The notes beneath the pieces are model-generated. The model had not been told where the DNA came from. It ran no database searches and saw only the letters and a program-made list of their open reading frames with translations. From Trypanosoma brucei (lineage: Eukaryota), in NCBI GenBank assembly GCA_000002445.1, contig CP000070.1, positions 640,001 to 704,000 on the forward strand: a DNA stretch of 64,000 nucleotides, written 5' to 3'. The position numbers were made by a program, and so were the translations under genes. Of the stretch, positions 1 to 64,000 are shown piece by piece. Every line of letters begins with the position of its first letter. The first letter of the stretch is position 1.

Positions 1-1043
1 GCATTTAGCAACTGTTGCATCTCACTGCTCGTCATAATCAGCGGCTGGAGAGCCACATCTCCACTGGTGCTTGAAACGGATGCTGGAGCTACCCCATCAA
101 CCGAAATTGATGCACATCTGGGTGTATGAGAGTCCTGCTGAGCACAAGGCATCTGACGCCCCCATAATTCGTGTAGACAACCCAGGGCCAACGTCCACTG
201 ACCATCCCGTGCCATCGAATACATCATTGAGCGAACCGCCTCTGTAGTAAGCCGTTTGTTCTGAAGGCTCCCACTATCAATTGGAGTCCTCACGCGACCT
301 ACGCCCGGCGTAGAGCCCGGAGCTTCGGCAACAAACAGAGATGCTAACGTGGGGTTTGTTGGCTTTGTAACTATGGGTTCCACCTTCTCCACCGCCACGT
401 CTCCTGTACTTCTGCAGATGGCTTGTATGGCCTCCGTCCAAGACCCACTACGCGCCGCAGCCTCCGCTATTATATGCGACATCCGCTCCTTCTCCTGGAG
501 GCTCCCACCCACCTGCATAAAGTTCTCAAATACGTACCGCGCCTCAGCAAGCATACCAAACTCTGCCAAAAGTGGAATAAGCGTCTCACCCATGTGGTGC
601 CACGTGAGTGCCGACATCTTCACGCGGCGTTTGGCCTGCAACAAACACTCATAACCCTCCAACGGTCGACCCAAGTGCACGTATGCCCAAAGTAGTGTGA
701 CCCACACACCGTCAGCTTTCACATCACCCGCGTAAACCTCATCACGCAGTTCATTGAGAAGTTTGACACCAGTTTGAATACGAAAAGGTGAGACATTATC
801 AGCAGCAATACCCCGAATAACTCGTTGATAGTCCAGAGTGGTGCGGCCAAGAAGGGCGTAACGTGCCCGAAGAACCTCCAATGCGCGAGACCAATCATGC
901 GCTTCGAGCGGCAGCACCAGCCGGCGCTGAATAGATTTCACAGAATGCGCCGTTAGTGCTTCGTGCCGTGTGCGGTAAGCCGTTCGCCGCTTTGTCCAGA
1001 ATTGTGTCGCATAGCCGCCGTGGCGGCCTGCCTTTTGAAGCAT
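1..1043 (-). CDS. Hypothetical helical-repeat protein with a basic N-terminus. The 3' end runs off the window, so about 347 codons are visible.
   Basis: I translated the reverse complement by hand. Complement ATG at 1043..1041 is the first ATG after an in-frame stop 81 nt upstream. The frame then stays open to position 1: 'MLQKAGRHGGYATQFWTKRRTAYRTRHEALTAHSVKSIQRRLVLPLEAHDWSRALEVLRARYALLGRTTLDYQRVIRGIAADNV...'. The Arg-rich N-terminus resembles a mitochondrial presequence. Repeated alpha-helical L/A/R-rich segments resemble PPR/TPR-like proteins. It is not in the supplied ORF track because it is partial. Confidence 0.5.
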   Translation of the reverse strand, partial: MLQKAGRHGGYATQFWTKRRTAYRTRHEALTAHSVKSIQRRLVLPLEAHDWSRALEVLRARYALLGRTTLDYQRVIRGIAADNVSPFRIQTGVKLLNELRDEVYAGDVKADGVWVTLLWAYVHLGRPLEGYECLLQAKRRVKMSALTWHHMGETLIPLLAEFGMLAEARYVFENFMQVGGSLQEKERMSHIIAEAAARSGSWTEAIQAICRSTGDVAVEKVEPIVTKPTNPTLASLFVAEAPGSTPGVGRVRTPIDSGSLQNKRLTTEAVRSMMYSMARDGQWTLALGCLHELWGRQMPCAQQDSHTPRCASISVDGVAPASVSSTSGDVALQPLIMTSSEMQQLLN

Positions 1044-2311
1044 AAGCCAAAAAAAACTAAGGTGCGCGTTTCTTTCCCGGTTCCGCCCGCTAGCGCAACC
1101 TTCGATAGCTCATAAAAGGACCACCTCACACATGCATTAAAAGTGAAGAAAAATGAGTGTGAGAGACAAAAGGAAAGTAATGAAGCAACAGCGAAAGGGG
1201 CAAGGTGGCTAAGCGTGAAATAGCTGTATATTTGAAAAATGGGGAACTGAAATCATGCAGTGACAACTGTAAATTCAAATCCATGAAGACCTCACACGTC
1301 CCTCGTAGCATCACCCTTCGCAAAAAGCTCGTAAGCAGAAAGGGAAAAAACTTCAGTGCCCGTAAGCGATGCTGCGTTCCTAAGACACGGCACCATCTTC
1401 CTCCACAGCACTTGGAAGTCAAAACCGCAATGATCACCTCCACTTGCAGCAGCCGTCAACAAAAATGCGGGAAACAGGAATGCCACCGTTTCCCGTCACA
1501 TGATCACATAACCTCAGTGAACCTTTGGGGCAAACAAAAAACGCGAGAAATTGGCGAGGAGGCAATAATTTGTGAATACCGCAGAAACGATGAAAGAATG
1601 CTACCAATTGAAAAATAAAAAAATATGCATAGTGGAATGTAGAAAAGATGGTAGAGGTAGTAAACTTGCTCCGTTTCACCGAGAACGGTAAGCACATTTC
1701 GGTAAAGCGAGCAGAGATGCGAAAGAACGGAGGGTACCTCAAAAATACCATTTATGAACCCACCAAGCGAAGGTGCGCTACAGCACAGGATGTCTCTGTG
1801 TGACCTTCGTAAAAAAAAAAAGAGCCTTCACCATTCGTCAACTCCCTTTTTCCCTCTCCAATCTCCATACAGTTAAGGTTGCATGGGGTAAATTGTGAAC
1901 ACATACCTCCCACCTTCCCTTTTCAGCTCCCGGTACAAAGGTAAACGAATACCCACGAGATAAGAATTGCAGCGACTGATCGGAAAGAAAGCAAAGAAGA
2001 ATAAAAGTACGAAAAAGGGAGGAGAAAAGGAGGACAAAAAGAGGGGGAGGAACACGAAAGTACATGAGGTAATGCAACGAAGGGGGGAATCAAAAACGTT
2101 ACATTCCCGCGTGAGTACGTGCGCAAAATGGTGAGAAAGCAGCATCTTTCCCTTCCAAAAGCACACATGCACACACTGCTAAGGACGTTTGCTATTCCAC
2201 AACATCGAGTCTCACACCACTTCCACAAGGCAATTTTCCTCTGCTAAGTTATTATCTCCCCCTTTCTGTTCACTTCTCCACCACTCTTTACTTGCCCCGC
2301 TACCACTACAG

Positions 2312-3625
2312 TTAGTTGTACACCATGTATTTGGCTGTTGCGCTGAACTTATGGTGGCCCTTAATCACTTTGTTAACGGCATCCAAGAAGTCTTTCTCGT
2401 TAATTGTCTTGCGGCGCGCCCTGATGGCAAACATGCCTGCTTCCGTACAGACCGACCTCAAATCGGCACCCGTTGCGTTCGGGCACAACCTCGCAATCAG
2501 TTCGAACCTGATCGCCTTCTCACACGAGAGTGACTTGGCGTGGATGCGAAGGATCTTTGTTCGACCCTCCAGATCCGGCAGACCAACCTCAAGTTTGCGG
2601 TCCATGCGACCTGGGCGTGTGAGGGCGGGGTCTAACGTATCAGGACGGTTCGTTGCCATTATAACCTTTATATTACCACGTGAGTCGAAGCCATCCATCT
2701 GGTTCACCATCTCAAGCATCGTTCGCTGAATTTCGTCGTCACCATCACCACCACCTCGAGCACCACCAACAGCATCCACTTCATCAAAGAAAATGATGGC
2801 TGCCTTCTTGGTCCTTGCAAGCTGAAAAATCTCCCGAATCATTCGGGCACCCTCACCAATATAACGCTGAACCAGCTCGGAACCAATCACACGAATAAAA
2901 GTCGCGTCCGTACGGTTGGCGACAGCCTTCGCTAAGAGCGTCTTCCCCGTCCCCGGTGGACCGTAGAGCAACACACCCTTCGGTGGATCTATACCAAGCT
3001 GTGTGTATTTCTCTGGGTTAGTGAGGGGTAATTCCACGACCTCCCGAATGCGGTCGATCTGCTCCTTTGCTCCACCCACATCATTATATGTAACGTCTGG
3101 CTTTTCTTCTACCTGCATCATCGATACAGACGGGTCAACACGAGGTGGGAGGGGTATTTCGATGTGAATGCTGGAATACCCAACTAACACACCCACACGC
3201 ATGGATTCCTCAATGTCCTGACGGGCCACGCGGTTGCCAAGTTTCACCACGTACTTGGCTGTGTCACGAATGGCTACAACGTACTTCGCATCGTCCTGAC
3301 CTTTGTTTATGATACGGGTGCAACGAGCAACATGAAGGGAGTTCTCAGACCGCATCACCTCCTGGTCACTGTTTAGATCCCACTGTACGGGTGGTGCAAG
3401 TCCAAGTTCATTATCCCGTGTGCCAGCGAGTTTGTTAACCGCCTCTGCCTTTGTCTTCACAAACTCCTCCAACTCCTTCACCGTGGCGTGGTATGGTCCC
3501 GAGCCATATAGTTTCAATAGAGCAATGTCATCTTGGTCAAGTGGAATAATCTCCTTTTCTTCTTCATTTTCCCCCTTGATGCGCACAGTGTTCTTGGTTT
3601 GACATCCTCCCTTCTCGCTTGCCAT
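2312..3625 (-). CDS. RPT1: 26S proteasome regulatory (19S) AAA-ATPase subunit RPT1 (PSMC2/S7 orthologue).
   Basis: 437 aa. Walker A 'GPPGTGKT', Walker B 'IIFFDEVDA' and second region of homology are present. The C-terminus '...[12 protein letters not shown]' matches the human PSMC2 tail '...KFSATPRYMTYN'. The N-terminal blocks 'DIALLKLYG', 'LAPPVQWDL' and 'HVARCTRII' align with PSMC2. Confidence 0.9.
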
Positions 3626-4481
3626 TACCCTAACTTTACGACCAGGATGGGTTTTCCCACTCCCTTATTTTTGGTCAAGAAGACTCTGCCACAAAAGGAA
3701 ATATACGCTCGTTAATAAATAAATAAATATATATATATATATCTTTTTATGTATCCGTGCGCGTTCGAGAATGTAAGTGTTTTCCACTGCGCCTTGCCCC
3801 CACCGTTTCTCCCTCCGGCTACACACCCTTGTTCCTTCACTTTTTTTCTTATTTTTCTCTCAAATACCACCTCTACTACACTTGCCCCTAACCTTTCTAC
3901 ACTAATGATCGAGTGCTTGTAAGGAAAAAAAAAACGGACAAAGAACCTGCGGAGATAAAAATGAAATATTAGAAACGCCTGGCACGGCTAGTCACGTCCG
4001 AATTCGCGAACACAAAAATAAGTGAAAATGCTGTACATCGCCTTCTCTACTTTCCCGGTGCCTTTTTGATCCTGCTTCATTTCGTTCACTCCAAATGCAA
4101 GCGGTGCAGGCGCGAGTGGTAGCCTAGTGAAACAAAGCGAAGCAACAACGAGCGAAGGGAAGGGGAAAAAGAAAAGAAAGAACTGATAAGCCTGCAGTTG
4201 TGCACGTCCATGTAAAATGTATAATTTATTTATTTTAATTTATTTTGTGTGTAGTACACGGTTGGGGTGCGAGCTGTAACATCATTTACCACACTTGGAA
4301 TGAAGACAGTTAACGAGTTTTTGTTTTGGGGGCTTTCATAGTGGGCACTACCTTAACTAAAATAGGAGATACACCGCATTACGCCTCAACACTAGAATGA
4401 AGGGGAGGGGGGAAAGGAAAGAAAAAAACAAATGTCGAATGTAAAGTACATGATAAATGAGACAATACACCAGTTAAGCGG

Positions 4482-4484
<3 letters not shown>

Positions 4485-4517
<33 letters not shown>
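4485..4517. repeat. (AT)16 microsatellite.
   Basis: Direct reading. Similar (TA)n runs occur at 3729..3742, 12787..12808, 23561..23586, 36176..36196, 43762..43780, 44064..44087, 45107..45125, 50654..50676, 54574..54590 and 54961..54980. All are intergenic. Confidence 0.95.
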
Positions 4518-4518
<1 letters not shown>

Positions 4519-5092
4519 CTGATTTGTGCACAAAGAGGAAAAAGAAAAAGGGAAGTAAAGCCCCGCTGCAGAACCTTCTCCTCTTATAACCGCAACAAAA
4601 AATACGCAACCAGTTAGCTATAAGTTCATTGCCGCCCCACCAAATACAAACAAGAACAACCTCCAGTACAATCTTCTTCCAATTCTCTTCTCCCATTCCG
4701 TCGCTCCTTTTCTTTCCTTTCACTTTCTTTCTCGTTTACCCTCATCACGGAAAACCGACACCTAATTTGATTTCCCTCCATCCCCCTTTCCGCCCACACT
4801 TTTGTTTTAAACGTATACCTGACGGCCGCTCGCACATTATAGCATGGAAGAGAGGAACGAAGTGGTAAACCCCATTTTTTTTTTTTAGAATGGGTGAGAC
4901 CCACGACAGGTAACCACAAAGAAGAAGTTTAGAAAAGTAAAGTAAGAGGTATCCCCGTAACAAATTTCGAATCGAACCAACATGTAAAAATACCTGCAAA
5001 GCCGCATCACGCGGGGGCGGACAAGTAATGCGATGCGTTTGTGAAGCACTGACGGAAATGGCCCCTAGGAAACAGAAGGACAGCTGGAAATA

Positions 5093-5641
5093 TCAACTCT
5101 TGGGCACAAACTTTGGTTTACCCGCACTCCACGGAACGTAGCGATGCCTGATCATATGTCGAATACGCTCACCGACTTGTATAATGGTAAGAAAGATAAA
5201 GTACAAGAGAAGGACAGGCCAAAAGACGGGAATGTCCAGAATTCGAAAAAGTGTGAGAAACGTGCAAACCAACACGGACTTCATCATACTACACCACACC
5301 ACAAATTCTTGCATCCGTGGAACGAAAGGGCGAAACTCTTCATCGGGAGATGCGGCAGTGTGAGGGAGCTGCCCCTCACTCCCCAAATCCTCATCTGCGA
5401 GCGGGGTAATAACCTGCACCAGAAGAAACAGTAAATGAATGCCCAACACGTAACTGATCACATAAAACCCACCACAGAAATAGACACGAAGGATATACAG
5501 CGAGAGCATGAAGACGAACATGACCCAACGCAGAGGCCGGTGCGGGACAGTTTGGTCAAGGAGGCGTGACCACGTCATCTTTATATTATCGGTGAATTTG
5601 CGGGCTGCCGACTTCTGTCCAATAATGTCCTTCGACGACAT
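5093..5641 (-). CDS. RER1: RER1 (retention in endoplasmic reticulum 1) family Golgi-to-ER retrieval receptor.
   Basis: 182 aa with four predicted TM helices. It aligns along its length with human RER1: 'YQSWLDKSTPYTAVRW' versus 'WSRLLDQTVPHRPLRW', 'EEFRPF', 'VPVFWPVL..YF' and 'KHMIKYRYIPF' versus 'RHMIRHRYVPW'. Confidence 0.85.
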   Translation of the reverse strand: MSSKDIIGQKSAARKFTDNIKMTWSRLLDQTVPHRPLRWVMFVFMLSLYILRVYFCGGFYVISYVLGIHLLFLLVQVITPLADEDLGSEGQLPHTAASPDEEFRPFVPRMQEFVVWCSMMKSVLVCTFLTLFRILDIPVFWPVLLLYFIFLTIIQVGERIRHMIRHRYVPWSAGKPKFVPKS

Positions 5642-6587
5642 CGCTGCCCTTTTTGTTGTTGTTGTTGTTGTTTGGACTTCCTTCTATGTGCTTTTCCACT
5701 TCAGTCAGCACTCAGGCAAATGATTAAAACAAAAAGCCACAACGGTGAGAAGACCCTACACACTAACGCTGTCAACCCTCTGTCTTGCACAAATCCAACC
5801 TCCTCTTCCTTTCTTTCGAATCTAATGGAGTTTAGGAAATCTACTGCCCTTTGTTTTCTCCTTTCCCTTGAGCCCTTGATGCAGACACTCCCGTTATTAC
5901 CCTCAGTTTATCGCTTCTTTCGTTATTATATCTCTTTCTTCGTGTTTTTTTTTGTAGTCTCTCGTTTATATTCCTCCTTTCTTTAGCAATATATAACTCC
6001 ACCTGCTAACAACTATTTAATTATTCCAGATGTGTCCTCAACTTCCGTTTAAAATAACGCCCTGTACTTCGTTAAGTGGAGGAAGTTCTCCCCAAGTGAT
6101 TAATAATATAACAGGGGGAAAAAGACCAAAGATCACAACACCCGGTGAATATACGGACGCGTTACTGCTACTTCTTGTGCTATGTTGAGAAAATGAATGA
6201 TGTACCGCGAGATTTGGGTGGTGATGAGAAAAAAAAACATAAAGAAGGAAAAACAGTGATGGTAAAAAATAGTGGCATCAGCAAATTAAAGAGAAAGGAA
6301 AGCAAAAGGGCCATAAAATATCACAGTAGCAATGCAAAGTACTTACGGAACTGCACTAGAAAAGTTAAGCGAGAAACAATAATAACGGCGATGATAACAG
6401 TAACAACAAATCAAGACTTGCTTCATCAAACGCAACAAAGCCGCAGATGAGCGTCGTCATGACCCTTCGTCCGTCCGAAGCACCACACAGTTGGTAACGT
6501 TTAAAGGGGGATGTCAAGAAGAAGCAAAGGAAGACAAAAGACAAAAAGAATGCAAACTTTGTTGCGCGTCTCAATCACCTCTCTTAA

Positions 6588-7775
6588 TCACGCCACTGCT
6601 TCCTCTTCAAAGACGCGATCCACCTGCAGCGACTGCTTGTCATATTTGTGGTCAGAGCCACCACGGCCAGCTGCATCCAACTCCGCTACCCATCCGGCAT
6701 ACGCATCCGGATGTGCATCACAAAACGGTAAGTAAGGTTTGATGTCTAGAACGGGTGTGCCATGGAGAAGGTCGTGATCAGCAATGTGAACCTCCAAACC
6801 GCGCACATCGACAAGACGCACGCACGAAAGTCCAATAAAGTTCGGGCGGTGGGGACTTCGAGTGGCAAATACACCTCGCAGTTCACTATCACGTGGGGGG
6901 ACCAACATCGTTTTGAAACCAGCAGAGCGCTCCGCGCCCTGACGAGGGCGTTGGCGCTTCGCCCCGACGGCAACTTCTGCCCTATCACCCTTCACACCGC
7001 CCGTATCATCCGCCGCAGTGGCGCTATCTTTTGCCTGCGTGCACTCTTCGTCAACAGGAAGAGCATAGGAAAAAGAGAAAAGCACCCAAATGTATTCGAA
7101 ACCCTTAAGGTCCCTCACCGCATTCTCTAAGCCAACGCGAAGCCTAATAACTGCCGTTTGTGGCATGAAGTTTTCCGTGTGTGGTTGTCGTGGGGCCGAA
7201 ATGTGGGTTCGCATAAGACTGTAGACAATCCCAACACCACATATAGAATATGGTTGAAGTTTCTCTGGACTGAGCACGATACGCACAAGCCGATTTGCGT
7301 GCATTACGGCACGATGGAACGCTGCTTCATATGCATCCACCTTATGTTTTGTGCGCTGTAACCGTTGCTCAATACAATCCGCCACATCTTCTGGTGTGCG
7401 CAGCCGGTCAAAAAAATACACGGCGCTAGCGGGAGCGGTGATACAATCTCGTTTCAACCCGTCATCAGCATCACCTGAGGAAACAAGGGAAGGTGGCGGG
7501 TCAAACAAACGGGCAGTGATGCGATTGGACTTAACATCAGCTACTAACACCTCCCCTGGCCAGTAGGGTAAACCGGGGGGACGAATCCAAACAATATCAT
7601 TTGGAAGGAAATAATGTGGTCGAACACCGAAACGCATAGGCCGTGGTCGCGTCTTACCGCCCTTCAAAACAACATCCTCGCCGTGTGCATCTTCAACTGG
7701 CTCTGGTTGAGAATCGCGATGGGAATCAACTCGGATAAGTGATCTTTCAGTACTCTCCTCCATGCGATCTTGCAC
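6588..7775 (-). CDS. TrmO/TsaA (YaeB, UPF0066)-like tRNA methyltransferase domain protein with an N-terminal PWWP-like motif.
   Basis: 395 aa. The C-terminal half carries TrmO family hallmarks: 'GFEYIWVLFSFSYA', 'GVFATRSPHRPNFIGLSCVRLVDV' and 'LLHGTPVLDIKPYLPF'. N-terminal residues about 55–95, 'NDIVWIRPPGLPYWPGEVLV', resemble the PWWP-domain core '(V/L)VWAK..G.PxWP(A/G).V'. Confidence 0.7.
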   Translation of the reverse strand: MQDRMEESTERSLIRVDSHRDSQPEPVEDAHGEDVVLKGGKTRPRPMRFGVRPHYFLPNDIVWIRPPGLPYWPGEVLVADVKSNRITARLFDPPPSLVSSGDADDGLKRDCITAPASAVYFFDRLRTPEDVADCIEQRLQRTKHKVDAYEAAFHRAVMHANRLVRIVLSPEKLQPYSICGVGIVYSLMRTHISAPRQPHTENFMPQTAVIRLRVGLENAVRDLKGFEYIWVLFSFSYALPVDEECTQAKDSATAADDTGGVKGDRAEVAVGAKRQRPRQGAERSAGFKTMLVPPRDSELRGVFATRSPHRPNFIGLSCVRLVDVRGLEVHIADHDLLHGTPVLDIKPYLPFCDAHPDAYAGWVAELDAAGRGGSDHKYDKQSLQVDRVFEEEAVA

Positions 7776-8305
7776 GAAACAAAGGGCCGCTGAACGGTCT
7801 TCAGATAGATAATGAAAGAGGAAAGAGGTCGCTTTCCCTTTTCCGTAGTTAAGAACTAAATGAAAGGTTTAGAAAGAAAGTTAAAAACAAAAAATACAAC
7901 CGCATTCTCTCAGGTATGGAACAGGATTAATACGTAAAAGTTTACAGGACAGTCTGCAAAAAATAGGGTTAGCAGAATTTCATTTGTGTATCTGATGTGT
8001 GTATGATTGTGATCTTTCTGTAAACACAATCCACAGAGGTTACCCAATACCTCTTAGTTCAACAATTGTGCATTGAATGCCTGTTTCCATAATGGAATAG
8101 GAAAAAGATGTAACGGATCACGGGGCTCCGGGGTGGAACATTGACGCACACACAGGTACGCCTAAACAGAAACAGTCGCAAACCCCCAACACGCGCGTTA
8201 CCAAAATATGTCTTACCGAAAGTTTGGTCACATCACTGATCCGCCCATTTCTGTTTCTGCCCATTGCAACTCGCGAAACTCCACTCCTCCCATGCCCCGC
8301 TTCCC

Positions 8306-9232
8306 TTACGTCTGCTCGTTTTCAGGAACTAAGTTTGTGATGCGTAACTTTCGCTCCACTGACTCGTCATACGTTCCAATCAAATAACCAGCCTCCTCCT
8401 TCCATGACTCCCCATCCGAGTCAATGAAAAACTTTATGTAGTGAATCTCCCCGAACACAGGGACTTCCTTCAGTAAAGTGAACCCCAGTTTCGATGTGAA
8501 GAGTTGGATGCTAGAGAAGTTGTTCGCACGCACCTTAGCAACAAAACGGGAGGCCCGAAGCTTGTCAAGTGCGTAACTCATAAGAAGTCTCACAGCCTCC
8601 TCACCGAACCCGCGGCGCCGAAAGTTCCCTTCCGCGATCATCGCCTCCACTTCGAAACAACGCCCGCAATCTGCCGCCGTTGGATTTGTTGTGGTGGGTT
8701 CCACACTGCTTATTTTATCACTGCTTAAAATATGAAAAGCAGTGTCAACTGTGCTGTCAGTGCTCCCATCGCCCTCCATTTCACCCTCACCACTGCTAAG
8801 AAGGAAAAGATTGCAGTCACCAATCATAACATACAGCCCCTCCTCACCATCTCGTGTCGTTAATGCTGTCGCCGCGTCCACCGGTATTTTGCTATGCTGA
8901 CTGGCACCACCGGTGGATGAGTGAAGTATTTTCTTACCGCCTTCCACATTTTCCTCTGCTGTGGCACTACACTTCCCACAAACCCCTTCATGAACCTCCA
9001 TCTCACCCTGTCGTACAGAGACTGGGGCAAGAATAATGAACGTAAGTTTGTCCTCTGCGCAGAGCCACTCCTGCTGATTTTCATACTCCTCCTGCAGCGT
9101 CAGTGGTTCACTGGCTGTGAGTTCCAACATTTTGGGGTCGCTCATCCAGCAGTGGTAGCGGGGCACATGGTGGTGCAAGTAAGGCACCAGCCGCAACCGT
9201 TGGCCAGAAACTAACACATTTTTATTGTTCAT
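8306..9232 (-). CDS. GNAT-family N-acetyltransferase, NAT9-like.
   Basis: 308 aa. The N-terminus '[44 protein letters not shown]...KLTFIIL' closely parallels human NAT9 '[44 protein letters not shown]...KCTFIVL'. The C-terminal acetyl-CoA binding region is '...[17 protein letters not shown]'. Confidence 0.8.
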   Translation of the reverse strand: [308 protein letters not shown]

Positions 9233-11107
9233 AACACCACCACCACCACCCCCTATAATCCTGATGCTTTATACATACGTACATGCGGTTACACATATGG
9301 AAACCAAGTAGAAGGAGCAAAGAACATCAAAAAGAAACAAGGAAGAGAAACACAGAAAGTACAGGGCCAAACTGATGCAGCACACTATGATAATTAAGAA
9401 GTAAAACAAAAAAGGCAAAAAGACGGAGTGGGGAGTTGCACACCGCCAAGGGAAAACAGCTAAGCTCTATAATTGTTTTTTTTTCACTCGAAGAGCACAA
9501 AAAATACACTCACAAAATAAAGAAGGGTGAAAGCGTCAAGAATAACCATTTCAATATGGTGAGGAACGAATAAAATGGAAGATGGAGTTAAAACCATCAA
9601 AAAACAATATATACGCGCACTCAAACAGCAGGTGATAACCCAGTACAGCAGAGCAACAATAATAACAACAGTTTCTTTTTTAAAAAAAAAATAGGAAAAG
9701 AAGTAACATCCACATGAGTAGTTCGGTTAAAATTTCGTTGATTCCCTACCGATGTTACTTTAACTTTCGTTTCCTCCCCCCCCCCTCCTCGAACCACAAG
9801 CGGAGGAGCAGTAATGGGAAAGACGTACGAGATGTAAAAACATCTCGATGCCGTTGACTCCCTTATTGTAGAACTACGGTGGCATCTCTTACTTTACCCC
9901 ACGGCTCCACCGTCCATTCATCTGTTGTGCCTGAGTTTTGCCTCGTCATTCAAAATCTGCAGCATGTGGTCACGCAACCAAGGAAAAAACAAACGACGCA
10001 CAAGCAAGATACAAATGGAATACCACATCATCCGCACCAAAAGTGTCTGTGTCTACAATTTCATAAGTAAGGGAGAGGATCCTGCGCCCGCTACACTACA
10101 GCTTACCGCTACACACGCAAACACAAACATTCATATTCATGTAAACAAATATTAATAAATATAGTTGTTTACATATACGTGTTCAACGGCATTACCCAAA
10201 ACTATGGAGCCGCCATGAAGCGGCAGCAATCAAGCACAAACACAAACACAAACAAGCCGATACTAAAGGAGAAGTGTGTAAAAACGAAAAAAGAAAAAAG
10301 AGCGCTTAGGAACCAATCGTTAGTAATAGGAGGAAACTATCGAAAATGGGAGAGGTTGTGTCGTAGGGTCAGTTTTTAATGAAATTTGCATTTGGGAATT
10401 ACAGAATGGAATTAAGTATGACCGTGGGGCAATATACGACAACGCGAGATGGACATGTGCATAACCCCGCAATCCATCAAAAGGCAACTAAGAGGTTTGA
10501 GCAGAAAAAATAGAGGAAGAAAAAATATACCCCAATGTTTCGTCACCTGCATGCAATTCCTCTAATGGATCCTCCGACACACATAACCAGTTTTATAACT
10601 GGATAGAGCGAACTAGATCAAAATCGACCGCTGCGCATGGTGAAGTACAAAAGAGGAACACAACGCATCCCTCACATCCGTTCCTGATAGAAGGAGTCAC
10701 GTAAGTGAACATATATGGGTACATAAAGGAAAGACTAGAACATATGCGCATGCCAAGTCCTGAATCTCAAAAAAAAAATCAGAAAATGTGCATTTTTTTT
10801 TGAGCCTCCTTATGCCGTCACCACCAAAAAGTCCCGACAATACTGTCACACAGTGAAAATAAAATGGTCAAGACACCTGACAGAAAAGGAAAAGAGGTCA
10901 AGGGATTGTTTCTCATCCACTTCCTGGAGGTCAGTGCGTGGCAACTATCTCACGCGCAACCACAGCACCCCGCACAAAACGCACCAAAGTTTCTTCAATG
11001 TGCACAATAACCCAAAAATGGGACAGAGAGGCACACACCACCGACAAATATAAATAAATAGGTGTGTATGTCCACTCGCCCTTCCATATCCCACACAAAG
11101 TAGAAAG

Positions 11108-11788
11108 TCACTCCGCGCCTTCCGTAGCATCATCATCATCTGCATCACTGAATGATTGTTCAAGCGACTCTTCAACAACACGCCTCACACGCTCCTCATA
11201 CTTGTCCCTGCTTTGGACATACATACTGGCCGCCTCAGCGTTGGCTGCAGAGTTAGGGTTTGGATCTGAAAGTAGTGAAATAATCATCAAGAGAACCGAC
11301 TCCACGCTCAGTGACGGACACCATTTGTCTTTCAGTGTATCAAGGCAGATGTCCCCATTTCCATACACATTTGGGTGAAATATTTTTGTTGTAAACCGCA
11401 CAGAAGGCGGAGAAAAGGGATACTCAGGGGGGAATTGCAAAAGCAGTTTGAACACACCACCTTCCCACGCAGTCCCATCTGGACCAAGAACGACTGCCTT
11501 CCATTGGAACAAATCGCCCTCCAGCGGCCTCGTCCAAAACTGTTCGCACTTGTTCATATGAATAACCTGCAAGTCGTTCATGAGTCGACGTTGGGCACTG
11601 GCAAAGTTATGTGAATTCTCTACCGTTGCTTGAGGCTGGGGAATAGACCGAACAACCGCCTCCGCCTCCGCCTCCGCCTCCGCCGTCACCTCAATCCCGT
11701 GCGGTGCCGTCTCTTCTCCGTCTATAGCAACCCTGGCAGTTTGCCGAGAAATATTAATGGCTGCTTCATTGGTAGATTCATTATCCAT
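11108..11788 (-). CDS. Ubiquitin-conjugating enzyme E2 with a RAD6/UBE2A-like UBC core and a roughly 75-aa N-terminal extension containing an (EA)n tract.
   Basis: 226 aa. The UBC fold carries the HPN motif and active-site Cys: 'SPPSVRFTTKIFHPNVYGNGDICLDTLKDKWCPSLSVESVLLMIISLLSDPNPNSAANAEAA'. This is close to yeast Rad6 '[27 protein letters not shown]...PNPNSPAN'. The extension includes 'AEAEAEAEA', encoded by the (CCGCCT)n at 11651..11680. Confidence 0.85.
   Translation of the reverse strand: MDNESTNEAAINISRQTARVAIDGEETAPHGIEVTAEAEAEAEAVVRSIPQPQATVENSHNFASAQRRLMNDLQVIHMNKCEQFWTRPLEGDLFQWKAVVLGPDGTAWEGGVFKLLLQFPPEYPFSPPSVRFTTKIFHPNVYGNGDICLDTLKDKWCPSLSVESVLLMIISLLSDPNPNSAANAEAASMYVQSRDKYEERVRRVVEESLEQSFSDADDDDATEGAE
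11651..11680. repeat. Coding (CCGCCT)n hexanucleotide repeat, seen as cgcctc units on the plus strand. It encodes the (EA)n tract of the E2 N-terminal extension.
   Basis: The plus strand reads 'cgcctccgcctccgcctccgcctccgcc'. The minus-strand frame gives 'AEAEAEAEA'. Confidence 0.9.
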
Positions 11789-13350
11789 TGGTTTTACACT
11801 TCACAACAATGCGTACTAACTGTTGCTGTCTCTATCTTACTAACGTTTCCTTCGCAGAGGAAGAGACAAACGCACACACACACGTGGCAATTACTACCTT
11901 ACTGTTCACTAATGGTAAACCTCCCAAAAGGCTTCTGTAGGCCTCGACACGCGCAATTGTTACTGTCGATGCGCCTGGGTAAGGTCACTGTTATTGTTTC
12001 TCTAACCGCATGATAGCAGAAAAAGAGAAACCGATGGTAGAAGAGTTTTTTTTTAAAAAAAAGGTAAAAGAAGTACGCTATCCAAGTCGGAATCGGATAC
12101 GAAGTTAACTCCGTCTCACATTTGACATGCGCACTCCTCCACCCTCATAAACACACACGCACACACACACACACATAAAAGAAAAAGAGATATGCCGCTT
12201 GACGCCACGGTCATTTACTTCCCCTCATTTTTCGGCTACTCGCCTCCGCACTTTGCCCCTATGCACAGGTACATATATATATTTATTTATTCAAAGCAGA
12301 ATAAACAAATACCTTCAGCGCCTGGACCTTGCCGTTTCTGCTTATTGAAAATTTTCCGAGCTGCCACCTTCCTCTCTTTTCTTCCGCCTTTCTTTCGTGT
12401 ATCACAAATGGACAACACCGATGCCTCTTACCTCAAGTCTTCACTCCAATAACAGTGGTGGAAACCAAAACTTCGCGGCACATCCGACGAGCCGACGTGT
12501 GCTACGCTTAATAACAGTGAAGAAAATTAAAAAGCAAAAGCAGCACCTCTACAAGCACATGACACATGGTACAAAAACTGCCGCGGCAGGGTAACGAAAC
12601 CGTTTTAAACTACTGAAAAGTGAAACTGCATGCGACGAAGAATACGGCCAAGGAAGGAATAAAATCCCGTAAGACAAGAGCGAAAGCGAGGTAAGAATGA
12701 TAACGGGTGATGACAAAGCGTGCCAAACGTGGCAGCGCAAAGGGGTAGAAGAAAAAGTAAGAAATGATGGGGTTTCTCAACACATACATATATATATATA
12801 TATATATACGTAATGTATATGCTTATATGGGATTGTTGAATTTCTGCCAAAGGGGGAGAAAGAGGTTCAAACAAAAAAAAATCAAAAGAGCACCAAAAAA
12901 TATATACGACACTGTGGAATTCATGACTCCATTCCTCCCCTCCATGAACAACCAACACCCCTGTGCCGAAGTGAGTTGTCCCATAAAACTCGTATCGTAC
13001 TATTCAGCATTGACTCTCATTTTCCTCTCCCATTTCCCCACTTCCCTATCAACACCAATGGTTTTGCTTCCCATATATTCTTCCCTAATCGACACCCAAC
13101 ACACAGAGTCCGCAGAGTACAAATAAATAAAAAAAAACGTGCTCTCGGCAACTCTTTTTTGCGGCCAAACGAACCTCAATCCTCGAGACGACGCTGAAAC
13201 CACAACCAGACCTCACACAGCAGCACAATGCATCATCTGCCGCATGATGTTAGCGTAGGTGGGTCACCCTTGCACGCCTGTGGATACACGGAAAGAGGAA
13301 AAAAAAACAGAGCACGCAAAACAAAGTGAAGACAAAAGGCTGTGGGTAAA

Positions 13351-14727
13351 CTATGCGTAATAGTTCAAGCTAGATTTTTTGCGTGCTTGCACAGCCGTAA
13401 CCCCCTCTGCGAAGTCCTCGTGAGCCACATAAACCCGCTCGTTGCGGAGTGCCAACATACCGGCCTCGACACACACAGCTTTGAGTTGTGCCCCATTCAT
13501 ATCCTCCGTCATGCGGGAAATCTCTTCAAAATTCACATCCCCATGAAGTGCCATGCGACGGGAATGAATTTGAAGAATGTGAGCGCGGGCCTCCTCATCC
13601 GGAAGAGTGAACTCCACCTTTCTGTCAATGCGCCCGCTACGCAACAGAGCGGGATCAAGGACATCGATACGATTCGTTGCCGCAATAACCTTCACGTCGT
13701 CGGTGCTTCCAAAGCCATCAAGCAGCGAAAGGAGCTCCAACATCGTGCGCTGCACTTCCCGTGACCCGTGTTTACTTCCCTCGTCCGAACGGCGCGAGCC
13801 GATAGCATCGAGCTCATCAATAAAAATAATAGTTGGTGCTCTCTTCTTCGCAAGAGCAAAGGCGTCTCGAAGGATACGCGCTCCCTCCCCAATGTACATT
13901 TGTACGAGCTGCGGTCCAGCGAGGCGCAAGAAGCAGGCATCAGTTGCGGCTGCACACGCACGGGCCAGCATGGTCTTTCCAGTACCCGGAGAACCATAGA
14001 GCAGCACGCCCTTCGGTGGTTTAATACCAATACGCACATATTTTTCCTTTTCCGTAATGGGAAGCACGACGGCCTCAATCATTTCATTAATCTGTTTATC
14101 GAGTCCTCCCACATCGGTGTACTTTTCTTTGGGTTTCTCTACAATCTCCATCGCCTTCACACGGCTGTCGTACTCCGGTGGAAGTTCTTCGAGTACAAGG
14201 AAGGTATCCTTGTTTACACCAACGAGGTCCTGTGGGGAAAGTTTGTTTGCGTCAACAAGGCCAACAACAGGAAGAAAAACCGTCTGCCGGCTTGATGTCT
14301 TTATTATAGCGCTCTTTTGTGGATGTCGAGACTTTTTCTTTCCAACATTCAACTCCTCCACATCCTGGTCGTCTGCCTCAAGATCCAGTACCTCTGCGAT
14401 GCTGGCAACGAGATATGGAAGCTTGTTGCTATCGCGCACACGTTTCTGGCTCTCTTCCACCTCCCTTCTCAACCCCGCCAATTCCGAAGACATGGTTCGC
14501 TCCTCATTCTTCAACTGATGTATTTCACGCTGAAGCTGCGTTGAGCGGTTGCGAAGCTGCTGGTTGGTGAGTGAGTCGATGTTCTCCAATTCCTCCGGTG
14601 ACAACTGCGCCGCTGCTGACGCGTCACTGGTGCCCCCCCTGTCGCCCTCCGCTGCCCCACCGGTTGCCCTTGCGGTGTCCTGCGTCATCTCGGTAGCTGG
14701 AGGATGAGCAAATATACGCTCCAACAA
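13351..14727 (-). CDS. RPT5: 26S proteasome regulatory (19S) AAA-ATPase subunit RPT5 (PSMC3/S6a orthologue).
   Basis: 458 aa. The C-terminal HbYX tail '...KKSSLNYYA' matches PSMC3 '...KKANLQYYA'. Long colinear blocks align with PSMC3: '[13 protein letters not shown]', '[20 protein letters not shown]', '[28 protein letters not shown]', Walker A 'GSPGTGKT', '[14 protein letters not shown]' and '[14 protein letters not shown]'. Confidence 0.9.
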
Positions 14728-15396
14728 CTAATCAGCACAATTTTTAAAAAAAAACAAAAAAAGATGAAATAAGCCCTTCCGAGCTTGTCACTGATCTCCT
14801 TTGGTCTCTACTTTCCTTCAACAGCTGCACACAAAAATACGCGAATGCACACTCTCCCCCTCCCCCTTTGTGTATCGTTCCTTCTCGCGAGAAGTAACCA
14901 CCACTGACGTACCTCCTTCCTTTGGTTACTCCTATCCACTTGCCTTTGTTTTTACTATTGGGCTTCTTTTTTTTCCCCCCTCTTTCTTTCCCCTTCCACT
15001 GCACTCGTCCCCCTTTCAAGAGAAAGTAAGAAGTAAAGGGGCCCAAACAAAAATAAACCGCCACGCACAAGTCCTCGTTGATGGTACTCCTGTCGGTGAC
15101 CGGTATTGATATGTGCTACGTGAGCCTTATATCCCTCCGCGTTAGCTGCTTGAGAGTGGCGCAATACGTTATACAAGGAAATTAGTAAAAGGTGCAAAAA
15201 AAAAAAAGAGATGAGATGAGATGAAACAACTGGAAAAGAGAAATCTGAAAAATGAAATCAACTACGTTCACTCCAAAGTGCATCATAACATCCACAATTC
15301 TCACGCAGTGTGAAACAAAGGAAAAAACAGAGGGGCCCAAAGTATTGTTTTAAATCAATACTGTTCCAAGCACCATCGTGTGCGCTCTTGAGTCAG

Positions 15397-18300
15397 TTAT
15401 TCAATAAGAAAAAATGTGAAGGGCCCACCAGCGCTTCGTGTCACAACAACACGTTCGCCGGTTTCTCCTGATGTATGGGATTCACCCAGTGACCTCTGGG
15501 TTTGATTATGTAAGAAATTGAGCCGAGCGAACAAACTCTCCCCTCCCACCTCCCTCTGTTTCCCACATTCCTGCGACGCCCCATCTGTCAACCGAAAGCA
15601 GAAGGCCCACTTGCCACCACATGCATCCTGTGCACAAAATAATATCCCTCTATCAGCCACCACTGTCGCAGGCGCCCGCTGCAAACGTACAAATGGTGCA
15701 ACTATCGGCACATTTTTATTTCCTACTTCAGAAACTCCCGTCGATGCGACGGGAGGAATGGCAACCAGCTGAAGGTCCCACCACCCACAGTGGAAAGAGT
15801 GCGAAACCGCGACGAGTGTTAGTCCACTTAGGAAGGAAATGACAATTGCGTAAAGCTGACAGTCACCAGCGGGAAGACGAACACACTGAATGAGGGTGGT
15901 TTCAGTGAAAAAGGGAGTGACATCCACATGACACTCGTCCGCAATAACATTTCTGAGGTCGAGCACGACTTTTGTATTGTCCCTCGATGCATGATCCACT
16001 CGATCCTCACACGAGGGAAGAAAACGGGCAACAAGGTCGAGGCCAGTGGCGGAAGTCACAAACAAAAGAGCACTCGTCACGGCACGCAACACACCACTCG
16101 AGCAGTACATCATCTCACCTCTACAAAGCGTGTGCCCAGCAACCTGTTTCTCCAAGTGATTTAGTGTCACATGTTGTTGGGGGCAGACAGACGGCATAAA
16201 AGCGAACAGCGGGTGACCGTCAGTTGTCAAAAAGCAAACATCAGTGACGCAGACAGCAATCACATGCTCAGTTCCCTCGCTCGACTCAGATAGAAGCCAC
16301 GGCACCTGTAGCAGCAGAAAGACAGAGTTAACACCTGCTGAACCAACGTCTCCATGCACGTAAGGAGTAGTGCTAGCGGAGAGAAGAAAGAAAAAACTGC
16401 TGTCATACATCGCAAACGGTCGAAGCATGCACGCAAATAGCGACGGGAAGGCCCCTATAGTTTCTGAAGGGGATGCTCTCAAGTCACCCACCCACAACAC
16501 CTTTCCCCCTGCGGTCACAATGATGGCGGTGCTCCAACAAACGAACAAAAGATTGATTTCATCAAGACTGTCGAATGTGTTTCCCCCTGCTTTGACATCC
16601 ACACCTCCACCACCAACTCTCTTCCTATTCCGCATGGCCGCCATGCAGACGTCCACTGTTGCTGACGAAAAGAGTAATGTCAACGCCGCGCTCATATCCA
16701 ACTCGTCCGCTGAAGGCCAATGAACTTTTGAAAGCCACTTGTAGTTCTTTTCACTACGGGAGACAGCTGGAAATAATTCAGATGCTGGCTCTGATGAAAA
16801 ATGCCTGCAGAGGTAAATGTCACCTGATCGAAATACAGCAATCTCCTCCCCTCCCACATGCTCCTCCCCGTCGTCAAGTACATAACCGCAAGTAGCAGCC
16901 TTGGCCGGGGGGAGGATGCAATGACTCAGCACATCAAAATCCACACTACGTTGAGCCCCAACACTGTAGTAAATATCTGTGTCGCTTGAGAACTGTAAAG
17001 TGGGCCGGATGCCAACACGGGGCCATAAGCATCCTGAGTTACATTGCTGTTTCCCTGAAACACGTTGACCCGTTTCTCCGTATTTCAGTTGGAGGGCACC
17101 CTTGTCCTTTGCTAACAGTTCCCCATGGGTGAGAGAGCAGTACATGTGTCTCACATCCCTACTATATGTACCTTCAACAGTTTTGTCGTCAGGTTCATCA
17201 CAAACAACAGAAGTCACAACGGATCCTTTACCGCCGTCCCATCGCACAGCCACTAACTGACTAAGATGCTGAAACGGGTTACACCCTCGTGGTTCACATA
17301 AGGTTACAACACGGGCTAATATGCTGAAAACTACGGGGACATCACCACTCGGGCGCTTCCCCTTATTGCCCAAAGGAGACGCATTAGATATCACCTCCAA
17401 GAAGAGAAGTGCACCCCCACTGCGAATGGCCGCCACCGCAGCAACAATCCGTTGGACCCCTGAAGCCGCACCACTGACACGCCGTTCCTCAAACGGTTCC
17501 ACAGCACAACTTACAGCGCTCTCAATAAATCCCCCAACGGGACACCGAGCCACTTCGCCGCACTCACCGTAGAGAACAAAATCAAATCCTCCCCCTTTCT
17601 CGCAGACCTCCATTGCACGCACCGCTACAGGTTCCCACGTTGCGTAGGCACTGTCTTCCCGTAGAAAACTGCTCCGGGGGTACATAACATGAGCTGGGCG
17701 AAGAAACACACCCAAAACGTCACCAGCACATGCCTTAGAATAAGAAAGGAAGCGAGTTGGTGGGGCATGAGATGTTGCGGCATCACTAACGTGCAACAAA
17801 AAGCAAGGATGAGCGAGTGTGAGAGCTTCAAGACGCCATGGACCGTTCATACAAAAGCCGCTAACCTTTTCACGCCAACCATTCCACGAGCACTGACCCC
17901 TAAGGTCCGACTCACTTTGATCCACACTTTGCCGCCGCATCGACAGTGCAAAGATGGAAAGACGGTCAACAAGAGCATCGCCTTTTACATGCATATGCTG
18001 GTGCAAAACAGCCAACAAAGGGTACTGTTGTTCGTAGTCGTAGGAACAAGGCAACCAATGGACGGCCCGCGCCTCACGCACAGCTGCAAACGAGTCGTTG
18101 GTCCACCCAGCAACTTGCATAAAAAGTGCGCCAGCGGCTACTTGGCTGAAGCCACGCAGTTCACGCCACTGTTGCGAACTACCATCCCTGTCATCTGCAG
18201 TGCCCTTTTCCCACCACACTAACTCAACGTACTCCACCCAACCCACAACCCGCACGAACGCAATGCGCAGAACAGCCAAATGCCCTCTGTAAGAATTGCT

Positions 18301-19062
18301 ATGAGGCCCCATAGATAACGGCCGATTCTGTCTCTGTAAAGTTGATGATGAGGATGGCGGTGGGAACGTAGGAACCGAGGCAGCGGTTGCAGCGGCACCA
18401 GTAACAGCAGCGTCATCGCAACAATCAATGACGGAACTTATCGGCACATAATTTTGCCGGAAGGCATCTGCAGAACACGCCAAACCACCAGCGCCATTGC
18501 GAAACCACCGAGCAGCCAGCAGTGACGCCTTCCCGAGCGATCTGACCTCCAGTCCGGGGCCAGGGGTTGCGGTGTTAAGCGTAAATGACGCAAAAACAAG
18601 GCAGTCACACTCGAGAACAAAAAATACAACGACATGCAAACCTTCCACACGCACCGTTGAGGCGGCAGCAATACCACAATAACCTCCACATAGAGAACAA
18701 ATGAGGCATTTCTTCGCTGCTCGTTGTTCTTTTTTAACCTCCACCGCAGCAACACGCTGCAACTCACACAGAAGTGTACCGCCACGGTCCTTATGGGCGG
18801 CACTCCCACCATCATGACCTCTGCTTACTTTATCGGGGAAAAATACCTGATCCCGGGACCCCGTCCCACTTTTGTCACTACTCACAAGAAATAATATCTC
18901 GGAGTCACCAAAAACAAAGACATCAACTACCGAATTACTAGTTTGCTGGAACCGCTGCGAGAGCTGCGACGATGATGATAAAAGTGGGGGTTTTGCATGA
19001 AGCAGGCGTTGCATCCCCCTCTGCTCTCCCTCTCTATGGATGGTGGTGTAATAAAAGCACAC
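15397..19062 (-). CDS. Large hypothetical protein of 1221 aa with no recognisable catalytic motif. It is Cys/Trp/Gly-rich and may be a beta-propeller/solenoid scaffold.
   Basis: An uninterrupted 3.67-kb minus-strand ORF. GC-rich codon usage resembles that of neighbouring genes. No P-loop, kinase, zinc-finger or repeat signature that I can name. Plus-strand ORFs in the span are short shadows. Confidence 0.7.
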   Translation of the reverse strand: MCFYYTTIHREGEQRGMQRLLHAKPPLLSSSSQLSQRFQQTSNSVVDVFVFGDSEILFLVSSDKSGTGSRDQVFFPDKVSRGHDGGSAAHKDRGGTLLCELQRVAAVEVKKEQRAAKKCLICSLCGGYCGIAAASTVRVEGLHVVVFFVLECDCLVFASFTLNTATPGPGLEVRSLGKASLLAARWFRNGAGGLACSADAFRQNYVPISSVIDCCDDAAVTGAAATAASVPTFPPPSSSSTLQRQNRPLSMGPHSNSYRGHLAVLRIAFVRVVGWVEYVELVWWEKGTADDRDGSSQQWRELRGFSQVAAGALFMQVAGWTNDSFAAVREARAVHWLPCSYDYEQQYPLLAVLHQHMHVKGDALVDRLSIFALSMRRQSVDQSESDLRGQCSWNGWREKVSGFCMNGPWRLEALTLAHPCFLLHVSDAATSHAPPTRFLSYSKACAGDVLGVFLRPAHVMYPRSSFLREDSAYATWEPVAVRAMEVCEKGGGFDFVLYGECGEVARCPVGGFIESAVSCAVEPFEERRVSGAASGVQRIVAAVAAIRSGGALLFLEVISNASPLGNKGKRPSGDVPVVFSILARVVTLCEPRGCNPFQHLSQLVAVRWDGGKGSVVTSVVCDEPDDKTVEGTYSRDVRHMYCSLTHGELLAKDKGALQLKYGETGQRVSGKQQCNSGCLWPRVGIRPTLQFSSDTDIYYSVGAQRSVDFDVLSHCILPPAKAATCGYVLDDGEEHVGGEEIAVFRSGDIYLCRHFSSEPASELFPAVSRSEKNYKWLSKVHWPSADELDMSAALTLLFSSATVDVCMAAMRNRKRVGGGGVDVKAGGNTFDSLDEINLLFVCWSTAIIVTAGGKVLWVGDLRASPSETIGAFPSLFACMLRPFAMYDSSFFFLLSASTTPYVHGDVGSAGVNSVFLLLQVPWLLSESSEGTEHVIAVCVTDVCFLTTDGHPLFAFMPSVCPQQHVTLNHLEKQVAGHTLCRGEMMYCSSGVLRAVTSALLFVTSATGLDLVARFLPSCEDRVDHASRDNTKVVLDLRNVIADECHVDVTPFFTETTLIQCVRLPAGDCQLYAIVISFLSGLTLVAVSHSFHCGWWDLQLVAIPPVASTGVSEVGNKNVPIVAPFVRLQRAPATVVADRGILFCAQDACGGKWAFCFRLTDGASQECGKQREVGGESLFARLNFLHNQTQRSLGESHTSGETGERVVVTRSAGGPFTFFLIE

Positions 19063-19884
19063 CTTGCGTTATCGGTTTAGTTGTTGATAAAAGTTAGCCG
19101 AAATATTAAGCACACACCCGTGGAATGCACCACAGTTTGAAAAGTGTTTTTGAGCCGCAGCTGATGCTTTTTTTGTGCCCCCCTCGATCTCTCCAAGACT
19201 CTCTTCCTTTAACTCTTTCTTTTCCTCAATAAATCCAAGGGGCCTCTCTTCGTGGTATAAACTACCACCCGATTCCCTTTTTCTCTTCGAGTCTCGGGTG
19301 TTGAGGGTTCAACTACCCGCAAACGCTCACAAAATAAGAAGGACGAAGAGAAGAGGAGAAATAAACCAATTATGTGGAGAGATTAAAGACAAAAATTGCA
19401 CACACGAAGTAAAGGCTGGGCCTCAAAAATACAAGATGCCGAACCGGATGAAAAGAAAAATTAAACAACAACGTTGCGAATCCGCAGAAGTGAGATAGAT
19501 ATTTTTTCTTCTTTTCCTTCAAGAAAGAGAAATGTTATCTTTTTTTTTTCCTTTCTTTTGAAAGAGATTCATCGTTTTGCCATCAGGCAAAACAACATCA
19601 CTCACCTGTGACACCTGTGACAAGGGAAGTGAGGGCCAATGCAGGTACGAAAAAAATAAAGTGCAGAAGCTAACAACCGCCTAAAGGTTGCGAAACATGC
19701 ATACTCCCCCGCAGTCACGTCCTCAGTACCACCGTGACTCGACGTCAAGCCCGTACATTTCTCGTGGCAACACGAAATAGGAGACCTTACATTTCCCCCC
19801 CCTCCCTCCCTCCCTCACCAAAAAGAAAAAAAAACGACAAACAAGCAAGAAGAATATCTGAAAGAACAAGTTCAGAGATCCCCC

Positions 19885-21306
19885 TTACAACTTCGCCTCA
19901 CAGCCATACTCCCTCACGAAGTCCTCAGCAACCAACCCAGCGAGACGCCCTGCAAGCTCAAATGCTGTTAGTCCTACCGCACGCACATCTGTCGCCTTCG
20001 CCGCATTGGCAGGAATATGAGCCGATAAGCTGTACTCAACGCGGGGGTCTTCCTCTTCATCTCTGAGAATAATGAGAGGCTGACGCTTTACCTCACGTAC
20101 AGTTATCGTCACACCACGATCCGAGACGCGTTCAAACAGCCGCGTTTCATCTTCTGAGAGGTATACCAACTGACCATGTTCAGGCGGAAGTACATCAGCT
20201 ACGTCATCATCAGCAAGCTTTATGATGGGTGTAGAGGCGAAGAGTTCTACATCTTGTCGGCGGATGGGTGGACGTGAGCGAAGCAATAATCGAACATCAG
20301 GACCCTTAGCGTGCGTGCACCATGCCGTTTGCAAGTTCACCCATGCACTATTGACAGCGAGAACCTTGCCCTTATTGTCCAGGTCGACGTGTAGTTGATC
20401 TTTCGAACGTTTAATAGTTCCGCTGTAGGTGAGTTGCACACCTTTTCCGATGGGAGCAAAACCTTCCGGCTGCAGGAACTGCTCCTGTATCTTCGATAAA
20501 CATGACTCAGGAAGTGTCGGCACCCAAGTGTACGGATGGTTCACCTGTAACCGCTGTTGGAGCGTGTAGGATGAAACGATCCGACGATTCTTTCGCATTA
20601 CCGACGGCTTTAAAAGGAGTTTGCCGAAGTCCACGTAAAGTTCGCCATCCATTTGCAGATTGCTCATGTTCAAACAACACCACTGGAGAACTTTACTGTA
20701 TCTAGAACGAATGGCGACATCCTTCTCGGACGCCCCGAGTGTGTAGCACTCCGTATTCGAAGGAAACCCCGGGAATGCCGTTGTGTTTACTCGTGAAACA
20801 ACCACATCGGGTGCTGTGTCGCTAACGAGGAGTTGAAACGCCTTTGGGACCATATTGGCTGCCCCTTCATAAAAACCTGCTTGGGAAAGATCGAGAAGTG
20901 TTTCAGGCTGCATAACAGAAGCCTGATTCCATCGACCATATCCACCCTGTTGCCCATGCTGTTGGTGCTGTTGAGGTGAAGCAGCACCCTGCCCCCCACC
21001 CTTCACAGTAGTGTCTTTTGAGTGAAGATATTCCTCTACTTGTCGCACCACCGCCGCCTTCTTTGCGGCCGGATCCGTCCGTACACCGCAGCGCGACAGA
21101 AATCCTTGAAGTTGCGCAAGGGAAAGTGAAAAAAGATTCCCCTCATTCCATAACGCCCATACTCTCTCAGGTGTGACATTCTCTGCCGCCGCCGCCTGTT
21201 GATCCCGCATGTTTAGCGCTCCCTGCGATACACTGCCCTGATTCTGCCTCCTGACCATAATGTTGAAGGTACTACCAACAATGGAACGCCGCAATAAGCG
21301 AAGCAT
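19885..21306 (-). CDS. Hypothetical protein with a mitochondrial-presequence-like N-terminus. Tentatively the GRBC1/GAP2-like guide-RNA binding complex subunit expected nine genes from ZC3H20 on T. brucei chromosome 7.
   Basis: 473 aa. The N-terminus 'MLRLLRRSIVGSTFNIMVRRQNQ' is Arg/Leu-rich and amphipathic. It has no enzymatic motif. The identity guess rests only on remembered gene order (Tb927.7.2570 GRBC1 ... Tb927.7.2660 ZC3H20) matching the count of CDSs here, plus a protein size near 52 kDa. Confidence 0.6.
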   Translation of the reverse strand: MLRLLRRSIVGSTFNIMVRRQNQGSVSQGALNMRDQQAAAAENVTPERVWALWNEGNLFSLSLAQLQGFLSRCGVRTDPAAKKAAVVRQVEEYLHSKDTTVKGGGQGAASPQQHQQHGQQGGYGRWNQASVMQPETLLDLSQAGFYEGAANMVPKAFQLLVSDTAPDVVVSRVNTTAFPGFPSNTECYTLGASEKDVAIRSRYSKVLQWCCLNMSNLQMDGELYVDFGKLLLKPSVMRKNRRIVSSYTLQQRLQVNHPYTWVPTLPESCLSKIQEQFLQPEGFAPIGKGVQLTYSGTIKRSKDQLHVDLDNKGKVLAVNSAWVNLQTAWCTHAKGPDVRLLLRSRPPIRRQDVELFASTPIIKLADDDVADVLPPEHGQLVYLSEDETRLFERVSDRGVTITVREVKRQPLIILRDEEEDPRVEYSLSAHIPANAAKATDVRAVGLTAFELAGRLAGLVAEDFVREYGCEAKL

Positions 21307-22803
21307 TTCGATGTCAATGACCCGTGATCCCTACACCAGCTTCCCTCCAGAGGGTGGAACACACGTAATCCTAAAAGAAAAGGAAAAAAAACACCGGTTT
21401 CGTGTTTCCCTCCTCCTCTTTTTTTTTCCTCTCTCGTCCCTCAACACTTCAAAACCCCCTTCTTTCTCTTCCGTTCCAGCGTAACAAAGGGAAAACGTAA
21501 TATTGGGTCTCTTCTTTTGTCTGTAAGTAAACACACTTTATCTTTTCTCTTTTCTCCTTTTTTTTTTTTTTGGTGTGTGTTTGTTTGTTTGCTTGTTTCC
21601 TCACAGCCAAAGTTCTGCGGTGTGACTTTCCGGTCTTTTGGTGGAAATCTGACGGAGCAAAGAGGCGCTTACAGAGTCAACTTTTAACCCAAAAACGTCA
21701 ATACCCACCCTTTTGCTTCTATTGTGTTTCTGTTGTCGCTTCTGTACTTTCCGTCGTTGATGTTTATGTTGCTGTTGTTGTTCCTTTTAATTCCCTCCCG
21801 GCCTTCCAGGGTTGATTTTGGGTACACAAATTATCGCTTGTCCGTTCTCTCACCCTGTTTGCTTTATGTTCTTTTTTTTTTTCTCTCTCTCTCTCTTACA
21901 CTTTTCTCTCTCTTATTTTTAACTTTGTAAATAAAAGAATATTCACAACAATACGAGCACTTCCCGCGACACCTTCAGTATTCAGCCGCCTAGTGCAAAA
22001 TCTCTCCCTTCTATTTTATTAATTTGATAGGTAAAAAAAATAGAAATAAAAAAAGAAATAAATAAATCAAAAGTTGTTGCACGAACAAGTGGCTCAGTGG
22101 CGGAGGGAGAAAACATAGTTTCCTTTATTTTGTCCACGTATGTATAACGACACACAGGAAGAAGATAACACAACACCAGGGCTGACTTTTGCCCGGAAGG
22201 AAAAGGGTGAATAGAAAAAAAAAATTGATGTAGAACAGTGGTTTTAAAAAACAAAAAAGAATAGAGGGGTCGAAACAACCAAAGACAGTTAAAAAAGAAA
22301 AAAGAAAAAAGAAAAAAAAACTTTCCTCTACGGAGAACAAAAACGGCAACAGAAAAAAAAAGGAAGGGAAACGATTATTTGCATCGAAGCCATCTCTTGA
22401 GGGCGGGATGTTCTGTTACGCTCTGCTTCATTTTCTCTTCCACCTTTTTTTTGTTTCTTTCCGTAGAAACTAAACACGAAGCGGTCAAGGACCTCCGAAC
22501 GAATTCGATCCGGAGGAAAAACAGAGAAAAAACCTTTAAAAAAAAAAAAGAAAGCCGGACGTAGATAAACAGACGGATTGAAGGGGAACATTTTTCTTTG
22601 CATCACTCTATCATCAAATCTTCAAAACAGAAGGGAAATTGTGAAGTTTAATAGTCGAAAGGTGGGAAAGTTATATCAACGGTTGAAGAGATCCGCCATA
22701 ACCACAAAATAAAGGGGAGAAAAAAAAGTTAATTTCGTGGTGACCGAACCCCCATCAATGACGACTCCTTTATGTTGCTTTTGTTATAGTTATTTTTCTC
22801 CCC

Positions 22804-22865
22804 TTCTACTTTACCTTCCACCTATATATATGTATATGTATATGTATATGTATATATATATATAT
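22804..22865. repeat. Compound (TATATG)n/(TA)n microsatellite.
   Basis: The sequence reads 'tatatatatgtatatgtatatgtatatgtatatatatatatatat'. It lies in the 2.3-kb gene-free interval 21307..23661. Confidence 0.95.
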
Positions 22866-23661
22866 TTTTTTTTTATTTATTTATTTTTTTTCCAACATCT
22901 CCTCTACTTTTCTACGTTTCTTTCTTTTCCTTTTAATTTCCTCCATTTTTTTAATGTCACTTTTCTTTGGTTGTTCCTGCATCCCTTTCTTCTTTTTTTT
23001 TTCCTCCTCCTCCCCATTTCATTTATCCCTTTCACGTCGTTATACCTTTGATTCCTCCTTTTTAAAGAAACACGCATCCCTTTCCATCTCTCTTTTCTTC
23101 TCTATCACCTTGTCTCCCTCATACTGTATCTATGGAAAACCCTCTATATACGAACGGAAGTGGGGGAAAAAAACTGAAGAAAATAATAGCAACAAATGCA
23201 TAAAAATATATTTATATATTTATATGTATGGACGACTGTTAAACCCATTTCCCCGTCCTTTTCGGGAAAAAGAAAAAAGTAACAAAATAACTGAAACCAC
23301 CATACAAACTTCAACTGCCGCTGACACTACTACAAAAAAAAATGCACATGCACATATTGATACAACTTAAGTGAAGTGTATATTTTATGAAAAGACCTCC
23401 CCCCCCTCTTCCCACCCCCAAAAAAAAAGGAATTGAATTTAAATATAAAATTTTCACGCATGCATAAGTGTGTGCAATTTCGTCTGTTTGTTTATGTGAC
23501 AAAATTACAAAATAGGGTGATAACAATAACAAAGTACCCATGAAAAGCACGGAATCAGCATATATATATATATATATATATATATAGGTAAATAAAGGAG
23601 GATTGTGTGAATTGTTCATGTCATATCTTCTTTTTGTTGGTTCCTCTATGGTGATTCCGTT

Positions 23662-25578
23662 CTATGCATCTATCGGCGAAGCGGAGCGAGTTCTCGAATT
23701 GAAGGAGGGAATTTCGGGTTCGCAATCAGCACTGCAGGCCATTATGCTACATGAACCGGACCGCTTCAGTGGTGAAGACCACACTAACCCCACATCAGCC
23801 GTAAATGACTCAAAGGAAGGATCAGCCGCTTCACCAAAGTCGTCATTTAATGATCGCACAGTTGACAAGGCGCCTTGAGGTGTGAGTCGTACTTCAACCC
23901 CCTCATCACAATCACAAAACCAACTCTGATAACCTCTGCAACCGCGAAGGGAAGAAATCTCCTTTCCTTCGTTGCACTCGCCTTCACCACCGGGTATTTC
24001 ACGAACAAAGCGCTCAAAACTCCCAGGGACTCCAGTGGGGTCCGATATGATTTGTCCTCGCGGTGTAAACGTCACCGCAGCACCATTTCCTTCATGTACT
24101 GAATCCAACGTGTCAGAACGCTTACCTTCCCCAACACAGACAGTACTCTGACCGTACGGCTTCTGATGGTGTCGGTGGTTATGTCCCCACTGTTGGTGTC
24201 CGGCGCCCTCAAGTTTTTGCTGTCCAAGCTTTCCACGATCGGCACCGTGGTTGAGGTCAAATATCGCACGCACCTCTGGCGAACAGTTACCTGGCAATTG
24301 GTGAACACCACCGCACTGAGATTCAGAATCACAGCAACCGCGTACCCAGCTAAGGCAGAGGTTCCGCGGACATGCTGCAAAAGCGCACTCCGTAGGGTAC
24401 CGGCATCCACCATACCACCGCAAGCATGGGTGTAACTCAACACTGAAGAGTGGCGACTCTGATGGAACTTCAACCAACTCCTCGTGAAGGACTCTGCGTT
24501 TGCCGCGTTGATCTTCAGGGGTAGCGGATATGGACCCGATGCGTTGATCATGTGATACGTTCTCTGACGACACAGCAGAGGAGTCAGCGGCATGAATGGA
24601 GGCAGGGAGACGACCTGCGACAGGTCGACCTTCACGACGGTGAGCCCACGAACTGTCATGGGACGTATCCGCCACCGGCACAGAAGAAGAGCGACTCCTC
24701 GTAGCAATGCTTGTGTTGGCGTAATGACTGCGGCGGATGGCCATCAAACGAGCCTTATCTTCAATAAACTGAGCTGCTTCAGCATGCCTGCTGCCGAGCT
24801 CCAAAAGAATCCCTACCAGCTCCTCGACACCCGCCTCCAAAAGCTCCTTCTCCACTGCCCCCACACTAAGGCGGGCGGTGGGATCAGTTTTGAGAGATTG
24901 CTGAGGTGGGATGGAGCCAGGAAAGTGACTAAGAAGTGAGCACTCGACATGCTGCTTCGCACCGCCAGTTCCTCGACGGCCACGTGTCGTTGTGGCAAAG
25001 GAACTAGAGGGATCGCCCAACGAAACATCTTCGGAACAAACCGATGGATCGGAAGTGAACATGTACGATGGGGACGCGACAGCATTTCCTGAAGGAGGGA
25101 AATCGCCTGAAATGGGATGATGAGGCCTGCAACCATAACTTAATGTGTAGGGTATGCCTGATGGGGAATCGTACGACTGCTGCGATTTCCGGCACTGAAG
25201 CAGAGGACCACAAGGGCTGAGTTCCACTCCTGCACCGTTGGCGGCCGCCTCCTCCGAACCGCGGCGGCTCACAGTGGCGGCCGCGATAAGATGGCCATAG
25301 CGAGGTGGTGTGAGGGCTGAAGTGTACACGTTCCCAGCAGCTATAGCACCACTGCTGGTATACGTCTTTTCTGCATTCATTGCCCTCTCTGCCATCACCG
25401 GAGTTGCATAATGTCGTCGATAATGAGTGACCACAGCGTTTGATACCCTTCTAGTGGATGGGGTAGTATGACACTGTAAACACTGACCGCCATGGTGACC
25501 GAACTTACCACATTTCTGGCACTCTTCCCTCCCACGCCAAGAATTCGCGGATGCCACTGGGGATGCTCCGTGACGCAT
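23662..25578 (-). CDS. Cys-rich putative nucleic-acid-binding protein with an N-terminal CCHC zinc knuckle.
   Basis: 638 aa. The N-terminus 'CQKCGKFGHHGGQC' fits C-x2-C-x4-H-x4-C. Later Cys clusters are 'CLRWYGGCRYPTECAFAAC' (C-x6-C-x5-C-x4-C) and 'CRGYQSWFCDCDEG'. Ser/Pro-rich low-complexity linkers separate them. Confidence 0.65.
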   Translation of the reverse strand: MRHGASPVASANSWRGREECQKCGKFGHHGGQCLQCHTTPSTRRVSNAVVTHYRRHYATPVMAERAMNAEKTYTSSGAIAAGNVYTSALTPPRYGHLIAAATVSRRGSEEAAANGAGVELSPCGPLLQCRKSQQSYDSPSGIPYTLSYGCRPHHPISGDFPPSGNAVASPSYMFTSDPSVCSEDVSLGDPSSSFATTTRGRRGTGGAKQHVECSLLSHFPGSIPPQQSLKTDPTARLSVGAVEKELLEAGVEELVGILLELGSRHAEAAQFIEDKARLMAIRRSHYANTSIATRSRSSSVPVADTSHDSSWAHRREGRPVAGRLPASIHAADSSAVSSENVSHDQRIGSISATPEDQRGKRRVLHEELVEVPSESPLFSVELHPCLRWYGGCRYPTECAFAACPRNLCLSWVRGCCDSESQCGGVHQLPGNCSPEVRAIFDLNHGADRGKLGQQKLEGAGHQQWGHNHRHHQKPYGQSTVCVGEGKRSDTLDSVHEGNGAAVTFTPRGQIISDPTGVPGSFERFVREIPGGEGECNEGKEISSLRGCRGYQSWFCDCDEGVEVRLTPQGALSTVRSLNDDFGEAADPSFESFTADVGLVWSSPLKRSGSCSIMACSADCEPEIPSFNSRTRSASPIDA

Positions 25579-26863
25579 ATTTCGGCTCAGCGGACTTCCA
25601 GTTGATGTTCAAATCTTTTTTTCCCCCTCTCTCTTCAATACTGGTCAACGCCCTTAAAAGAGGTTACCCTGTACGGTGATGACCTGCAGCGAAAACAACT
25701 TTAAAGAAAAAAAACGAACCCTCCCCCTTCCTTTCTTTCCTTCCTTAACCACACTTCCTTACCGTAAGTCGTTTTGGTCTTCCTACCGGATGTCTCTCAA
25801 GGGACCCCGCCAAATGACAATAAAATTAATAATAAAAAAATAAATGGCTGTTTCGAGTAGAAGAACTTGTGTGTTAAACTCCACGGGTCCTGCGTTGGCA
25901 GCTTACTGTTGTGTTCCTCAGACAGTTATGTACCCTCTACGATTGATCTAACGTTCAGCGATAGCGAACAGCGACGATGACGATCGAAGAAAATGGTCGC
26001 AAAAACGGCACACTACCGTTCACCCGCTAATTTCTTAGTTTACGTTTTCCACACCTTTCCCTTTGTCCTCCGCACTTCAATATAACACTCCTTCGCTTCT
26101 ATAATTTGGGTTTCTCACTCTTTTCTGTTATGGCACGGATGCCAATAATGTATATACCTTTTTTTTTTTACGTACACGCACGGTGTTCTACTTTAGATTG
26201 ATCTTTCTTCGTCTAGCAGTGACTAATGTCCGCTAAAGGGAGTGAAACACCAAAGAGAAAGAAAATTTATGGGGAATTATAGAGAGAGAGTGCGCTTCGG
26301 AGGTGCCAAAAGTGAATGAGCGAAAGATGTCGATAACAACAGCACGCTGCAATGCCACGCGGGTATGGAAGGGGAAGGGAAGAGGATAAAGAGATAATAA
26401 ATGTGTGCAGAGTCGTAGTAGTATGGAGAAAGAAAGATTCCACTGCGGGTTGCACATTCATTGGCCTCTCTTCTTTACCTTTCTCAGGTACTCAAAGAAG
26501 TGGAAAGATCGTAAAAAAAAACCCGGAAGTCAAAACATAAATACAGAAATATTTATGAGAAACGACCCCCACCTCCTCCCGGCTTTCCGGCCACCCTCAA
26601 CCCTCGGTTTGTCCCCTACCCCATTCCCGCATGAAAGGTTGTGATAACAGCATCCACACATGCTAGTCCAACCCAACTAAACACTGAAGTATCCCTTAAC
26701 CTTTGGTCATCTCCCCCTTAACTGCTTTTTTAACACGCTTATATTATCCCCCGCTTATGTCTCTTCTCGCCATGCGGACAATAACAAAACAGTAATGACA
26801 AACAGGCGGAGCGCGAGGCGAGGAGGAGACAAAACCGGCACCGGCAACACAGGATGAGTGCCA

Positions 26864-27376
26864 CTAAGCCACCGTCTGCGCTTGTTGTTGCTGCTGCTGC
26901 TGCAACTGCGCCTGCCGTGCACGCATGGTATCTACCACCTTGCCGAGTTGTCCTTGTTTTACGCGCAGTTTCTGCTCTATTGAATTCATATTTTCCTGCA
27001 CCGCCTCGGCGCGTCCAGTGAAATACGTCGCCGCGGCATCCATTGGTTTCTCAACGAAGTAATCCGTGCCCACATCCACTAGCACACGGTCACTGGGGAC
27101 AATTTCGCCCATCACGTAGAGGGCACTGCTGATGCACACGAGGGCCTCCTGTGGCTTCTGTTCGTTGGATGCAGCGGCCTCGCAAACCTTTTTGTACTCG
27201 CCCAGCACTTCGCGGTTGCTCACGAAACGAGAATGGACACCCCGAAGGCTCTCATAGGCAGCGGAAAGGTTCTGCACCTCGAATTGAAGCTGCTTTCGTA
27301 ACTCTTCAAGTTGCTCGAGGGGAAGTTGTGCAATGTTGATGGCACCGCCACTGCCCTCACCTTGCTGACCACTCAT
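26864..27376 (-). CDS. Prefoldin alpha-type subunit, PFD5/GIM5-like.
   Basis: 170 aa. Two coiled-coil arms flank a central beta-hairpin region ('...LVCISSALYVMGEIVPSDRVLVDVGTDYFVEKPMDAAATYF...'), typical of alpha-class prefoldins. The C-terminal poly-Gln 'QLQQQQQQQAQ' is encoded by (CTG/TTG)n at about 26880..26920. Confidence 0.75.
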   Translation of the reverse strand: MSGQQGEGSGGAINIAQLPLEQLEELRKQLQFEVQNLSAAYESLRGVHSRFVSNREVLGEYKKVCEAAASNEQKPQEALVCISSALYVMGEIVPSDRVLVDVGTDYFVEKPMDAAATYFTGRAEAVQENMNSIEQKLRVKQGQLGKVVDTMRARQAQLQQQQQQQAQTVA

Positions 27377-28372
27377 TCCACGTTAGTTTTGCTTTTCTTT
27401 TATTTTTTTGAAGATCCACTTCTTAAATGGTTAAATTAATATCCCGTTGTATTTGTTTTGTGTTCTTTCCTCCTCTCTACACACTCCTTCCCTTTACTAC
27501 ACACAGAAAAAACTACTTGATTGATCACGGTACATTGCGTTTACGAGTGAACCGGTGTAGGCGTTCATAACGTTTAGTCGAGAAGCGGAAGCAAAATAAG
27601 AATAAAAGTTGAGCTCGTCCAGAAACTGTGGTGCAAAGGTGAAGACATGCCTCAAAACGGTAAAAAGAAAAAATTAAAACAGTGAGTCGTATTTCCACAC
27701 TGCCGAGCCGTTTGTGAGTAGCATTATAAAAAGGAACTGATATTTACCAAATGTACGCACCGAAGTAACGGCCCGTAGTTCAAAGTGAATGTTTGATCAT
27801 GTAAGAGTAGAAAGCTTTTTTAAAAAGGATTAAGAAAAACACTGTGTGATTGCTCTATTAAACCGGCAAGATGCACAAAAAAAAAACACGACTCACTCAA
27901 ACGCGCTTAAATTGACTCCGAACCACTGGAAGAGTTACGAAGCAAAAAAAAAATGAGAAAGGACATTTGAGAAAATGAGAGAGTTTGAACCACAATATAT
28001 TTCGTAAAGGCATCAATCAAGAAAAAAAACGTACCGAGACAGGCTCCCTCCGAATTCCACAACTCCCCCATTCATTCACACCTATCTGCTTTGCACTACC
28101 TACAAGGCAGTACACGCTGCGACACGTTCCCCGTTTACTGGAGTTGATGAGATGTTTGGTTGTAGGGGTAAAAGAATGTAAGGAAAAGGCAGTTGATGTA
28201 AGTATAACTGGGTGTAACGCGAAACCAGTGCTAGCAGCGGTAGTGAATGACAACACGATCCTGCACACCAAATAACAGAGACATGAGTCCCCATATTCCA
28301 TCGGTGTGAAAGAAACGAGCTCAGGACAGGGCCTCAAAAACACATCCCTTGAAACCCTATTCACCGGAAAGT

Positions 28373-28783
28373 TTAGTCCTCACCACCAAACTCCTGTGTT
28401 GTAGAGGGTGAGCAATCACTCCCTGTAACTGATTGTGTCGTTTCCGTCAATGGTTTCACATATCGCATCATATGCGGTGGCGGGGGGATGGGGACGTCGG
28501 TCCACTCAACTTGCACTCCTGCGTCGGCCGTGAGCGGTGGCGGTGCGTATTCTACCAACGGAAGCACGGCGTTGTCCTCAATTTCCTCCTCATTGTCTAA
28601 CTCCAGTAACAGTTCCTCAAGGTAGGGCATGCCAGGGATGAGGTTCGGGTACTCCCCGCGAGCGTTCGGCACTGCCATATGCGACACGTCATCACCAGGT
28701 ATCAAGTAATATAGCAGGCAAGGTTGCTCGGGCACATACGGCAGGGTTTTGTTGTCCCAACGGCATGGCTGCACCGTAGGCAT
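28373..28783 (-). CDS. Hypothetical small acidic, proline-rich protein of 136 aa.
   Basis: An ORF on the same strand and with the same spacing as its neighbours. Contains 'PIPPPPHMM' and an acidic 'ELLLELDNEEEIED' stretch. No recognisable domain. The coding call rests only on ORF length, context and composition. Confidence 0.45.
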   Translation of the reverse strand: MPTVQPCRWDNKTLPYVPEQPCLLYYLIPGDDVSHMAVPNARGEYPNLIPGMPYLEELLLELDNEEEIEDNAVLPLVEYAPPPLTADAGVQVEWTDVPIPPPPHMMRYVKPLTETTQSVTGSDCSPSTTQEFGGED

Positions 28784-29787
28784 CGCAGCTAAAGGGAGGA
28801 AAACAAAAAAAAACCTTCGGAGGCAAACTCCACTACAGTCGAATTGGAAAACCGTTGGACACTACTATCGCAATAATCTTTTTCATAAGAGCAGCAGCAC
28901 AATAACAATAACAAAACCGGGAAATTGAATTCTGCCTCTGCTGTGGGGAAACTCAACCCCTCGGTGGGGGCCGCACAGTATGCCTGAACGCAAAGGGAAG
29001 GGACAAATTAAAACGCAAAAATGTGATGGCCGATGCGACAGCATGCACGATGCACATTTACGCAACGGGAAGATATGGCAAGTACCTTCTGAAACTCACT
29101 CTGCGCATGCAAATGCAAATGTAAATGCAAAAAAAAAACGGTGCAGCAACGCGCACGATCATGGCCATTACAAACGACATCAAACAATAACAAAGAAAGG
29201 GAACAAGGGGGTGAAGAACTTTGCGCCCCGCTGGTTCACCTTATGCGGAGGAATCAACAGCAATCGAAAAAATGTAAAAAAAAAAACAATATCAGGCGAT
29301 ATGGTGAAACCGAACTCTGCCCTCGGATCATGAGGAGTGGGGGCGAGGGGGAAGAGCCAAAATGCCCCATCAGACCACTAACAAGGAAAGCGCGCTATTG
29401 ACCAAAAAACAAACAAAGAGCAAAGCGAAGCGAAGAATGCGAGTGAGCCAAAACAACATGCACAGTAACCCCGAACGGGAAAAACCATCTCCGAAATGGT
29501 TCGATCACTGGCTTTGTGCGGCCGCGCGTAACACACTTCACAGAGTGCTAAGTGAAGAAAAGTGAATAAAGACAACCCAAAAAAACCGTCACGGATACCG
29601 GTACACACACGCACCAGCACAATCATATCACAACAACAACAATACGTTCACTATTTACGGTGAAAATAAAGCACGTCGTGCCCGCAATCTGCAGAGTTGG
29701 ATAGCAGAGGTGTGGAGTACGAATTTACAGAGAAGGAATGTAGCACAAGATCAACTCTATGAATTTTGCGAGGTGGAACGAAGGTGA

Positions 29788-30966
29788 TTATCTCAAATCC
29801 ATCTCTTCACCTGTGGTTTCATTGCCTCCATCCCCCTCTACCTCTACCCCTATACTCTCCTCCGTCTTACTACCCTCTGTCCCCACGTCACTTTGCTCTC
29901 CCCTGCCCTCCCTTATCGCCTCCACGTGATCTCCTACTTCTTCTTCTGCCTCCTTCATGCAGTTGGTCTGATTGCTACTGTTTGCTTCCACCTTCCCGCT
30001 GTCACTCCCTAAACCCGAGTCCCCCATGCCACTTGACTGGGTAGTTTTCGGACGTATCCCAGTGGGCAGTGGCTTAAGTGGGGCTAATGTGCTGATGATT
30101 TCTCTAAAATTTTCCTTTTCCACAGCGGAATCGACGATCACACTGCTGGTCCCTCTCCCCTCTCGTGACAGGGAACGAGCGTGGAACTTTCCCACAACGT
30201 CTCCACGAGCAACCGGGCTGCGGACGCTGGACGGGCTTTTTTCCCCTTCCCCTTCGTCTGCCGCGTCGATCGACTGCGGTGCACCATTGTCGTCATGAGC
30301 CAAATCCTCCGTGCCGAGGGTTTTGAGCCACGCTCGCGCCGCTACTGCATCACACTTCCGGAACCTCTTACCCGACACATCGTCTTTCACGTCGTCCTCA
30401 ACTGCCTCAGGTTCCGGAGAGGCCTCCTCGTTTACAACCTCGATATCACCATCCTTGTTGTTTTCCGCCTCCCTGCGAACCGCCATCTCTACATCCGACT
30501 CGTCTAACTCCTCAAACTCAGTAGTCACACCTCTGTCTTCTTCAACAACATCGCTGTTACCATCATCACCAACTGTGCGCCGCTGAAGCCATCGTCGGTG
30601 GTGCTTTTCAGCCTCGTCGAAAATGGGATCAAACTCCTTTTCCCCACGTTCCGCGGTACATCCCTCGCCATCCATATCGAGAACTTGAACACCCACCGTT
30701 TGTCCATCAACCCCCGTGGATTTTGGTCCCGCTACCGCACCACTGGCATGAGAATATTCATCCGCTGCCGAGGGAGAAGTCCACAACTTCAGTCCTCTCG
30801 CTACGGAGACGTACTGGTGCAGACGGAAGTATCGTATAGCGAATAATATACCACCCACGACAGGAATAACTAGTAGCAACAACAGGAGGTATAACAAATT
30901 GACCGATTTGCTGCCTTGCTCACTGGAACTCGTCGACGCGCCGGGCACCTGAGAAGCGCTACCCAT
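29788..30966 (-). CDS. Hypothetical type-II-like membrane protein with a single N-terminal TM helix and a long, highly acidic C-terminal region.
   Basis: 392 aa. The hydrophobic 'LLYLLLLLLVIPVVGGILFAIRYF' lies near the N-terminus. It is followed by D/E-rich low-complexity sequence ('EEDRGVTTEFEELDESDVE', 'EPEAVEDDVKDDV'). Confidence 0.6.
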   Translation of the reverse strand: MGSASQVPGASTSSSEQGSKSVNLLYLLLLLLVIPVVGGILFAIRYFRLHQYVSVARGLKLWTSPSAADEYSHASGAVAGPKSTGVDGQTVGVQVLDMDGEGCTAERGEKEFDPIFDEAEKHHRRWLQRRTVGDDGNSDVVEEDRGVTTEFEELDESDVEMAVRREAENNKDGDIEVVNEEASPEPEAVEDDVKDDVSGKRFRKCDAVAARAWLKTLGTEDLAHDDNGAPQSIDAADEGEGEKSPSSVRSPVARGDVVGKFHARSLSREGRGTSSVIVDSAVEKENFREIISTLAPLKPLPTGIRPKTTQSSGMGDSGLGSDSGKVEANSSNQTNCMKEAEEEVGDHVEAIREGRGEQSDVGTEGSKTEESIGVEVEGDGGNETTGEEMDLR

Positions 30967-31426
30967 CCCCCTCCCAAAAAAAAAAAATAATAATAATAAT
31001 AACTGGAGTAGTCTCTCTTCTTATTAGCACGGTTGCTCCCCACAAATGCTCTGCAGTGCCTACACCGAGCCACGTGTCCCCACCCCCCCCCAACCATATG
31101 CAGATGACAGAACGAGAGGGAAAAAAAGGGGAAAAAAGGTGAATGCGGGGGCAAAAAAAAAAACAACAAAAGCAGTGATGAAAATTATTTAACTGAAACG
31201 CAGCAAAACATAGCCGATTCGGCCGAAACGACAAGCGGTAAATGGACATATTCTGCTTCGTAAACAATATGTCTAGAGAGAGAAATCGAGCATGCCCCAA
31301 CTTGATGATGACGGTAGATAGTGAACACTAGCGTAACAAGTGAAAGAAAAAAGCCAAAGGAGAAGTCATCGAGACACGGAACGCTGCAACGCAAGAAGGC
31401 ATCAAGCACAAAAAAGGAAGGCAACA

Positions 31427-32332
31427 TCACCAGCGGTTAATCGCCTCCTCATTGATCGGCCGATGCCAGGCCCGACCAGTCTCCTGCAACAGGCGTTGCC
31501 TCTTCTCCCGGTCAGCAATCTTCACCCGCGTCCACATCACCTCAGCAACGTGCTTATTATCAAGGTACGCCATCCAGTTTTTCTTGAGAAGTCGCTTCTC
31601 ATCCATAGCTGTGTACGGTGCTGGTATATCTAATGGTAACGTTTCCTTCTTCGCTCCAGGTGCCCCGCGCGGTCGATACTGAGGTCCGTGCAAAGTAAAA
31701 TATGTTTTACCGCGGAGCGTAAGTGCCCATGACTGACCCCTAGGACTGTTTATCCACTTCTGCTCCCACTCCTGCCGAGCACGAACTTCGTCGGTGGGTT
31801 GGCGAGCCTTCGCCGCGGGGATGGTGCGGTGCGTGTGACATAAATTATTGCTATCGCCCGTTTGCAACACCCCGCCAATGGTCTCAATAGAGTTCTCTGG
31901 CACGGTGTAAAACTCTGGGTTGTCGCGAATACCCATGACAATAGGCTTCAAATCCTTAAGAAATTGCTTGTAAATGTTCATCTCCGCTTGCTCCATGAGC
32001 TTTCGGCCATCAGCGCAGGCGCTGGCGTACGCTGAAAGAATAAGTTGTTGCTGCTGGTAAAGTGTCAGATCCTCCACGCATGGGTTTACTCGTACGCGTT
32101 TGAGGTAACCAGCAGGGGTTGTGACAACTTCTACGCGGCCACCCCACTCGCGCCCCACGACCTCCATGCGATCAAATCGTATCTGGTACTCATACTTGTT
32201 ATTGTATACAAAGGCCAATATTCGATGGAACTGACGTTCCGACATGAGTCTACCATGGTGCGCCCAAAGCGCGCCACGCACCCGCTCAGTGATACGACGG
32301 TACACTTCCATACGATATGAAGTGTACTTCAA
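31427..32332 (-). CDS. Hypothetical basic protein of 301 aa. Function unknown.
   Basis: A clean minus-strand ORF with a typical codon bias. It is Arg/Lys/Trp-rich. I recognise no domain. Confidence 0.55.
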   Translation of the reverse strand: MKYTSYRMEVYRRITERVRGALWAHHGRLMSERQFHRILAFVYNNKYEYQIRFDRMEVVGREWGGRVEVVTTPAGYLKRVRVNPCVEDLTLYQQQQLILSAYASACADGRKLMEQAEMNIYKQFLKDLKPIVMGIRDNPEFYTVPENSIETIGGVLQTGDSNNLCHTHRTIPAAKARQPTDEVRARQEWEQKWINSPRGQSWALTLRGKTYFTLHGPQYRPRGAPGAKKETLPLDIPAPYTAMDEKRLLKKNWMAYLDNKHVAEVMWTRVKIADREKRQRLLQETGRAWHRPINEEAINRW

Positions 32333-32682
32333 ACTGGTTTCCCTCGTTTATTTACTAACTCACTCAACGGTTCACTTTAGCTGACGCTATTATTTGGTTG
32401 GGCAGGGAACCTGCCACGGTGGTATCAGTGCACTCGCAGCAGATTAACAAATAAATGACTACCTGCAGAGGCACCAGATGCGTACGCGGCCGACTTCCAA
32501 GGTTGTACGAGAAGATAATAACAGTAACAATATAAAATATCAGGGAGCTAATTAAATGATTAGAGAGCATAGAAAAAAATATGTGAACACAGAGGAGGGA
32601 TGTGGGCGACGGGGAAGAAGAGAATAATCGAAGGCGACGGTATACACGGCAAAAACGTTACAACATGCACCAATAAAGCCAA

Positions 32683-35448
32683 CTACCGACCCTTGACTCG
32701 AGGAGTTGGCCAGTACGTCTCACGCTCGCCGTAGTGCTTCCACAACCCCACTGGCATGGAGCGGTACGATATTTTAGATGTGCTGTTGAGATGCATTTGC
32801 TGCTGGGAGCGAAGAGTTTTCGTGTGGCGGGTCTCATTCATATACTTTGCAGCTGTTACCTCACCTTCAAATTCCTCAAACTTCTCCGTCACACGCCCAC
32901 AGTTGCGGAGATATGCTTCACACTCTTTCTTGGTCATCCCCCTCATCGCTGCATCCTGCTTCACACGCTCAGTCCTTCTCTTTAGCACTTCCAAAGCTGC
33001 CCAGGGTGCGGTGGGTCGCGCAGCAACCGCCTGGCGCATGTACGTGTGCGCTTCCCATTGTGCACGGCGGCCCGCCACGTCGTCACATGCGGCAGAAATC
33101 AGCGATGGGCCGAACTTCTTCCCCGCCTTGTACTCAGCAACTCGGCCGTCTGACTCCTCAGCAAAAAACTTGGTCCCTGATCCTTTTTGAAGGCGCGCGC
33201 GCCAGCGTGCTTCCTTCGCCTGTTCGCGTTTGCTCCTCGGTTTTTGCGTCTCGCGTTGCGCGTACTGGTCAATAAGGTTCAGGAAGCGAGACACACCACC
33301 TTTTGATGAAGCAGGTAGCGTGCGATTTCCACCACCGTTCGTGTTCCCCGCGCCAATTACCGCCGACAGTTCAGTTGTCCTACCCGGAGCTGCACCACCA
33401 TCACCATTGCCTGGCCCATGCCCAACTCCCAACTGTGCACCATGGTTAGCCACATCCACAGGGCCTCCAACATAACTCGTGCCCCCTACTTCTAGATCGA
33501 TTACCTTTCCTTTCAGAGCTGAATCACGATCGAATTCTCGAAGTTGGGCATCAGTTTGATCCGGAGTGCCGTCAACGTAGGTTAACTCAAGTGTTGAAGT
33601 GTCAGGTCGCTCCAAACCGGTGTTTAGTCGGAAGACGCCGTAGGCGCTTGCGTGTCGTTGAAGTGGATGCGCGCGCCGCCATGCAAGGAACCTTTCTCGC
33701 CGCTTTAATTTGGAGTCCCCTCTAGATTTACCAATATGAGGTGCATCATCATCGTTTTGAAAGGTCAGAAGGGGCTCATCGGCCATTGAATCCGATACAG
33801 GAGTCGGTACCGCCTCAACGGTGCCTTCCTCATCACAGTCTAACGAAAGAACGAACTTCCGCTCCTTTGCAGATGGTTTTGTATGAAGTGGAGGCTGAGG
33901 TGGGGGATGCGGGGATGCAGTCGAGGGCACTAAACTAAGCCCTGGTGCCTTAGCGTCCTTTCCAGCCACTTCCCTCGCGCTTCTGGTAGATTCAAAATAA
34001 GCCTTCGCCATCCGCGCCTCTAAGCATCGAGCTTCACGAATTCTCTCCTCCTCCTTTTCGAGTCCTAGCCGCATCTCAGCATCCGCTTTGGCTTTAAGAA
34101 TTTTTCGAAGTCTGTCACCAGGAATAAGTCCAGAAGTTTCAGCAATAAGTCCTCGCAGCATTTCAATATTAGTCCCATCATTTGCAGAGGTAGGAATAAT
34201 AAACGGAAACACCTTGCGATACTTTCGGCGATTCTTGGTGATGACACTGTAAATCTGCCGCATGACAGAGCACACGCGCGAATGGGGCACGGAATCGCAT
34301 TTCGTTAACACGACAAAAAACACTCCATGAAGATTTTCCAACCATGTAAAGTAACGCAAATCCACCTTAGTAAGTCCTCGTTCGCAGTCAATGCAGAGCA
34401 GAAGCGTATTCACCGAACGTCTCACACCGAGATACGCATCTGTCAACTCAATTGCCTTATCACGCCACTGCTCAGACATCCCCTCCAGACCAAACCCCGG
34501 AACATCAACAAAAGTGAGTTGAAGGCCTCCACCCGGTAACTTCACGAGACCGTTACCCTTCACGTTTAGATACCGCTGCATCTGCTCTGGGGAAACGCTC
34601 TGATAGAAGGAAAGTTTCCGCGTCGTGTTGGGTGTGCTGCTTGTCTTCGCTACTTGTTGACCGAGGAGCGCATTCAACAGGCTCGACTTCCCAGCGCAAG
34701 CCTTGCCAACAAGGACAATTTCCTGATACAAGTCGTTGATCTCAAAGAAAAAGGTATGCTGATCGTAAAGAGTGGTCCGGCGTCGCCCACACCTCCGCTG
34801 CTCCACAGAGGTAGCTGTCGAATGCCCTGCGGAACCGCCTTCTTCATCGTCGCGATACATACCTGCCTGCTTAACCAAAGAATAATGTTGCCCCAACATC
34901 ACCTTATTCCCTAGGCTTATAGCCTCTTCTGTTATCCTCCCGAAACTAAGAGGCGGAGCCGGTACTAATTTGCCGTTGTATGTGTAGTCCGAAGGATCCG
35001 GGTGAGTCACTTGATAAAGTACACGTCGCCGCTTCTCAACAAGCCGTTCCCGGGCCTCCTTAAAGGCGTCAGTCACCAAATCGATAACGTCAGTGCCTAT
35101 ACCCCGAGTTGCCGGGTGATGCTCACCAAACTTCATACGTTTACCAGCGGCAGACACTTCTTGCAATTGTCGTCCGTGAGAAGGATCCAAAACAATGTCG
35201 TCGTCTGTGGTGTCTGGAACAGTGCAAAGTACATCGCTGGCGCAGCCACTATCGGCATCCATAAGAGCAAGTCGTGCGCCATTCGGATCCCTTCGTTTGG
35301 AGGATGCCAGAAGCGCGTCACCATCCATCACCTTCCTTGTGTCTGACTGCTGTTGCGTGTAGCGAGGTCGGCTGCGCAGCGGCATTCGGCCTAAGAGATC
35401 GAATGCAGCGGATGGACCGCACCGCCGTAGTGGAGTTAGCCATGGCAT
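32683..35448 (-). CDS. EngB/YihA (YsxC)-type ribosome-biogenesis GTPase domain protein with a roughly 600-aa C-terminal extension. Probably mitochondrial.
   Basis: 921 aa. G1 is 'LVGKACAGKSSLLNALLG', compared with EngB 'GRSNVGKSSLINAL'. G3 is 'FVDVPGFG'. G4 'VLTKCDSV' is the NKxD-equivalent TKxD. This fold and motif order are typical of the EngB family. The extension is Ala/Gly/Pro/Lys-rich. Confidence 0.75.
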   Translation of the reverse strand: MPWLTPLRRCGPSAAFDLLGRMPLRSRPRYTQQQSDTRKVMDGDALLASSKRRDPNGARLALMDADSGCASDVLCTVPDTTDDDIVLDPSHGRQLQEVSAAGKRMKFGEHHPATRGIGTDVIDLVTDAFKEARERLVEKRRRVLYQVTHPDPSDYTYNGKLVPAPPLSFGRITEEAISLGNKVMLGQHYSLVKQAGMYRDDEEGGSAGHSTATSVEQRRCGRRRTTLYDQHTFFFEINDLYQEIVLVGKACAGKSSLLNALLGQQVAKTSSTPNTTRKLSFYQSVSPEQMQRYLNVKGNGLVKLPGGGLQLTFVDVPGFGLEGMSEQWRDKAIELTDAYLGVRRSVNTLLLCIDCERGLTKVDLRYFTWLENLHGVFFVVLTKCDSVPHSRVCSVMRQIYSVITKNRRKYRKVFPFIIPTSANDGTNIEMLRGLIAETSGLIPGDRLRKILKAKADAEMRLGLEKEEERIREARCLEARMAKAYFESTRSAREVAGKDAKAPGLSLVPSTASPHPPPQPPLHTKPSAKERKFVLSLDCDEEGTVEAVPTPVSDSMADEPLLTFQNDDDAPHIGKSRGDSKLKRRERFLAWRRAHPLQRHASAYGVFRLNTGLERPDTSTLELTYVDGTPDQTDAQLREFDRDSALKGKVIDLEVGGTSYVGGPVDVANHGAQLGVGHGPGNGDGGAAPGRTTELSAVIGAGNTNGGGNRTLPASSKGGVSRFLNLIDQYAQRETQKPRSKREQAKEARWRARLQKGSGTKFFAEESDGRVAEYKAGKKFGPSLISAACDDVAGRRAQWEAHTYMRQAVAARPTAPWAALEVLKRRTERVKQDAAMRGMTKKECEAYLRNCGRVTEKFEEFEGEVTAAKYMNETRHTKTLRSQQQMHLNSTSKISYRSMPVGLWKHYGERETYWPTPRVKGR

Positions 35449-36955
35449 GCAACTTTACGTTTGTGCAAAAGTGCAATTGTAGGGAGGAGAGAGAAGGCAA
35501 AACGAAAAGAAAGTGCGCAATAACAATGAATGAAGCGACTCGACACTGCAAAATGGGGTTGTCCCTGCTATAAACAAGCAACCACACATGTCATGAGGTC
35601 AATTTAACAACCAAGGCGAAAAGAGCAGCAAAAACCTTCTTCCTCTCCTTTCTGCATTTGACGGCTTTTTCAAATGAAAATAAATGCGTTAAAAAAACAA
35701 CAAATCGGTTTACTAAAGCCCTACACATACAACATCTTTTGATTTGGCGAATCTTTATTTCCTCTTATTCCTTTCTTTGACTTTCCCTACAACAAATAAC
35801 AAACATATCGATAGTAGTAAAACAGCTTTTCATAATCTTTAAAATGTACTAGATCCTCCCTCCAACAGGTACAAACATCATTTACTTTTTTTCTGCTTCT
35901 TTCTTAATCAAGATGAACCTCCGGGTTTCTACACCCGCCGGAATCGAAAAAAAAAATGACAATAATAGTCAGTGCATGACACTGAGAGTCACAATAAGCC
36001 TGTTCGTTCGCTTTCGATTCCCCTCACGCCCTCAACACTTCCACAGTTTTGCTCTTCCGTCGCCGTCTCACACAATAGTGGGAAAAGGAGCGTGATACTG
36101 AAATGGTCAAGAATAATACAGGTAAACAAATAATATAGATACCGTGCGTTCGATCAACACACACACAAAAAAAAAATATATATATATATATATATAACCT
36201 GTGGCAAAAAAAAAATAATAATAAGCGGCTGCAGCGTAGCATCCGTTGGGACCACAACCTTGCACCTACCTTTCGAATGGAATGGCAGCGGGGTGGCCAC
36301 ACTAACTTTCACCTGAGGTTGTAGAAAAAGGGAATGAAGGAGAGTGGGGACAGTTAGGGAAGCCCCCATAATCCCTCATGATAGATTGAAATTACTTGTG
36401 ACGCGACCAGGGGACTAGAGTGACACGGACGTACAAGTATAGAGATCCCCAAACAACACCTCTCAAAATCCCACTGCATATCTCCTCTGGTTGAGTGAAG
36501 AGCTTTTCAACCCCCTCTACCTCAACCATCACGTGACACCGCTTTTCACAGCGGGAGCGGCACTCTCATCCGTATAACATTGATGCCTTCCCCCCACGTA
36601 GTGCATCTGCACTTCTTTGACCGTAACTACGCGGCACGACAGCAGTGCCAAATTACATATGGTTTCAAGCACATGCCACAAAGTAAATAACAAAATCATC
36701 GACGCGTGTTTTGCCTGTATCGTCGCCGTGGTTATCGTAAACTCACGCCCTCCACCTCCGTAAATACATGATCCCATTCTCATCTCAGTTATTTATGTCT
36801 CCCCCGCCCTCAATAACATGTTGGTTCTTCAATTAAGAGACAAAAACAAAAAGTTCATCACATGAAATACACCCTCCTTAACGTAATTAACCTCATACAT
36901 AAAACGAAAGGATATATTTGGCGATGAAAAACTGAACATGGAGCGTAATACGATC

Positions 36956-38338
36956 CTATTTGTCGGCCTCCCGCGCACGGACCCTGATATAGTGAAGAAC
37001 GGTCTGCAGGTCATGCTTCAGCAGCATCAACTCCGAATTTTCGCGTTCGTACTTCTCGCGAGCCTCCGATAGTTCTCCTCTGCTGCTATCGACAGCCACA
37101 TGCTGCTTCTTCAGCGTTTCCAATGTCTCCCGAGAAGCGTGCTTTTGATCAGTCAACAAACGCTTTAACCCTTCAATGTCTCCATTCAACTCCTTCATCT
37201 CATTATTTAAGGCATACCGCTGTTGCACCAACTTACTTTCCATGTCAGCCACGCGTGCCTCACGAATGTCTCTTTCCTTCGTCGTGGTCAACAACTGATC
37301 CTTCACGTGAGTACCACGGCGTAAATGGAACAACTGATCCTTCTGCAGTTGCCGTAGACGTTCACGTTCTCCCTTCGTAGCCTCAATTTCAGCCTTCATC
37401 CCATTAAATATTTCAGCTTTTGCCTTGTCACGAGAGTCGGTGGTAGCGTTCACCTTCACCTCGTGGGCACGATATAAGTCTTGGGCAACACGATTACTTG
37501 AATCAAATGATGCTCTGGCATCCTTCAGACGAGATGGCAAGTCTTTGACATTTACACGCCACCACTCAGGAAGGTCCGTCTCGTTCCTTGCGATGTATCG
37601 TTGGCGCTCTTTCGTCCAGCAGGCTTGTAAATATGAATTCTCCACTGCTGCCTCCAGCTCCTCCACCTCCCGTTCCACATCACCGTCGTAGTAAGAGGAT
37701 ATATCACCAAGATCAATCTGAAGCAATGCGCGCTTCCTGTCATCCTCCAGTTGCTCAGCTTCTCGTCGGAGTTCGATGATATCTTCGTATATGTTCAGGT
37801 TTGGCTGCATCTCTTTCTCATATGCTTCGAATTCCCTCAGCTCCTTCTGCAGCCGAATAATAATCTGCTCCTCGGTTTCTTCCACTTCTTCTTGGGGCAG
37901 CGACTCAGCCGCACTCGAGCACCCCACATTATTGACGTCACCTTCATCCGTTCGCGGGGCCTCCTCCCCCAAAAGTTCACCATTAAGATCCCTTTCCCCT
38001 TCGATTTCATTGCACTGGGGGATGACTTCGACTAACTTCTCAGAAAAGAAATTTGCCTGGTCCTCAGATGCGGCATCACCCAACTCATCGGCGGCAGCTT
38101 CAGTCGCCGTTTCCGCTAGTCCTGACATAGCTCCTGCTGCCAATCCTTCAGCGTCTCCTCCTGCCAGTCCTCCGAGAGCAGCACTTTCCGCCTCATCCTT
38201 CGCCACACCCGTTGATGCGCCCTCACGCAGGCTCGCCAACTTACTCCCAGGTGAGACGGCGGCGTTGGAGCCCGGGCTCCGTGCATTCTTTGCGGAAGAC
38301 AGTGCAGTGGTGCTCATTGCCTCAGACTTTCTTCCCAC
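36956..38338 (-). CDS. Coiled-coil protein, paralogue A of a tandem pair. Has an acidic Ala/Gly/Glu-rich N-terminal region.
   Basis: 460 aa. The first 33 aa 'MGRKSEAMSTTALSSAKNARSPGSNAAVSPGSK' are identical to the downstream paralogue. Long shared blocks follow: 'EEQIIIRL', 'QIDLGDISSYYDGDVEREVEELEAAVENSYLQACWTKERQRYIARNETDLPEWWRV', 'NRVAQDLYRAHEVKVNATTDSRDKAKAE' and 'VLHYIRVRAREA'. The remainder is heptad-rich E/K/R/L sequence. Confidence 0.8.
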   Translation of the reverse strand: MGRKSEAMSTTALSSAKNARSPGSNAAVSPGSKLASLREGASTGVAKDEAESAALGGLAGGDAEGLAAGAMSGLAETATEAAADELGDAASEDQANFFSEKLVEVIPQCNEIEGERDLNGELLGEEAPRTDEGDVNNVGCSSAAESLPQEEVEETEEQIIIRLQKELREFEAYEKEMQPNLNIYEDIIELRREAEQLEDDRKRALLQIDLGDISSYYDGDVEREVEELEAAVENSYLQACWTKERQRYIARNETDLPEWWRVNVKDLPSRLKDARASFDSSNRVAQDLYRAHEVKVNATTDSRDKAKAEIFNGMKAEIEATKGERERLRQLQKDQLFHLRRGTHVKDQLLTTTKERDIREARVADMESKLVQQRYALNNEMKELNGDIEGLKRLLTDQKHASRETLETLKKQHVAVDSSRGELSEAREKYERENSELMLLKHDLQTVLHYIRVRAREADK

Positions 38339-38975
38339 TTCCTTTAAACACAGTCTATTGCCTTTGCGCTACACCAGTCTTAGTTAGGTATGTGCAATGA
38401 TATCGTAGCCCCCAGTGCGTATCTGGTTTTGCAGTTGAGGGGTCGTTCTCGCTTAGTTGTATTGTTCGCTTGTTAATTGGTCACTTATCACTTTCTAACA
38501 TTGATAAATGGAACCCCAATGGTGAAGCAGTGTGGTACCAGTAAACAAACAACAGAAAAGAGTTGAAAGAAAAGAGGTAACGGAAATTAAAGGGGGAAAA
38601 ACAGAAACATAGAAGGAGACCCCCAAAAAGGGAAGCAGCAAATAACTGCAGCAAACGGACAGGCAGGTGCTAGACAGGCAAGCACCTCCCTCCTCTGGAG
38701 ACGGTTCAACATGGATCACTTACACACATTTTTCCTCTTCGACTTTATCACGCTCAATTCGTTTTGTGCTTTTTCCAGGGGTATAAAGGAAAGGAAAACA
38801 CAAGAAGTGCAGTGTCATCTGAAATTGTCAATATGAAATGAAATCAAAACAACAAAACAAAAAAGAAAGGTAAAGTAAAAGGCAAAGTAAGAAAAAAGAA
38901 AAAAGAAAGAAAAGTGAAGAGAGAGAGAGAAAACGGAACCTTTTTCTTTTTCATTCGGCACTACTCGTAATTCCA
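36956..38975. repeat. Tandem segmental duplication, copy 1. The coiled-coil gene plus its 5' flank.
   Basis: 38212..38975 is essentially identical to 42243..43005 at a constant offset of 4031 bp, about 760 bp. This spans the first roughly 40 codons and the upstream region. The plus-strand ORFs 38212..38400 versus 42207..42431 and 38495..38719 versus 42526..42750 translate identically. 37425..37780 is near-identical to 41204..41560 at offset 3779. The 3' ends of the two genes and their downstream flanks are diverged. Confidence 0.9.
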
Positions 38976-40734
38976 AGTTCAGCTCCGTTTCCCGCCTAAC
39001 CTCGCTCCACTTGAGCACACTAATAAGCCTTTCCCCTCCTTTTACTTTTCCTTGTTGCTGTTGCTTTTTCGTAGTACATTTGTTAACGTTGTTGCTAACC
39101 TCAATCCCTTTTTTCAAAAGTTTTTTCTGTATAATTTTATTCTTTCGCTATTTTACTTATTTCTTCTTGTTTTCATTGAGTTTTCTGTTATTATGGTTTT
39201 CAGCTCGCTTGTTTGCGCCATCCATCCTCAGTTAGTTACTATTTCTTCACCTTTTATTTTCCCTTCCAGAGACGCAAACAGAAAAAAAACCTCACCCGCA
39301 ATTGCAACTACTGGAGTTGGGATGATTCTTAGTGGTGACAACGGTGGCAGTAACAGAAACCAAGGTAAAAATTTAAAAAGTTTTAATGCACCAGGGAGAA
39401 AACTGTCGGGAATTTCCCCTTGCATTCCTCCTCACTCTTCCCCTACGCAAGCAACAAGAGGAAGAAAAGGGGCAATAATAAAAAAAAGAGAAAGCAGGAC
39501 ATGTGGATAATGATCGAATTCAAAGGAGGGGGAAAGAGAGGAAAAAAGAGGAAAAAAAGAGAGGCAGAGAAAATAGATAACGAAACAAATGGGCAAGACG
39601 GAGTTTGCGGATCCAATTGTAATTCGTTATTTTTTCCCATATTATCTCTTGCCGCAGCCTTAACACTAAACTGCGTATCTGCGTATGCGACGGCACATCT
39701 TATGTTCCCTTTCTTTTTCACACACCCCACACACACACACACGCATGCATACGCGTCTCATTCCACCATAGTTCCGCCTTCCCATACGCGTACACAACCC
39801 AGCGACAGCTCCAAATAGGCAACCTCAAACCTCTCATTACAAACTCGGATTACAAAAGAAAAAAAACAGCGAAAGCAGTCACAAGGACGGTTTCCCGCTT
39901 CCTTTAGCCTCTGTTTGCTTTCTTTCATTCATTCACTTCAAGTCTGCATTTGTCGTACTTTAGTATTGAGTTCGTTCGGTTCCTCTGCTTCGTTGTACAT
40001 GTGAAGAAAGGAACCTACACAAGAACAGGGTTGGAGCCGGTGAAGTAGAAAATTTTTGACAGCAACGGGGGCAAAAAAAAGACGAAAAGGGGGGGAAAAA
40101 GTACAACGACACGCTCCTCAACCACACGTAAGCGGCAGGAACGGGGCAATAACGAGTAAAAAGAAAAAAAGAAAATTGAAACGCCGCACCGCAACGGCCC
40201 TCACACAGAAAAACAATATTTGCCTGTAACCGGTAACCCCCTCACATCTTCACTTACCTCCTTCCATCACCTCCTCCCCTCCATCAGCCAACCACACGCA
40301 TGCCCCACGTAGAGGCGAGAAGAGAGGGACTGAAAGTCCCAACAGTAACAATAATAATGATGGAGAGAAAGGAGAGTAAACAGAAGCGTAATATAACAAA
40401 ACGACAAAAGGGCGATTGTGCACTCCATATGGGGTTCACTTAAGCAATTACGTACACAAGACTTATGTACAAATCATACACTTTTATTTACTGCTTTCAC
40501 AGACCTCATACACCTCCCCCCCCCCCTTCCTCTTCGAGTGCCTTCCTTGACAAAACAGTCTCACTACCCACAAACTTTAAATACATAAACCTTAAAATAT
40601 TAATGCGGTTAGCATAAAGACATGGCCCTTCGCCCCCCACAACACTTGCAATGAAGAAAGGTCCGCATCCATACACACACACACATATATATACGTACAT
40701 AAAGATACCCGTTGCAGGTGTGAGCGGGCGTACC

Positions 40735-42369
40735 TCAGTAGTTGGCTTCACGAGCACGGACACGGATGTAGTGAAGAACGCACTGCAGCTCGTGCTTGAG
40801 CGACATCAAGTCTGAATTCTCCTCCTCGTAATCTTGTCGCGCTTTTCGAACCTCTTCTCCACTTCTTGTGACATCCAACAAATGCTTCCGTAGCTCTTGA
40901 ACGATACTCTCGCCACTGACTTTCGCATCCTTCAGCTCGCGCCGCAACTGAATGAGTTCCATCTCAAGGTCTTTGACTGTACGTTTCAGCTCCACAGAAG
41001 CACCAAAGTGCCTATTCTCCTCACCCACAACTCGGGCCTCCAGAGCATCCTGACGCCTTTTCGACGTCACCTGCAGCTCCTTCACGTGAGTACCACGGCG
41101 TAAGTGGAAACGTTGTTCCTTGTCTATAACCAACAGACGTTCCCGCCGCTGACGCAGCTCGTTCAACTCCGCAGCGATCTCTTGCCGCAGTTCAGCTTTT
41201 GCCTTGTCACGAGAGTCGGTGGTAGCGTTCACCTTCACCTCGTGGGCACGATATAAGTCTTGGGCAACACGATTACTTGAATCAAATGACCTTTTGGCCT
41301 CCCTCAAACGAAATCCCAACTTCATGATATCCACACGCCACCACTCAGGAAGGTCCGTCTCGTTCCTTGCGATGTATCGTTGGCGCTCTTTCGTCCAGCA
41401 GGCTTGTAAATATGAATTCTCCACTGCTGCCTCCAGCTCCTCCACCTCCCGTTCCACATCACCGTCGTAGTAAGAGGATATATCACCAAGATCAATCTGA
41501 AGCAATGCGCGCTTCCTGTCATCCTCCAGTTGCTCAGCTTCTCGTCGGAGTTCGATGACCTCTTCGTACATGTTCAGGTTTGGCTGCATCTCCTCCTCAT
41601 ATGCTTCGAATTCCCTCAGCTCCTCCCGCAGCCGAATAATAATCTGCTCCTCGGTTTCTTCCTCTTCTTCTGGAGCACCCGACGATGGCTGGCGGTCTGA
41701 CCTCCTGCTGCTGTCAAAAAAGTTCTCCCCATGCGCATCAACATCACTCTCACTGAGTTCAAATTCATCGGCACCCCCCTGCCTCCGCTCACTCCTTCTT
41801 CCGCTTTTTGCTTTACTCCTCAATTCACTTGTTACCTCACTTCCCAATTCGCTCCATTCTCCATCACCATCGTCCCGCACACCATACCTCGCCTCGACGC
41901 TTCGCCCACTTTTCCCCGCACTCCTCATCTCGCTGTCGCGCACGCTTTTCCTGTCACTTTTGAGTTCACTTTGTGGTGAAAGCTCGCGAGTGCTTTTCCG
42001 GTCACTTTTGAGTTCGCTGTGTGATATTTCGCGCATACTCTTCCGATCACTTTTGAGTTCACTTTGTGGTGAAACTCCACTCATGCTTTTCCGATCACTT
42101 TTGAGTTCACTTTGTGGTGAAAGCTCGCGAGTGCTTTTCCGGTCACTTTTGAGTTCGCTGTGTGATATTTCGCGCATACTCTTCCGATCACTTTTGAGTT
42201 CACTTTGTGGTGAAAGCTCGCGAGTGCTTTTCCGGTCACTCCTTAATGCGCCCTCACGCAGGCTCACCGACTTACTCCCAGGTGAGACGGCGGCGTTGGA
42301 GCCCGGGCTCCGTGCATTCTTTGCGGAAGACAGTGCAGTGGTGCTCATTGCCTCAGACTTTCTTCCCAC
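40735..42369 (-). CDS. Coiled-coil protein, paralogue B of a tandem pair. Carries about seven copies of a 15-aa basic Ser/Arg/Lys repeat.
   Basis: 544 aa. Same N-terminus and conserved blocks as paralogue A. Residues about 41–147 are imperfect repeats 'LKSDRKS(T/M)RE(L/I)S(P/H)(Q/S)(S/E)E', encoded by 45-bp tandem units at about 41930..42250. Confidence 0.8.
   Translation of the reverse strand: MGRKSEAMSTTALSSAKNARSPGSNAAVSPGSKSVSLREGALRSDRKSTRELSPQSELKSDRKSMREISHSELKSDRKSTRELSPQSELKSDRKSMSGVSPQSELKSDRKSMREISHSELKSDRKSTRELSPQSELKSDRKSVRDSEMRSAGKSGRSVEARYGVRDDGDGEWSELGSEVTSELRSKAKSGRRSERRQGGADEFELSESDVDAHGENFFDSSRRSDRQPSSGAPEEEEETEEQIIIRLREELREFEAYEEEMQPNLNMYEEVIELRREAEQLEDDRKRALLQIDLGDISSYYDGDVEREVEELEAAVENSYLQACWTKERQRYIARNETDLPEWWRVDIMKLGFRLREAKRSFDSSNRVAQDLYRAHEVKVNATTDSRDKAKAELRQEIAAELNELRQRRERLLVIDKEQRFHLRRGTHVKELQVTSKRRQDALEARVVGEENRHFGASVELKRTVKDLEMELIQLRRELKDAKVSGESIVQELRKHLLDVTRSGEEVRKARQDYEEENSDLMSLKHELQCVLHYIRVRAREANY
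41930..42250. repeat. Coding 45-bp tandem repeat array (about 7 units, organised as 90-bp double units) inside paralogue B.
   Basis: The plus strand shows a repeated 'cgagtgcttttccggtcacttttgagttcgctgtgtgatatttcgcgcatactcttccgatcacttttgagttcactttgtggtgaaa' motif. On the minus strand it encodes the SELKSDRKS(M/T)RE(I/L)S units. Paralogue A lacks the array, which accounts for the 84-aa length difference. Confidence 0.85.
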
Positions 42370-42989
42370 TTCCTTTAAACACAGTCTATTGCCTTTGCGC
42401 TACACCAGTCTTAGTTAGGTATGTGCAATGATATCGTAGCCCCCAGTGCGTATCTGGTTTTGCAGTTGAGGGGTCGTTCTCGCTTAGTTGTATTGTTCGC
42501 TTGTTAATTGGTCACTTATCACTTTCTAACATTGATAAATGGAACCCCAATGGTGAAGCAGTGTGGTACCAGTAAACAAACAACAGAAAAGAGTTGAAAG
42601 AAAAGAGGTAACGGAAATTAAAGGGGGAAAAACAGAAACATAGAAGGAGACCCCCAAAAAGGGAAGCAGCAAATAACTGCAGCAAACGGACAGGCAGGTG
42701 CTAGACAGGCAAGCACCTCCCTCCTCTGGAGACGGTTCAACATGGATCACTTACACACATTTTTCCTCTTCGACTTTATCACGCTCAATTCGTTTTGTGC
42801 TTTTTCCAGGGGTATAAAGGAAAGGAAAACACAAGAAGTGCAGTGTCATCTGAAATTGTCAATATGAAATGAAATCAAAACAACAAAACAAAAAAGAAAG
42901 GTAAAGTAAAAGGCAAAGTAAGAAAAAAGAAAAAAGAAAGAAAAGTGAAGAGAGAGAGAGAAAACGGAACCTTTTTCTTTTTCATTCGG

Positions 42990-45900
42990 CACTACTCGTA
43001 ATTCCTCTTTACATTTTTTCTCCCATGTGGTTCTTTGTTTTCCTCTCTGTTGTCATTATTACCGCCGTCCACCGCGTGTATGAGTGCGTTTCTCGTTGTC
43101 ACCCTTTTTTTTTTCTCTCCTATGCCCTCTCAACTTCACCTTTACTTTATTCATTCACATAAATCATTCTTCCATTGAGTCATCGCCACTTCCCTCATTA
43201 TTAACGTGCATCAATTGCTCATTCCCATCCTCCTTGATTGAAGCGTGATAAGCAGGGAAAAGAAGAGACATGGTAGTTTTTTTATGACGGCATTAACAAC
43301 AACGGCGGTGGACAGGGGTGGAGGGATAAAACGACAAAAAAGTGTCAGTTAAAAAAAAAATCCTTATTCCTAGCATGTTTTTTTTTCTCTTTTTCTTATT
43401 TTCTCTCTCCTTTCGTTTTCTTTTTCCTCAGTCATTTTACTACCGTATGTCCGAGTATATATATGTGTGTGTGTGTGTGAAGGAGTGAAGGGGTGAAGGG
43501 ATGAGGGGGTGAAGGAGTGAAGGGGCGAAGGGAACCAAGGTTTTCATTTCATTTTTTCCCCTCCCCCTTAGAAGTTTCAAAGGAAGCAAATGAAAGAAAA
43601 GAAAGGGGGGAAATGAGGGACTGCAGAGGGAGGAAAATGCATTACTATAGTCGCGTCCTCTCATTCTCTTTTCCCACAATTTCCCCCCTCCCCTCTTCCT
43701 TAAGAACTCCTTGTACTCCTCTTATCATCATTGTTAGTGCACACGTGCGTTTGCGTGTGAATATATATATATATATATATTCATTTATTTATTTATTTAT
43801 TCTTTCATTTCTTTCACACACACACACACAAGCACAAGCACAAGCACATTTATACTCATACATACACAATTTTATTATTTACCTTACCACTTCCACAACA
43901 GAAAGCCATACGTAGTGACAGACGATCTTTTCTCCTTTTTCCCTTCTCTCGCATCTCTTCCTTAGTAAACAAAACAATATTTTCTCCTAATTCCACGCGT
44001 ATGCGCATATGTTATTGTTGTTGCTCGCATTCATCTTTTATCTTTTATCTTTTATCTTTTATTATATATATATATATATATATATATTTCCTCATTGTAC
44101 TTTATTCAACTCTGAGGTGTTCTGCATCGTTTGTTATCCCTTTTTGCGCCCTTTCATTTATTTATTAGCTGTTTTTTTCATTTTTTTTTTCTTTTCGTTT
44201 TCCCCCTTGTTATTCCTTCCTCAGCACAACCTTAACGTTCTGTAACAATTTCGGCTAAAGAAGGGGGAAAAAAAACAGGGGGCCCTCAACCACACATTAC
44301 GGGATGATAATCAAATCAGCAAAAGTGTTAATGGAGTGTGGTGGGGGTGGTAAAAGCGCTGTAGCGGCTGAGAAACGGAAGTTATGAAAACAACCAATAA
44401 AAAAAGGGGGAAAAGGAAGATAGCCGTAGAGAACGGGCTGCTTCAACTGTTTTACATTTCCTTCAAAAATATGTCATCCATCCTCTGCCTCAGCATTTTA
44501 AAAAAAAAAAACGATATCATTACATATTTTTTTTTAAATACCTTTCGTTGCCTTGCATTTGCATTAGTGCCGTCCACTCAATTTATTTTCCTTTTTCCTT
44601 CCGGTGCGCCTTTGTTTTCATCTCCTTTAAGTTTTTTTTCTTTTCCTTTGGTTCCTTCAGATTCAACCCTTTATTTTTATTTTTATTCCTATTTTCTTTC
44701 CCCTCCACGGTGGCGCAAAAGATATATCATTAATTAAATTTATTTATTTACTTATTTTCGTCTTCCCTTTGCATCAGCATAAAAATATATTTAGTCAGCA
44801 CAAACAAAAGTGGTAGGAACATATCAAATTAAACGAAACAAAAGAAGGAGAAGGGGAAACCACACACAAACACACACAAAAATACGCAACAAAACAAAAC
44901 ATAATAAAACATAATAAAACAAAAGCAAAATTCCTCAAAAACCGCATAAACAAAAATAACAACAAGAATAAGTGATATTGCATGTATTTCCCCTTTTGTG
45001 TTTATTTCTCTCTTCTTGTTTTTGTTTCCTTTACTTTTTTCCCTGCATTTACTCCCATACACGTACACACGTATACGCATACGTATTCATGGAAATATAA
45101 TATAATATAATATATATATATATATAAACACATTCATACATTCGTGTGTGGCGATGATGATTGGTACCCATAACAATAATACTAACATAAATAGGTAAGC
45201 AAAAATAAAAAGGCGTTGCGTGTCTAACGCCGTAAGGAATATAAAAAAAAAAAGAAAGAAAGAGAATGAAAAGGGGGAAAGGGGGAAAGGGGGAAAGGAA
45301 GGGGGAAAACAAAAAAGACATTTTTTTCCCCCTCCTCCTCCCGTCCCTCCCTCTTTTCAAGAAGGAATACATTTATAAACACACGGAAGGTAAACAAAAC
45401 AAAGAAGAGGGAAAAAGAAAAATAGCATCAATAAAGTAATTAGATGAGAAGGTGTTCGGAGGTTGTTGTTTTTTTCTTGTTAAAGGGAGAAATAACAAAA
45501 ATAGTTAAAATAGTTAAAATGATTAAAATAATAAAGATAATAAAGATAATAAAAATAACAACTGAAATATAAATTAAAACAATTCATAATAACAATAATG
45601 GTAATAAAATCACCACATTCATACTCATATTCATGACAGTTAACTTTCCCTTCCGTTTTCTTATTCATTCTTTTTTTTTTCAATTATCTCATTCCTTTTC
45701 CAGTCCTTTTTGTTCATACTCTCCCTTCCGTCGCTCATGTAACAAACTACTGACAATAATAACAATAATAATGATAATAATAACCTCCAAAAAGAAAAAA
45801 AACAACTCATAATAATGAAAAAAATGATAACAATTCATACAACGAATTAAATATTTCAAGTGATAAATCGAGAATGCTACAAAATATATAAATAAAGTCC

Positions 45901-47887
45901 CCATCGTAGAAAAAAAAACGAAAAAGAGGGGGTGAAAGCACACATTGGGATATAGAATAATGTAACAATTACAATCGTAACAAAAATAAAGATAATAATA
46001 ACAATAACAATAACAACAAAAATAATAAAATAACCGGTAAAAAAAAAAACACACACACACACATAAAATAAAGATAAAAAAATGAATAACAATTCCGAAA
46101 TACTTCAAAAGTTCTTCTTGTTCCCGTTTTTCTTTTTTTTTCTTGACAAACACCGCTTACCTTCACCTTTACCGCAACGAAAACATCAACTAAAATAAAA
46201 ATAAACTAAAAACTAAAAAACGCACCTTCATATAAATTTATCCATACCAGATGTACATTAACCATAACACAAATAAAAATAAAAAGCAAAACTAAGAGAG
46301 TGAGTTAGCAAGTAAATAAAACAATAAAAACAAAAATAATGATAATAACAATAAATTTAAGTGAAGTTGAGGGGAGAACGAAAGCACAAATAAAAAACAA
46401 AAACGAAGAAGCAAAAGGAAAAAAGGTAAAAAGAAAAATAAAAGGAAGGTAAGAGGAGAAGCGTGAAGGAAAGGAGAAAAGGGAAAAGGAAAAGGGGGGT
46501 GCAAAAACGGCGAAAATGCACCTCTTTTTATTTTATTTTTCCCCCCCCCCTTAAAAAACAGCTTAAAATAAAACTATCACCGCAATGACAGTATGTTGTG
46601 TTTTTGTTTTTGTTTCGTTTTGTTTTTTCCCCCTCCTTTCTTTTTTTTTGTATTTTTATCACTTTTTTTTTTTGGTCTTCCCTGATCCTTTTCAAAGCTC
46701 TAAGACATTTACCGGAAGGAAGATGATGCAAAGCAGTAAAATAAAATAAGAGATGACTCCAAATGAAAATAACACCAAGCAAACAAAAAACAAAACAAAA
46801 GGGTAAACAAGAGGAGAGAGCATTCTGATTGGGAAGGTGATCATAAAAACGAAACACAAAAAAATATATACGAGAGGTGGAAATAAATAAAACTAAACAA
46901 AAAAAAAAGCAAAAGTAAAAATAAAATAACTTTCATTTTGGGGATGGGGGGAAGTGCATTATAACAAAAATAGAAAATAAAAAAAGAAAAAAAATATTTT
47001 CAATAATAATAATGAGAGAAAGAGAAGAGAAGAAAAGAAAAGAAAAGAAAAGAGAGAGAGGAGAAAAAAAAACCTTCAGTCCCTCCCCTCTTCATCTTCT
47101 TTCCTTCTCCCAATTGTCTCCTCTTGATAAATCCCATTTTATAACCTCTCACCACCCTTTCCTTTTCTCTCACCCTCTCATTTATTTGTTTCCCTTTTAT
47201 TATTTTGTTTTGTCTCTTGTCTTATCACTGTTATTATCATTATTATTATTATTTATTTTTGGCTCTGTGCCGCCCCTATCCCTTTTTCATTTCAAAGAAA
47301 AATGTTATAATTAATGACGTAAGGTAATATGAACATGTAAGCTAAAAGAAAAAAAATCCGCCTCACAAACGGTTACACTGCTTCTTGCTTTTTTTCTTTT
47401 TTTTTTCTTATCTCGCCTTCCTTCATTACCACGAACAATAAAATAGATTTCAGTCCATTTTCCTTTAATTTTTTCCTGTCACGCTTAGGGCGCCAAAGGT
47501 GCATTTTCTTTCTTTCACTGTTCTGTCCCTCCCTTTTTCTTTCCTTTTTTTATTTGCTCAGAACGCAGTCTGTGTTACTCCTTTTCCTTCAGCACATGTA
47601 TCGAATTTTCCACTTGATCCGTTACATTCTGTTTCACTTCGTTTCCTCACCTTACTTCTCTTTTCCTCCTTTCTTCTTCGCTCCCTTTCTTTTTTTTAAA
47701 AAAAAGGGTTATTTCACCCTTCTCCGCGTTAGTTAAACTCTGTTACGCTACTGTTTATCGCACAGTTCCAGTAATTATCTTCACATTTTCCCTTGTTTTC
47801 CTCTGCGATGTAGCTCCGCACGCTAAATCATAATACAAGCTCCCTACTGCTTGCGTGTGCGCGTACACATACACATACAAATACAAA
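42990..47887 (-). promoter_or_regulatory. Gene-free low-complexity interval of about 4.9 kb downstream of ZC3H-like gene A. Presumed long 3'UTR, intergenic polypyrimidine and trans-splice/polyadenylation region, and 5'UTR of coiled-coil paralogue B.
   Basis: The plus strand is strongly purine/A-rich, for example 'gggggaaagggggaaagggggaaaggaagggggaaaac' at about 45285. The transcribed minus strand is therefore pyrimidine/U-rich. The only ORFs are low-complexity artefacts. Comparable intervals follow gene B (49166..53073) and gene C (54565..60737). Confidence 0.5.
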
Positions 47888-49165
47888 TTAATTCCTGCCC
47901 CTCCCTTCCCCTTTTTCAATACCACGATCGGTACCATTGGTTCCATAAGGGTTGTAATGCCAGCGCTCCCGACCACCTTTACCGTTTCGAGTCACCACCA
48001 CAATGTTTGGTGTCATGCCGCAACCCTGCTCAGCCAAGCAATCACCAGATGTGCTGGGATCGACGTCGAGCGATAAGTTGTCCGAAGGAAAGAACGTACT
48101 CGAGACCTGGCGCATGTGAATGTCACTTACCTGCCGTGAAAGCGAAAAAGGGATATGCGCCTGTCCACAGTCCACAACGGAATGAGCTTCGGTGCAGGAG
48201 CTGGGATCGCAGCATCTCACAACTGCGGGTTGAGTAGTAACGGAGGCATCTCCAAGTGTCACGCTGCGATTGGCCCCAAACAGCGAACCTGTTGGGCTTC
48301 CGGGACACGTCCAGCCACCCGAGACGGGAGTCGGTGCATCGCAGGCAGCCGCTGCTGCAGGTGGAGGTGGCATAGAGGTACCGGAGGCAGTCACGACAAA
48401 ACAACCGCCGGAAGGTGAGGAGGAAGGAGGTTTCTTCCATGAACGCGGGCGCTGACCCAGTGTGAGGCCCCGATCACACCTCGCCACTTCCTTGCAGATG
48501 TGGAGGTAATTGCACTCCTCCGCGTAGCGGCAGCGATCCTGCACGTGTAGGCGGCAGAGCGTAATATCACCAGCCTCCAGCACAAGGCACGATGGGGGAG
48601 TGCCGAATGCACGACTTTCCCACTGAGCCCCATCTTGTCCCTCCGCTTGGGGTGTGGAATGAAAAAGAGCGTCCAGCAACCGCGAAATGGGAGTGGTGTA
48701 ACTGAAACGGGCGAGTGGAATGTAGCCGCCTCCGTAGGTCGCATCCGGGACGTGAACCACAACGCGCGACATCCATGATCGGTTATCCAGGGCATTGACG
48801 TAATCACGGTCCCCATGCAGCGCACAGCATATGGGTAGATAGTCCACTTGACTTCGAAGCGCAGCCACAACATTCAGCGCAGCATGCACCTGATGGCACT
48901 GTGTACCCTGCCGGCAGCGCCCATCCAGGAACAGCAAGCAAAGGCTCGGGATTGTCGTGCGTTGGTGCGCCCGGGTGGGGTACACGCAACTGAGTGGGAT
49001 CCGTAATTTGCGCGTGGCGGGATCCACAACGACCATGCACTCAACACCTTTTTCAAAACACATGATATCCCTCCTGGTTTCGAGTGGCGAGGCTACGAGC
49101 TGCATAATTGTACCTTCGGTTGTATCTAAGGTCACCTTCACAGTCTTATTCGTTGCTCTTTGCAC
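47888..49165 (-). CDS. ZC3H20: Tandem CCCH zinc-finger RNA-binding protein, ZC3H20-like (gene A of the ZC3H20/21/22 cluster).
   Basis: 425 aa. Two C-x7-C-x5-C-x3-H fingers: '[19 protein letters not shown]' and '[19 protein letters not shown]'. The inter-finger block is '[64 protein letters not shown]'. The symbol rests on remembered synteny and relative size. It cannot be verified here. Confidence 0.75.
48684..49040. repeat. High-identity tract shared with 54014..54370, a putative gene-conversion tract covering the CCCH inter-finger region of ZC3H-like genes A and B.
   Basis: 48684..48881 is 100% identical to 54014..54211, 198 bp at offset 5330. Only scattered substitutions continue to 49040/54370. 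Sequence immediately below 48684/54014 is unalignable. The listed small ORFs 48874..49056 and 54003..54254 translate to the same peptide. Confidence 0.9.
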
Positions 49166-51446
49166 CTTTTTGGTGCTGGTTGGTGCTTATTGCTGTTTCG
49201 GTCTTTCTCAGGACAACCTACAGTCGGTGGTTCAACCCTATGCTATCCGACGAACTTATGTATTCTTTTTCTTTAGCTTGATTATTTTGGTTGTTCTCTG
49301 CTGTTGGGCTCTTTACTTTTGTAAATTCAAGCGCGTACGCGGCGGAAGCTGTGATTAATCACAACGAGATGGAGATAACGACAATAATAGTGATAATAAC
49401 AAGAGGACGAGAGAAGAAGTGAAATGGGAGCAAGAAGTGTGGCAGTTAAAAGGGGGGAAAGGGGGTAACCAAGACAAATAGAGCTCCAGCGGGTTAGGAA
49501 TCCAGCACCCAACACCTACACAACCCATCGCACAGCTCATTTCACGGATGATGAGGAAAGAAGAAGAAGAGGGAAACAGATAATGAAGAGAAAGTGGGGA
49601 CAAGGCGGCACAAATAACAATGATAAAAAGGCAAAGAGTAAAACATTTGAAACGCCACAAATACATAAATATATGTATAAAGAAATACACATAGTTTAAT
49701 AATAATAATATAAGGAGGTCATAGTACCTAGTCTATCACCACTTCACCAGCAACAGCCACCCACGCGAAATGTTTCAGGAAAACTGTGCACAAAGATCCG
49801 AACACACACATGCATCTGAATGAAGCTGCACACAGTAATATATATATACTTATTTTTTTTCGAAAAAAAAAGGGGAAACGCGCACCTATAAGTATTTGTG
49901 GTGGCGTTTGTGTGTGTTTACTTACCTTTTACCATCGTAACCTCCTCAGAATTCTATTACTCACCTTTCTGTTACCCCACGGGCACCGCGCAACCACTTG
50001 GTGATTATTCTCTCGTAGTCAGTAAGTCATCATTACTTCCGTTACCGCGCAAGAGCGTAAGAAAAAAAGAAAAGGACTTTCCCTCACACTTCCATTCCTT
50101 TCCTTTCCTTTTGGTTCCCTAACATTTCTTCCTTTCTTAATCTCTATTTCGCTTACGCAGATACATAATGCCTTAAATTTCCTTCAAAGCAACCCGATGC
50201 TACAACCAAGTCAAAGTAAGATGTAAAAGAACCAAAAGGCGGTAGACGGGGGACGGGAACTAAGATAGAGAAAGGAAATGAAAATGAAAATGAAAACGGG
50301 AATGGGAATGGGAAGAAAAAAACAAAAAGGGCAGCACAAACAAATAAATAAAAATAAAAAAGATAAAAATAAAGAAACAACCGGTTAAAGAGAGTCGGGT
50401 TTTACCTCCTTTCCTCATTTCTTTTTCAATCGACACGTATGCAAATGCAAGAATGTGCGAATGAAATTGGCCCAAAAGTGCTATCAGAAGCAATATGAAA
50501 ACGAAAAACGGTCCCCGAGTAGAGATAAAACGGAATTACGAACAGGTGGGGAAAAGAGTGCAGAAAAAAAAAATGAACGCGTGTTCATGTGTGTGGATTG
50601 TCCAAAAAAAAAATGACGAAAACACTTCGGCTGGGTTGAGGGAAACAAAAAAGATATATATATATATATATATATAACAATTATAACTATAGTAACTATA
50701 ATGATAGATCATTAATACCTCCGACTGCTGCTGTAATAAAAATAATAACAATAATTATATTGAAATGAAGGCAGCAACGAAGTTGGGCAGGAAGAAAGGG
50801 AAATGGAAGAATGAATTTGAGAGAGAGGAAAAGAAAAGAGAAAGGCAAGCGCAATAAAAGAGACCTGGTAAATATATACATACATTCATATATATATATA
50901 TATTAAAAAATAAAAAAATAACCGGTGCATTGTCGAAACAAATGCCCATTCACTAGTTAAAAAAAATTTAAAACAGCAACAACACGATAGGTACAAAATA
51001 AAACTTAAGAAAAAGATGAAAAAGGAAGAAGGTGTAATGGAGGAAGTCGTCGTAATGACTGAGTGAATGAATAACCGAGGTTTAGAAAAAAAAACATGAA
51101 TGAAACAAACACAACGCACCGACGACTCCCCTAACCGCACATACAAAAAAAACTACAAAGGTAAAGAAGAAGAAAAAAGCTGAAGTTGTACCTAATGAGG
51201 AAATTTTAAAAAATCAGTTAAAACATAATAACTGATAATATTTATATGGAAATCGAAATCCCCCACAAATGGTACATTAATATTACAGGGAAAGGGAATG
51301 GTTTTCAACAAAAAAAAAAAGAAAAAGAAACGCCTCTCTACCGTATTAAACAAGGAACGGGATAACATCACATATGCACACATGTAAAGGCATCTCACCA
51401 CTTTATTGTCACAGCCGACAAACTTATATCCATCTCACTCATTCAC

Positions 51447-51466
51447 TCAGTCAGTCAGTCAGTCAG
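51447..51466. repeat. (TCAG)5 tetranucleotide microsatellite.
   Basis: Direct reading of 'tcagtcagtcagtcagtcag'. Confidence 0.95.
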
Positions 51467-53073
51467 TTAGCCAATCATTCCTTTATTTACTCAACAGCTT
51501 CAAACAAACACGCGTAAAAACACGCGCCCACACATAGGAAATAAAGAAGAAAAAAAAGAAATTCAGTTCGTCCGGAAAAAAAAAACAGGAACACACACCG
51601 TGATCCTGTTACTTCCCATTTTTTCCCCGACTCCAATAGATATTTATTTTCTTTAATATCTCTTGATATCATTTATTTTTTATATTTAATTATCAAAAGG
51701 GTAAAAGAAAAACAAGGAGGAGAAACCATGCGCTACCTCACCCCTCTCCCTTTCCTTCAGTGCCTGGTGGCACTGTTTGACGTTATACAAAAAATATGTT
51801 TTTCACCTCTCTTTATTTTTTGTCCCGCCCCTTCCCAGCTCGCCATACGGGGTACAATTCGATCAATTCAGAAGCACACAGATGGGGAGAAAAAGATGAG
51901 CAGGTGCAAACAATAATAAATTAAACAAATAAAACCGCGCCCTCAAGTCCACAGATACCGAACGAGAAGATTAAAAGGCAAAGACACGCGTATGCTTGTC
52001 AGCCAATTCTTCTTCTTCACTTTTGCAGTAGTTTCGTTCTTATATTAAGATGCCTCACCTGAAGGGGAAACAGATAAACGACAGGATACAACACAATGGG
52101 GAAGAGCAAAATAAAATAAATAGAAATGCAGCACAGTTAAGCATCACACAACTCTAATAATAATAATAATAATAACCATTATACTGCTGTTTCTTCCCAC
52201 CTGTTTCTCCCTCACTCATTCCTATCAAATGTTAAGTTACCTACACATTCCTTTCTTACACATAGAAACAAATGACACATGCCCTTTCACACGTCAGTAA
52301 GTTTCTCCTTTTCTTATATATTTCTCTTCCATACCCTTTTATGTACAGTGAAACGCTTAAATACTTTCTTCTTTCCTTCACTTCTCTTTGCATCTCATTC
52401 ATATGTTTCGCTGCTTCTCTCCTCTCTTCTTTTCTTCGGTTCACTCCGATATCAACGAAGACATCTACCAAGTACAACCCCACAGGACCCGAAATGAGAG
52501 AAAGCACAAATGAAGCGATAGAAGAGGCAGAGTAGGAAGCACAAAAGGTGAGTTCACACCCGCTTCACAAAAATGAAACATTTCTTTTTTTCTTATTTCG
52601 TATTATTCTCTACGACAGTATCCTTTACCCAAAAATTAAAAAAATACATATATATATATATTATTGCATAATAACAATAATATAATCCAAACATAAAAAG
52701 GGAGATTTACGCTCCTTCAACACCCCTCCCCTCCCCTCCTCACCCCTTACCATCATCCAGTAATGTCAGCATATGTACAAATACAACAGTTGTATTAACA
52801 AAAAAAAAGATGACAGCGATGCTAACATAAGTTATTTGCCGCAAGAAGGGAGTAACGAACGCATATAGCCGAGTGACAACAAAAATAACAAAAAAAAAAT
52901 AGAAACAACGTGTTCCCACAAAAAAAAATGAGAAGGAAATATACAAGAGCTATAAGAGAAACATGGAAAAATTATAATAACAAAATAAAATAAAACGGAG
53001 AAAGATGCACTACAAAAGTTATAACCAAATAATAACGAAAGTGGTGGTATGGAAGGGAACTTCTTCACAATGC

Positions 53074-54564
53074 TCAATCGCTGATTCCTCCCGTTGGAGT
53101 CACACCGTATGGATTGTGTTGCCAGGCGCGTGCAGAGACAGACGCTGAAGACACCGACTCGACCGGCTGTGGAACTGATGACGAAGTCCCATTGGGGCAA
53201 AGGTGAGTGGAGGAGCACTCATCTCCGGGACAGAAATAACAATTAGGTCCGTCACTACCGTAACCGTTCCGGCTGCCGTACGCGTAACCGTTGCAACCGG
53301 AATAATTGTTGTTGTCGGCGTAATGGCAGTCGCTGCACGACCCAACGAATGCGCATGGTGCGCACCCAGACTCAGGTGAGCTCCAGCGATCCCAGCAGCC
53401 TCCGGCCCCATACATTGCTGCATCCTCCCTTGCTGCTGCTGTTGTTGTTGTTGAGGTTGTTGTGGAAGAATAGCAACGCGGAACTCCGGGGTGCCCTTGG
53501 ACAAATCGGGGGGCGAGGGACGGCAATGGTGCAGCATCCATGCGACTTTCCATGTAGGCACCGGTGGGGTACCGCCCAGAAACCCAAGAGCAGTCGCTGT
53601 TAATATCCGACACGGCGTTATAACTCATTGAGCCCTCGTACGATCGAAGGGGGAATGGCGTCTGGTATTCAACCGTGGGGTATGAAAGGGGCCTTCCACG
53701 TACACGTTGTTGACGGGAGACCGAAACGAATACAGAACCCTTCTTTGCTCCTCGTGGGCCGGGTTCTCCCCCATCACGCGCCTGTGACGTGAGCGAGTAA
53801 TCACCGCTGCCATTATTGACATCGACAACAATTTCTTTGCAGATATGAAGGAAGATGCACTCCTCCGCGTATCGGCAGCGGTCCAGCGTGTGAAGGCCAC
53901 ATATTTTAAAGTCACATGCGTTTAAGACCATCCGCTTTGGATGTCCCCCACCATCAACTGCCGCAACACTGACGCCACTCTCGAGGCGAGCGTTGACTTC
54001 CCTCAATATCCTGGAAATGGGAGTGGTGTAACTGAAACGGGCGAGTGGAATGTAGCCGCCTCCGTAGGTCGCATCCGGGACGTGAACCACAACGCGCGAC
54101 ATCCATGATCGGTTATCCAGGGCATTGACGTAATCACGGTCCCCATGCAGCGCACAGCATATGGGTAGATAGTCCACTTGACTTCGAAGCGCAGCCACAA
54201 CGTCCAGCGCAGCATGCACCTGATGGCACTGTGTACCCTGCCGGCAGCGTCCATTTAAAAACAACTGGCAAAGGCTCGGGATTGTCGTGCGTTGTTGCGC
54301 CTGGGTGGGGTACACGCAACTGAGTGGGATCAGTAATTTGCGGGTGGCGGGATCCACAACCGTCAAGCACAAAACGCCCTTTTCGTCGAGAGCAAGGTGC
54401 CTTTCACCACCAGCTGGTGCGTTTACCGAAAAGTAGCGATGAGATTGTGGATGGCTCATAATGGTGTCCCGGTACTGTAATGACCTCTCTTCCTGGCGTT
54501 CAGTTGAAACTCCTCTATGTTCTTTTTTCGATGGCTTTAGTACTCCTCGCGCGGTCTCTCCCAC
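53074..54564 (-). CDS. ZC3H21: Tandem CCCH zinc-finger RNA-binding protein, ZC3H21-like (gene B of the cluster). Close paralogue of gene A.
   Basis: 496 aa. Fingers '[19 protein letters not shown]' and '[19 protein letters not shown]'. The inter-finger block is identical to gene A. Outside the zinc-finger region there is little similarity to gene A. A Thr/Ser-rich low-complexity C-terminal half contains '[12 protein letters not shown]'. Confidence 0.75.
54014..54370. repeat. Partner copy of the high-identity tract at 48684..49040.
   Basis: See the entry at 48684..49040. Confidence 0.9.
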
Positions 54565-57500
54565 TCACTGATATATATATATATATATTGCCTTGCTGAG
54601 TGCGCTTTGCTTCCTTCAAATTATGAGCTCCAACTATACGTGCGCAAACCTTGTCTTCCGGACTATTTTTTATACGAATAAGTAGCCAGACAACGTAACT
54701 AACTCTGTCTTTGTTCTTACCTTTGTTATGATGACTTGTGAACTTCCGTTAGTTGTTCCATTAGTTGAGGGCAGGGGAGATGGAAAGTATTTGAAATAAT
54801 CTCGAGGCAACCAAGTGCAAAGTAATTTGTGACGACGACTCGAACAAGTGGAACTACACCGCTGCTCGCAGTGCTCTCGATTACACACCTATTTTCGCAT
54901 TGTCGTTTTGTCGTTGTTTCAAGCCCCTTTCCCCTCTTTATATAAATATATAAATAAATAAATATATATATATATATATCTGTCCTTTGTTTTGCTCTCC
55001 TTGAAGGATCCATTAGCTGAGTCGCTAGATGACATGCACAGACTTCAAATAAACAAGTAAAAATAAATAATGGGGAATCGGATTTGTTTTTTACAGCCCG
55101 GCGGGAAAAAAAAGCCAGGAGCCAAAGGGGCAAAAAAAAAAAAAAGACGAACAAACAACGCGAGCGGAGGGCGATAAGTGCAGAATTGGCATGCATGTGT
55201 TTGCGCATATATGAAACAAAAGAAGAGAGAAGTTGATTAGATGAAGAACGGCAATACGCAATGGCCACAAAAAGTTTAATATACCAAATATGCTGGCTTC
55301 ATGCATTCAATATATTCTTCACCATTCTACCGCTTCTCTTCGCGCAGTACATATAATTCCGTCGCATGCGTACACTTCCACACACGATGTTATTGATCTC
55401 GATATTACAAGTTAACCACAAAAATAAGGGGAAGGGAAAATAAAAGCACGCGTATGCAAACACATACACATATATGTATATATCGAAAAGTTATTTTCAA
55501 AAAAATCATCAAGGGACATTTGCTTCAGTGGTCTCACATACAGTCCCTTTGTTTTTTCCCTTTTCCGCAGTGATTCTGTTTCTCGCTTCGTCCCAACTCG
55601 TGTTATTATTTTTTTTATCTGTGTTTTTATTTGGTCGTCTCCTTTCACCTTCTATTTGGGCAAGCTGCTTTTATTGGTACATTTTTTAAATTTTTTTGAT
55701 TGTGGCTGCGGTGCCTTTTCTGTTTATTATTACTCTCTTTCCCTCACTCTTCACTCCCCTCTTCCTCATCCTCCTTAACGATTTATTTAATGCTCGCTGA
55801 TTGTGTTGAAGACTTAAAGATAATATAAAACAATAAAATATAATAAATAAAAAAATATCAAGTGAATGCTAAGGGGAAATGGTAATTTTTTTAAATTTTT
55901 TGCCTCTCCCTTCGGACTACACCACATCTGTAAAAATGCCGTAGTCCGCACCTTTCAAAGCCCAAAAACAAAAAACATATAATATATAAAAAGGAGAAAA
56001 TAGTGTCGGATTTTCCGAAAAAATAGTGCGAGAAAACACAAGTGATTGGTGGTCCCCTTGTCTTCCTTTCTGTTTCAACCATACGGATGATTTTCTCTCA
56101 CGTCGTTACTTCTGGTGTTTTTTTTTCATTTCTTTTTTTTTTTGTAAAGGAAAAAATAATGTGTGGGACTTTTCCATATTTTTTTCCATCCTTGTGAGTT
56201 TATCTTCACTTCATTACCTTCAAATCACTCTACTGGTTTTTTCCTTCAATCATTAAATAAAAACAAAAAAGAATTAAGGGGAGCCGAGGACGCAAAAACT
56301 TCACAAACGCATACAGTAATTTCTGAAAGAAATGTGCGCTCAGAGTGTGATACAAATGGCACGTTCCACACTGTCCTACATTCTCAAATGTAAAAAATAA
56401 AATAAAATAAAACGCGACGATGAGTTGAAGAAATGGTATGAATGAAAGGCAACGAAAAGAAAATGGAATTGAATAGAACGGGCGAGAGTGGAGCAAAACA
56501 AAAAAGAAAGTGTTCAAAAAGTAAGGACGCATATTTTATTATTTTTTTCCTCCCTCCTCCATCCCTCCGCAATATTCATCCCTCTTTTTACAGCACAATC
56601 CACTGTTGCGTACTTTCCGCATATAAAAGTCACGCATTTCCATCTTATGCTCCCTACTCCTCCTCATTATTTCATTGTGAACTTTCCATTTCACCTATCC
56701 TGTATGTTTCTCTCCACCACTTTTACTCACGCTGCAGGCCCGCACCCTCACACGCACACACATGTTCCTCTCCTCTTTTTTTTTTGTCTTATATTATGTT
56801 CGCTATTCATTGTTACACCGTTGTTTACTATTTGAAATAATAATAATAATAATGGTTAAAATGTACATATGTACGTATGTACATATTTTAAATATATTCA
56901 TTTATACTTATTTTTAATTCACATACGTGCTTGCATGTTTGATCTTCAGCGTTGGAGCCATATTTTTCCAATCCGCATTATCATCCGTTTCTTCCACTGA
57001 TGTTGTTTCCTTTTCTCCTCCTTTTTCGCTTTCCCTTTCGTTTCCTTTTTTTTTTCTTCTGTTACGCTCTGTTCTGTTCTGTACTTTGTTTGGCTGTTCT
57101 GCTTCACTCACCATCATGAAACCAAAGTTGCTCCACTTATTTCGTTTCACCTCTGCAAAATGTAAATAAATAAATAAATTTTCTTATTTGAGTTCAGTCA
57201 TACCAGATGAATTACTGATTTAAAACGAATTTGGCCAACAAATGCCTGCCCGTCTCCCACATACTCACGCACATATACGAACATACGCAGTTGCCTTAGT
57301 ATATATTTTGTCCACACACTCTTCTTCTTTCTTCTTTTTTTTGTTTTGTTTTTGCCATTTGCTTTACTTTTTTTTTTCAAAAAAAAACTATTTGCTCTCT
57401 TCATTGCATACACCCACCTATACACAATACATATATATATATATTAGTTTGCACCTGTATGTGGATTTAATTCGACACAATATAATTTATTACTTTCACT

Positions 57501-60500
57501 CTTCTCCCTGTCTGTACTCGTCACCAAATCGCTCGCTTCGCCGGATGCCGCTGTTGCCATTGAAATTAATATTTTATATCCTTTTCTTTCTTGTCTTATC
57601 CCCCCGTCCACACACACACACACACACACACACCACCCTGCCACAAAATGCATCCCACACACAAAAAAAAAACAAAAAAAAAAAGAAAACACGAAAAAAG
57701 AAAAAGGGAGAGAGCGACCCCGATAATTAAAGTTAAAATCATTTTTAAAAAAAAAGGAGTAAGACAGAAACACAAACATAAACATAATCCTGCATTATGC
57801 GCCTAAGGCCGTATTCGTCCATGATATGGAATATTATGGAGGAGGGAAGGAAAAACAAAGCAAAACAACATTCACAACAGACCAAAGCAGTTACGCACAG
57901 TAGCATGGAACCAGCGGGGAAAAGGAGGGTTTTAAAAAAACAAAAAAAAAGAAAAAGAAATACAAATGGAAAAATGAAAGAAAACAGGAAGAAACACAAA
58001 AAAAAAAAGGAACAAGAACAAGAACAGGGGAAAGGAGGGAAAGGATGGAAAGGAGGTGACTTATTCGGTCAATGACCGGGAAAAAAATAAAAAATAAGAA
58101 AAGCAAAAGAGAAAAATTAAAGAATAGCAAACAAAACAAAGAATGGAATGGAATGAGAAACGGGTAATGAGATTGGAGAGACACGAATATATTCGGTCAC
58201 TTGACACCAACACCCGTAGGGGGTAAGGGGAATTTGATGGAAATTTGATGACAAACAAACGTACGAATGACTCGCGGTCAAAATAAATAAAAACGTTAAA
58301 TGAAAAGAGGGTTAATAGACAAGAAAATAATTATAATCATAATTGTGCTAACAATAACACACCACCGATTTCATCACACCGGCCATTTCTCCCGTGCTCA
58401 CACTCATGGCTTTCAACGGCGTGGAAAAAAAAAAAGAAAATTTTAAAGTAGAAATAAAAGGAAAGGAAAATAAATGCACAGATTGCATCCACCATTTGAG
58501 AAGACATCACGTTGACTCTTTATCTCCTTGTTATTATCATCATTTCATTGTTCTTAATAATAATAATAATAAAAGGTAAAATATGAAGAAAAAAAGTGGA
58601 AAGTGGTCCTTTCGAGAGTTAATTATCTTACATCTAAGTGTTCAGACAGCATAAGTTAACCACGAATTCGATGACGAGAAAGAAAAAATAAATAATGAAA
58701 TGAAGTAGTTATTGCGTTCTTTCATAAATTTATGTATGCATATTCGATCTGACTTCATCTTCCTTAAATCTCTTTCTTCTTCTTTTTTCTTCCACCCGTA
58801 CGCTCCCGTTCACTCCGCAGGCCCCTCGACCTTTCCACTGGTGTTATCGTTGCGGTTATTTTATTATCGTTATCTTTTTGTTCCGCTCAAATGGCGAAAA
58901 GGTGGTGCGGCAAAGAACAGTCAAAGATACAAATATTTATATTGTGTTAATTTTCTTTTTGAAATATATGTATATATAATAAGGTGTGTAGAAATCGTTT
59001 GTCTTTCCTTACGTTCGCATCACGGTTTTATTCTACATGGACATCTGTCGAGGAAGCGAGATACTAACGTGGTGGGAAGGAAGAATAAAACAAGAAAAGG
59101 TGGAACAAACGCAGAACCAAACAAAAAAACAAAGAGAAAACTATCAACCAAAGAAAAATAAAGGGGGAAAGAAAAATCATTATCACGAAAAAGCTGCGCG
59201 ATCCGCGGCCCGATCCCTTTTCTTTAATTCTCCTCCCGCTCCTCCCGTTACGCCCACGGAAGGGTAAAATAAAAAATAACAAAACGCTGAGTGGCTGAGG
59301 GTGTCAAATGGGCGGGCTCATAATAATAATAATAAATAATATATATTTATATTTGATATTTGTAGAAGGGGCTTGGAAATTAATAAAAGGTTGGGAATGG
59401 AGATGGAAAAAGAGGAGAAGGAGAAGGAAAAATAAATGGTAACAAACAAGTCGAGGAAAAGAAGTAAAATAAAAGAGTTTGAAAACAAAATAAATAGGGG
59501 GAACGTGACAGAGAGGAGAACGGGAAGATTAAATAAAATAATATCCATACGCTCTCTGTTTCACCTTTCCCCCATGCACACACACACACATGCATATATA
59601 TCACTTTCTTTGCTTGCAAAATATATATCAATCCCACTGGGCAGGCCTCACAAACAACCACGTGGTAAATTTTTCTAGCATCTGTTTGGATAGCGGTTAT
59701 TATTTTTATTATTATTTGTGTGTGTGTGTGCATGTGTGTGTAAAACCCCCTCCTTCACCACCGATAATTCACCTCGAGTCTCTCCATCATCCCACTTCCA
59801 TTCCCCTCAGCCTCCTCCCACCCCCATGGCCTGGACGGCTGTTATGAAACATACCGATGATAGGAGTCCTCATCATATCATTTTCGAAGTGGGAGGAATG
59901 AGGAAATGAAAGGGAGGATGGAGGCGGCCAAAAATAAATTCAAAAAATAAACAAATAATCAATATTTATGGAGGAAGAATGCTTAAATGGAAAATAAAAC
60001 CAAACAAAAAATATACAAGTATGTAGTCAAGTAAATCATTGCTTAAAGGGGGTGACCAAAATTTGTAAACTGCACCCGTGGCAGCGAAGAGAGAAAAAAA
60101 GAGAGTAAGCTGCTTCTGGGTGTCCCTTCCTCCAAATTTTTAAAAGTTCGATCGCTCAATAGCTTTTACTTCGGTTTAAATAGCCTATGTTTCTCATTTT
60201 CCTCTTTTTTTTTTGTCGTACTTTCCTTTTGCCTTCTTTTGTTTCCGATTTTTTCTTTCAGCTTCTAAAAATTTAACCTTTGTTCAAGCGACGGAGTGCG
60301 CCTTTGAGCCTTCCGTTGCCATTTACAGCCACCAAAACCCTTCATTTCGCCGCTCATTTCTCATTCCCTTCTCCCTCACTAATCCAGCACAATTCCCACG
60401 CAAGCATCGCTGCATTTTATGTGGTGCAGCTTCTGATGAGCAAAAACAAGCCAGCAGAGAGGGGGAAACTTCATTATTCAGAACGGGCAATGGAGCCTCA

Positions 60501-60737
60501 ACCGTTATATATATGCGGAAACCATTAAGGGCTAAAGCTCAACGAAAGGACAACTCAATTAGCTATATTCCATTCACGGCCGCCCCCCCCCCCCCACAGG
60601 GTCAGTCGCGTTCACAAGCAAAAGAAATACAAAGGAAAAGGAAAACGAGAAGAGAAAAAGAAAGTACCGACAGCCCTGCGACGCAACCATCCCTATTCCA
60701 ATCGCCATTGTCTTGTTACTTTTTTTCTTTTCTTACC

Positions 60738-62864
60738 TCAAAAGGGTACGTGTAGGGGAACTTGTGAAGGCATATTCCCCTTGCCAGAGCCGTACATTGG
60801 CAAGCACAAGTTGCGAAAGCCGTCTTCCCGACCTGAGACGAAACAGAAGGGGCCGTACGTTTGCCCATCCGTTCCCATCTGCTGCTGCGCGCTAGCAACC
60901 GGTAGTCCCGTTGCAGAAATCATAGGATACATCACAGTTGTGGAAGGCACCAGAACTGTCGACGGCCAAACGGTATGTCCATTTTGCATTGGTTGTGGGC
61001 AAGGGGCTACTGATGACTGCTTCTGTGGAAAATACATTGCACAGCACGGCACAGACGGGGTGCTCACTTCCCTACCACTGATTGGGGTTACGCTCTGTCG
61101 ATCGTTTAAGCTGAACTGTGACGGTGATGGCACGCTTTTCTCCTCGCTTGGGTCGGTGACGGGGAAAGCCACACCGTGCAGCCTCATTGTTGTTGCGAGG
61201 CCGTGTCTGGTTTCGCCGAGAGGGCCATCTTCATAAACAGGTGGCCTCTGCTGAACCAACACATTCCGGCAGGTGGTACCGTCTGAAGTGATCTGTCCAA
61301 CCGTTGGCGACGCACGCGCCGAGAAGGTATTGGTGGAGGCAGAACCGTGTGAAGACAACTTCCCAGAATGAGTTCCATCCCTTTCGCTACTTACTATACT
61401 CCTTCCCTTATGCAAGTGGCTCATCGTGGGTGACTTTGAAGGGTGAAACGCCACAGTCGGATAGTTCTGCTGCTTTCTCCTATTCTGCTGCTGTGACAGT
61501 GCCCCCAAGAGGTCACCCGAAACAACTCTGTTTCCTGTGCTTTCAGTCTTTGTCGGAACCTTACACTGATCCTCACTGCCAGGGTCCTCCAAGTCTAGCT
61601 TTATAGTAGCGACCAGCTCCTTCAACACGTCTCGACAGATGTGCACATACCAACAGTCCGCTCCGTACCGGCAACCTCCCGGTTTACCGTGTAAGCGGCA
61701 GACAGCGCATGTGTTCAGTGAGCGGGACGCATTGTTCTTCAACACAAAGCGTTCCAACCCGTTGGTATATGCCACTCGACTCAGAGGTACCGCCGCGCCC
61801 TTTATTAAGATGGTACGATGGGCATTCGCTTCAGCGTCCCATTTGTTGGCGTTACACTCGCCATGAAAGGCACAACAGTAGGGAAGGCTTTCGTTTATTT
61901 GACGGAGTCGCTGCACCACCTGGGGGTCTATGTGCATTTGATAGCAGCTCGCTCCACGGAGGCAACGACCAGATTGGAAGAGAAGGCACAGACTCGGGAA
62001 GGAAACGCGGCCGCCAAGTGCTTTTGTAGGAATGATGGAGCTGAGCGGCACGTGTAGCTTGGACCGCTGCGGATCAACCACTGGAATTCTCTGCTCTTCG
62101 GTGGGCTGTTGGGGGCCTACTGTTCTACAGTCATTCAATCCATCAGGCGCAACTTTCACCTTGTCGATGGCGGATTCCATCGCTTCTGTAATTGGCGAAA
62201 ACAAGCTCGGCGTAATCTGAGACATTCCAACCTTAACGGCGTCGTGGATCAAGGAACTCTGCACATCTTTCCCCTCCACCTCCCAGATGTTCGGGTTACA
62301 CGTAACCGACCGCGTTTGCATAATGGTAAAGGGATCTTCGCTCTCTGCAGAAAAATCTTTAAAAGGTGATTCAGGCCGCGAAAAAACATGGGCAAGACAG
62401 TCATCTTGAAACTCCATATTATTCTTCTCCTGGTTCGGTAACGCCGAGTTCACCAAAGAAATGGGGAGGTCAATCGTACTGTTCACGTCACCACTTGGAA
62501 AGACAGAGGAAGTTAGACTTCCATCCACTCCCTCCCTGTTTCCAATACTCCTGGCGGCGGGCACTTCAGCTGCGTTATCTGATATCTCCCTCGTCGACAC
62601 CGTTGCGTCACCCCAATCCGTAAGATGGATGAAGGGTGCAGACACACTCACTGCAACACTCCCACCTCGAGGCAATTGACTTGCGCAAACCCCTTTGGAA
62701 GCAGTGCGCCACGCACACCCACCGTCAATGGCATCCAGCTCAGAGGGCACCCCCATACACTCTCCGCCCTGATATTGTTGGGTTGTGCTACTGGATGGTA
62801 TGCCAGCTGCGCGCGAGACATACGTGACGCTACCGGGAATGTTCGATTGTTCGGGAAGGAACAT
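60738..62864 (-). CDS. ZC3H22: Tandem CCCH zinc-finger RNA-binding protein, ZC3H22-like (gene C). The largest and most divergent member of the cluster.
   Basis: 708 aa. Same architecture as genes A and B but diverged: 'CLLFQSGRCLRGASCYQMH' (C-x7-C-x5-C-x3-H), then 'LPYCCAFHGECNANKWDAEANAHRTILIKGAAVPLSRVAYTNGLERF' (compare '[14 protein letters not shown]...[14 protein letters not shown]'), then 'CRLHGKPGGCRYGADCWYVH'. Confidence 0.7.
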   Translation of the reverse strand: MFLPEQSNIPGSVTYVSRAAGIPSSSTTQQYQGGECMGVPSELDAIDGGCAWRTASKGVCASQLPRGGSVAVSVSAPFIHLTDWGDATVSTREISDNAAEVPAARSIGNREGVDGSLTSSVFPSGDVNSTIDLPISLVNSALPNQEKNNMEFQDDCLAHVFSRPESPFKDFSAESEDPFTIMQTRSVTCNPNIWEVEGKDVQSSLIHDAVKVGMSQITPSLFSPITEAMESAIDKVKVAPDGLNDCRTVGPQQPTEEQRIPVVDPQRSKLHVPLSSIIPTKALGGRVSFPSLCLLFQSGRCLRGASCYQMHIDPQVVQRLRQINESLPYCCAFHGECNANKWDAEANAHRTILIKGAAVPLSRVAYTNGLERFVLKNNASRSLNTCAVCRLHGKPGGCRYGADCWYVHICRDVLKELVATIKLDLEDPGSEDQCKVPTKTESTGNRVVSGDLLGALSQQQNRRKQQNYPTVAFHPSKSPTMSHLHKGRSIVSSERDGTHSGKLSSHGSASTNTFSARASPTVGQITSDGTTCRNVLVQQRPPVYEDGPLGETRHGLATTMRLHGVAFPVTDPSEEKSVPSPSQFSLNDRQSVTPISGREVSTPSVPCCAMYFPQKQSSVAPCPQPMQNGHTVWPSTVLVPSTTVMYPMISATGLPVASAQQQMGTDGQTYGPFCFVSGREDGFRNLCLPMYGSGKGNMPSQVPLHVPF

Positions 62865-63787
62865 ATCCGTGAAAATTCAAAAGTACTGGCTGGCAAACCA
62901 CTGAATGCTTTAACACTCACAGGTTCTTGTCTTCTTGTTTTGGCCGCTTCAATAGGTATATAAACGTGTATAATATCTTTCTTTCCTTTCTTCTCCCTCA
63001 AACTTTAGCCTGGCTTCGACGACTATAAGCGCGTGGTAATCGTAGGTCTCTGCAGCGGTTTATACCCAGTGGGAAGTTAAAAGAGGAGGAAATGGAGGGA
63101 AAGGGGTGTAACAACAGAAAAGCTTTCCGTCGACATGGCAAAAGAAATAAGGCGGGGAAGAGGCAGAAGAACGGATGGGGTGTTCGACGTGCAGTTACAA
63201 AACACCACTCACAAAACGCTAGAAGTTGAAGGTGAGCCTTTCAAAATTGGCAAAACGGTGAGAACAAAACCTACGATCGGTTTAACGTCCTCCAAGCGGG
63301 ATGACGGAACCAGCATATACACTTCAAAAAAAAAAAAAAAGCGGCAATGCAAACGTAGAATGCGCACGTTAGCGGATACCAGTGGCCCCACACTCTGCAC
63401 CAAGTTACCCTTCCACACAGAAAAATATTGCGAACGACAGGGAAGTCGCGCACAACGCCTGCCGGTGACGAGAAGGAAGGAGCGGTCACAATCCACACCG
63501 AACCGCAGGCAGAATTCCCACGGAGGTGCAAGAAGAGGTTACGAAAAACAACAATTACAAGAAAATGCACAAATCGTGTAAGGGGGATCGGACACCTTAA
63601 GCAGTCAGTTGCACTTCCGCACACACGCAAAAAAGGCGGTAGTGCTTTTGAGTGTACCATATATCACGCAACGTGTGAAAATTAATCAGTAGTAACCATA
63701 ACAGCTCCCTTCACCATAGCACTGTCACTTCCAGAAAATTTGCCATCTGCAAACACAAGCCAAAAAGCAAACACATAAATATGGACA

Positions 63788-64000
63788 TCACCGTACCAGC
63801 GTATTGTGATTAAACTGTCGTGAGCACCACTCCACCTCCTCCTCAGCAGCACGGAGGTCCTCGACATCCGCAGTCTCACTTAGGTTCTTGTCATCGTTTA
63901 ATAGTCTGTTCGAGGATGCACCGGAAGCTGCACAGCCATCGCTAATATCTTCAAGACCGTACGTCTCCCTGTACCACTCGTCATAGCGTTCTGCATTAGG
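63788..64000 (-). CDS. 3' end of a minus-strand CDS whose 5' portion lies beyond the window end. Product unknown.
   Basis: Hand translation of the reverse complement from 64000 gives an open frame '...PNAERYDEWYRETYGLEDISDGCAASGASSNRLLNDDKNLSETADVEDLRAAEEEVEWCSRQFNHNTLVR*'. The stop codon is the complement of 63788..63790. Only about 70 codons are visible. Confidence 0.35.
   Translation of the reverse strand, partial: PNAERYDEWYRETYGLEDISDGCAASGASSNRLLNDDKNLSETADVEDLRAAEEEVEWCSRQFNHNTLVR

Follow-up and report, generated by a model that had tools for sequence, protein, structure and literature searches.

A PWWP domain fused to a TrmO-type tRNA methyltransferase in Trypanosoma brucei and other Euglenozoa

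TrmO is a homodimer in which the AdoMet pocket lies between the subunits, and the residues that contact AdoMet in the A. fulgidus protein (Q22, R82, D111 and K122) correspond to Q25, R92, D125 and K136 of the E. coli enzyme, where R92A and K136A abolish activity (Kimura et al., PMC4132733). The C-terminal DPRxxY domain of E. coli TrmO is also essential: D194A/R196A abolishes m6t6A, and tRNA binding has been proposed for the domain (PMC4132733). Archaeal YaeB homologues are without it, and m6t6A has so far not been found in archaea (PMC4132733).

In trypanosomes, the tRNA of T. cruzi contains m6t6A at an m5U-normalised level above that of HEK293 and E. coli, and T. cruzi and T. brucei were each found to have only one TrmO homologue; that of T. 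brucei, named Tb927.7.2520 in the supplement of the same study, is scored as a loss-of-fitness gene in RIT-seq (RNAi) (PMC13210174). That this protein contains a PWWP domain was noted in one sentence in 2008 (Uzureau et al., PMC2610381), whereas a 2021 review lists only TFIIS2-1 and TFIIS2-2 as PWWP proteins of T. brucei (PMC8638923). The 2008 remark predates by six years the proof that UPF0066 proteins are TrmO.

Here we examine the Tb927.7.2520 locus, which lies in a 64,000-nucleotide stretch of T. brucei contig CP000070.1 (positions 640,001 to 704,000; hereafter the window). An uninterrupted open reading frame fills positions 6588–7775 of the window on the minus strand and has 395 codons if started at the GTG at 7775, the start chosen by the ORF finder. 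The annotated ATG lies four codons downstream, at 7763, and gives a protein of 391 amino acids with its stop at 6588; this form matches a protein from T. equiperdum and the T. brucei group that is annotated ‘UPF0066’ (P0001) with 100% identity and 100% coverage, and its numbering is used throughout unless stated otherwise. Pyrimidine-rich tracts lie upstream of the ATG, and all large open reading frames in the first 20 kb of the window are on one strand with Tb927.7.2520. The neighbouring products include two proteasome AAA ATPases, Rer1, a GNAT acetyltransferase and an E2 enzyme. We considered this neighbourhood as a clue to function and rejected it, the neighbours being unrelated housekeeping genes in a same-strand trypanosomatid polycistron. 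The features of the coding sequence are collected in Table 1.

Table 1. Features of the Tb927.7.2520 coding sequence, in window positions, with the evidence on which each boundary or assignment is based.
Feature	Position	Strand	Evidence
Complete CDS, PWWP–TrmO protein, 391 aa + stop	6588..7763	-	100% identity to P0001
N-terminal tail, residues 1–49, weakly conserved, predicted disordered	7617..7763	-	pLDDT 36–54, entropy
PWWP barrel, first half, residues 50–90	7494..7616	-	Alignment, profile, predicted structure
Variable beta3–beta4 loop of PWWP, residues 91–104	7452..7493	-	Alignment, pLDDT dip to ~60, entropy 2.5 bits
PWWP beta4, beta5 (‘VYFFD’) and two C-terminal helices, residues 105–165	7269..7451	-	Alignment, predicted structure
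Short linker from PWWP helices to first TrmO strand, residues 166–176	7236..7268	-	Alignment, entropy
TrmO beta-barrel, first part, residues 177–235, with invariant ‘APRQP’	7059..7235	-	Pfam, PDB alignment
Low-complexity insertion in TrmO barrel, residues 236–283	6915..7058	-	pLDDT 31–43, entropy 2.5 bits
TrmO beta-barrel, second part, residues 284–360	6684..6914	-	Pfam, PDB alignment, entropy
Short C-terminal tail, residues 361–391	6591..6683	-	Alignment; no TrmO_C match

The C-terminal part of the protein is readily recognized as TrmO. The Pfam profile TrmO_N (PF01980) matches the 391-residue protein with E = 8.4e-30 (103.8 bits against a cutoff of 26.8) and also matches every one of 25 orthologues, and the two strings that had been read as a TrmO/YaeB signature in the original prediction are both in place (‘PHRPNFIGLS’ at residues 304–313 and ‘VLDIKPY’ at 338–344). 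The NCBIfam equivalog TIGR00104 scores 92.0 bits against a cutoff of 93.25, 1.25 bits under. The PF01980 and TIGR00104 matches are broken into two stretches by a 48-residue insert (236–283), which is predicted to be disordered, is missing in Ploeotia and is long in Leishmaniinae; the marginal shortfall is probably due to this insert, which varies in length and is of low complexity. The PDB entries that match best in sequence are TrmO/YaeB structures, from P. aeruginosa, H. influenzae, A. fulgidus and R. palustris, and TrmO structures also come first when the full-length model is used in Foldseek.

The best-conserved part of the protein is residues 284–360, which carry ‘PPRD’, ‘ATRSPHRPNFIGLS’ (including R302) and ‘DHDLLHGTPVLDIKPY’ (including D331 and K342). 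In an ungapped alignment to the A. fulgidus structure (2nv4) the four AdoMet contacts map to Q193, R302, D331 and K342, all of them invariant in the 25 orthologues; conservation thus extends to K342, the equivalent of the lysine donated by the partner subunit of the TrmO dimer. Judged from its sequence, Tb927.7.2520 is the single euglenozoan TrmO orthologue, and its barrel is predicted to be catalytically intact.

The protein does not have the DPRxxY domain on which E. coli TrmO depends. The profile for this domain (TrmO_C, PF18389) gave no match to the Tb927.7.2520 protein even at E ≤ 10, and the DPRxxY motif is absent from all 25 proteins, whose tails are about 45 residues long (mostly 43–69). 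In the short tail of Tb927.7.2520, D371 and H372 are invariant and R383 nearly so. We considered whether this ‘DH[KR]...R’ pattern might be a vestigial TrmO_C and rejected the idea, as comparison with bacterial TrmO C-terminal domains by hhalign was confident only over the shared end of the barrel, ‘TPVLDIKPY...GW’.

The N-terminal region had been proposed to resemble the core strand of PWWP domains strongly, a resemblance that is marginal on the T. brucei sequence alone and becomes decisive once orthologues and predicted structure are added. Against the Pfam PWWP profile (PF00855; cutoff 25.6 bits) the T. brucei sequence scores only 16.1 bits as a whole protein and 18.1 bits as an N-terminal fragment (E = 0.004–0.017). 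Taken one by one, 21 of the 25 orthologues do match the profile at E ≤ 0.01 (best 6e-9), and precomputed annotation already pairs PF00855 with PF01980 in 11 orthologues. A family profile of residues 44–168, built from 21 orthologues, matched 72 PDB chains, and all 60 of those listed are PWWP domains and nothing else, with MSH6 first (7.7e-7), followed by DNMT3B, NSD2, HDGF, LEDGF, BRPF1 and ZMYND11; the profile also matches the T. brucei TFIIS PWWP structures 2m1h and 2nas. The similarity reaches the last helix, in which ‘F..AV..AN’ aligns with the canonical ‘FNKAVEYAE’ and ‘WEKAIEQAN’.

The predicted structure agrees. Residues 50–165 are folded rather than disordered, with pLDDT of about 90, and form an SH3-like barrel of five strands with two helices, the best structural matches of which are again PWWP domains (sequence identity 13–21%). 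The motif itself falls within ‘NDIVWIRPPGLPYWPGEVLV’ (residues 55–74, or 59–78 in the 395-residue translation) and reads P-Y-W-P (P66-Y67-W68-P69), at the start of beta2 in the beta1–beta2 arch; beta1 is IVWI and beta3 is ITARLF, and D56, V58, P66, W68, P69 and P90 are invariant in the 25 orthologues. Further along the module F118, D119, R134, L135, Y145, A152, A156, N157 and R161 are conserved, as is, nearly invariantly, P166 in the linker. The beta3–beta4 loop grows to about 50–70 residues in Leishmaniinae.

An exhaustive profile search of 1.84 billion representative proteins showed how specific this module is. Ten clusters match the whole profile, at E ≤ 6e-24, and nine of them are TrmO-domain proteins known from the homology search; the tenth (P0122, 247 aa) appears to be part of a TrmO-domain fusion protein. 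Past a clear gap in E-value, canonical PWWP proteins follow from E = 4e-18 and weaker, and all nine of those scanned have strong Pfam PWWP matches and none has TrmO. Within the 1.84 billion proteins, the PWWP subtype of Tb927.7.2520 is thus seen only fused to TrmO. We conclude that residues 50–165 are a genuine, if divergent, PWWP domain, and we regard the pair of domain identities, PWWP and TrmO, as close to certain. The subthreshold Pfam score of the T. brucei sequence (16–18 against 25.6 bits) could be taken to mean that ‘WIRPPGLPYWP’ is a fortuitous string and the N-terminus a lineage-specific extension unrelated to PWWP, but the profile, exhaustive-search and fold evidence are all specific for PWWP and refute this notion, which retains almost no credibility.

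The module is also constrained. Mean column entropy is 1.6–1.8 bits in the PWWP module, as compared with 2.5–2.8 bits in the tails and inserts and 0.6–1.1 bits in the catalytic barrel. The N-terminal tail (residues 1–49) is at the variable extreme, with a mean of 2.84 bits and 8–37% identity to orthologues. Because its entropy is lower than that of the tails and inserts, the PWWP module is, as far as the alignment columns can tell, under purifying selection.

The fusion is kept in kinetoplastid orthologues and extends across Euglenozoa. We found it in Trypanosoma, Leishmania, Leptomonas, Angomonas, Phytomonas and Novymonas, in environmental bodonid-like sequences and the prokinetoplastid Apiculatamorpha, in the diplonemids Diplonema, Rhynchopus and Lacrimia, and in the euglenid Ploeotia vitrea, whose single transcriptome is the whole of the euglenid branch. 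A further search that started from the Ploeotia protein turned up no more euglenids and no fusion outside Euglenozoa; the next relatives beyond the euglenozoan fusions were bacterial TrmOs. In the PWWP-less relative P0069, no hidden PWWP was found upstream in any of the six frames. The suspicion that a PWWP–TrmO architecture is unfamiliar elsewhere among eukaryotes was well placed, since homology searches and exhaustive profile searches of 1.84 billion proteins found it in no group besides Euglenozoa. The architecture is probably ancestral to Euglenozoa, with the euglenid evidence for this consisting of a single transcriptome.

In canonical PWWP domains such as those of LEDGF, DNMT3A, BRPF1 and MSH6, the aromatic cage is built from an aromatic residue before the first proline of the motif, the third residue of the motif and an aromatic residue on beta3. 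The register that we favour places the T. brucei cage positions at L65, W68 and L86, of which only W68 is aromatic and invariant. Leu occupies the first position in T. brucei, in Ploeotia and in most trypanosomatids; T. congolense, T. vivax and the named diplonemids have Phe or Tyr there, and Apiculatamorpha has His, as do two environmental sequences. The third position is an invariant Leu, L86, in alignments to MSH6, NSD2, P0157 and P0180, and the predicted topology, a tight beta2–beta3 hairpin followed by the long loop, beta4, a turn and beta5, gives L86 as well. Alignment to BRPF1 yields another register, in which the family's ‘VYFFD’ falls on the BRPF1 cage strand and places a conserved aromatic, F/Y117, at the third position. 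The cage thus appears to be degenerate, two of the three canonical aromatics being lost in T. brucei in the favoured register, with the third position dependent on register. Nor was a uniformly basic PWWP surface suited to nucleic-acid binding found, the net charge of the PWWP core ranging from −7 to +7 across orthologues.

The most economical reading of the gene product is an m6t6A37 methyltransferase, because m6t6A occurs in T. cruzi tRNA, the TrmO homologue is single, its loss carries a fitness phenotype and the AdoMet site is intact. We suggest that a class VIII beta-barrel SAM methyltransferase, of the kind that converts tRNA t6A37 to m6t6A37, may have been remodelled in Euglenozoa, with a PWWP domain joined by a short linker to the TrmO barrel (residues 177–360) and the DPRxxY domain lost. 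Such an enzyme would still make m6t6A37, and the PWWP module would replace TrmO_C in substrate handling, either by binding or positioning the tRNA anticodon arm or by supporting the dimeric barrel; helix residues R134, Y145, N157 and R161 form a candidate contact surface. We infer the substrate-handling role because, apart from the barrel, the PWWP domain is the only conserved folded element of the protein, and the linker between the two is short. The full-length AF2 model, in which the TrmO half is poor (pTM 0.43), is uninformative for interdomain packing. Counting against the proposal are the lack of a consistently basic surface, the TIGR00104 shortfall, and the ambiguous third cage register together with Phe or Tyr at the first cage position in some orthologues, which may leave residual methyl-lysine binding. 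Taken whole, the remodelled enzyme is our preferred explanation, held with slightly less than even confidence, and the part of it in which the PWWP domain supplies the role of TrmO_C is more tentative still.

Other roles for the module have to be weighed against this one. The original prediction supposed that the fusion links a tRNA-modification fold to a chromatin or nucleic-acid reader, and the fold has indeed proved to be PWWP, while the role of reader is doubtful. As a reader, the domain would bind methylated histone lysine and/or DNA and tether TrmO in the nucleus, for example at tRNA genes or transcription-unit boundaries, so coupling t6A methylation to transcription or to nuclear tRNA maturation. 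By fold and sequence family it belongs with the chromatin readers, W68 is invariant, diplonemids, T. congolense and T. vivax have Phe or Tyr at the first cage position, and the alternative register puts the conserved F/Y117 on the cage strand; among trypanosome PWWP domains, moreover, that of TFIIS2-2 binds H4K17me3 and H3K32me3 (PMC8638923). But the trypanosome PWWP protein TbTFIIS2-1 has neither histone nor DNA binding (PMC8638923), the favoured register gives an invariant Leu at the third cage residue, and most trypanosomatids, like the euglenid, have Leu at the first. Methyl-lysine reading by the module is doubtful because the cage looks degenerate, and we consider a chromatin-tethered TrmO unlikely. 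The domain might instead bind neither nucleic acid nor histone, and stabilize the TrmO dimer or recruit a partner such as the t6A machinery or a tRNA chaperone. The short interdomain linker, conserved helix residues that could pack on the barrel and the inconsistent charge of the domain across orthologues are all in keeping with such a structural or docking role, and protein–protein interaction has been proposed for PWWP domains (PMC2610381); yet it offers no account of what takes over from the lost DPRxxY domain, and no partner is known. We judge this role improbable too. Far less probable than any of these is that the PWWP domain puts the enzyme on chromatin or nascent RNA, where, freed of TrmO_C, it has a second, non-tRNA substrate. 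The RNAi fitness phenotype could fit such a substrate on the assumption that cells can dispense with an enzyme that makes only m6t6A. Most provocative among the candidates would be the m6A in the poly(A) tails of trypanosome mRNA, which has no known writer, no METTL3/14 homologue having been found (PMC12905994); the suggestion is weakened by the finding that A37 without the t6A modification is not a substrate of E. coli TrmO (PMC4132733).

The domain call is therefore not new, having been made in 2008, but the euglenozoan-wide PWWP–TrmO fusion, the loss of TrmO_C and the apparently degenerate cage are undescribed in the literature that we searched. No paper in that search joins PWWP and TrmO in a relevant context; the identifier Tb927.7.2520 occurs only in the 2008 paper, besides the supplement of PMC13210174; and literature on UPF0066 in trypanosomatids, on Drosophila dTrmO and on the evolution of N6-methyltransferases holds nothing on this architecture. 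Tb927.7.2520 is thus a form of a known enzyme that is specific to its lineage, and a PWWP protein that has been overlooked in T. brucei. It belongs to a little-studied class of SAM methyltransferase, here with the presumed tRNA-binding domain of bacteria and mammals gone and a PWWP fold attached, and it is scored as a fitness gene and has an architecture unlike that of the human enzyme. If the module handles tRNA, a ‘chromatin reader’ fold would clearly have been put to a new use here, the recognition of a substrate by an RNA enzyme. If it reads chromatin, modification of the tRNA anticodon loop would be linked to chromatin in organisms that have almost no transcriptional control.

Compared with bacterial and mammalian TrmO (E. 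coli YaeB, human C9orf156), the euglenozoan protein has the same catalytic barrel with four AdoMet contacts and shares the motifs APRQP, TRSPxRPN and DxxxGTPxxDIKPY, and m6t6A, the product to be expected of it, occurs in trypanosome tRNA (PMC13210174). Unlike those enzymes, it is without the DPRxxY domain, carries a PWWP domain at its N-terminus and has an insert of low complexity in the barrel. The lack of a DPRxxY domain is a property that it shares with archaeal YaeB (A. fulgidus AF0241), but the archaeal protein has no accessory domain and m6t6A is undetected there, whereas the trypanosome protein has gained a PWWP domain and the modification is found in the organism (T. cruzi). Set beside canonical PWWP domains (NSD2 PWWP1, BRPF1, MSH6, DNMT3A/B, HDGF/LEDGF), the module of Tb927.7.2520 is only 13–21% identical, has the motif P-Y-W-P, a long beta3–beta4 loop and an apparently degenerate cage, and sits on an RNA-modification enzyme rather than a chromatin enzyme. 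PWWP-fold domains occur in the same organisms in TFIIS2-1, TFIIS2-2 and the SPARC subunit PWWP1; the last of these is Tb927.11.13820, and we accordingly rejected the idea that Tb927.7.2520 might be that subunit. Unlike Tb927.7.2520, these are products of other genes and act with RNA polymerase II on chromatin.

Two proteins that lack a PWWP domain, P0069 and P0068 (244 and 273 aa), stand much nearer the euglenozoan TrmO barrel than a typical bacterial TrmO does. Against the protein of the euglenid Ploeotia they score E-values of about 1e-58, compared with about 1e-37 for the bacterial ones; they also have in common with euglenozoan TrmO the clade-specific motif 'DHDLLHGTP' and the C-terminal motif 'PGPDHRW'. 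The P0069 contig looks bacterial: both strands of its 552 kb are dense with genes, and a DnaA gene lies nearby. No PWWP was found in any reading frame at the P0069 locus (L001). We suggest that P0068 and P0069 may reflect a gene passed horizontally between a euglenozoan and a bacterium, the latter possibly an endosymbiont.

Among the fusion proteins themselves, an alignment of orthologues (A1) shows that the beta3–beta4 loop of the PWWP domain has grown by 50–70 residues, rich in K, E and R ('NLKEEHRKHNQSLKKKEARLRKLQKRE...'), in Leishmaniinae, Angomonas and Phytomonas; Trypanosoma, diplonemids and Ploeotia are without this expansion. Within the fusion family, the environmental sequences P0070 and P0266 make up an alanine-rich, divergent sub-branch. 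Its PWWP motif is degenerate ('DYVFARI..RLPPWPAKV'), both proteins have long C-terminal extensions, and at the putative third cage position P0070 has Tyr in place of Leu. The short C-terminal 'DH' tail, which in diplonemids reads 'DHRWNxxEYTVHR', has no detectable relation to the DPRxxY domain.

Coordinates of features of the PWWP–TrmO protein, its neighbours and the PWWP-less relative P0069 (in the window unless L001 is named)
Feature	Position	Strand	Remarks
PWWP beta3–beta4 loop	7452-7493		between T. brucei residues 90 and 105; A1 columns about 230-330
D371-H372	6648-6653	minus	invariant 'DH', then K/R
R383	6615-6617	minus	nearly invariant Arg, about 11 residues after 'DH'
Proteasome regulatory AAA-ATPase (Rpt-type)	2312-3625	minus	
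Rer1	5093-5641		between the Rpt-type genes
GNAT acetyltransferase	8306-9232		long insert; between the Rpt-type genes
E2 ubiquitin-conjugating enzyme	11108-11788		between the Rpt-type genes
Second, different Rpt-type AAA-ATPase	13351-14727	minus	
P0069	L001:6001-6735		TrmO protein without PWWP

The two Rpt-type genes belong to the same polycistron, with about 10 kb between them, and the PWWP–TrmO gene also sits in that interval. Inventories of reader domains in trypanosomes are incomplete, since a 2021 review gives two T. brucei PWWP proteins, TFIIS2-1 and TFIIS2-2 (PMC8638923); Tb927.7.2520 had been named as a third in 2008 (PMC2610381), and SPARC PWWP1 joined the list in 2022.

In the prokaryote-like sequences P0263 and P0072, the TrmO barrel is joined to other accessory domains: TPR repeats (in a planctomycete MAG) and rhodanese. 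It seems to take on partners of various kinds. The nearest bacterial TrmOs (P0086-P0114) are of Polyangium/myxobacterial type; Pfam PF18389 recognises the C-terminal domain in just some of them, and these domains carry 'P-x-P-H-x-Y-R-R-I-K' where the DPRxxY motif of E. coli reads 'DPRPAYRK'.

Follow-up and report, generated by a model that had tools for sequence, protein, structure and literature searches.

The CAP51/CAP51V gene pair of Trypanosoma brucei: a mosaic probably due to gene conversion within an old tandem pair

The locus holds the adjacent genes CAP51 and CAP51V

We analysed a window of 64,000 nucleotides from chromosome 7 of T. brucei TREU927 (contig CP000070.1, positions 640,001 to 704,000), in which one strand carries all the large ORFs. 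Exact protein look-up and primer mapping identified two neighbouring minus-strand genes as CAP51 and CAP51V:

36956..38317, minus strand: ORF of CAP51 (Tb927.7.2640), 453 aa from the ATG, computed mass 50.9 kDa; the procyclic-form paralogue
40735..42348, minus strand: ORF of CAP51V (Tb927.7.2650), 537 aa, 62.2 kDa; the bloodstream-form paralogue

The CAP51 protein is an exact match to XP_845887.1/Q57XL0 and the CAP51V protein to XP_845888.1/Q57XK9, both of TREU927. The primers published by Portman and Gull in 2014 (PMC4152294, Table S1) all matched exactly (17/17), each at its expected position. Those for CAP-51 (RNAi, OX, tag and 3′UTR) fell in the CAP51 ORF or its flank and the CAP-51V primers in CAP51V; copy-specific primers matched one gene only, and the common OX forward primer matched both ATG regions. 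Therefore, the two genes are the procyclic CAP51 and the bloodstream CAP51V, respectively. Among the nearby genes, Tb927.7.2630 is a GTPase and Tb927.7.2680 is ZC3H22.

This gene pair is already characterised and most of its anatomy has been in print since 2014 (PMC4152294), which a preliminary description of this DNA had not recognised. CAP51 and CAP51V are proteins of the subpellicular corset, for which localisation, RNAi and cross-complementation have been published (PMC4152294); their essentiality and cytokinesis phenotype are also known from the literature (PMC4152294, PMC9464253). The 2014 paper describes adjacent genes on chromosome 7, a size of 51 kDa, dissimilar N-terminal regions of ∼120 and 195 aa, a Lys-rich repeat in CAP51V, identical 5′UTRs, unrelated 3′UTRs, the lack of any Pfam domain and a restriction to kinetoplastids. 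The locus fits this description in the mass of CAP51, in the lengths of the variable regions (114 and 198 aa) and in a 16-aa repeat containing K/R.

Identity between the two genes is distributed as a mosaic

Upstream of both ORFs lies a common block, which continues into the coding sequence:

38318..38974, minus strand: 5′ block upstream of CAP51, 657 bp, identical to 42349-43005
42349..43005, minus strand: 5′ block upstream of CAP51V, the identical copy of the preceding one
38206..38317, minus strand: common first ∼37 codons of CAP51 (partner 42237-42348); first 26 aa identical, five mismatches at the 3′ edge

By blastn, 38206-38974 and 42237-43005 are 99.35% identical over 769 bp. There is no mismatch in the 657 bp of flank and the only five in the block are at 38238, 38235, 38214, 38211 and 38209; thus, 736 bp are perfectly identical, made up of the flank and the first 79 bp of the ORF. 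The identity ends abruptly at 38974/43005, beyond which the upstream sequences are unrelated. These values bear out the ∼760 bp of 5′ identity, including the first ∼40 codons, in the preliminary description. A polyY/AG scan of the block upstream of CAP51 found two polypyrimidine tracts (38940-38846 and 38645-38543) and a first AG at 38496, which is the predicted splice acceptor and would give a 5′UTR of ∼177 nt. As the block is identical in the two genes, the trans-splicing signals and the 5′UTR are common to both. This is what the preliminary description had proposed, and it fits the identical 5′UTR of ∼200 bp in PMC4152294; here, the identity reaches 657 bp upstream of the ATG.

The common start is followed by regions that differ between the two proteins:

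37874..38215, minus strand: variable N-terminal region of CAP51, aa 35-148, A/G/E-rich, net charge −25, pI 4.05
41653..42246, minus strand: variable N-terminal region of CAP51V, aa 35-232, S/R/K/E/D-rich, net charge −1
41936..42240, minus strand: tandem repeat of CAP51V, 48-bp unit × 6.5 (higher-order 141 bp × 2.1)

We found no significant similarity of the CAP51 variable region to those of CAP51V or T. vivax. The repeat of CAP51V encodes 16-aa units of the type SELKSDRKS(T/M)RE(L/I)S(PQ/H), which are mildly basic (+8 per 100 aa), and the remainder of its variable region is acidic. Hence, of the earlier contrast between an acidic and a basic N-terminal region, the strongly acidic character of CAP51 stands, whereas CAP51V is nearly neutral and only its repeats are mildly basic. 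In strain IVM-t1, the offset of the HSPs indicates that the CAP51V repeat apparently has one 48-bp unit fewer.

The conserved helical domain itself is composed of contrasting segments (S1-S6):

37412..37873, minus strand: putatively homogenised part of the CAP51 conserved helical domain (S1-S4; partner 41191-41652), with perfect runs at 37777-37556 and 37510-37412
37511..37555, minus strand: divergent 15-codon patch (S3), VNVKDLPSRLKDARA vs VDIMKLGFRLREAKR (partner 41290-41334), between the perfect runs
36959..37411, minus strand: C-terminal third of CAP51 (S5-S6), which appears unconverted (partner 40738-41190); 42% aa identity, dS saturated

The internal block detected by blastn (37412-37899 vs 41191-41677) has 94.5% identity over 488 bp and is therefore larger than the near-identical 350 bp noted before, as well as more structured. 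Within it, S1 (96 bp) is 92.7% identical, S2 (222 bp) 100%, S3 (45 bp) 62% and S4 (99 bp) 100%, so that dS = 0 across 321 bp of coding sequence. A mismatch-free run of 226 bp has P ∼5e-30 if mismatches occur at the domain's average rate. The S3 patch is paralogue-specific in TREU927, IVM-t1 and DAL972. S5 has 48% nt and 35% aa identity with dS ∼2.4, which is saturated, and the last 27 codons are again 78% identical. The C-terminal divergence is thus as clear as first described, but it extends over ∼151 codons rather than 100. The contrast between dS of 0 in the tracts and ∼2.4 in S5 also agrees with a patchwork, as opposed to uniform divergence.

The AF2 model of the conserved domain (mean pLDDT 78) predicts four long helices (2-54, 64-97, 109-185 and 194-302), and a coiled-coil C-terminal domain was predicted by COILS in PMC4152294; both predictions are consistent with the earlier reading of these genes as coiled-coil genes. 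We rejected an identity as COG3/Sec34: the likeness of one helical stretch to Pfam COG3_N is weak (11.1 bits against a cut-off of 27.9; E = 0.38). Tb927.7.2640 carries an old 'Sec34-like' label in PMC2443814, and that 2008 paper denies true COG3 orthology.

The 3′ flanks are unrelated and the two genes are expressed in opposite stages

35449..36955, minus strand: 3′ flank/3′UTR region of CAP51, with no relationship to its CAP51V counterpart; two UA(U)6 motifs, at 36217 and 36178
38975..40734, minus strand: 3′ flank/3′UTR region of CAP51V, unique sequence with several internal polyY tracts, e.g. 39564-39522

A comparison of the two 3′ flanks found no similarity; they are unalignable, and their divergence had been noted correctly. 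The RBP10 motif UA(U)6, present twice in the CAP51 3′ flank, was absent from that of CAP51V (0 in 38975-40734). The published primer for the full-length CAP-51 3′UTR maps to 35386-35405.

CAP51 mRNA has been reported to be ∼8-fold higher in procyclics (PMC2443814). In RNA-seq data (PMC5568443, S4), CAP51V has 470/441 RPM in bloodstream vs 88/85 in procyclic forms, and CAP51 has 158/141 vs 230/224. RNAi of RBP10 raised the CAP51 input RPM from 143/168 to 224/227, only ∼1.45-fold (PMC5568443), and CAP51 is apparently absent from the table of selected RBP10 targets in the RBP10 paper. Stage specificity was retained when tagging left the endogenous 3′UTRs in place (PMC4152294). We infer that the unconverted 3′UTRs are the most likely seat of stage specificity.

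Relationship to the genes of other species and strains

We constructed NJ trees with outgroups for the parts of the domain separately. In the S1-S4 trees, CAP51 and CAP51V were sisters with 100% bootstrap. In the S5-S6 trees, which cover 151 aa of fast-evolving helical sequence and were built by NJ only, CAP51 grouped with T. congolense (81-92%) and CAP51V with T. vivax (95-99%). Residues exclusively in common in S5-S6 numbered 15 for CAP51 and T. congolense (13 of them absent from the outgroups), 17 for CAP51V and T. vivax, and 8 for CAP51 and CAP51V. The position of the root, before or after the T. vivax split, appears less secure than this quartet.

Copy number in other Trypanosoma species had been proposed as a check, and it was found to be two in T. 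vivax and one in T. theileri; T. cruzi and L. major have one according to PMC4152294. The T. vivax genes form a tandem pair in two assemblies, with a mosaic analogous to that of T. brucei: an identical 5′ flank (∼360 bp) and 34 codons are followed by a differing N-terminal region and then by the domain and 394 bp of 3′ flank, which are again identical. For T. congolense, the databases hold only one protein; a second copy is predicted.

Both T. brucei genes and both unique 3′ flanks are present in IVM-t1 in a collinear, gap-free stretch. At 38552, 38412, 38334 and a (TC)2 indel, both 5′ blocks of TREU927 have one state and both blocks of IVM-t1 the other, a within-strain pattern comprising three substitutions and two indels, with DAL972 and OVI giving one 5′ block each. 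The IVM-t1 assembly, a low-coverage PacBio/MiSeq hybrid, was polished with Pilon and arranged along TREU927, and multi-mapped reads could make its two 5′ blocks look alike; both haplotypes of the block do exist, as judged from DAL972 and OVI. The edges of the S1 identity also vary among strains. DAL972 has a 100-N gap at the expected CAP51V position, and in T. equiperdum OVI the contig covering the paralogous blocks is scrambled there, though it holds sequence unique to each copy.

Origin of the mosaic

The locus is the published CAP51/CAP51V pair, and its mosaic is very probably the product of gene conversion between old tandem duplicates. The segment trees are discordant, T. vivax has its own pair and strain variants appear common to both 5′ blocks; therefore, the duplication would be old and the identical blocks would be conversion tracts. 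Together with the contrast in dS, these observations favour the repeated partial gene conversion put forward in the preliminary description. Its alternative of a recent duplication with replacement of segments fails on the saturated dS of S5, on the grouping of CAP51 with T. congolense and of CAP51V with T. vivax, and on the T. vivax pair.

That alternative may be stated as a tandem duplication in the T. brucei lineage, after which one copy diverged fast, or received foreign sequence, in its N-terminal region, C-terminal third and 3′ flank, so that the identity is original. It agrees with the perfect identity of the 5′ block and internal runs, with the single copies in L. major, T. cruzi and T. 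theileri, and with the single T. congolense protein. However, saturation in S5 adjoins runs with dS = 0, CAP51 and T. congolense have 13 derived residues in common in S5-S6, the T. vivax pair has the same layout, strain-specific variants apparently occur in both 5′ blocks, and we found no donor segment within the window. We therefore consider it improbable. Purifying selection on trans-splicing, polyadenylation and 5′UTR signals could also keep the 5′ regions alike in the absence of recombination, and the two long polypyrimidine tracts, the predicted 5′UTR and the ∼360 bp of identical 5′ flank in T. vivax are compatible with it. Yet, the processing signals of trypanosomes are degenerate, the 657 non-coding bp free of differences continue into coding sequence where synonymous sites are identical too, and the block apparently differs between strains while being identical within a strain, for which selection alone is insufficient; this explanation is even less probable than the preceding one. 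There is hardly any chance that the reference assembly duplicated or mis-joined a single gene, in spite of the gap in DAL972 and the scrambled OVI contig. The published copy-specific primers and RNAi phenotypes, the distinct 2D-gel spots and the endogenous tagging of each gene on its own (PMC4152294), the independent RIT-seq hit for CAP51V (PMC9464253), the collinear pair in IVM-t1 and the copy-specific OVI sequence all argue against it, and with it falls the earlier concern that only one copy is real.

Under the preferred explanation of an old duplication followed by gene conversion, the two tandem genes would be transcribed together, and their products would be long-helix (coiled-coil) proteins belonging to the subpellicular microtubule corset. 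The duplication would predate at least the split of T. brucei and T. congolense, and probably the whole salivarian radiation. The mosaic would have arisen because repeated non-reciprocal recombination between the neighbours followed this old duplication, gene conversion being the mechanism suggested by the pattern of identity. Three parts would have been kept alike in this way: the 5′ flank together with the initial ∼30 codons, and two stretches within the conserved domain. The regions that escaped and kept diverging would be the low-complexity regions near the N-terminus, the 15-codon patch, and the C-terminal third along with the entire 3′ flank. The strain variants common to both 5′ blocks are evidence that such exchange may still be ongoing. 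The opposite stage-specific levels of mRNA and protein would then be set post-transcriptionally by the differing parts, most probably the unrelated 3′UTRs.

We tentatively extend this scheme to a broader one, which we regard as possible but somewhat more doubtful than not. After a duplication in the salivarian ancestor, what was conserved may have been a protein pair differing mainly in the N-terminal low-complexity module; in T. brucei, the C-terminal third and 3′ flank may have escaped conversion, giving unrelated 3′UTRs and opposite procyclic/bloodstream regulation, so that the extent of the conversion tracts would track stage-specific regulation. T. brucei would then be the special case: to our knowledge, T. 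vivax is without a midgut procyclic stage, and its pair would still be homogenised over all of the domain and 394 bp of 3′ flank.

The pair has little relevance outside the trypanosome field. Within it, CAP51/CAP51V are a clean natural experiment on where in a gene the stage-specific control lies: the 5′ processing region and 5′UTR are identical, and differences are confined to the 3′UTR and parts of the ORF. Annotators should also be warned that short-read/WGS assemblies break or scramble at this locus, as in DAL972 and T. equiperdum OVI.

Comparison with known systems

The closest study is that of Portman and Gull (PLoS One 9:e106777; PMC4152294) on the same locus, which does not cover the sharply bounded internal mosaic, conversion between the genes, how old the duplication is or the T. 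vivax pair. Our additions are modest: the exact tract map, evidence for an old duplication and perhaps continuing conversion, and the tandem pair of T. vivax. Gene conversion between tandem duplicates is an ordinary process in the T. brucei genome, in which mosaics have been described since 2007; sequence mosaics and concerted evolution are documented for its tandem arrays (Jackson 2007, PMC1855330; Jackson et al. 2010, PMC2854126). As in the CAP51 pair, homogenised stretches in those arrays lie beside diverged ones, CDS and UTR histories differ, and copies with remodelled flanks escape conversion and keep orthology with other species. The surveyed arrays had >3 copies, as the later paper describes them, whereas the CAP51 locus comprises just two genes, of opposite stage specificity; the main text of the 2007 paper names no Tb927.7.26xx identifier. 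In function, CAP51/CAP51V resemble CAP5.5/CAP5.5V, CAP15/CAP17 and FLA1/FLA2, paralogues of equivalent function with one for each stage, and in such stage-specific cytoskeletal pairs the bloodstream copy often has an extra insert (PMC4152294).

Identification of the gene pair

The two genes are CAP51 and CAP51V, a pair already described in print. An exact protein look-up returned XP_845887.1/Q57XL0 for one gene and XP_845888.1/Q57XK9 for the other, both from T. brucei brucei TREU927. All 17 primers of Table S1 in Portman and Gull (2014; PMC4152294) map exactly in the window; the copy-specific ones match the expected gene, while the shared forward primer matches the start regions of both. As each primer falls on the right gene, we could assign the two as CAP51 (Tb927.7.2640, procyclic) and CAP51V (Tb927.7.2650, bloodstream):

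36956..38317, minus strand: CAP51 ORF, 453 aa from the ATG
40735..42348, minus strand: CAP51V ORF, 537 aa

Most of the anatomy in the preliminary description is already in the 2014 paper. It places Tb927.7.2640 and Tb927.7.2650 side by side on chromosome 7, gives CAP51 as a 51 kDa protein, and reports N-terminal regions of ∼120 and 195 residues that are of low similarity, the CAP51V one having a Lys-rich repeat. It further gives a C-terminal coiled coil, no Pfam domain, 5′UTRs that are identical over ∼200 bp and 3′UTRs without similarity (PMC4152294).

The neighbouring genes fit this identification. Downstream of the pair lies a 921-aa MMR_HSR1 GTPase, and Tb927.7.2630 carries the label ‘Hsr1/GTP-binding’ (PMC2443814); upstream are CCCH zinc-finger ORFs, and Tb927.7.2680 is published as ZC3H22. 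A Pfam search with both proteins gave nothing above the cut-off, leaving the old ‘Sec34-like’ label unsupported, and an Rfam search of the whole window gave no match. From an exhaustive profile search, the family is kinetoplastid-restricted (49 proteins at E ≤ 1e-3), with named members from T. congolense, T. vivax, T. theileri, T. conorhini, Leptomonas and Leishmania.

The ORF scan found 16 ORFs of at least 250 aa in the window, all on the minus strand save one that mirrors the CAP51V gene; such an arrangement is as expected of a single polycistronic unit. The plus-strand ORFs 37776-38387 (203 aa) and 41555-42418 (287 aa) lie antisense to the low-complexity N-terminal coding regions. They mirror the coding strand, nothing supports them as genes, and codon composition probably accounts for them.

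Mosaic of identity between CAP51 and CAP51V

We compared the two genes by blastn and by base-by-base alignment. Three stretches were matched by blastn, all on the minus strand:

38206-38974 versus 42237-43005, minus strand: 5′ stretch, 769 bp, 99.35%
37412-37899 versus 41191-41677, minus strand: internal stretch, 488 bp, 94.5%
36962-37039 versus 40741-40818, minus strand: C-terminal end stretch, 78 bp, 79%

The base-by-base alignment confirmed the mosaic of identical and diverged segments proposed in the preliminary description, with four corrections. The 5′ block, described there as identical, is so over 657 bp of flank and the first 79 bp of the ORFs, and then carries five mismatches, all within 38238-38209. 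The near-identical internal block of 350 bp is present, but extends over the 488 bp of the blastn match and has a divergent patch embedded in it. The C-terminus is indeed diverged, over ∼150 codons rather than 100. Lastly, the repeats of the CAP51V N-terminal region are mildly basic as described, but the remainder is acidic and the region as a whole is net neutral.

Neither the 3′ flanks nor the sequences upstream of 38974/43005 showed similarity between the copies in blastn or MAFFT windows, and the variable N-terminal regions (114 aa in CAP51, 198 aa in CAP51V) could not be aligned. A gap-free alignment of 305 codons was obtained for the conserved domain, which falls into six successive segments.

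Segments of the conserved domain, CAP51 versus CAP51V (minus strand)
S1: 96 bp, 92.7% identity
S2: 222 bp, 100% identity
S3: 45 bp, 62% identity; dS 0.46, dN 0.55
S4: 99 bp, 100% identity
S5: 372 bp, 48% nucleotide and 35% amino acid identity; dS ∼2.4 (saturated), dN 0.73
S6: 81 bp, 78% identity

Uniform divergence, named at the outset as the alternative to a mosaic, does not describe segments that range from 48 to 100% nucleotide identity; under a uniform mismatch rate, the clean run of 226 bp has P ∼5e-30.

The two copies in other T. brucei-group assemblies

The second copy could in principle be an assembly duplication. The two-copy structure is, however, real, as the genes have been separately tagged and targeted by RNAi in published work, and sequences from IVM-t1 and OVI agree. 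T. b. equiperdum IVM-t1 has both genes and both unique 3′ flanks, collinear and uninterrupted by gaps. In T. equiperdum OVI the contig is scrambled but holds sequence unique to each copy; at 3076-4311 of CZPT02000825.1 (locus L002), segments of CAP51 and of CAP51V alternate, with 10-N joins between them. The annotated 312-aa OVI protein TEOVI_000556400 is a chimera of the two genes; the models beside it, of 75 and 147 aa, are fragments.

The T. b. gambiense DAL972 assembly lacks CAP51V, and its gene order is broken at the repeat. A 100-N gap in FN554970.1 (locus L001, 9310-9409) lies 67 bp within the 5′ block of CAP51. Upstream of it, encoded on the opposite strand, are kinesin and NPR2-like genes; this sequence neither matches nor is collinear with the window. 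The gap and the unrelated sequence indicate that the absence of CAP51V is an assembly problem, and the gap rules out a comparison of both copies in this strain.

At the CAP51V repeat (41936-42240 versus 9132-9391 of the IVM-t1 locus, L003), offset alignments suggest that IVM-t1 has one 48-bp (16-aa) unit fewer than TREU927; provided that the hybrid assembly is correct at this point, the repeat number would be polymorphic.

Age of the duplication and probable gene conversion

Trees of different segments of the domain disagree. With S1–S4, CAP51 and CAP51V were sisters (100%), followed by T. congolense and then T. vivax; with S5–S6, CAP51 grouped with the T. congolense protein (81–92%) and CAP51V with T. 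vivax (95–99%). In the site counts, 15 residues are exclusive to CAP51 and T. congolense, of which 13 do not occur in outgroups, and 17 are shared by CAP51V and T. vivax, whereas only eight are confined to CAP51 and CAP51V.

Two CAP51 homologues, of 422 and 396 aa, also lie in tandem in T. vivax, as seen in two independent assemblies:

6386-8408 and 9641-11585 of locus L004 (GCA_021307395.1), also in L005: T. vivax tandem pair

Identity between these two is 99% over ∼360 bp of 5′ flank and 34 codons, and 98.6% over the conserved domain with 394 bp of 3′ flank, bar one short patch (7684-7733); their N-terminal regions are unrelated to each other. The pattern of conversion differs from that of the T. 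brucei pair. The 422-aa copy was absent from the protein search results. The variable N-terminal regions were compared for orthology and gave no significant alignment, whether across the two species, T. brucei and T. vivax, or among the paralogues.

A protein search found no second family member in T. congolense. The syntenic place in T. theileri holds a single copy, in a locus with N gaps, and the published copy number is one in both L. major and T. cruzi (PMC4152294). Taken together, the discordant segment trees, the site counts and the T. vivax pair are most simply explained if the tandem duplication is old, arose in the salivarian lineage and was followed by gene conversion specific to each lineage; they are also evidence that the duplication predates the split of T. 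brucei and T. congolense. Partial gene conversion, the mechanism first proposed, is thereby supported.

Exchange may have continued within T. brucei. Sites 38552, 38412 and 38334 and a (TC)2 indel have one state in both TREU927 5′ blocks and the other in both IVM-t1 blocks, which may look more alike through polishing, IVM-t1 being a low-coverage PacBio and MiSeq hybrid assembly, Pilon-polished and ordered on TREU927. At the same sites DAL972 has the IVM-t1 states and OVI those of TREU927. The edges of identity in S1 also vary between strains. The variants common to both blocks of a strain and the shifting edges are possible signs of recent exchange.

Predicted shared 5′ signals, stage regulation and function

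A scan of the 5′ block found polypyrimidine tracts at 38940-38846 and 38645-38543. Past the latter, the first AG falls at 38496, with 42527 as its counterpart in the CAP51V block, and gives a predicted 5′UTR of ∼177 nt, near the ∼200 bp stated for the pair (PMC4152294). As tracts and AG lie in identical sequence, both mRNAs should be trans-spliced alike at this predicted acceptor and share the 5′UTR and the first 26 residues.

Genes within a trypanosome polycistron are regulated after transcription, so the opposite stage profiles must come from the parts that differ; they would be set by the dissimilar 3′UTRs and parts of the ORF. CAP51V RNA-seq values are 470/441 RPM in bloodstream and 88/85 in procyclic forms, and those of CAP51 are 158/141 and 230/224 (PMC5568443 S4); CAP51 mRNA was also ∼8-fold up in procyclics (PMC2443814). 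When tagged with the endogenous 3′UTR kept, each protein was detected in its own stage only (PMC4152294), which agrees with 3′UTR-borne control and is not proof of it. The RBP10 motif UA(U)6 occurs twice in the CAP51 3′ flank and not in that of CAP51V. With two motifs only, and with CAP51 mRNA up only ∼1.45-fold on RBP10 RNAi (PMC5568443), repression of CAP51 by RBP10 in bloodstream forms is a weak lead.

Both are proteins of the subpellicular microtubule corset. RNAi of either gene in its own stage disorganised the corset and blocked cytokinesis, and each protein rescues loss of the other (PMC4152294); CAP51V was also found in a genome-wide bloodstream RNAi cell-cycle screen (PMC9464253). The AF2 model of the conserved domain has four long helices (mean pLDDT 78). 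The motif RRGTHVK (37298-37318 in CAP51, 41077-41097 in CAP51V) lies inside fast-diverging S5, in the only long non-helical break (residues 186-193), between helices 3 and 4; T. brucei, T. congolense and T. vivax show no variation in it, and Leishmaniinae keep most of it (RGT).

Upstream zinc-finger genes

Upstream, the pair is followed by two CCCH zinc-finger ORFs, which by position are ZC3H20 and ZC3H21:

47888-49165, minus strand: ZC3H20-like ORF
53074-54564, minus strand: ZC3H21-like ORF

Within otherwise diverged ORFs they share a 347-bp block of 96% identity (48684-49030 versus 54014-54360), making them a second mosaic paralogue pair in the window. Downstream of the ZC3H21-like ORF, the long stretch 49166-53073 is free of genes and holds 5 UA(U)6 motifs of the RBP10 type, equal to the published count for the ZC3H21 3′UTR; the corresponding long stretch of the ZC3H22-like ORF, 54565-60737, holds 10. 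Both counts are for the minus strand; the whole window has 36 on the minus versus 13 on the plus strand. From CAP51V to the next upstream ORF, the ∼4.9 kb of 43006-47887 contains no ORF of at least 250 aa, and much of it is low-complexity sequence, A/T-rich or microsatellite. IVM-t1 has this region in collinear order; presumably it serves the ZC3H20-like gene as a very long 3′UTR or intergenic region.

Comparison with known systems

Our additions to the knowledge of CAP51/CAP51V are incremental: a precise tract map, which extends the upstream identity from ∼200 bp to 657 bp, the evidence for a duplication before the T. brucei/T. congolense split, and the T. vivax pair with its different conversion pattern. 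Gene conversion in T. brucei tandem arrays is a known and common process (PMC1855330, PMC2854126). In CAP51/CAP51V, heterology presumably blocks conversion and so brings it to a halt at the unalignable N-terminal regions and where the C-terminal and 3′ part has diverged; Jackson reported such a halt for arrays with ‘structural heterogeneity’ (PMC1855330, PMC2854126).

Follow-up and report, generated by a model that had tools for sequence, protein, structure and literature searches.

The CAP51V gene of Trypanosoma brucei carries a coding minisatellite inside a cassette that is specific to this one of two tandem paralogues, and we consider it probable (roughly 60%) that the encoded array serves as a regulatory module phosphorylated at multiple sites. 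The window analysed here is a 64-kb stretch of chromosome 7 of T. brucei TREU927, in which exact look-ups matched the translations of the two genes to XP_845888.1 / Q57XK9 of TREU927 (CAP51V) and XP_845887.1 / Q57XL0 (CAP51). [quoted passage not shown] These additions leave the basic picture in the literature unchanged and are of modest interest.

Architecture of the array and its cassette

The CAP51V ORF extends over 40735..42369 of the minus strand, with the annotated start ATG at 42348, and the resulting coding sequence (1614 nt, 62.17 kDa calculated) agrees with the entry Tb927_07_v5.1:678884-680497(-), length=537, MW 62172, of a published supplement. The adjoining CAP51 ORF lies on the same strand, and its product has the mass of ~51 kDa expected for CAP51. 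In a bloodstream-form proteome, CAP51V was covered by 24 peptides (43.9% of the sequence). A plus-strand ORF of 287 aa (41555..42418) was dismissed as an artefact that the repeat creates on the antisense strand, since the long ORFs of the window are all on the minus strand and it is the minus-strand protein that is seen by mass spectrometry.

Tandem Repeats Finder (TRF) reported a single strong array at 41936-42240, with scores of 377 (period 48), 349 (period 93) and 536 (period 141, 94% matches), and nothing else tandem scoring above 85 in the 64-kb window. Together with the in-frame unit split, this confirms the tandem coding array of the original prediction; its units stand head to tail and in frame, have lengths in multiples of three and yield peptides that have been observed, as in a coding minisatellite. 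The predicted seven copies were recovered, in the order T' M T M' M T V (Table 1), and the predicted 15-aa unit only in part, since the units are 15 or 16 aa long (48, 45, 48, 48, 45, 48 and 48 bp). They share the consensus S-E-L-K-S-D-R-K-S-x-R-E-[LI]-S-[PQ/H], with four or five Ser/Thr each. The proposed 90-bp double units, instead, were not found. An exact M+T pair of 93 bp occurs twice (93/93 nt in the pairwise unit comparison of u2+u3 with u5+u6, against a chance expectation for exact 93-nt duplicate pairs of about 2e-47 per 64 kb), and because the variant unit u4 parts these two pairs, there are no adjacent 90-bp doubles and the higher-order period is 141 bp, or three units (the 141-nt repeat D3). 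A scan for the motif S-[ED]-[LMV]-[KRGT]-S brought to light two degenerate units reaching down to 41782, both beyond the predicted span of 41930-42250. Positions 41780-42260, which take in the array and these two units, correspond to about 679,929-680,409 of Tb927_07_v5.1.

Table 1. Coordinates of the genes, array units, cassettes, homology blocks and phosphosite codons in the window.
Feature	Position	Strand	Remarks
CAP51V (Tb927.7.2650) CDS	40735..42348	minus	537 aa + stop; array-bearing bloodstream-form paralogue
CAP51 (Tb927.7.2640) CDS	36956..38317	minus	453 aa, 50.85 kDa; procyclic-form paralogue without the repeat
CAP51V repeat array	41923..42252	minus	residues 33-142, seven in-frame units; TRF and unit dissection
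u1 GALRSDRKSTRELSPQ	42252-42205	minus	537-aa numbering used for the unit split
u2 SELKSDRKSMREISH		minus	second array unit
u3 SELKSDRKSTRELSPQ		minus	third array unit
u4 SELKSDRKSMSGVSPQ	42111-42064	minus	variant 48-bp unit
u5		minus	same as u2, 45/45 nt identical
u6		minus	same as u3, 48/48 nt identical
u7 SELKSDRKSVRDSEMR	41970-41923	minus	
M+T pair, two copies	42204-42112 (u2+u3); 42063-41971 (u5+u6)	minus	zero differences
Degenerate unit SEMRSAGKSGRSVEAR	41934-41887	minus	residues 139-154, overlaps tail of u7
Degenerate unit SELRSKAKSGRRSERR	41829-41782	minus	residues 174-189, holds phosphosite S178
CAP51V-specific cassette	41678..42245	minus	568 bp, residues ~35-224; shares no nucleotide similarity with CAP51 cassette
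CAP51-specific acidic cassette	37900..38214	minus	not similar to CAP51V cassette in nucleotide sequence
5' homology block (D1)	42246..43005	minus	99.7% identical to 38215-38974; blastn, 760 bp, ungapped
Central homology block	41191..41677	minus	94.5% identical to 37412-37899; start of helical domain
T42 codon	42223..42225	minus	unit 1, R-K-S-pT-R
S93 codon	42070..42072	minus	unit 4, V-pS-P-Q
S135 codon	41944..41946	minus	unit 7, R-K-pS-V

Among the first nine codons of the four unit types, five vary, all of them synonymously, and any two unit types are separated by at most 4 synonymous and by 0 non-synonymous changes. Judged from the sequence, this synonymous-only variation points to constraint on the SELKSDRKS core peptide. 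The array is thus both old and dynamic, combining diverged unit types with one exact, recent duplicate block.

As predicted, the array is found in only one of the tandem paralogues, and the other carries an acidic stretch at the equivalent position (CAP51 residues 35-145, net charge -23, pI 4.05) that is not homologous to it. The cassette limits come from blastn of both loci, in which homology ends at 42246 and restarts at 41677. The 5' homology block comprises the first 34 codons and about 657 bp upstream; at 760 bp, it exceeds the about 200 bp of 5'UTR identity given by Portman & Gull (2014). The central block shows 89% identity between CAP51V and CAP51 at the protein level. In the protein alignment, the divergent segments span residues 35-229 of CAP51V and 35-145 of CAP51, compared with a published N-proximal divergent region of about 195 versus about 120 residues (PMC4152294).

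The array in other strains and species

Copy number was compared between TREU927 and the long-read assembly of T. b. equiperdum IVM-t1, no other assembly being usable. In IVM-t1 the array counts six units, ordered T' T* M* T M' V, one fewer than in TREU927, so that the predicted variation in copy number is seen in a single assembly that carries 1-nt deletions in both genes. The possibility of an old, stable array, which had been set against the original prediction, holds as regards age, given the divergence of the units, and probably fails as regards invariance, given the exact duplicate block and, in that one assembly, six versus seven units. The T. equiperdum OVI scaffold is bridged by 10-N gaps, and in its gene model (P0001) the acidic cassette of CAP51 is joined to a CAP51V tail; since the contig ends inside the array, the copy number is unreadable there. 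In T. b. gambiense DAL972, a 100-N gap sits exactly at the expected place of CAP51V, and the 9.3 kb preceding this gap gave zero matches in the window. When CAP51V, CAP51 and the protein of T. congolense were looked up as exact sequences, no further strains came up; a word-indexed search with CAP51V residues 1-240 matched solely the OVI model, and the neighbouring GTPase as query returned only the OVI scaffold again.

The same mosaic organisation is seen in a tandem pair of T. vivax, without a SELKSDRKS-type repeat. In an exhaustive HMMER search, the array was missing from the T. vivax paralogues and from every other orthologue recovered; within the recovered sequences it is confined to the T. 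brucei group, which indicates a lineage-restricted addition. Across kinetoplastids, it is the helical C-terminal two-thirds that are conserved, and the N-terminal region is not. Two proteins that matched the array region (P0011, 3578 aa; P0023, 713 aa) were discarded as unrelated acidic Thr/Glu/Asp repeat proteins that share periodicity only. Apart from these, the search returned only kinetoplastid CAP51 relatives, and Pfam gave no match to the tau/MAP or MARP families.

Composition and phosphorylation

With 13 Lys, 15 Arg and 31 Ser/Thr in residues 35-142, the array has a net charge of +8 and a pI of 10.05. Both the whole array and its single units, which are of mixed charge (4 basic and 3 acidic residues, net +1), are only mildly basic. 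Phosphorylation motifs are dense: the 110-residue array contains 7 [RK][RK][ST], 8 R-x-x-[ST] and 4 [ST]-P motifs, compared with 2, 2 and 0 in the 308-residue helical domain. Three R-[RK]-x-[ST] motifs are also present, three of the four [ST]-P sites read R-x-x-S-P, and the T units read R-E-L-S-P. In the AlphaFold2 model of CAP51V, pLDDT is below 50 at residues 1-52 and 63-229, and long helices are modelled with high confidence from residue 233 to residue 535. The low confidence over residues 1-229 is consistent with disorder, and the term “linker” is loosely apt for this N-proximal region ahead of the long helical domain.

According to published phosphoproteomes, the array is phosphorylated in vivo at no fewer than five sites, T42, S88, S90, S93 and S135. 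T42 (localisation probability 0.957) and both S88 and S90 of unit 4 are bloodstream-form phosphosites (bioRxiv 10.1101/2020.02.07.938761, supplementary file 2); the T42 peptide is also present in u3 and u6. S93 is cell-cycle-regulated, with a localisation probability of 0.999 (flanking sequence PQSELKSDRKSMSGVSPQSELKSDRKSMREI; PMC6907760, tables S2, S4), and S135 is lower in the TbDYRK null (log2FC -0.636, p 0.031; PMC7136023, supplementary file 2). Uniquely mapping phosphosites fall in the two variant units, while sites in identical units are not assignable to a copy. The peptides ELSPQSELK and EISHSELK gave no string match among the phosphoproteome table rows listed. Downstream of the seven units, T173 and S178 increase about 4- to 5-fold upon DNA damage (PMC11408851) and S170 was reported in a heat-shock phosphoproteome; S178 lies in the degenerate unit SELRSKAKSGRRSERR, and S170 and T173 just upstream of it. 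The DNA-damage table of PMC11408851 holds eight more CAP51V rows, so the list of sites is a lower bound.

The array sites mix basophilic (R-K-pS, R-K-S-pT) and proline-directed (pS-P) types. The prediction of basophilic kinase sites thus stands, with the seven [RK][RK][ST] and three R-[RK]-x-[ST] motifs, though not as a purely basophilic set, given the four [ST]-P motifs. Motifs and reported phosphorylation at T42, S88 and S135 together indicate sites of the basophilic (AGC/PKA-type) class. CAP51V is among the candidate substrates of TbDYRK (PMC7136023), whose motif is R-P/R-x-S/T-P; the S93-P site is phosphorylated, yet the site reduced in the TbDYRK knockout, S135, has no following Pro. Disordered Ser-rich segments are frequently phosphorylated without consequence.

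Possible roles and comparison with known systems

As a phospho-module, the array would not be a microtubule-binding or structural part of CAP51V; it would instead be a multi-site acceptor for both basophilic and proline-directed (CDK/MAPK/DYRK-type) kinases. Phosphorylation would turn its net charge negative, and this change might tune the seating of CAP51V on, or its removal from, a microtubule lattice that is itself negatively charged, be it in the cell cycle, under stress or in bloodstream-to-procyclic differentiation. The underlying DNA probably turns over in whole units by unequal exchange or replication slippage, with selection preserving the SELKSDRKS core peptide and gene conversion presumably homogenising the cassette flanks between CAP51 and CAP51V. 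The functional part of this reading is inferred. CAP51 is found at the corset and rescues cultured bloodstream forms from RNAi against CAP51V, and no functional difference between the two proteins was found in culture (PMC4152294). As CAP51 lacks the array, the latter is dispensable for corset localisation, which favours a regulatory over a structural role, as does the ~10-kDa mobility shift described below; the full rescue fits a functionless array equally well.

It is accordingly possible, though in our view clearly less probable than a regulatory role, that the array is a neutral low-complexity expansion, generated by slippage or unequal crossover and tolerated in a disordered segment, with incidental phosphorylation. 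Full replacement of CAP51V by the array-less CAP51 in culture would fit such an origin, as would its restriction, in the recovered sequences, to the T. brucei group, the differences in unit number and order between two strains, and the low AlphaFold confidence, consistent with disorder. However, a core with 0 non-synonymous changes over five synonymously variable codons is unexpected under free drift, the unit types T, M, M' and V are kept in both TREU927 and IVM-t1, peptides specific to M' and V were detected in Lister 427 and EATRO1125 experiments, and several phosphosites respond to stress, to kinase knockout or to the cell cycle. Microtubule-associated proteins commonly bind microtubules through repeats, and the Lys/Arg-rich units might bind acidic tubulin tails in the manner of MARP or tau, adding avidity to a protein that is corset-associated and whose array (pI about 10) contains 13 Lys and 15 Arg. 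We consider this unlikely: the units are nearly charge-balanced (+4/-3), CAP51 with its acidic cassette localises identically and substitutes functionally, conservation across kinetoplastids favours the helical C-terminal two-thirds, and Pfam detected zero families in CAP51V or CAP51 at E <= 0.01.

While still on the cytoskeleton, and before its removal in differentiation, CAP51V undergoes a mobility shift of ~10 kDa that its discoverers ascribed to ubiquitin, not phosphate (PMC4152294). This shift preceding the loss of the protein, and the presence within the array of 13 of the 16 Lys of the variable region, would suit a Lys platform on which ubiquitin or SUMO marks CAP51V for removal. We give this little credence, as no site data were found and the documented modifications of the array are all phosphorylations; it is also compatible with, and perhaps downstream of, the phospho-module. 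One could go further and speculate that a hyperphosphorylation switch reverses the charge of the array, explains the ~10-kDa shift in place of ubiquitin and licenses the stripping of CAP51V from the corset in differentiation, and that the cassette is an ancient salivarian device with two heads, an extension we regard as doubtful. Since a cassette follows codon 34 between gene-converted flanks in both the T. brucei and the T. vivax pairs, it may be such an ancient device, by which one cytoskeletal scaffold would have been given two stage-specific regulatory heads.

Trypanosomes remodel a single microtubule corset between host and vector. To our knowledge, they have neither transcriptional control nor alternative splicing, and would therefore rely on paralogue pairs such as CAP51/CAP51V. 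The array is the most obvious difference within this pair and is multiply phosphorylated, which makes it a testable candidate for the property gained by the bloodstream version, possibly regulated removal or tuning in differentiation, the cell cycle or stress. Its length might also be of use as a small marker to tell strains apart.

Among known systems, the RS domains of SR proteins are likewise Ser/Arg/Lys-rich, modelled as unstructured and multiply phosphorylated, but CAP51V is cytoskeletal and has no RNA-binding domain, and we rejected an RS-domain reading on finding a single RS/SR dipeptide in the 110 residues. The repeats of tau/MAP2/MAP4 and the 38-aa repeats of MARP, which are also Ser/Thr-rich, basic-leaning and multiply phosphorylated, provide a working analogy for charge tuning, although the CAP51V array has no sequence similarity to them and a net charge of only +1 per unit. 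Similar in expression are CAP5.5/CAP5.5V, CAP15/CAP17, FLA1/FLA2, and FLA3 with its procyclic relative. These stage-specific pairs are not homologues of CAP51, and their inserts are not reported as 15/16-residue Ser/Lys/Arg tandem arrays. Like the CAP51 pair, however, they consist of paralogues, tandem or otherwise related, that are expressed reciprocally in procyclic and bloodstream forms, and FLA2 (44 residues, proline-rich) and FLA3 (30 residues) carry bloodstream-form inserts, as CAP51V does.

Identity and unit structure of the array

The 537-aa open reading frame that carries the array matches XP_845888.1/Q57XK9 exactly and the 453-aa frame of its paralogue matches XP_845887.1/Q57XL0, both from Trypanosoma brucei brucei TREU927; the 1,614-nt coding sequence and calculated mass of 62.17 kDa of the former agree with the entry for Tb927.7.2650 (Tb927_07_v5.1:678884-680497(-), length 537, MW 62172; supplement of PMC7136023). 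Portman and Gull (PLoS One 2014) described Tb927.7.2640 as CAP51, of the procyclic form, and Tb927.7.2650 as CAP51V, of the bloodstream form. The subpellicular microtubule corset is decorated by both; when either is knocked down in the stage to which it belongs, corset and cytokinesis are disrupted, and the other protein rescues the loss (PMC4152294).

Tandem Repeats Finder identified 41936-42240 as the sole strong tandem array (scores of 377, 349 and 536 for periods of 48, 93 and 141 bp, respectively, the last with 94% matches), and no other tandem repeat scoring above 85 across the 64-kb window. The reading frame of the minus-strand ORF 40735..42369 is kept throughout, and setting boundaries at the recurrent SELKSDRKS core yields seven units (residue numbers refer to the 537-aa protein). 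The M+T pair, 93 bp long, is duplicated exactly, and because its two copies are split by one variant unit, the higher-order period is 141 bp and not the "90-bp double units" of the original prediction. With ~2e-47 exact 93-mer duplicates expected by chance, this duplicate is no chance event. The predicted presence of a coding repeat in one paralogue only was borne out, with its units now placed in frame in CAP51V, as was the unrelated acidic stretch in the other: the CAP51 segment at this position is non-homologous to the array (net charge -23, pI 4.05, versus +8 and pI 10.05). The basic character ascribed to the array thus holds for the whole, but single units are nearly charge-balanced, with four basic versus three acidic residues.

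Features of the CAP51/CAP51V region, in window coordinates
Feature	Position	Type or sequence	Remark
Unit 1	42252-42205 (-)	T'; GALRSDRKSTRELSPQ	
Unit 2	42204-42160 (-)	M; SELKSDRKSMREISH	
Unit 3	42159-42112 (-)	T; SELKSDRKSTRELSPQ	
Unit 4	42111-42064 (-)	M'; SELKSDRKSMSGVSPQ	
Unit 5	42063-42019 (-)	M	identical to unit 2 (45/45 nt)
Unit 6	42018-41971 (-)	T	identical to unit 3 (48/48 nt)
Unit 7	41970-41923 (-)	V; SELKSDRKSVRDSEMR	
Degenerate unit after array	41934-41887 (-)	SEMRSAGKSGRSVEAR	outside the interval originally predicted
Degenerate unit after array	41829-41782 (-)	SELRSKAKSGRRSERR	outside the interval originally predicted
5' block (~657 bp upstream + 34 codons)	CAP51V 43005-42246; CAP51 38974-38215		99.7%, 760 bp, no gaps
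Cassette			568 bp (CAP51V) vs 315 bp (CAP51), no detectable similarity
Central block	CAP51V 41677-41191; CAP51 37899-37412		94.5%, 488 bp
C-terminal third	CAP51V 40735-41190; CAP51 36956-37411		protein identity only 43%
CAP51 gene	36956..38317 (-)		453 aa
Microsatellite	43477-43532	(GTGAAGGG)x7	intergenic, upstream of CAP51V 5' block
Antisense ORF	41555-42418 (+)	Leu/Ser-rich repeat LFRSLLSSLCGESSRV	287 aa; rejected as a gene
CCCH zinc-finger gene	47888-49165 (-)		upstream neighbour of CAP51V
Long ORF	53074-54564		weak CCCH match
Long ORF	60738-62864		

All sensible ORFs of at least 200 aa lie on the minus strand, the one-strand arrangement expected of a kinetoplastid polycistron. The plus-strand ORF running antisense across the array, with a Leu/Ser-rich repeat of its own, is an artefact of a stop-free repeat on the non-coding strand.

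Mosaic paralogues and array turnover

At the DNA level, the CAP51 and CAP51V loci form a mosaic; over the C-terminal third, the two proteins are as divergent as the T. brucei and T. vivax sequences are there. This pattern of identity suggests an old duplication in which gene conversion would have kept the 5' and central parts alike, while the cassettes (the paralogue-specific segments after codon 34) stayed distinct. The shared 5' block is longer than the identical 5'UTR of ~200 bp published previously (PMC4152294); just outside it, the microsatellite has no counterpart upstream of CAP51.

Among four unit types, five of the first nine codons (SELKSDRKS) are variable and all changes are synonymous (two types differ by at most 4 synonymous and 0 non-synonymous changes), which argues that the peptide is under selection and that not every unit type is of recent origin. 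Recent turnover is evident from the exact M+T duplicate. The predicted variation in copy number between strains finds support in one comparison: in T. b. equiperdum IVM-t1, whose long-read assembly (L001) is colinear with the window, the array counts six units (T' T* M* T M' V) and is separated from the TREU927 arrangement (T' M T M' M T V) by two or more unit-scale events. In this assembly CAP51V and CAP51 each carry one single-base deletion relative to TREU927 (~9810 and ~13311, CM010678.1), and the annotated CAP51V is thereby cut to a 196-aa C-terminal fragment (P0005). These deletions are probably long-read consensus errors, although CAP51 might also be decaying in this parasite, which has no procyclic stage; consensus errors do not typically produce an in-frame difference of 45 bp together with a changed order of units.

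The assemblies of T. equiperdum OVI and T. b. gambiense DAL972 are gapped or chimeric at the CAP51V locus. OVI scaffold CZPT02000825.1 (L002) has 10-N gaps at 3217-3226, 3614-3623 and 4302-4311, and its contig upstream of the first gap stops within the array; TEOVI_000556400 (P0001, 312 aa), which fuses the acidic CAP51 cassette to the post-array tail of CAP51V across 10-N gaps, was rejected as a real gene and is a chimera arising from assembly. On DAL972 chromosome 7 (FN554970.1, L003), a 100-N gap (9310-9409) lies directly upstream of the CAP51 5' block, the expected place of CAP51V, and the 9.3 kb preceding it, in which genes for a kinesin and an NPR2-like protein lie on the opposite strand, have no match anywhere in the window. 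CAP51V is missing or misplaced in this reference, and the zinc-finger cluster probably likewise.

Phosphorylation and possible function

Public phosphoproteomes, all matched against the TREU927 proteome, agree with the prediction of a phosphorylated repeat. Within the array, S93 (V-S*-P-Q, unit 4) was localised with probability 0.999 and is cell-cycle regulated in procyclic cells (PMC6907760), S135 (R-K-S*-V, unit 7) is reduced in a TbDYRK null mutant (log2FC -0.64, p 0.03; PMC7136023), and T42 (R-K-S-T*, T-type unit), S88 (R-K-S*, unit 4) and S90 (unit 4) come from a bloodstream heat-shock dataset, as do S170 and S199 downstream (bioRxiv 10.1101/2020.02.07.938761). T173 and S178, in or beside a degenerate unit, rise ~4- to 5-fold in a DNA-damage study (PMC11408851). 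Confidently mapped sites fall mostly in variant units, as is to be expected when peptides of identical units fit more than one copy. CAP51V was reported as undetectable by Western blot in procyclic forms; a procyclic Lister 427 proteome quantified it from 9 peptides (19.4% coverage), along with the unique S93 phosphopeptide (PMC6907760), and low-level expression at this stage seems likely.

The two TbDYRK screens share 45 proteins, CAP51V among them, and it has been named as a potential substrate of the kinase (PMC7136023); the TbDYRK motif is R-P/R-x-S/T-P, and the T units of the array read R-E-L-S-P. The 110-residue array holds seven [RK][RK][ST], three R-[RK]-x-[ST], eight R-x-x-[ST] and four [ST]-P motifs, and the 308-residue helical domain two [RK][RK][ST], two R-x-x-[ST] and no [ST]-P. 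The basophilic kinase sites originally predicted are therefore present, but they give an incomplete picture, since each long unit contains proline-directed sites in equal measure. The upstream neighbour of CAP51V we take, from its position, to be Tb927.7.2660 (ZC3H20), an RNA regulator and validated TbDYRK-dependent quorum-sensing factor; ZC3H20 and CAP51V stand next to each other on the chromosome and again in the list of the 45 candidate substrates.

The array is coding, expressed, multiply phosphorylated and restricted to the bloodstream paralogue. AlphaFold2, run on a 17-sequence family alignment, models CAP51V residues 233-535 as long confident helices and residues 1-52 and 63-229 with pLDDT <50, a low confidence consistent with disorder, so that the array probably lies in a disordered segment. 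We propose that it most likely acts as a regulatory multi-site phospho-module: phosphorylation would turn its charge from mildly positive to strongly negative, and this switch would alter association with the acidic microtubule surface or allow recognition for removal. While still cytoskeleton-bound, CAP51V undergoes a ~10-kDa shift before its loss at differentiation, read by the authors as ubiquitin (PMC4152294); it is tempting to speculate that array hyperphosphorylation could cause it instead. Of the phospho-regulated, length-polymorphic segment first envisaged, phosphorylation is confirmed from the literature, and polymorphism has the IVM-t1 comparison behind it.

Because CAP51 can stand in for CAP51V, neither corset targeting nor growth in culture requires the array. 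This rescue, like the lineage restriction of the array, would suit a neutral expansion with incidental phosphorylation, a reading that we consider rather unlikely given the synonymous-only variation of the core and the regulation of the phosphosites. A direct microtubule-binding repeat, against which speak both the near-balanced charge of single units and the way CAP51 behaves, is more doubtful still, and a lysine platform for ubiquitin or SUMO, modifications for which we found no site data, seems very improbable.

Comparison with homologues and published work

Homologue searches found no SELKSDRKS-type repeat outside the T. brucei group, and the single-copy orthologues of Leishmania, Leptomonas and T. 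theileri have non-repetitive, Ser- and Arg-rich N-terminal regions. T. vivax has a syntenic CAP51 tandem pair of 422 and 396 aa (GCA_021307395.1; L004 4386-6408 and 7641-9585) with the same mosaic: a 462-bp 5' block of 99% identity, also ending after codon 34, is followed by a non-homologous cassette and then by 98.6% identity. One cassette is purely acidic, the other has a basic patch (RRVVKRRPKK) and S-P sites, and neither contains repeats. Outside T. brucei, the 2014 paper names single homologues only, those of L. major and T. cruzi; the low similarity across the N-proximal region (~120 residues in CAP51 versus ~195 in CAP51V) was already recorded there (PMC4152294). The core of the finding was thus published in 2014, and the array belongs to what is known of a characterised protein; what goes beyond that description is the unit-level dissection, the evidence for constraint on the peptide, the collected phosphosites and the parallel arrangement of cassettes in T. 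vivax.

Follow-up and report, generated by a model that had tools for sequence, protein, structure and literature searches.

The window, a stretch of 64,000 nt, corresponded to about positions 640,001-704,000 of chromosome 7 of Trypanosoma brucei TREU927. All 18 large ORFs were on the minus strand, forming one unit transcribed from right to left. Three consecutive ORFs encoded the CCCH paralogues ZC3H22, ZC3H21 and ZC3H20, and the features of this part of the window were as follows:

60738..62864, minus strand: CDS of ZC3H22 (Tb927.7.2680), a CCCH zinc-finger protein of 708 aa (ORF list and translation)
54858..60737, minus strand: ZC3H22 3'UTR, 5880 nt, nanopore-informed annotation Tb927_07_v5.1:694858-700737 (Trenaman 2024)
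54460..54857, minus strand: ZC3H21 processing region and 5'UTR, from the tract list and the annotated ZC3H22 UTR end
53074..54459, minus strand: CDS of ZC3H21 (Tb927.7.2670), 461 aa from the first ATG
49106..53073, minus strand: ZC3H21 3'UTR together with the ZC3H20 processing region and 5'UTR, 3968 nt in total
47888..49105, minus strand: CDS of ZC3H20 (Tb927.7.2660), 405 aa from the first ATG
42738..47887, minus strand: ZC3H20 3'UTR, 5150 nt, nanopore-informed annotation Tb927_07_v5.1:682738-687887 (Trenaman 2024)
42349..42737, minus strand: processing region and 5'UTR of Tb927.7.2650, with its ATG at 42348 and a poly-pyrimidine tract at 42638-42620
42237..43005, minus strand: block of 769 bp, 99.35% identical to 38206-38974 (self-megablast)

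The ZC3H21 ORF showed 100% identity with the 461-aa TREU927 protein P0001, and the ZC3H20 protein was 99.5% identical with the 405-aa T. b. gambiense protein P0002. The ZC3H22 protein gave weak Pfam matches to zf_CCCH_4 and Torus. Addition of 640000 to the ORF stop boundaries 40734, 47887 and 60737 gave published UTR ends in all three cases; the ZC3H22 boundary became 700737, the published end of the Tb927.7.2680 UTR, and the ZC3H20 boundary became 687887.

The spacers 3' of ZC3H22, ZC3H21 and ZC3H20 measured 6173 nt (54565-60737), 3908 nt (49166-53073) and 5518 nt (42370-47887), compared to 350-2411 nt for the remaining 14 spacers in the window. The three longest of 17 spacers were thus exactly those after the three CCCH paralogues, an arrangement with a chance of 1/680 by simple arithmetic. 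The excess spacing noted after each ZC3H gene was therefore confirmed, the spacers there measuring 3.9-6.2 kb and the other 14 only 0.35-2.4 kb. The start of 42990 originally given for the third gene-free stretch falls within the ZC3H20 3'UTR as published, whose end is at 42738.

Coordinates taken from the literature showed that the ZC3H20 and ZC3H22 stretches belong to the mature mRNA and that their poly(A) sites are distal. At 5880 nt (ZC3H22), no more than 3968 nt (ZC3H21) and 5150 nt (ZC3H20), the UTRs far exceed what is usual in the genome, and the other spacers of the window, taken whole, measured only 350-2411 nt. The median 3'UTR of T. brucei is published as 400-500 nt, with 6% over 2 kb. 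ZC3H20, ZC3H21 and ZC3H22 mRNAs were described as clear cases of 3'UTRs over 4 kb (Clayton 2019, PMC6597758), the ZC3H22 3'UTR was published as over 5 kb with 9 motifs, and both RNA-seq and Northern blots confirmed long 3'UTRs (Liu, Kamanyi Marucha and Clayton 2020). For ZC3H21, the 3968 nt from the stop codon to the next ATG mean that the published 'longer than 4 kb' is not literally true in this assembly. Exceptionally long regulatory 3'UTRs on RNA-binding-protein genes had been proposed from the letters of the sequence, correctly, and they had earlier been shown by experiment (Clayton 2019, Liu et al., Trenaman 2024). Polyadenylation no more than a few hundred bp past the stop codons, named in advance as the outcome that would speak against this reading, was not found, since the published UTRs are 5150 and 5880 nt long.

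In trypanosomes, polyadenylation is coupled to downstream trans-splicing. The annotated poly(A) sites were 70-100 nt upstream of poly-pyrimidine tracts, and from the known coupling the tract at 54787-54767, 71-91 nt downstream from the poly(A) site annotated for ZC3H22, is the putative splice signal of ZC3H21. A published end coordinate for the ZC3H21 3'UTR was looked for in the literature and none was found; the end would lie at about 49500-49750, upstream of a cluster of poly-pyrimidine tracts at 49643-49401. The 769-bp block takes in the last part of the ZC3H20 3'UTR, the signals for processing and the first part of the downstream ORF, and bounds the low-complexity stretch. The annotated poly(A) sites 42738 and 38707 occupy homologous positions in the duplicate, with an offset of 4031 nt. 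The UTRs also hold many long internal poly-pyrimidine tracts that would normally trigger processing, a point against the 3'UTR reading.

Generally, the long spacers were of lower complexity than the ordinary ones, with a mean trinucleotide entropy of 4.55 bits vs 4.81 bits, 48% vs 22% low-entropy windows and a GC content of 0.34-0.37 vs 0.40-0.45, so that the low-complexity claim was borne out by entropy. The spacer holding the ZC3H20 3'UTR was the most AT-rich (GC 0.34) and had the lowest complexity. The motif repeats, (TA)n, (TCAG)n and C10-C13 runs named in the original prediction were all located. An (AAAGGGGG)x3.6 repeat was at 45270-45298, an (CCCCCUUU)n tract at 45318-45243 inside the ZC3H20 3'UTR, and all 11 window copies of AATAAAAC were inside the long spacers. 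In addition, there were 10 (TA)n runs with five or more units, a (TCAG)n repeat at 51435-51467, and homopolymers of C10 at 46541-46550 and C13 at 60583-60595.

The purine fractions of the plus strand in the three spacers were 0.497, 0.558 and 0.500, with AT skews of 0.053, 0.219 and 0.053. The middle (ZC3H21) spacer alone was asymmetric, yet no more than ordinary spacers of the window (median AT skew about 0.13), and its transcript (pyrimidine 0.558, U 0.386) was the only one with a clear U/pyrimidine bias. At a 500-nt scale the AT skew changed sign repeatedly along the long spacers, and plus-strand poly-purine and poly-pyrimidine runs were about equal (0.099 vs 0.088). A purine- and A-rich plus strand, claimed for all three stretches, was therefore present in the middle spacer but not in the other two, which were 50% purine, and the asymmetry had been overstated.

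RBP10 is published as a bloodstream-stage repressor with all three mRNAs listed as direct targets, which it binds through UA(U)6, and the published motif counts for ZC3H20, ZC3H21 and ZC3H22 are 2, 5 and 9 (Clayton 2019, PMC6597758). Motif search on the sense strand gave 2, 5 and 10, at the following positions:

60013, 59949, 59278, 58690, 58096, 58089, 56399, 56158, 56025 and 55857, minus strand: 5' ends of UAUUUUUU in the ZC3H22 3'UTR
52901, 52646, 51796, 50920 and 50912, minus strand: UAUUUUUU motifs of the ZC3H21 3'UTR
46996 and 46866, minus strand: UAUUUUUU motifs of the ZC3H20 3'UTR

One base is shared by two of the ZC3H22 motifs, a probable reason for the published 9 against the 10 counted here. 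UA(U)6 density in the ZC3H20, ZC3H21 and ZC3H22 UTRs was 0.36, 1.28 and 1.62 per kb vs 0.86 in the 14 ordinary spacers, and was thus no higher than the local background, with only ZC3H22 marginal (Poisson p=0.044). The ZC3H20 UTR showed no excess of UA(U)6, with 2 observed vs 2.4 expected under a first-order Markov model. With density at background, the high site numbers come mostly from length and not from specific enrichment. Published experiments showed that RBP10 pull-down recovers ZC3H20 mRNA, that rbp10 RNAi raises tagged ZC3H20 protein, and that total and polysomal ZC3H22 mRNA falls when RBP10 is present. Two ZC3H22 UTR fragments had no significant effect in a bloodstream-form reporter screen (Trenaman 2024).

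Overall, there is little doubt that the three stretches are the 3'UTRs of the consecutive ZC3H22, ZC3H21 and ZC3H20 mRNAs and act as RBP10 platforms. The three mRNAs derive from one polycistronic unit of chromosome 7, each 3'UTR being followed by about 0.4 kb that holds the processing region and 5'UTR of the gene after it. In the proposed mechanism each precursor is polyadenylated at the distal site only, some 100 nt before the poly-pyrimidine tract for trans-splicing of the next gene, which gives mature 3'UTRs of about 5.9 kb (ZC3H22), 3.4-3.6 kb (ZC3H21) and 5.15 kb (ZC3H20). The UTRs then serve as platforms for trans-acting RNA-binding proteins, and RBP10, the documented regulator, is encoded on chromosome 8 and acts in trans. 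In bloodstream forms RBP10 on UA(U)6 (10, 5 and 2 copies) brings about translational repression and decay; when RBP10 drops at differentiation, ZC3H20, with the fewest sites, would be the first to be released, followed by ZC3H21 and ZC3H22. U-rich poly-pyrimidine and A-rich poly-purine tracts are mixed in the UTRs, in keeping with the general 3'UTR 'code' of T. brucei. UTR extent, RBP10 binding, the rise of ZC3H20 protein and the decrease of ZC3H22 mRNA are established in the literature; we infer the exact end of the ZC3H21 UTR, the site-number timer and the 'fail-safe' role of the many dispersed sites, an idea put forward for many RBP10 sites by Clayton 2019 (PMC6597758).

It is also conceivable, if rather unlikely, that the spacers yield independent ncRNAs or shortened mRNA isoforms from cryptic internal sites, each with its own function, which would be compatible with the 3'UTR reading. 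Internal poly-pyrimidine tracts with a following AG may be used as trans-splice and poly(A) sites, and the three spacers held 24, 29 and 32 sense-strand tracts of at least 16 nt, some of 59-85 nt. Processed intergenic RNAs with no ORF have been described as a general by-product, as has polyadenylation upstream of dominant sites (Clayton 2019, PMC6597758), and loss of DRBD18 is published to produce shortened isoforms of other long-UTR mRNAs. However, the nanopore-informed annotation gives one continuous UTR each for ZC3H20 and ZC3H22, and Northern blots and RNA-seq were interpreted as long mRNAs (Liu et al.). Furthermore, no Rfam family was matched and no sequence conservation between species marked a structured RNA.

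Mutual control, with any of the proteins ZC3H20, ZC3H21 and ZC3H22 binding the long 3'UTR on its own mRNA or on that of a paralogue, is highly improbable. The three RNA-binding paralogues are adjacent, co-regulated and all have long UTRs, and ZC3H22 RNAi is published to raise ZC3H20 mRNA slightly, but ZC3H21 mRNA did not change in the same RNAi, and the mRNAs preferred by ZC3H22 are those of ribosomal proteins. TAP-ZC3H20 did not recover ZC3H21 mRNA, and its own mRNA was recovered 'presumably via the nascent polypeptide'. For (G/U)UUA(U/G)CG, a tentative motif of ZC3H20/21, there were 1, 0 and 0 occurrences vs about 1.8 expected, and self-comparison showed no sequence common to the three UTRs. 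The auto- or cross-regulatory module of the original prediction was thus not upheld, the documented regulator being RBP10 and the ZC3H20 pull-down being devoid of ZC3H21 mRNA.

With the same gene order, the gene-free spacers were about 5.0, 3.4 and 5.0 kb in T. vivax, 4.8, 5.7 and at least 3.0 kb in T. cruzi, and 8.0 and 8.8 kb in L. infantum. Leptomonas pyrrhocoris had gene-free spacers of 2.4 kb (after ZC3H22) and 7.3 kb. Spacers of more than 3 kb after the ZC3H22 and ZC3H20/21 orthologues were therefore common to T. vivax, T. cruzi, L. infantum and Leptomonas pyrrhocoris, with Leptomonas ZC3H22 as the exception. At this locus no sequence conservation of spacers was found between species, and UA(U)6 was not significantly enriched in the other species. 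A search of the literature, which was not exhaustive, found no report of these cross-genus long spacers. Tentatively, and judged from this locus, UTR length rather than sequence may be the selected trait across Trypanosomatidae. If so, length could keep mRNA abundance low, act as a checkpoint on processing or export, or do no more than gather low-specificity binding sites in proportion to size.

The same data bear on whether the spacers are functionless low-complexity DNA, grown by replication slippage and tolerated by the mRNAs, a reading that we regard as very improbable. It would account for the low complexity and many microsatellites, the lack of sequence conservation between species and the UA(U)6 density at background. 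Between two T. brucei-group assemblies, substitutions (0.87-1.08%) were as in an ordinary spacer (1.17%) and indels were 5-6.5 per kb. However, long spacers recur at orthologous positions in five genera/species despite complete sequence turnover, RBP10 binding and regulation have been shown by experiment, and mRNAs for RNA-binding proteins and kinases have long 3'UTRs as a class.

Finally, unannotated small protein-coding or small-RNA (snoRNA, tRNA) genes are extremely unlikely to occupy the spacers, in which several ORFs of 100-180 aa were present and a few short ones were called in the T. b. gambiense annotation, but in which all ORFs had negative codon log-odds and a GC of 0.32-0.44 and none gave a Pfam or cross-species match, and where no tRNA or Rfam gathering-score match was present. 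The longest spacer ORFs (154-180 aa) were of low complexity, and codon log-odds of ATG ORFs of at least 80 aa were -0.15 to -0.53 compared to +0.15 to +0.51 for the 18 real genes. A Pfam search of the spacer ORFs gave nothing above cut-off, and cross-species protein matches to them were sought and none found, in agreement with the claim that the stretches hold no credible ORF. ARAGORN found no tRNA or tmRNA genes, and over the whole window no Rfam hit reached the gathering score. The best sub-threshold Rfam hits had 20-32 bits vs cut-offs of 58-230 and were on purine/pyrimidine low-complexity hairpins only. A snoRNA, tRNA or small-RNA cluster was ruled against, as neither Rfam at gathering score nor the tRNA model matched.

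ZC3H20, ZC3H21 and ZC3H22 have key roles in post-transcriptional control of the transition from bloodstream to stumpy to procyclic forms, and stumpy formation requires ZC3H20. Their long 3'UTRs are the route by which the RBP10 switch controls them. The observation is genuine and already known, since long 3'UTRs bound by RBP10 are published, and with the role of the UTRs already established it opens no fresh question. The additions of the present analysis are minor, namely the long spacers across species and the background-level UA(U)6 density. RBP10 site number looks like a by-product of length, and long spacers are kept across genera with no sequence conservation; both points sharpen the puzzle of why kinetoplastid regulator mRNAs carry multi-kb UTRs.

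The locus, coordinates and RBP10 site counts (2, 5 and 9-10) are the same as for the published ZC3H20, ZC3H21 and ZC3H22 3'UTRs (Clayton 2019 Open Biol, Liu 2020, Trenaman 2024), and nothing of substance differs apart from the ZC3H22 count of 10 and a ZC3H21 UTR below 4 kb in this assembly. The 7.3-kb 3'UTR of RBP10 mRNA is likewise a multi-kb UTR on the mRNA of a developmental RNA-binding protein, but its stage specificity is reversed, with up-regulation in bloodstream forms (Bishola Tshitenge et al. 2022, PMC8982893). Mapping has located six independent regulatory segments within it, and DRBD18 governs its processing and export (PMC8982893); a comparable dissection of the ZC3H20, ZC3H21 and ZC3H22 UTRs was not found in the literature. 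The ZC3H21 UTR (U 0.386) resembles the U-rich, poly-pyrimidine-rich 3'UTRs of mRNAs up-regulated in the insect stage (Trenaman et al. 2024, Fig. 7). ZC3H21 is a procyclic-specific gene. The ZC3H20 and ZC3H22 UTRs, balanced in purine and pyrimidine (0.50), are nearer to the 'both tracts dense' class, which has been linked to bloodstream-form up-translation (Trenaman et al. 2024).

All 18 large ORFs in the ORF listing of the whole window were found on the minus strand and the window is therefore transcribed right to left as a single polycistronic unit. Three ORF stop boundaries (40734, 47887 and 60737) plus 640,000 gave the published upper ends of three 3'UTRs in Tb927_07_v5.1 (680734, 687887 and 700737), those of Tb927.7.2650, Tb927.7.2660 and Tb927.7.2680 respectively, which therefore places the window at 640,001-704,000 of chromosome 7. 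Tb927.7.2660, Tb927.7.2670 and Tb927.7.2680 are ZC3H20, ZC3H21 and ZC3H22, which are consecutive genes (Liu et al., 2020). The ORF at 53074-54564 (ZC3H21) showed 100% identity with a T. brucei brucei TREU927 protein. Together with these gene identifiers, weak CCCH zinc-finger Pfam matches in all three ORFs bear out the gene names in the original prediction. A 347-bp block (48684-49030 and 54014-54360) is common to ZC3H20 and ZC3H21, with 96% nucleotide identity over the zinc-finger region; outside it the two show no DNA similarity, 3'UTRs included. This sequence pattern suggests either gene conversion or strong constraint confined to the RNA-binding domain.

The three gene-free stretches are the 3'UTRs of the ZC3H20, ZC3H21 and ZC3H22 mRNAs, which the literature has settled for exactly these genes. 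The main reading of the original prediction, long regulatory 3'UTRs on mRNAs for RNA-binding proteins, was thus correct in light of the published UTR coordinates and the RBP10 data. The TREU927 3'UTRs were re-annotated with nanopore direct-RNA data (Trenaman et al., 2024).

Published 3'UTRs in window coordinates (Trenaman et al., 2024)
42738-47887, minus strand, 3'UTR of ZC3H20, 5150 nt
54858-60737, minus strand, 3'UTR of ZC3H22, 5880 nt

The genome median 3'UTR length is 400-500 nt, with 6% longer than 2 kb (Bishola Tshitenge et al., 2022; PMC8982893). Poly-pyrimidine tracts at 54787-54767 and 42638-42620 lie 70-100 nt downstream of the annotated poly(A) sites. Polyadenylation in trypanosomes is coupled to trans-splicing of the next gene, and the spacing observed fits this coupling. 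No published end coordinate was found for the ZC3H21 3'UTR; from a cluster of poly-pyrimidine tracts at 49643-49401 we infer an end near 49500-49750. All three 3'UTRs were stated to be >4 kb (Clayton, 2019; PMC6597758). The ZC3H21 stop codon and the ZC3H20 ATG are only 3968 nt apart in the TREU927 assembly (49106-53073), and the published value therefore cannot be literal for ZC3H21. Northern blot sizes for these mRNAs were not found in the text of Liu et al.

The distal end of the ZC3H20 3'UTR lies in a duplicated block of 769 bp (38206-38974 and 42237-43005, 99.35% identity). Each copy holds a distal 3'UTR end, processing signals and the opening codons of one of two tandem paralogues, and the copies match in the position of their published poly(A) site, which is that of Tb927.7.2650 in one (38707) and that of ZC3H20 in the other (42738).

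Tandem paralogue ORFs begun in the 769-bp copies
36956-38338, minus strand, one paralogue
40735-42369, minus strand, the other paralogue (Tb927.7.2650)

The two paralogues are also alike at 37412-37899 and 41191-41677 (94.5%). Tandem repeats within the Tb927.7.2650 CDS at 41936-42240 encode SELKSDRKS(M/T)RE(I/L)S units, and between strains this CDS was the most divergent of the region (2.4% substitutions).

Between ORF boundaries, the spacers measured 6173 nt after ZC3H22, 3908 nt after ZC3H21 and 5518 nt after ZC3H20, as against 350-2411 nt for the remaining 14 of the window, which confirms the unusual spacing described earlier. By our own arithmetic, the chance that the longest three of 17 spacers are those after the three paralogues is 1/680. 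It is possible that independent non-coding RNAs are made here as by-products of internal processing signals, for which the 24-32 internal sense-strand poly-pyrimidine tracts of each long spacer speak, but the long-read annotation draws continuous UTRs. Structure prediction gave long hairpins for two purine/pyrimidine inverted repeats of the minus-strand RNA, at 45250-45360 (-46.5 kcal/mol, z-score -2.7) and 47010-47110 (-50.6 kcal/mol, z-score -2.5), and such hairpins would mask two poly-pyrimidine tracts that are among the longest internal ones of the ZC3H20 3'UTR. As a general mechanism, masking of internal tracts by hairpins was rejected, since predicted pairing probabilities over the 72 tracts surveyed were equally scattered for internal (0.04-0.93) and gene-proximal (0.09-0.80) tracts.

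Genes or snoRNAs hidden in the spacers are effectively excluded. The longest spacer ORFs (154-180 aa) were of low complexity and the Pfam search of spacer ORFs gave no match above cut-off. All spacer ATG ORFs of at least 80 aa had negative codon log-odds (-0.15 to -0.53) compared to +0.15 to +0.51 for the 18 genes, and tblastx and tblastn against the orthologous spacers of other species showed no protein-level match. No tRNA was found in the spacers by ARAGORN. The Rfam search produced nothing at gathering score, and its E-value scan only far sub-threshold matches on low-complexity sequence. The earlier statement that the spacers hold no credible ORF is therefore upheld by the negative codon scores and the absent Pfam and cross-species matches.

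For composition, the GC content of the three long spacers was 0.34-0.37 compared to 0.40-0.45 in ordinary spacers, the mean trinucleotide entropy was 4.55 compared to 4.81 bits, and low-entropy windows made up 48% compared to 22%. The low complexity described in the original prediction was thus reproduced, and every motif repeat it named was present at plausible coordinates. Its description of the spacers as purine/A-rich on the plus strand was overstated: the plus-strand purine fraction was 0.497, 0.558 and 0.500, with AT skews of 0.053, 0.219 and 0.053 (the middle spacer second). The asymmetry is in the middle spacer only and not beyond that of ordinary spacers of the window. The AT skew changes sign every few hundred bases along the spacers, and runs of purines and of pyrimidines occur in them at about the same frequency. 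A spacer of ordinary length, 21307-23661 (2355 nt), resembles the long ones with a GC of 0.36 and a trinucleotide entropy of 4.56, and has the densest antisense poly-pyrimidine tracts in the window (8.9 per kb).

A second T. brucei-group assembly, GCA_003543875.1, was collinear with the window over 21 kb at 97.5% identity. The substitution rate was 0.87-1.08% for the UTRs, compared to 0.47-0.55% for the CDSs and 1.17% for one ordinary spacer, and indels amounted to 5-6.5 per kb. At the sequence level, the UTRs are under no special constraint within the T. brucei group. Collinearity with T. b. gambiense DAL972 ended at a 100-N gap (13662-13761 of its chromosome 7 sequence L007, window 45453), 2.4 kb into the ZC3H20 UTR, and unrelated opposite-strand genes (nitroreductase, NPR2, kinesin) lie beyond it. 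As the break falls at an assembly gap, a scaffolding artefact inside the low-complexity UTR is the most likely explanation, rather than a real loss of synteny. The gene order ZC3H22, ZC3H20/21 and Tb927.7.2650 homologue was kept across the genera examined.

Spacers after the ZC3H genes in other species, in gene order
T. vivax: ~5.0, 3.4 and 5.0 kb
T. cruzi: 4.8, 5.7 and at least 3.0 kb
L. infantum: 8.0 and 8.8 kb
Leptomonas pyrrhocoris: 2.4 and 7.3 kb

The neighbouring upstream spacers of T. cruzi were only 0.6-1.5 kb. No sequence conservation of the spacers was detectable between species, and UA(U)6, the binding motif of the bloodstream-form repressor RBP10, was not significantly enriched in any of these four species. 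Long spacers throughout, with neither sequence conservation nor motif enrichment, suggest that it is the length that is kept here and not the sequence, a lead drawn from the spacers of this one locus. A literature search on cross-genus conservation of UTR length returned nothing relevant. In L. infantum, blocks of 1033, 858 and 536 bp occur with 99.7-99.8% identity in both of the 8-9 kb spacers on either side of the ZC3H20/21 orthologue (~4526-6884 in the first and ~13549-19322 in the second spacer of sequence L004). These dispersed repeats in presumed long UTRs might be retroposon-derived (SIDER-like).

ZC3H20, ZC3H21 and ZC3H22 proteins are all procyclic- or stumpy-specific. RBP10, which is confined to bloodstream forms, acts on these UTRs by binding UA(U)6, and this leads to translational repression and decay. 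All three mRNAs are listed as direct RBP10 targets; ZC3H20 mRNA was recovered in the RBP10 pull-down and ZC3H20 protein increased after rbp10 RNAi (Liu et al., 2020). For ZC3H22, also a target, total and polysomal mRNA were lower with RBP10 present (Mugo and Clayton, 2017). This experimental regulation and the conserved length contradict a reading of the spacers as neutral junk. On the sense strand, UAUUUUUU was found 2, 5 and 10 times in the ZC3H20, ZC3H21 and ZC3H22 UTRs; a 1-base overlap of two of the ten probably explains the published nine. The sites are dispersed along the UTRs, those of ZC3H22 0.7-4.9 kb from the stop codon. Densities were 0.36, 1.28 and 1.62 per kb, respectively, compared to 0.86 in the 14 ordinary spacers. 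Against shuffles, UA(U)6 was significant for ZC3H22 and weakly so for ZC3H21; against the local intergenic rate it was not significant, with ZC3H22 alone reaching p=0.044. Specific enrichment was rejected, the density being no higher than in ordinary spacers of the window, and the number of RBP10 sites is largely bought by UTR length. The motif is depleted, if anything, in the ZC3H20 UTR, and the whole window holds 36 sense and 13 antisense copies. A fail-safe role was suggested for many RBP10 sites (Clayton, 2019; PMC6597758). We accept the authors' proposals that ZC3H20, with the fewest sites, would escape first as RBP10 falls, and that many dispersed sites would hold shortened isoforms repressed.

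Published pull-downs argue against the auto- or cross-regulatory module originally proposed. With TAP-ZC3H20, ZC3H20 mRNA was recovered ('presumably via the nascent polypeptide') and ZC3H21 mRNA was not (Liu et al., 2020). Upon ZC3H22 RNAi, ZC3H21 mRNA was unchanged and ZC3H20 mRNA slightly increased, and ZC3H22 prefers ribosomal-protein mRNAs. The tentative ZC3H20/21 motif was not enriched in the three UTRs. As a tandem duplication, ZC3H20 and ZC3H21 could have had UTR sequence in common; UTR paralogy was rejected, as blastn at word size 7 gave nothing beyond ~35-nt low-complexity matches among the three UTRs.

Finally, in the reporter screen of Trenaman et al. with bloodstream forms, a fragment at Tb927_07_v5.1:682235-683963 (window 42235-43963), comprising the terminal 1.2 kb of the ZC3H20 3'UTR and the downstream splice signal, was strongly enriched under positive selection (log2 fold change 5.5, FDR 0.052), and two ZC3H22 UTR fragments had no effect. 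In the general scheme of the same authors, A-rich poly-purine tracts favour translation and U-rich poly-pyrimidine tracts lower it in bloodstream forms. The low-complexity content of these UTRs fits this scheme, with ZC3H21 being U-rich and ZC3H20 and ZC3H22 balanced.
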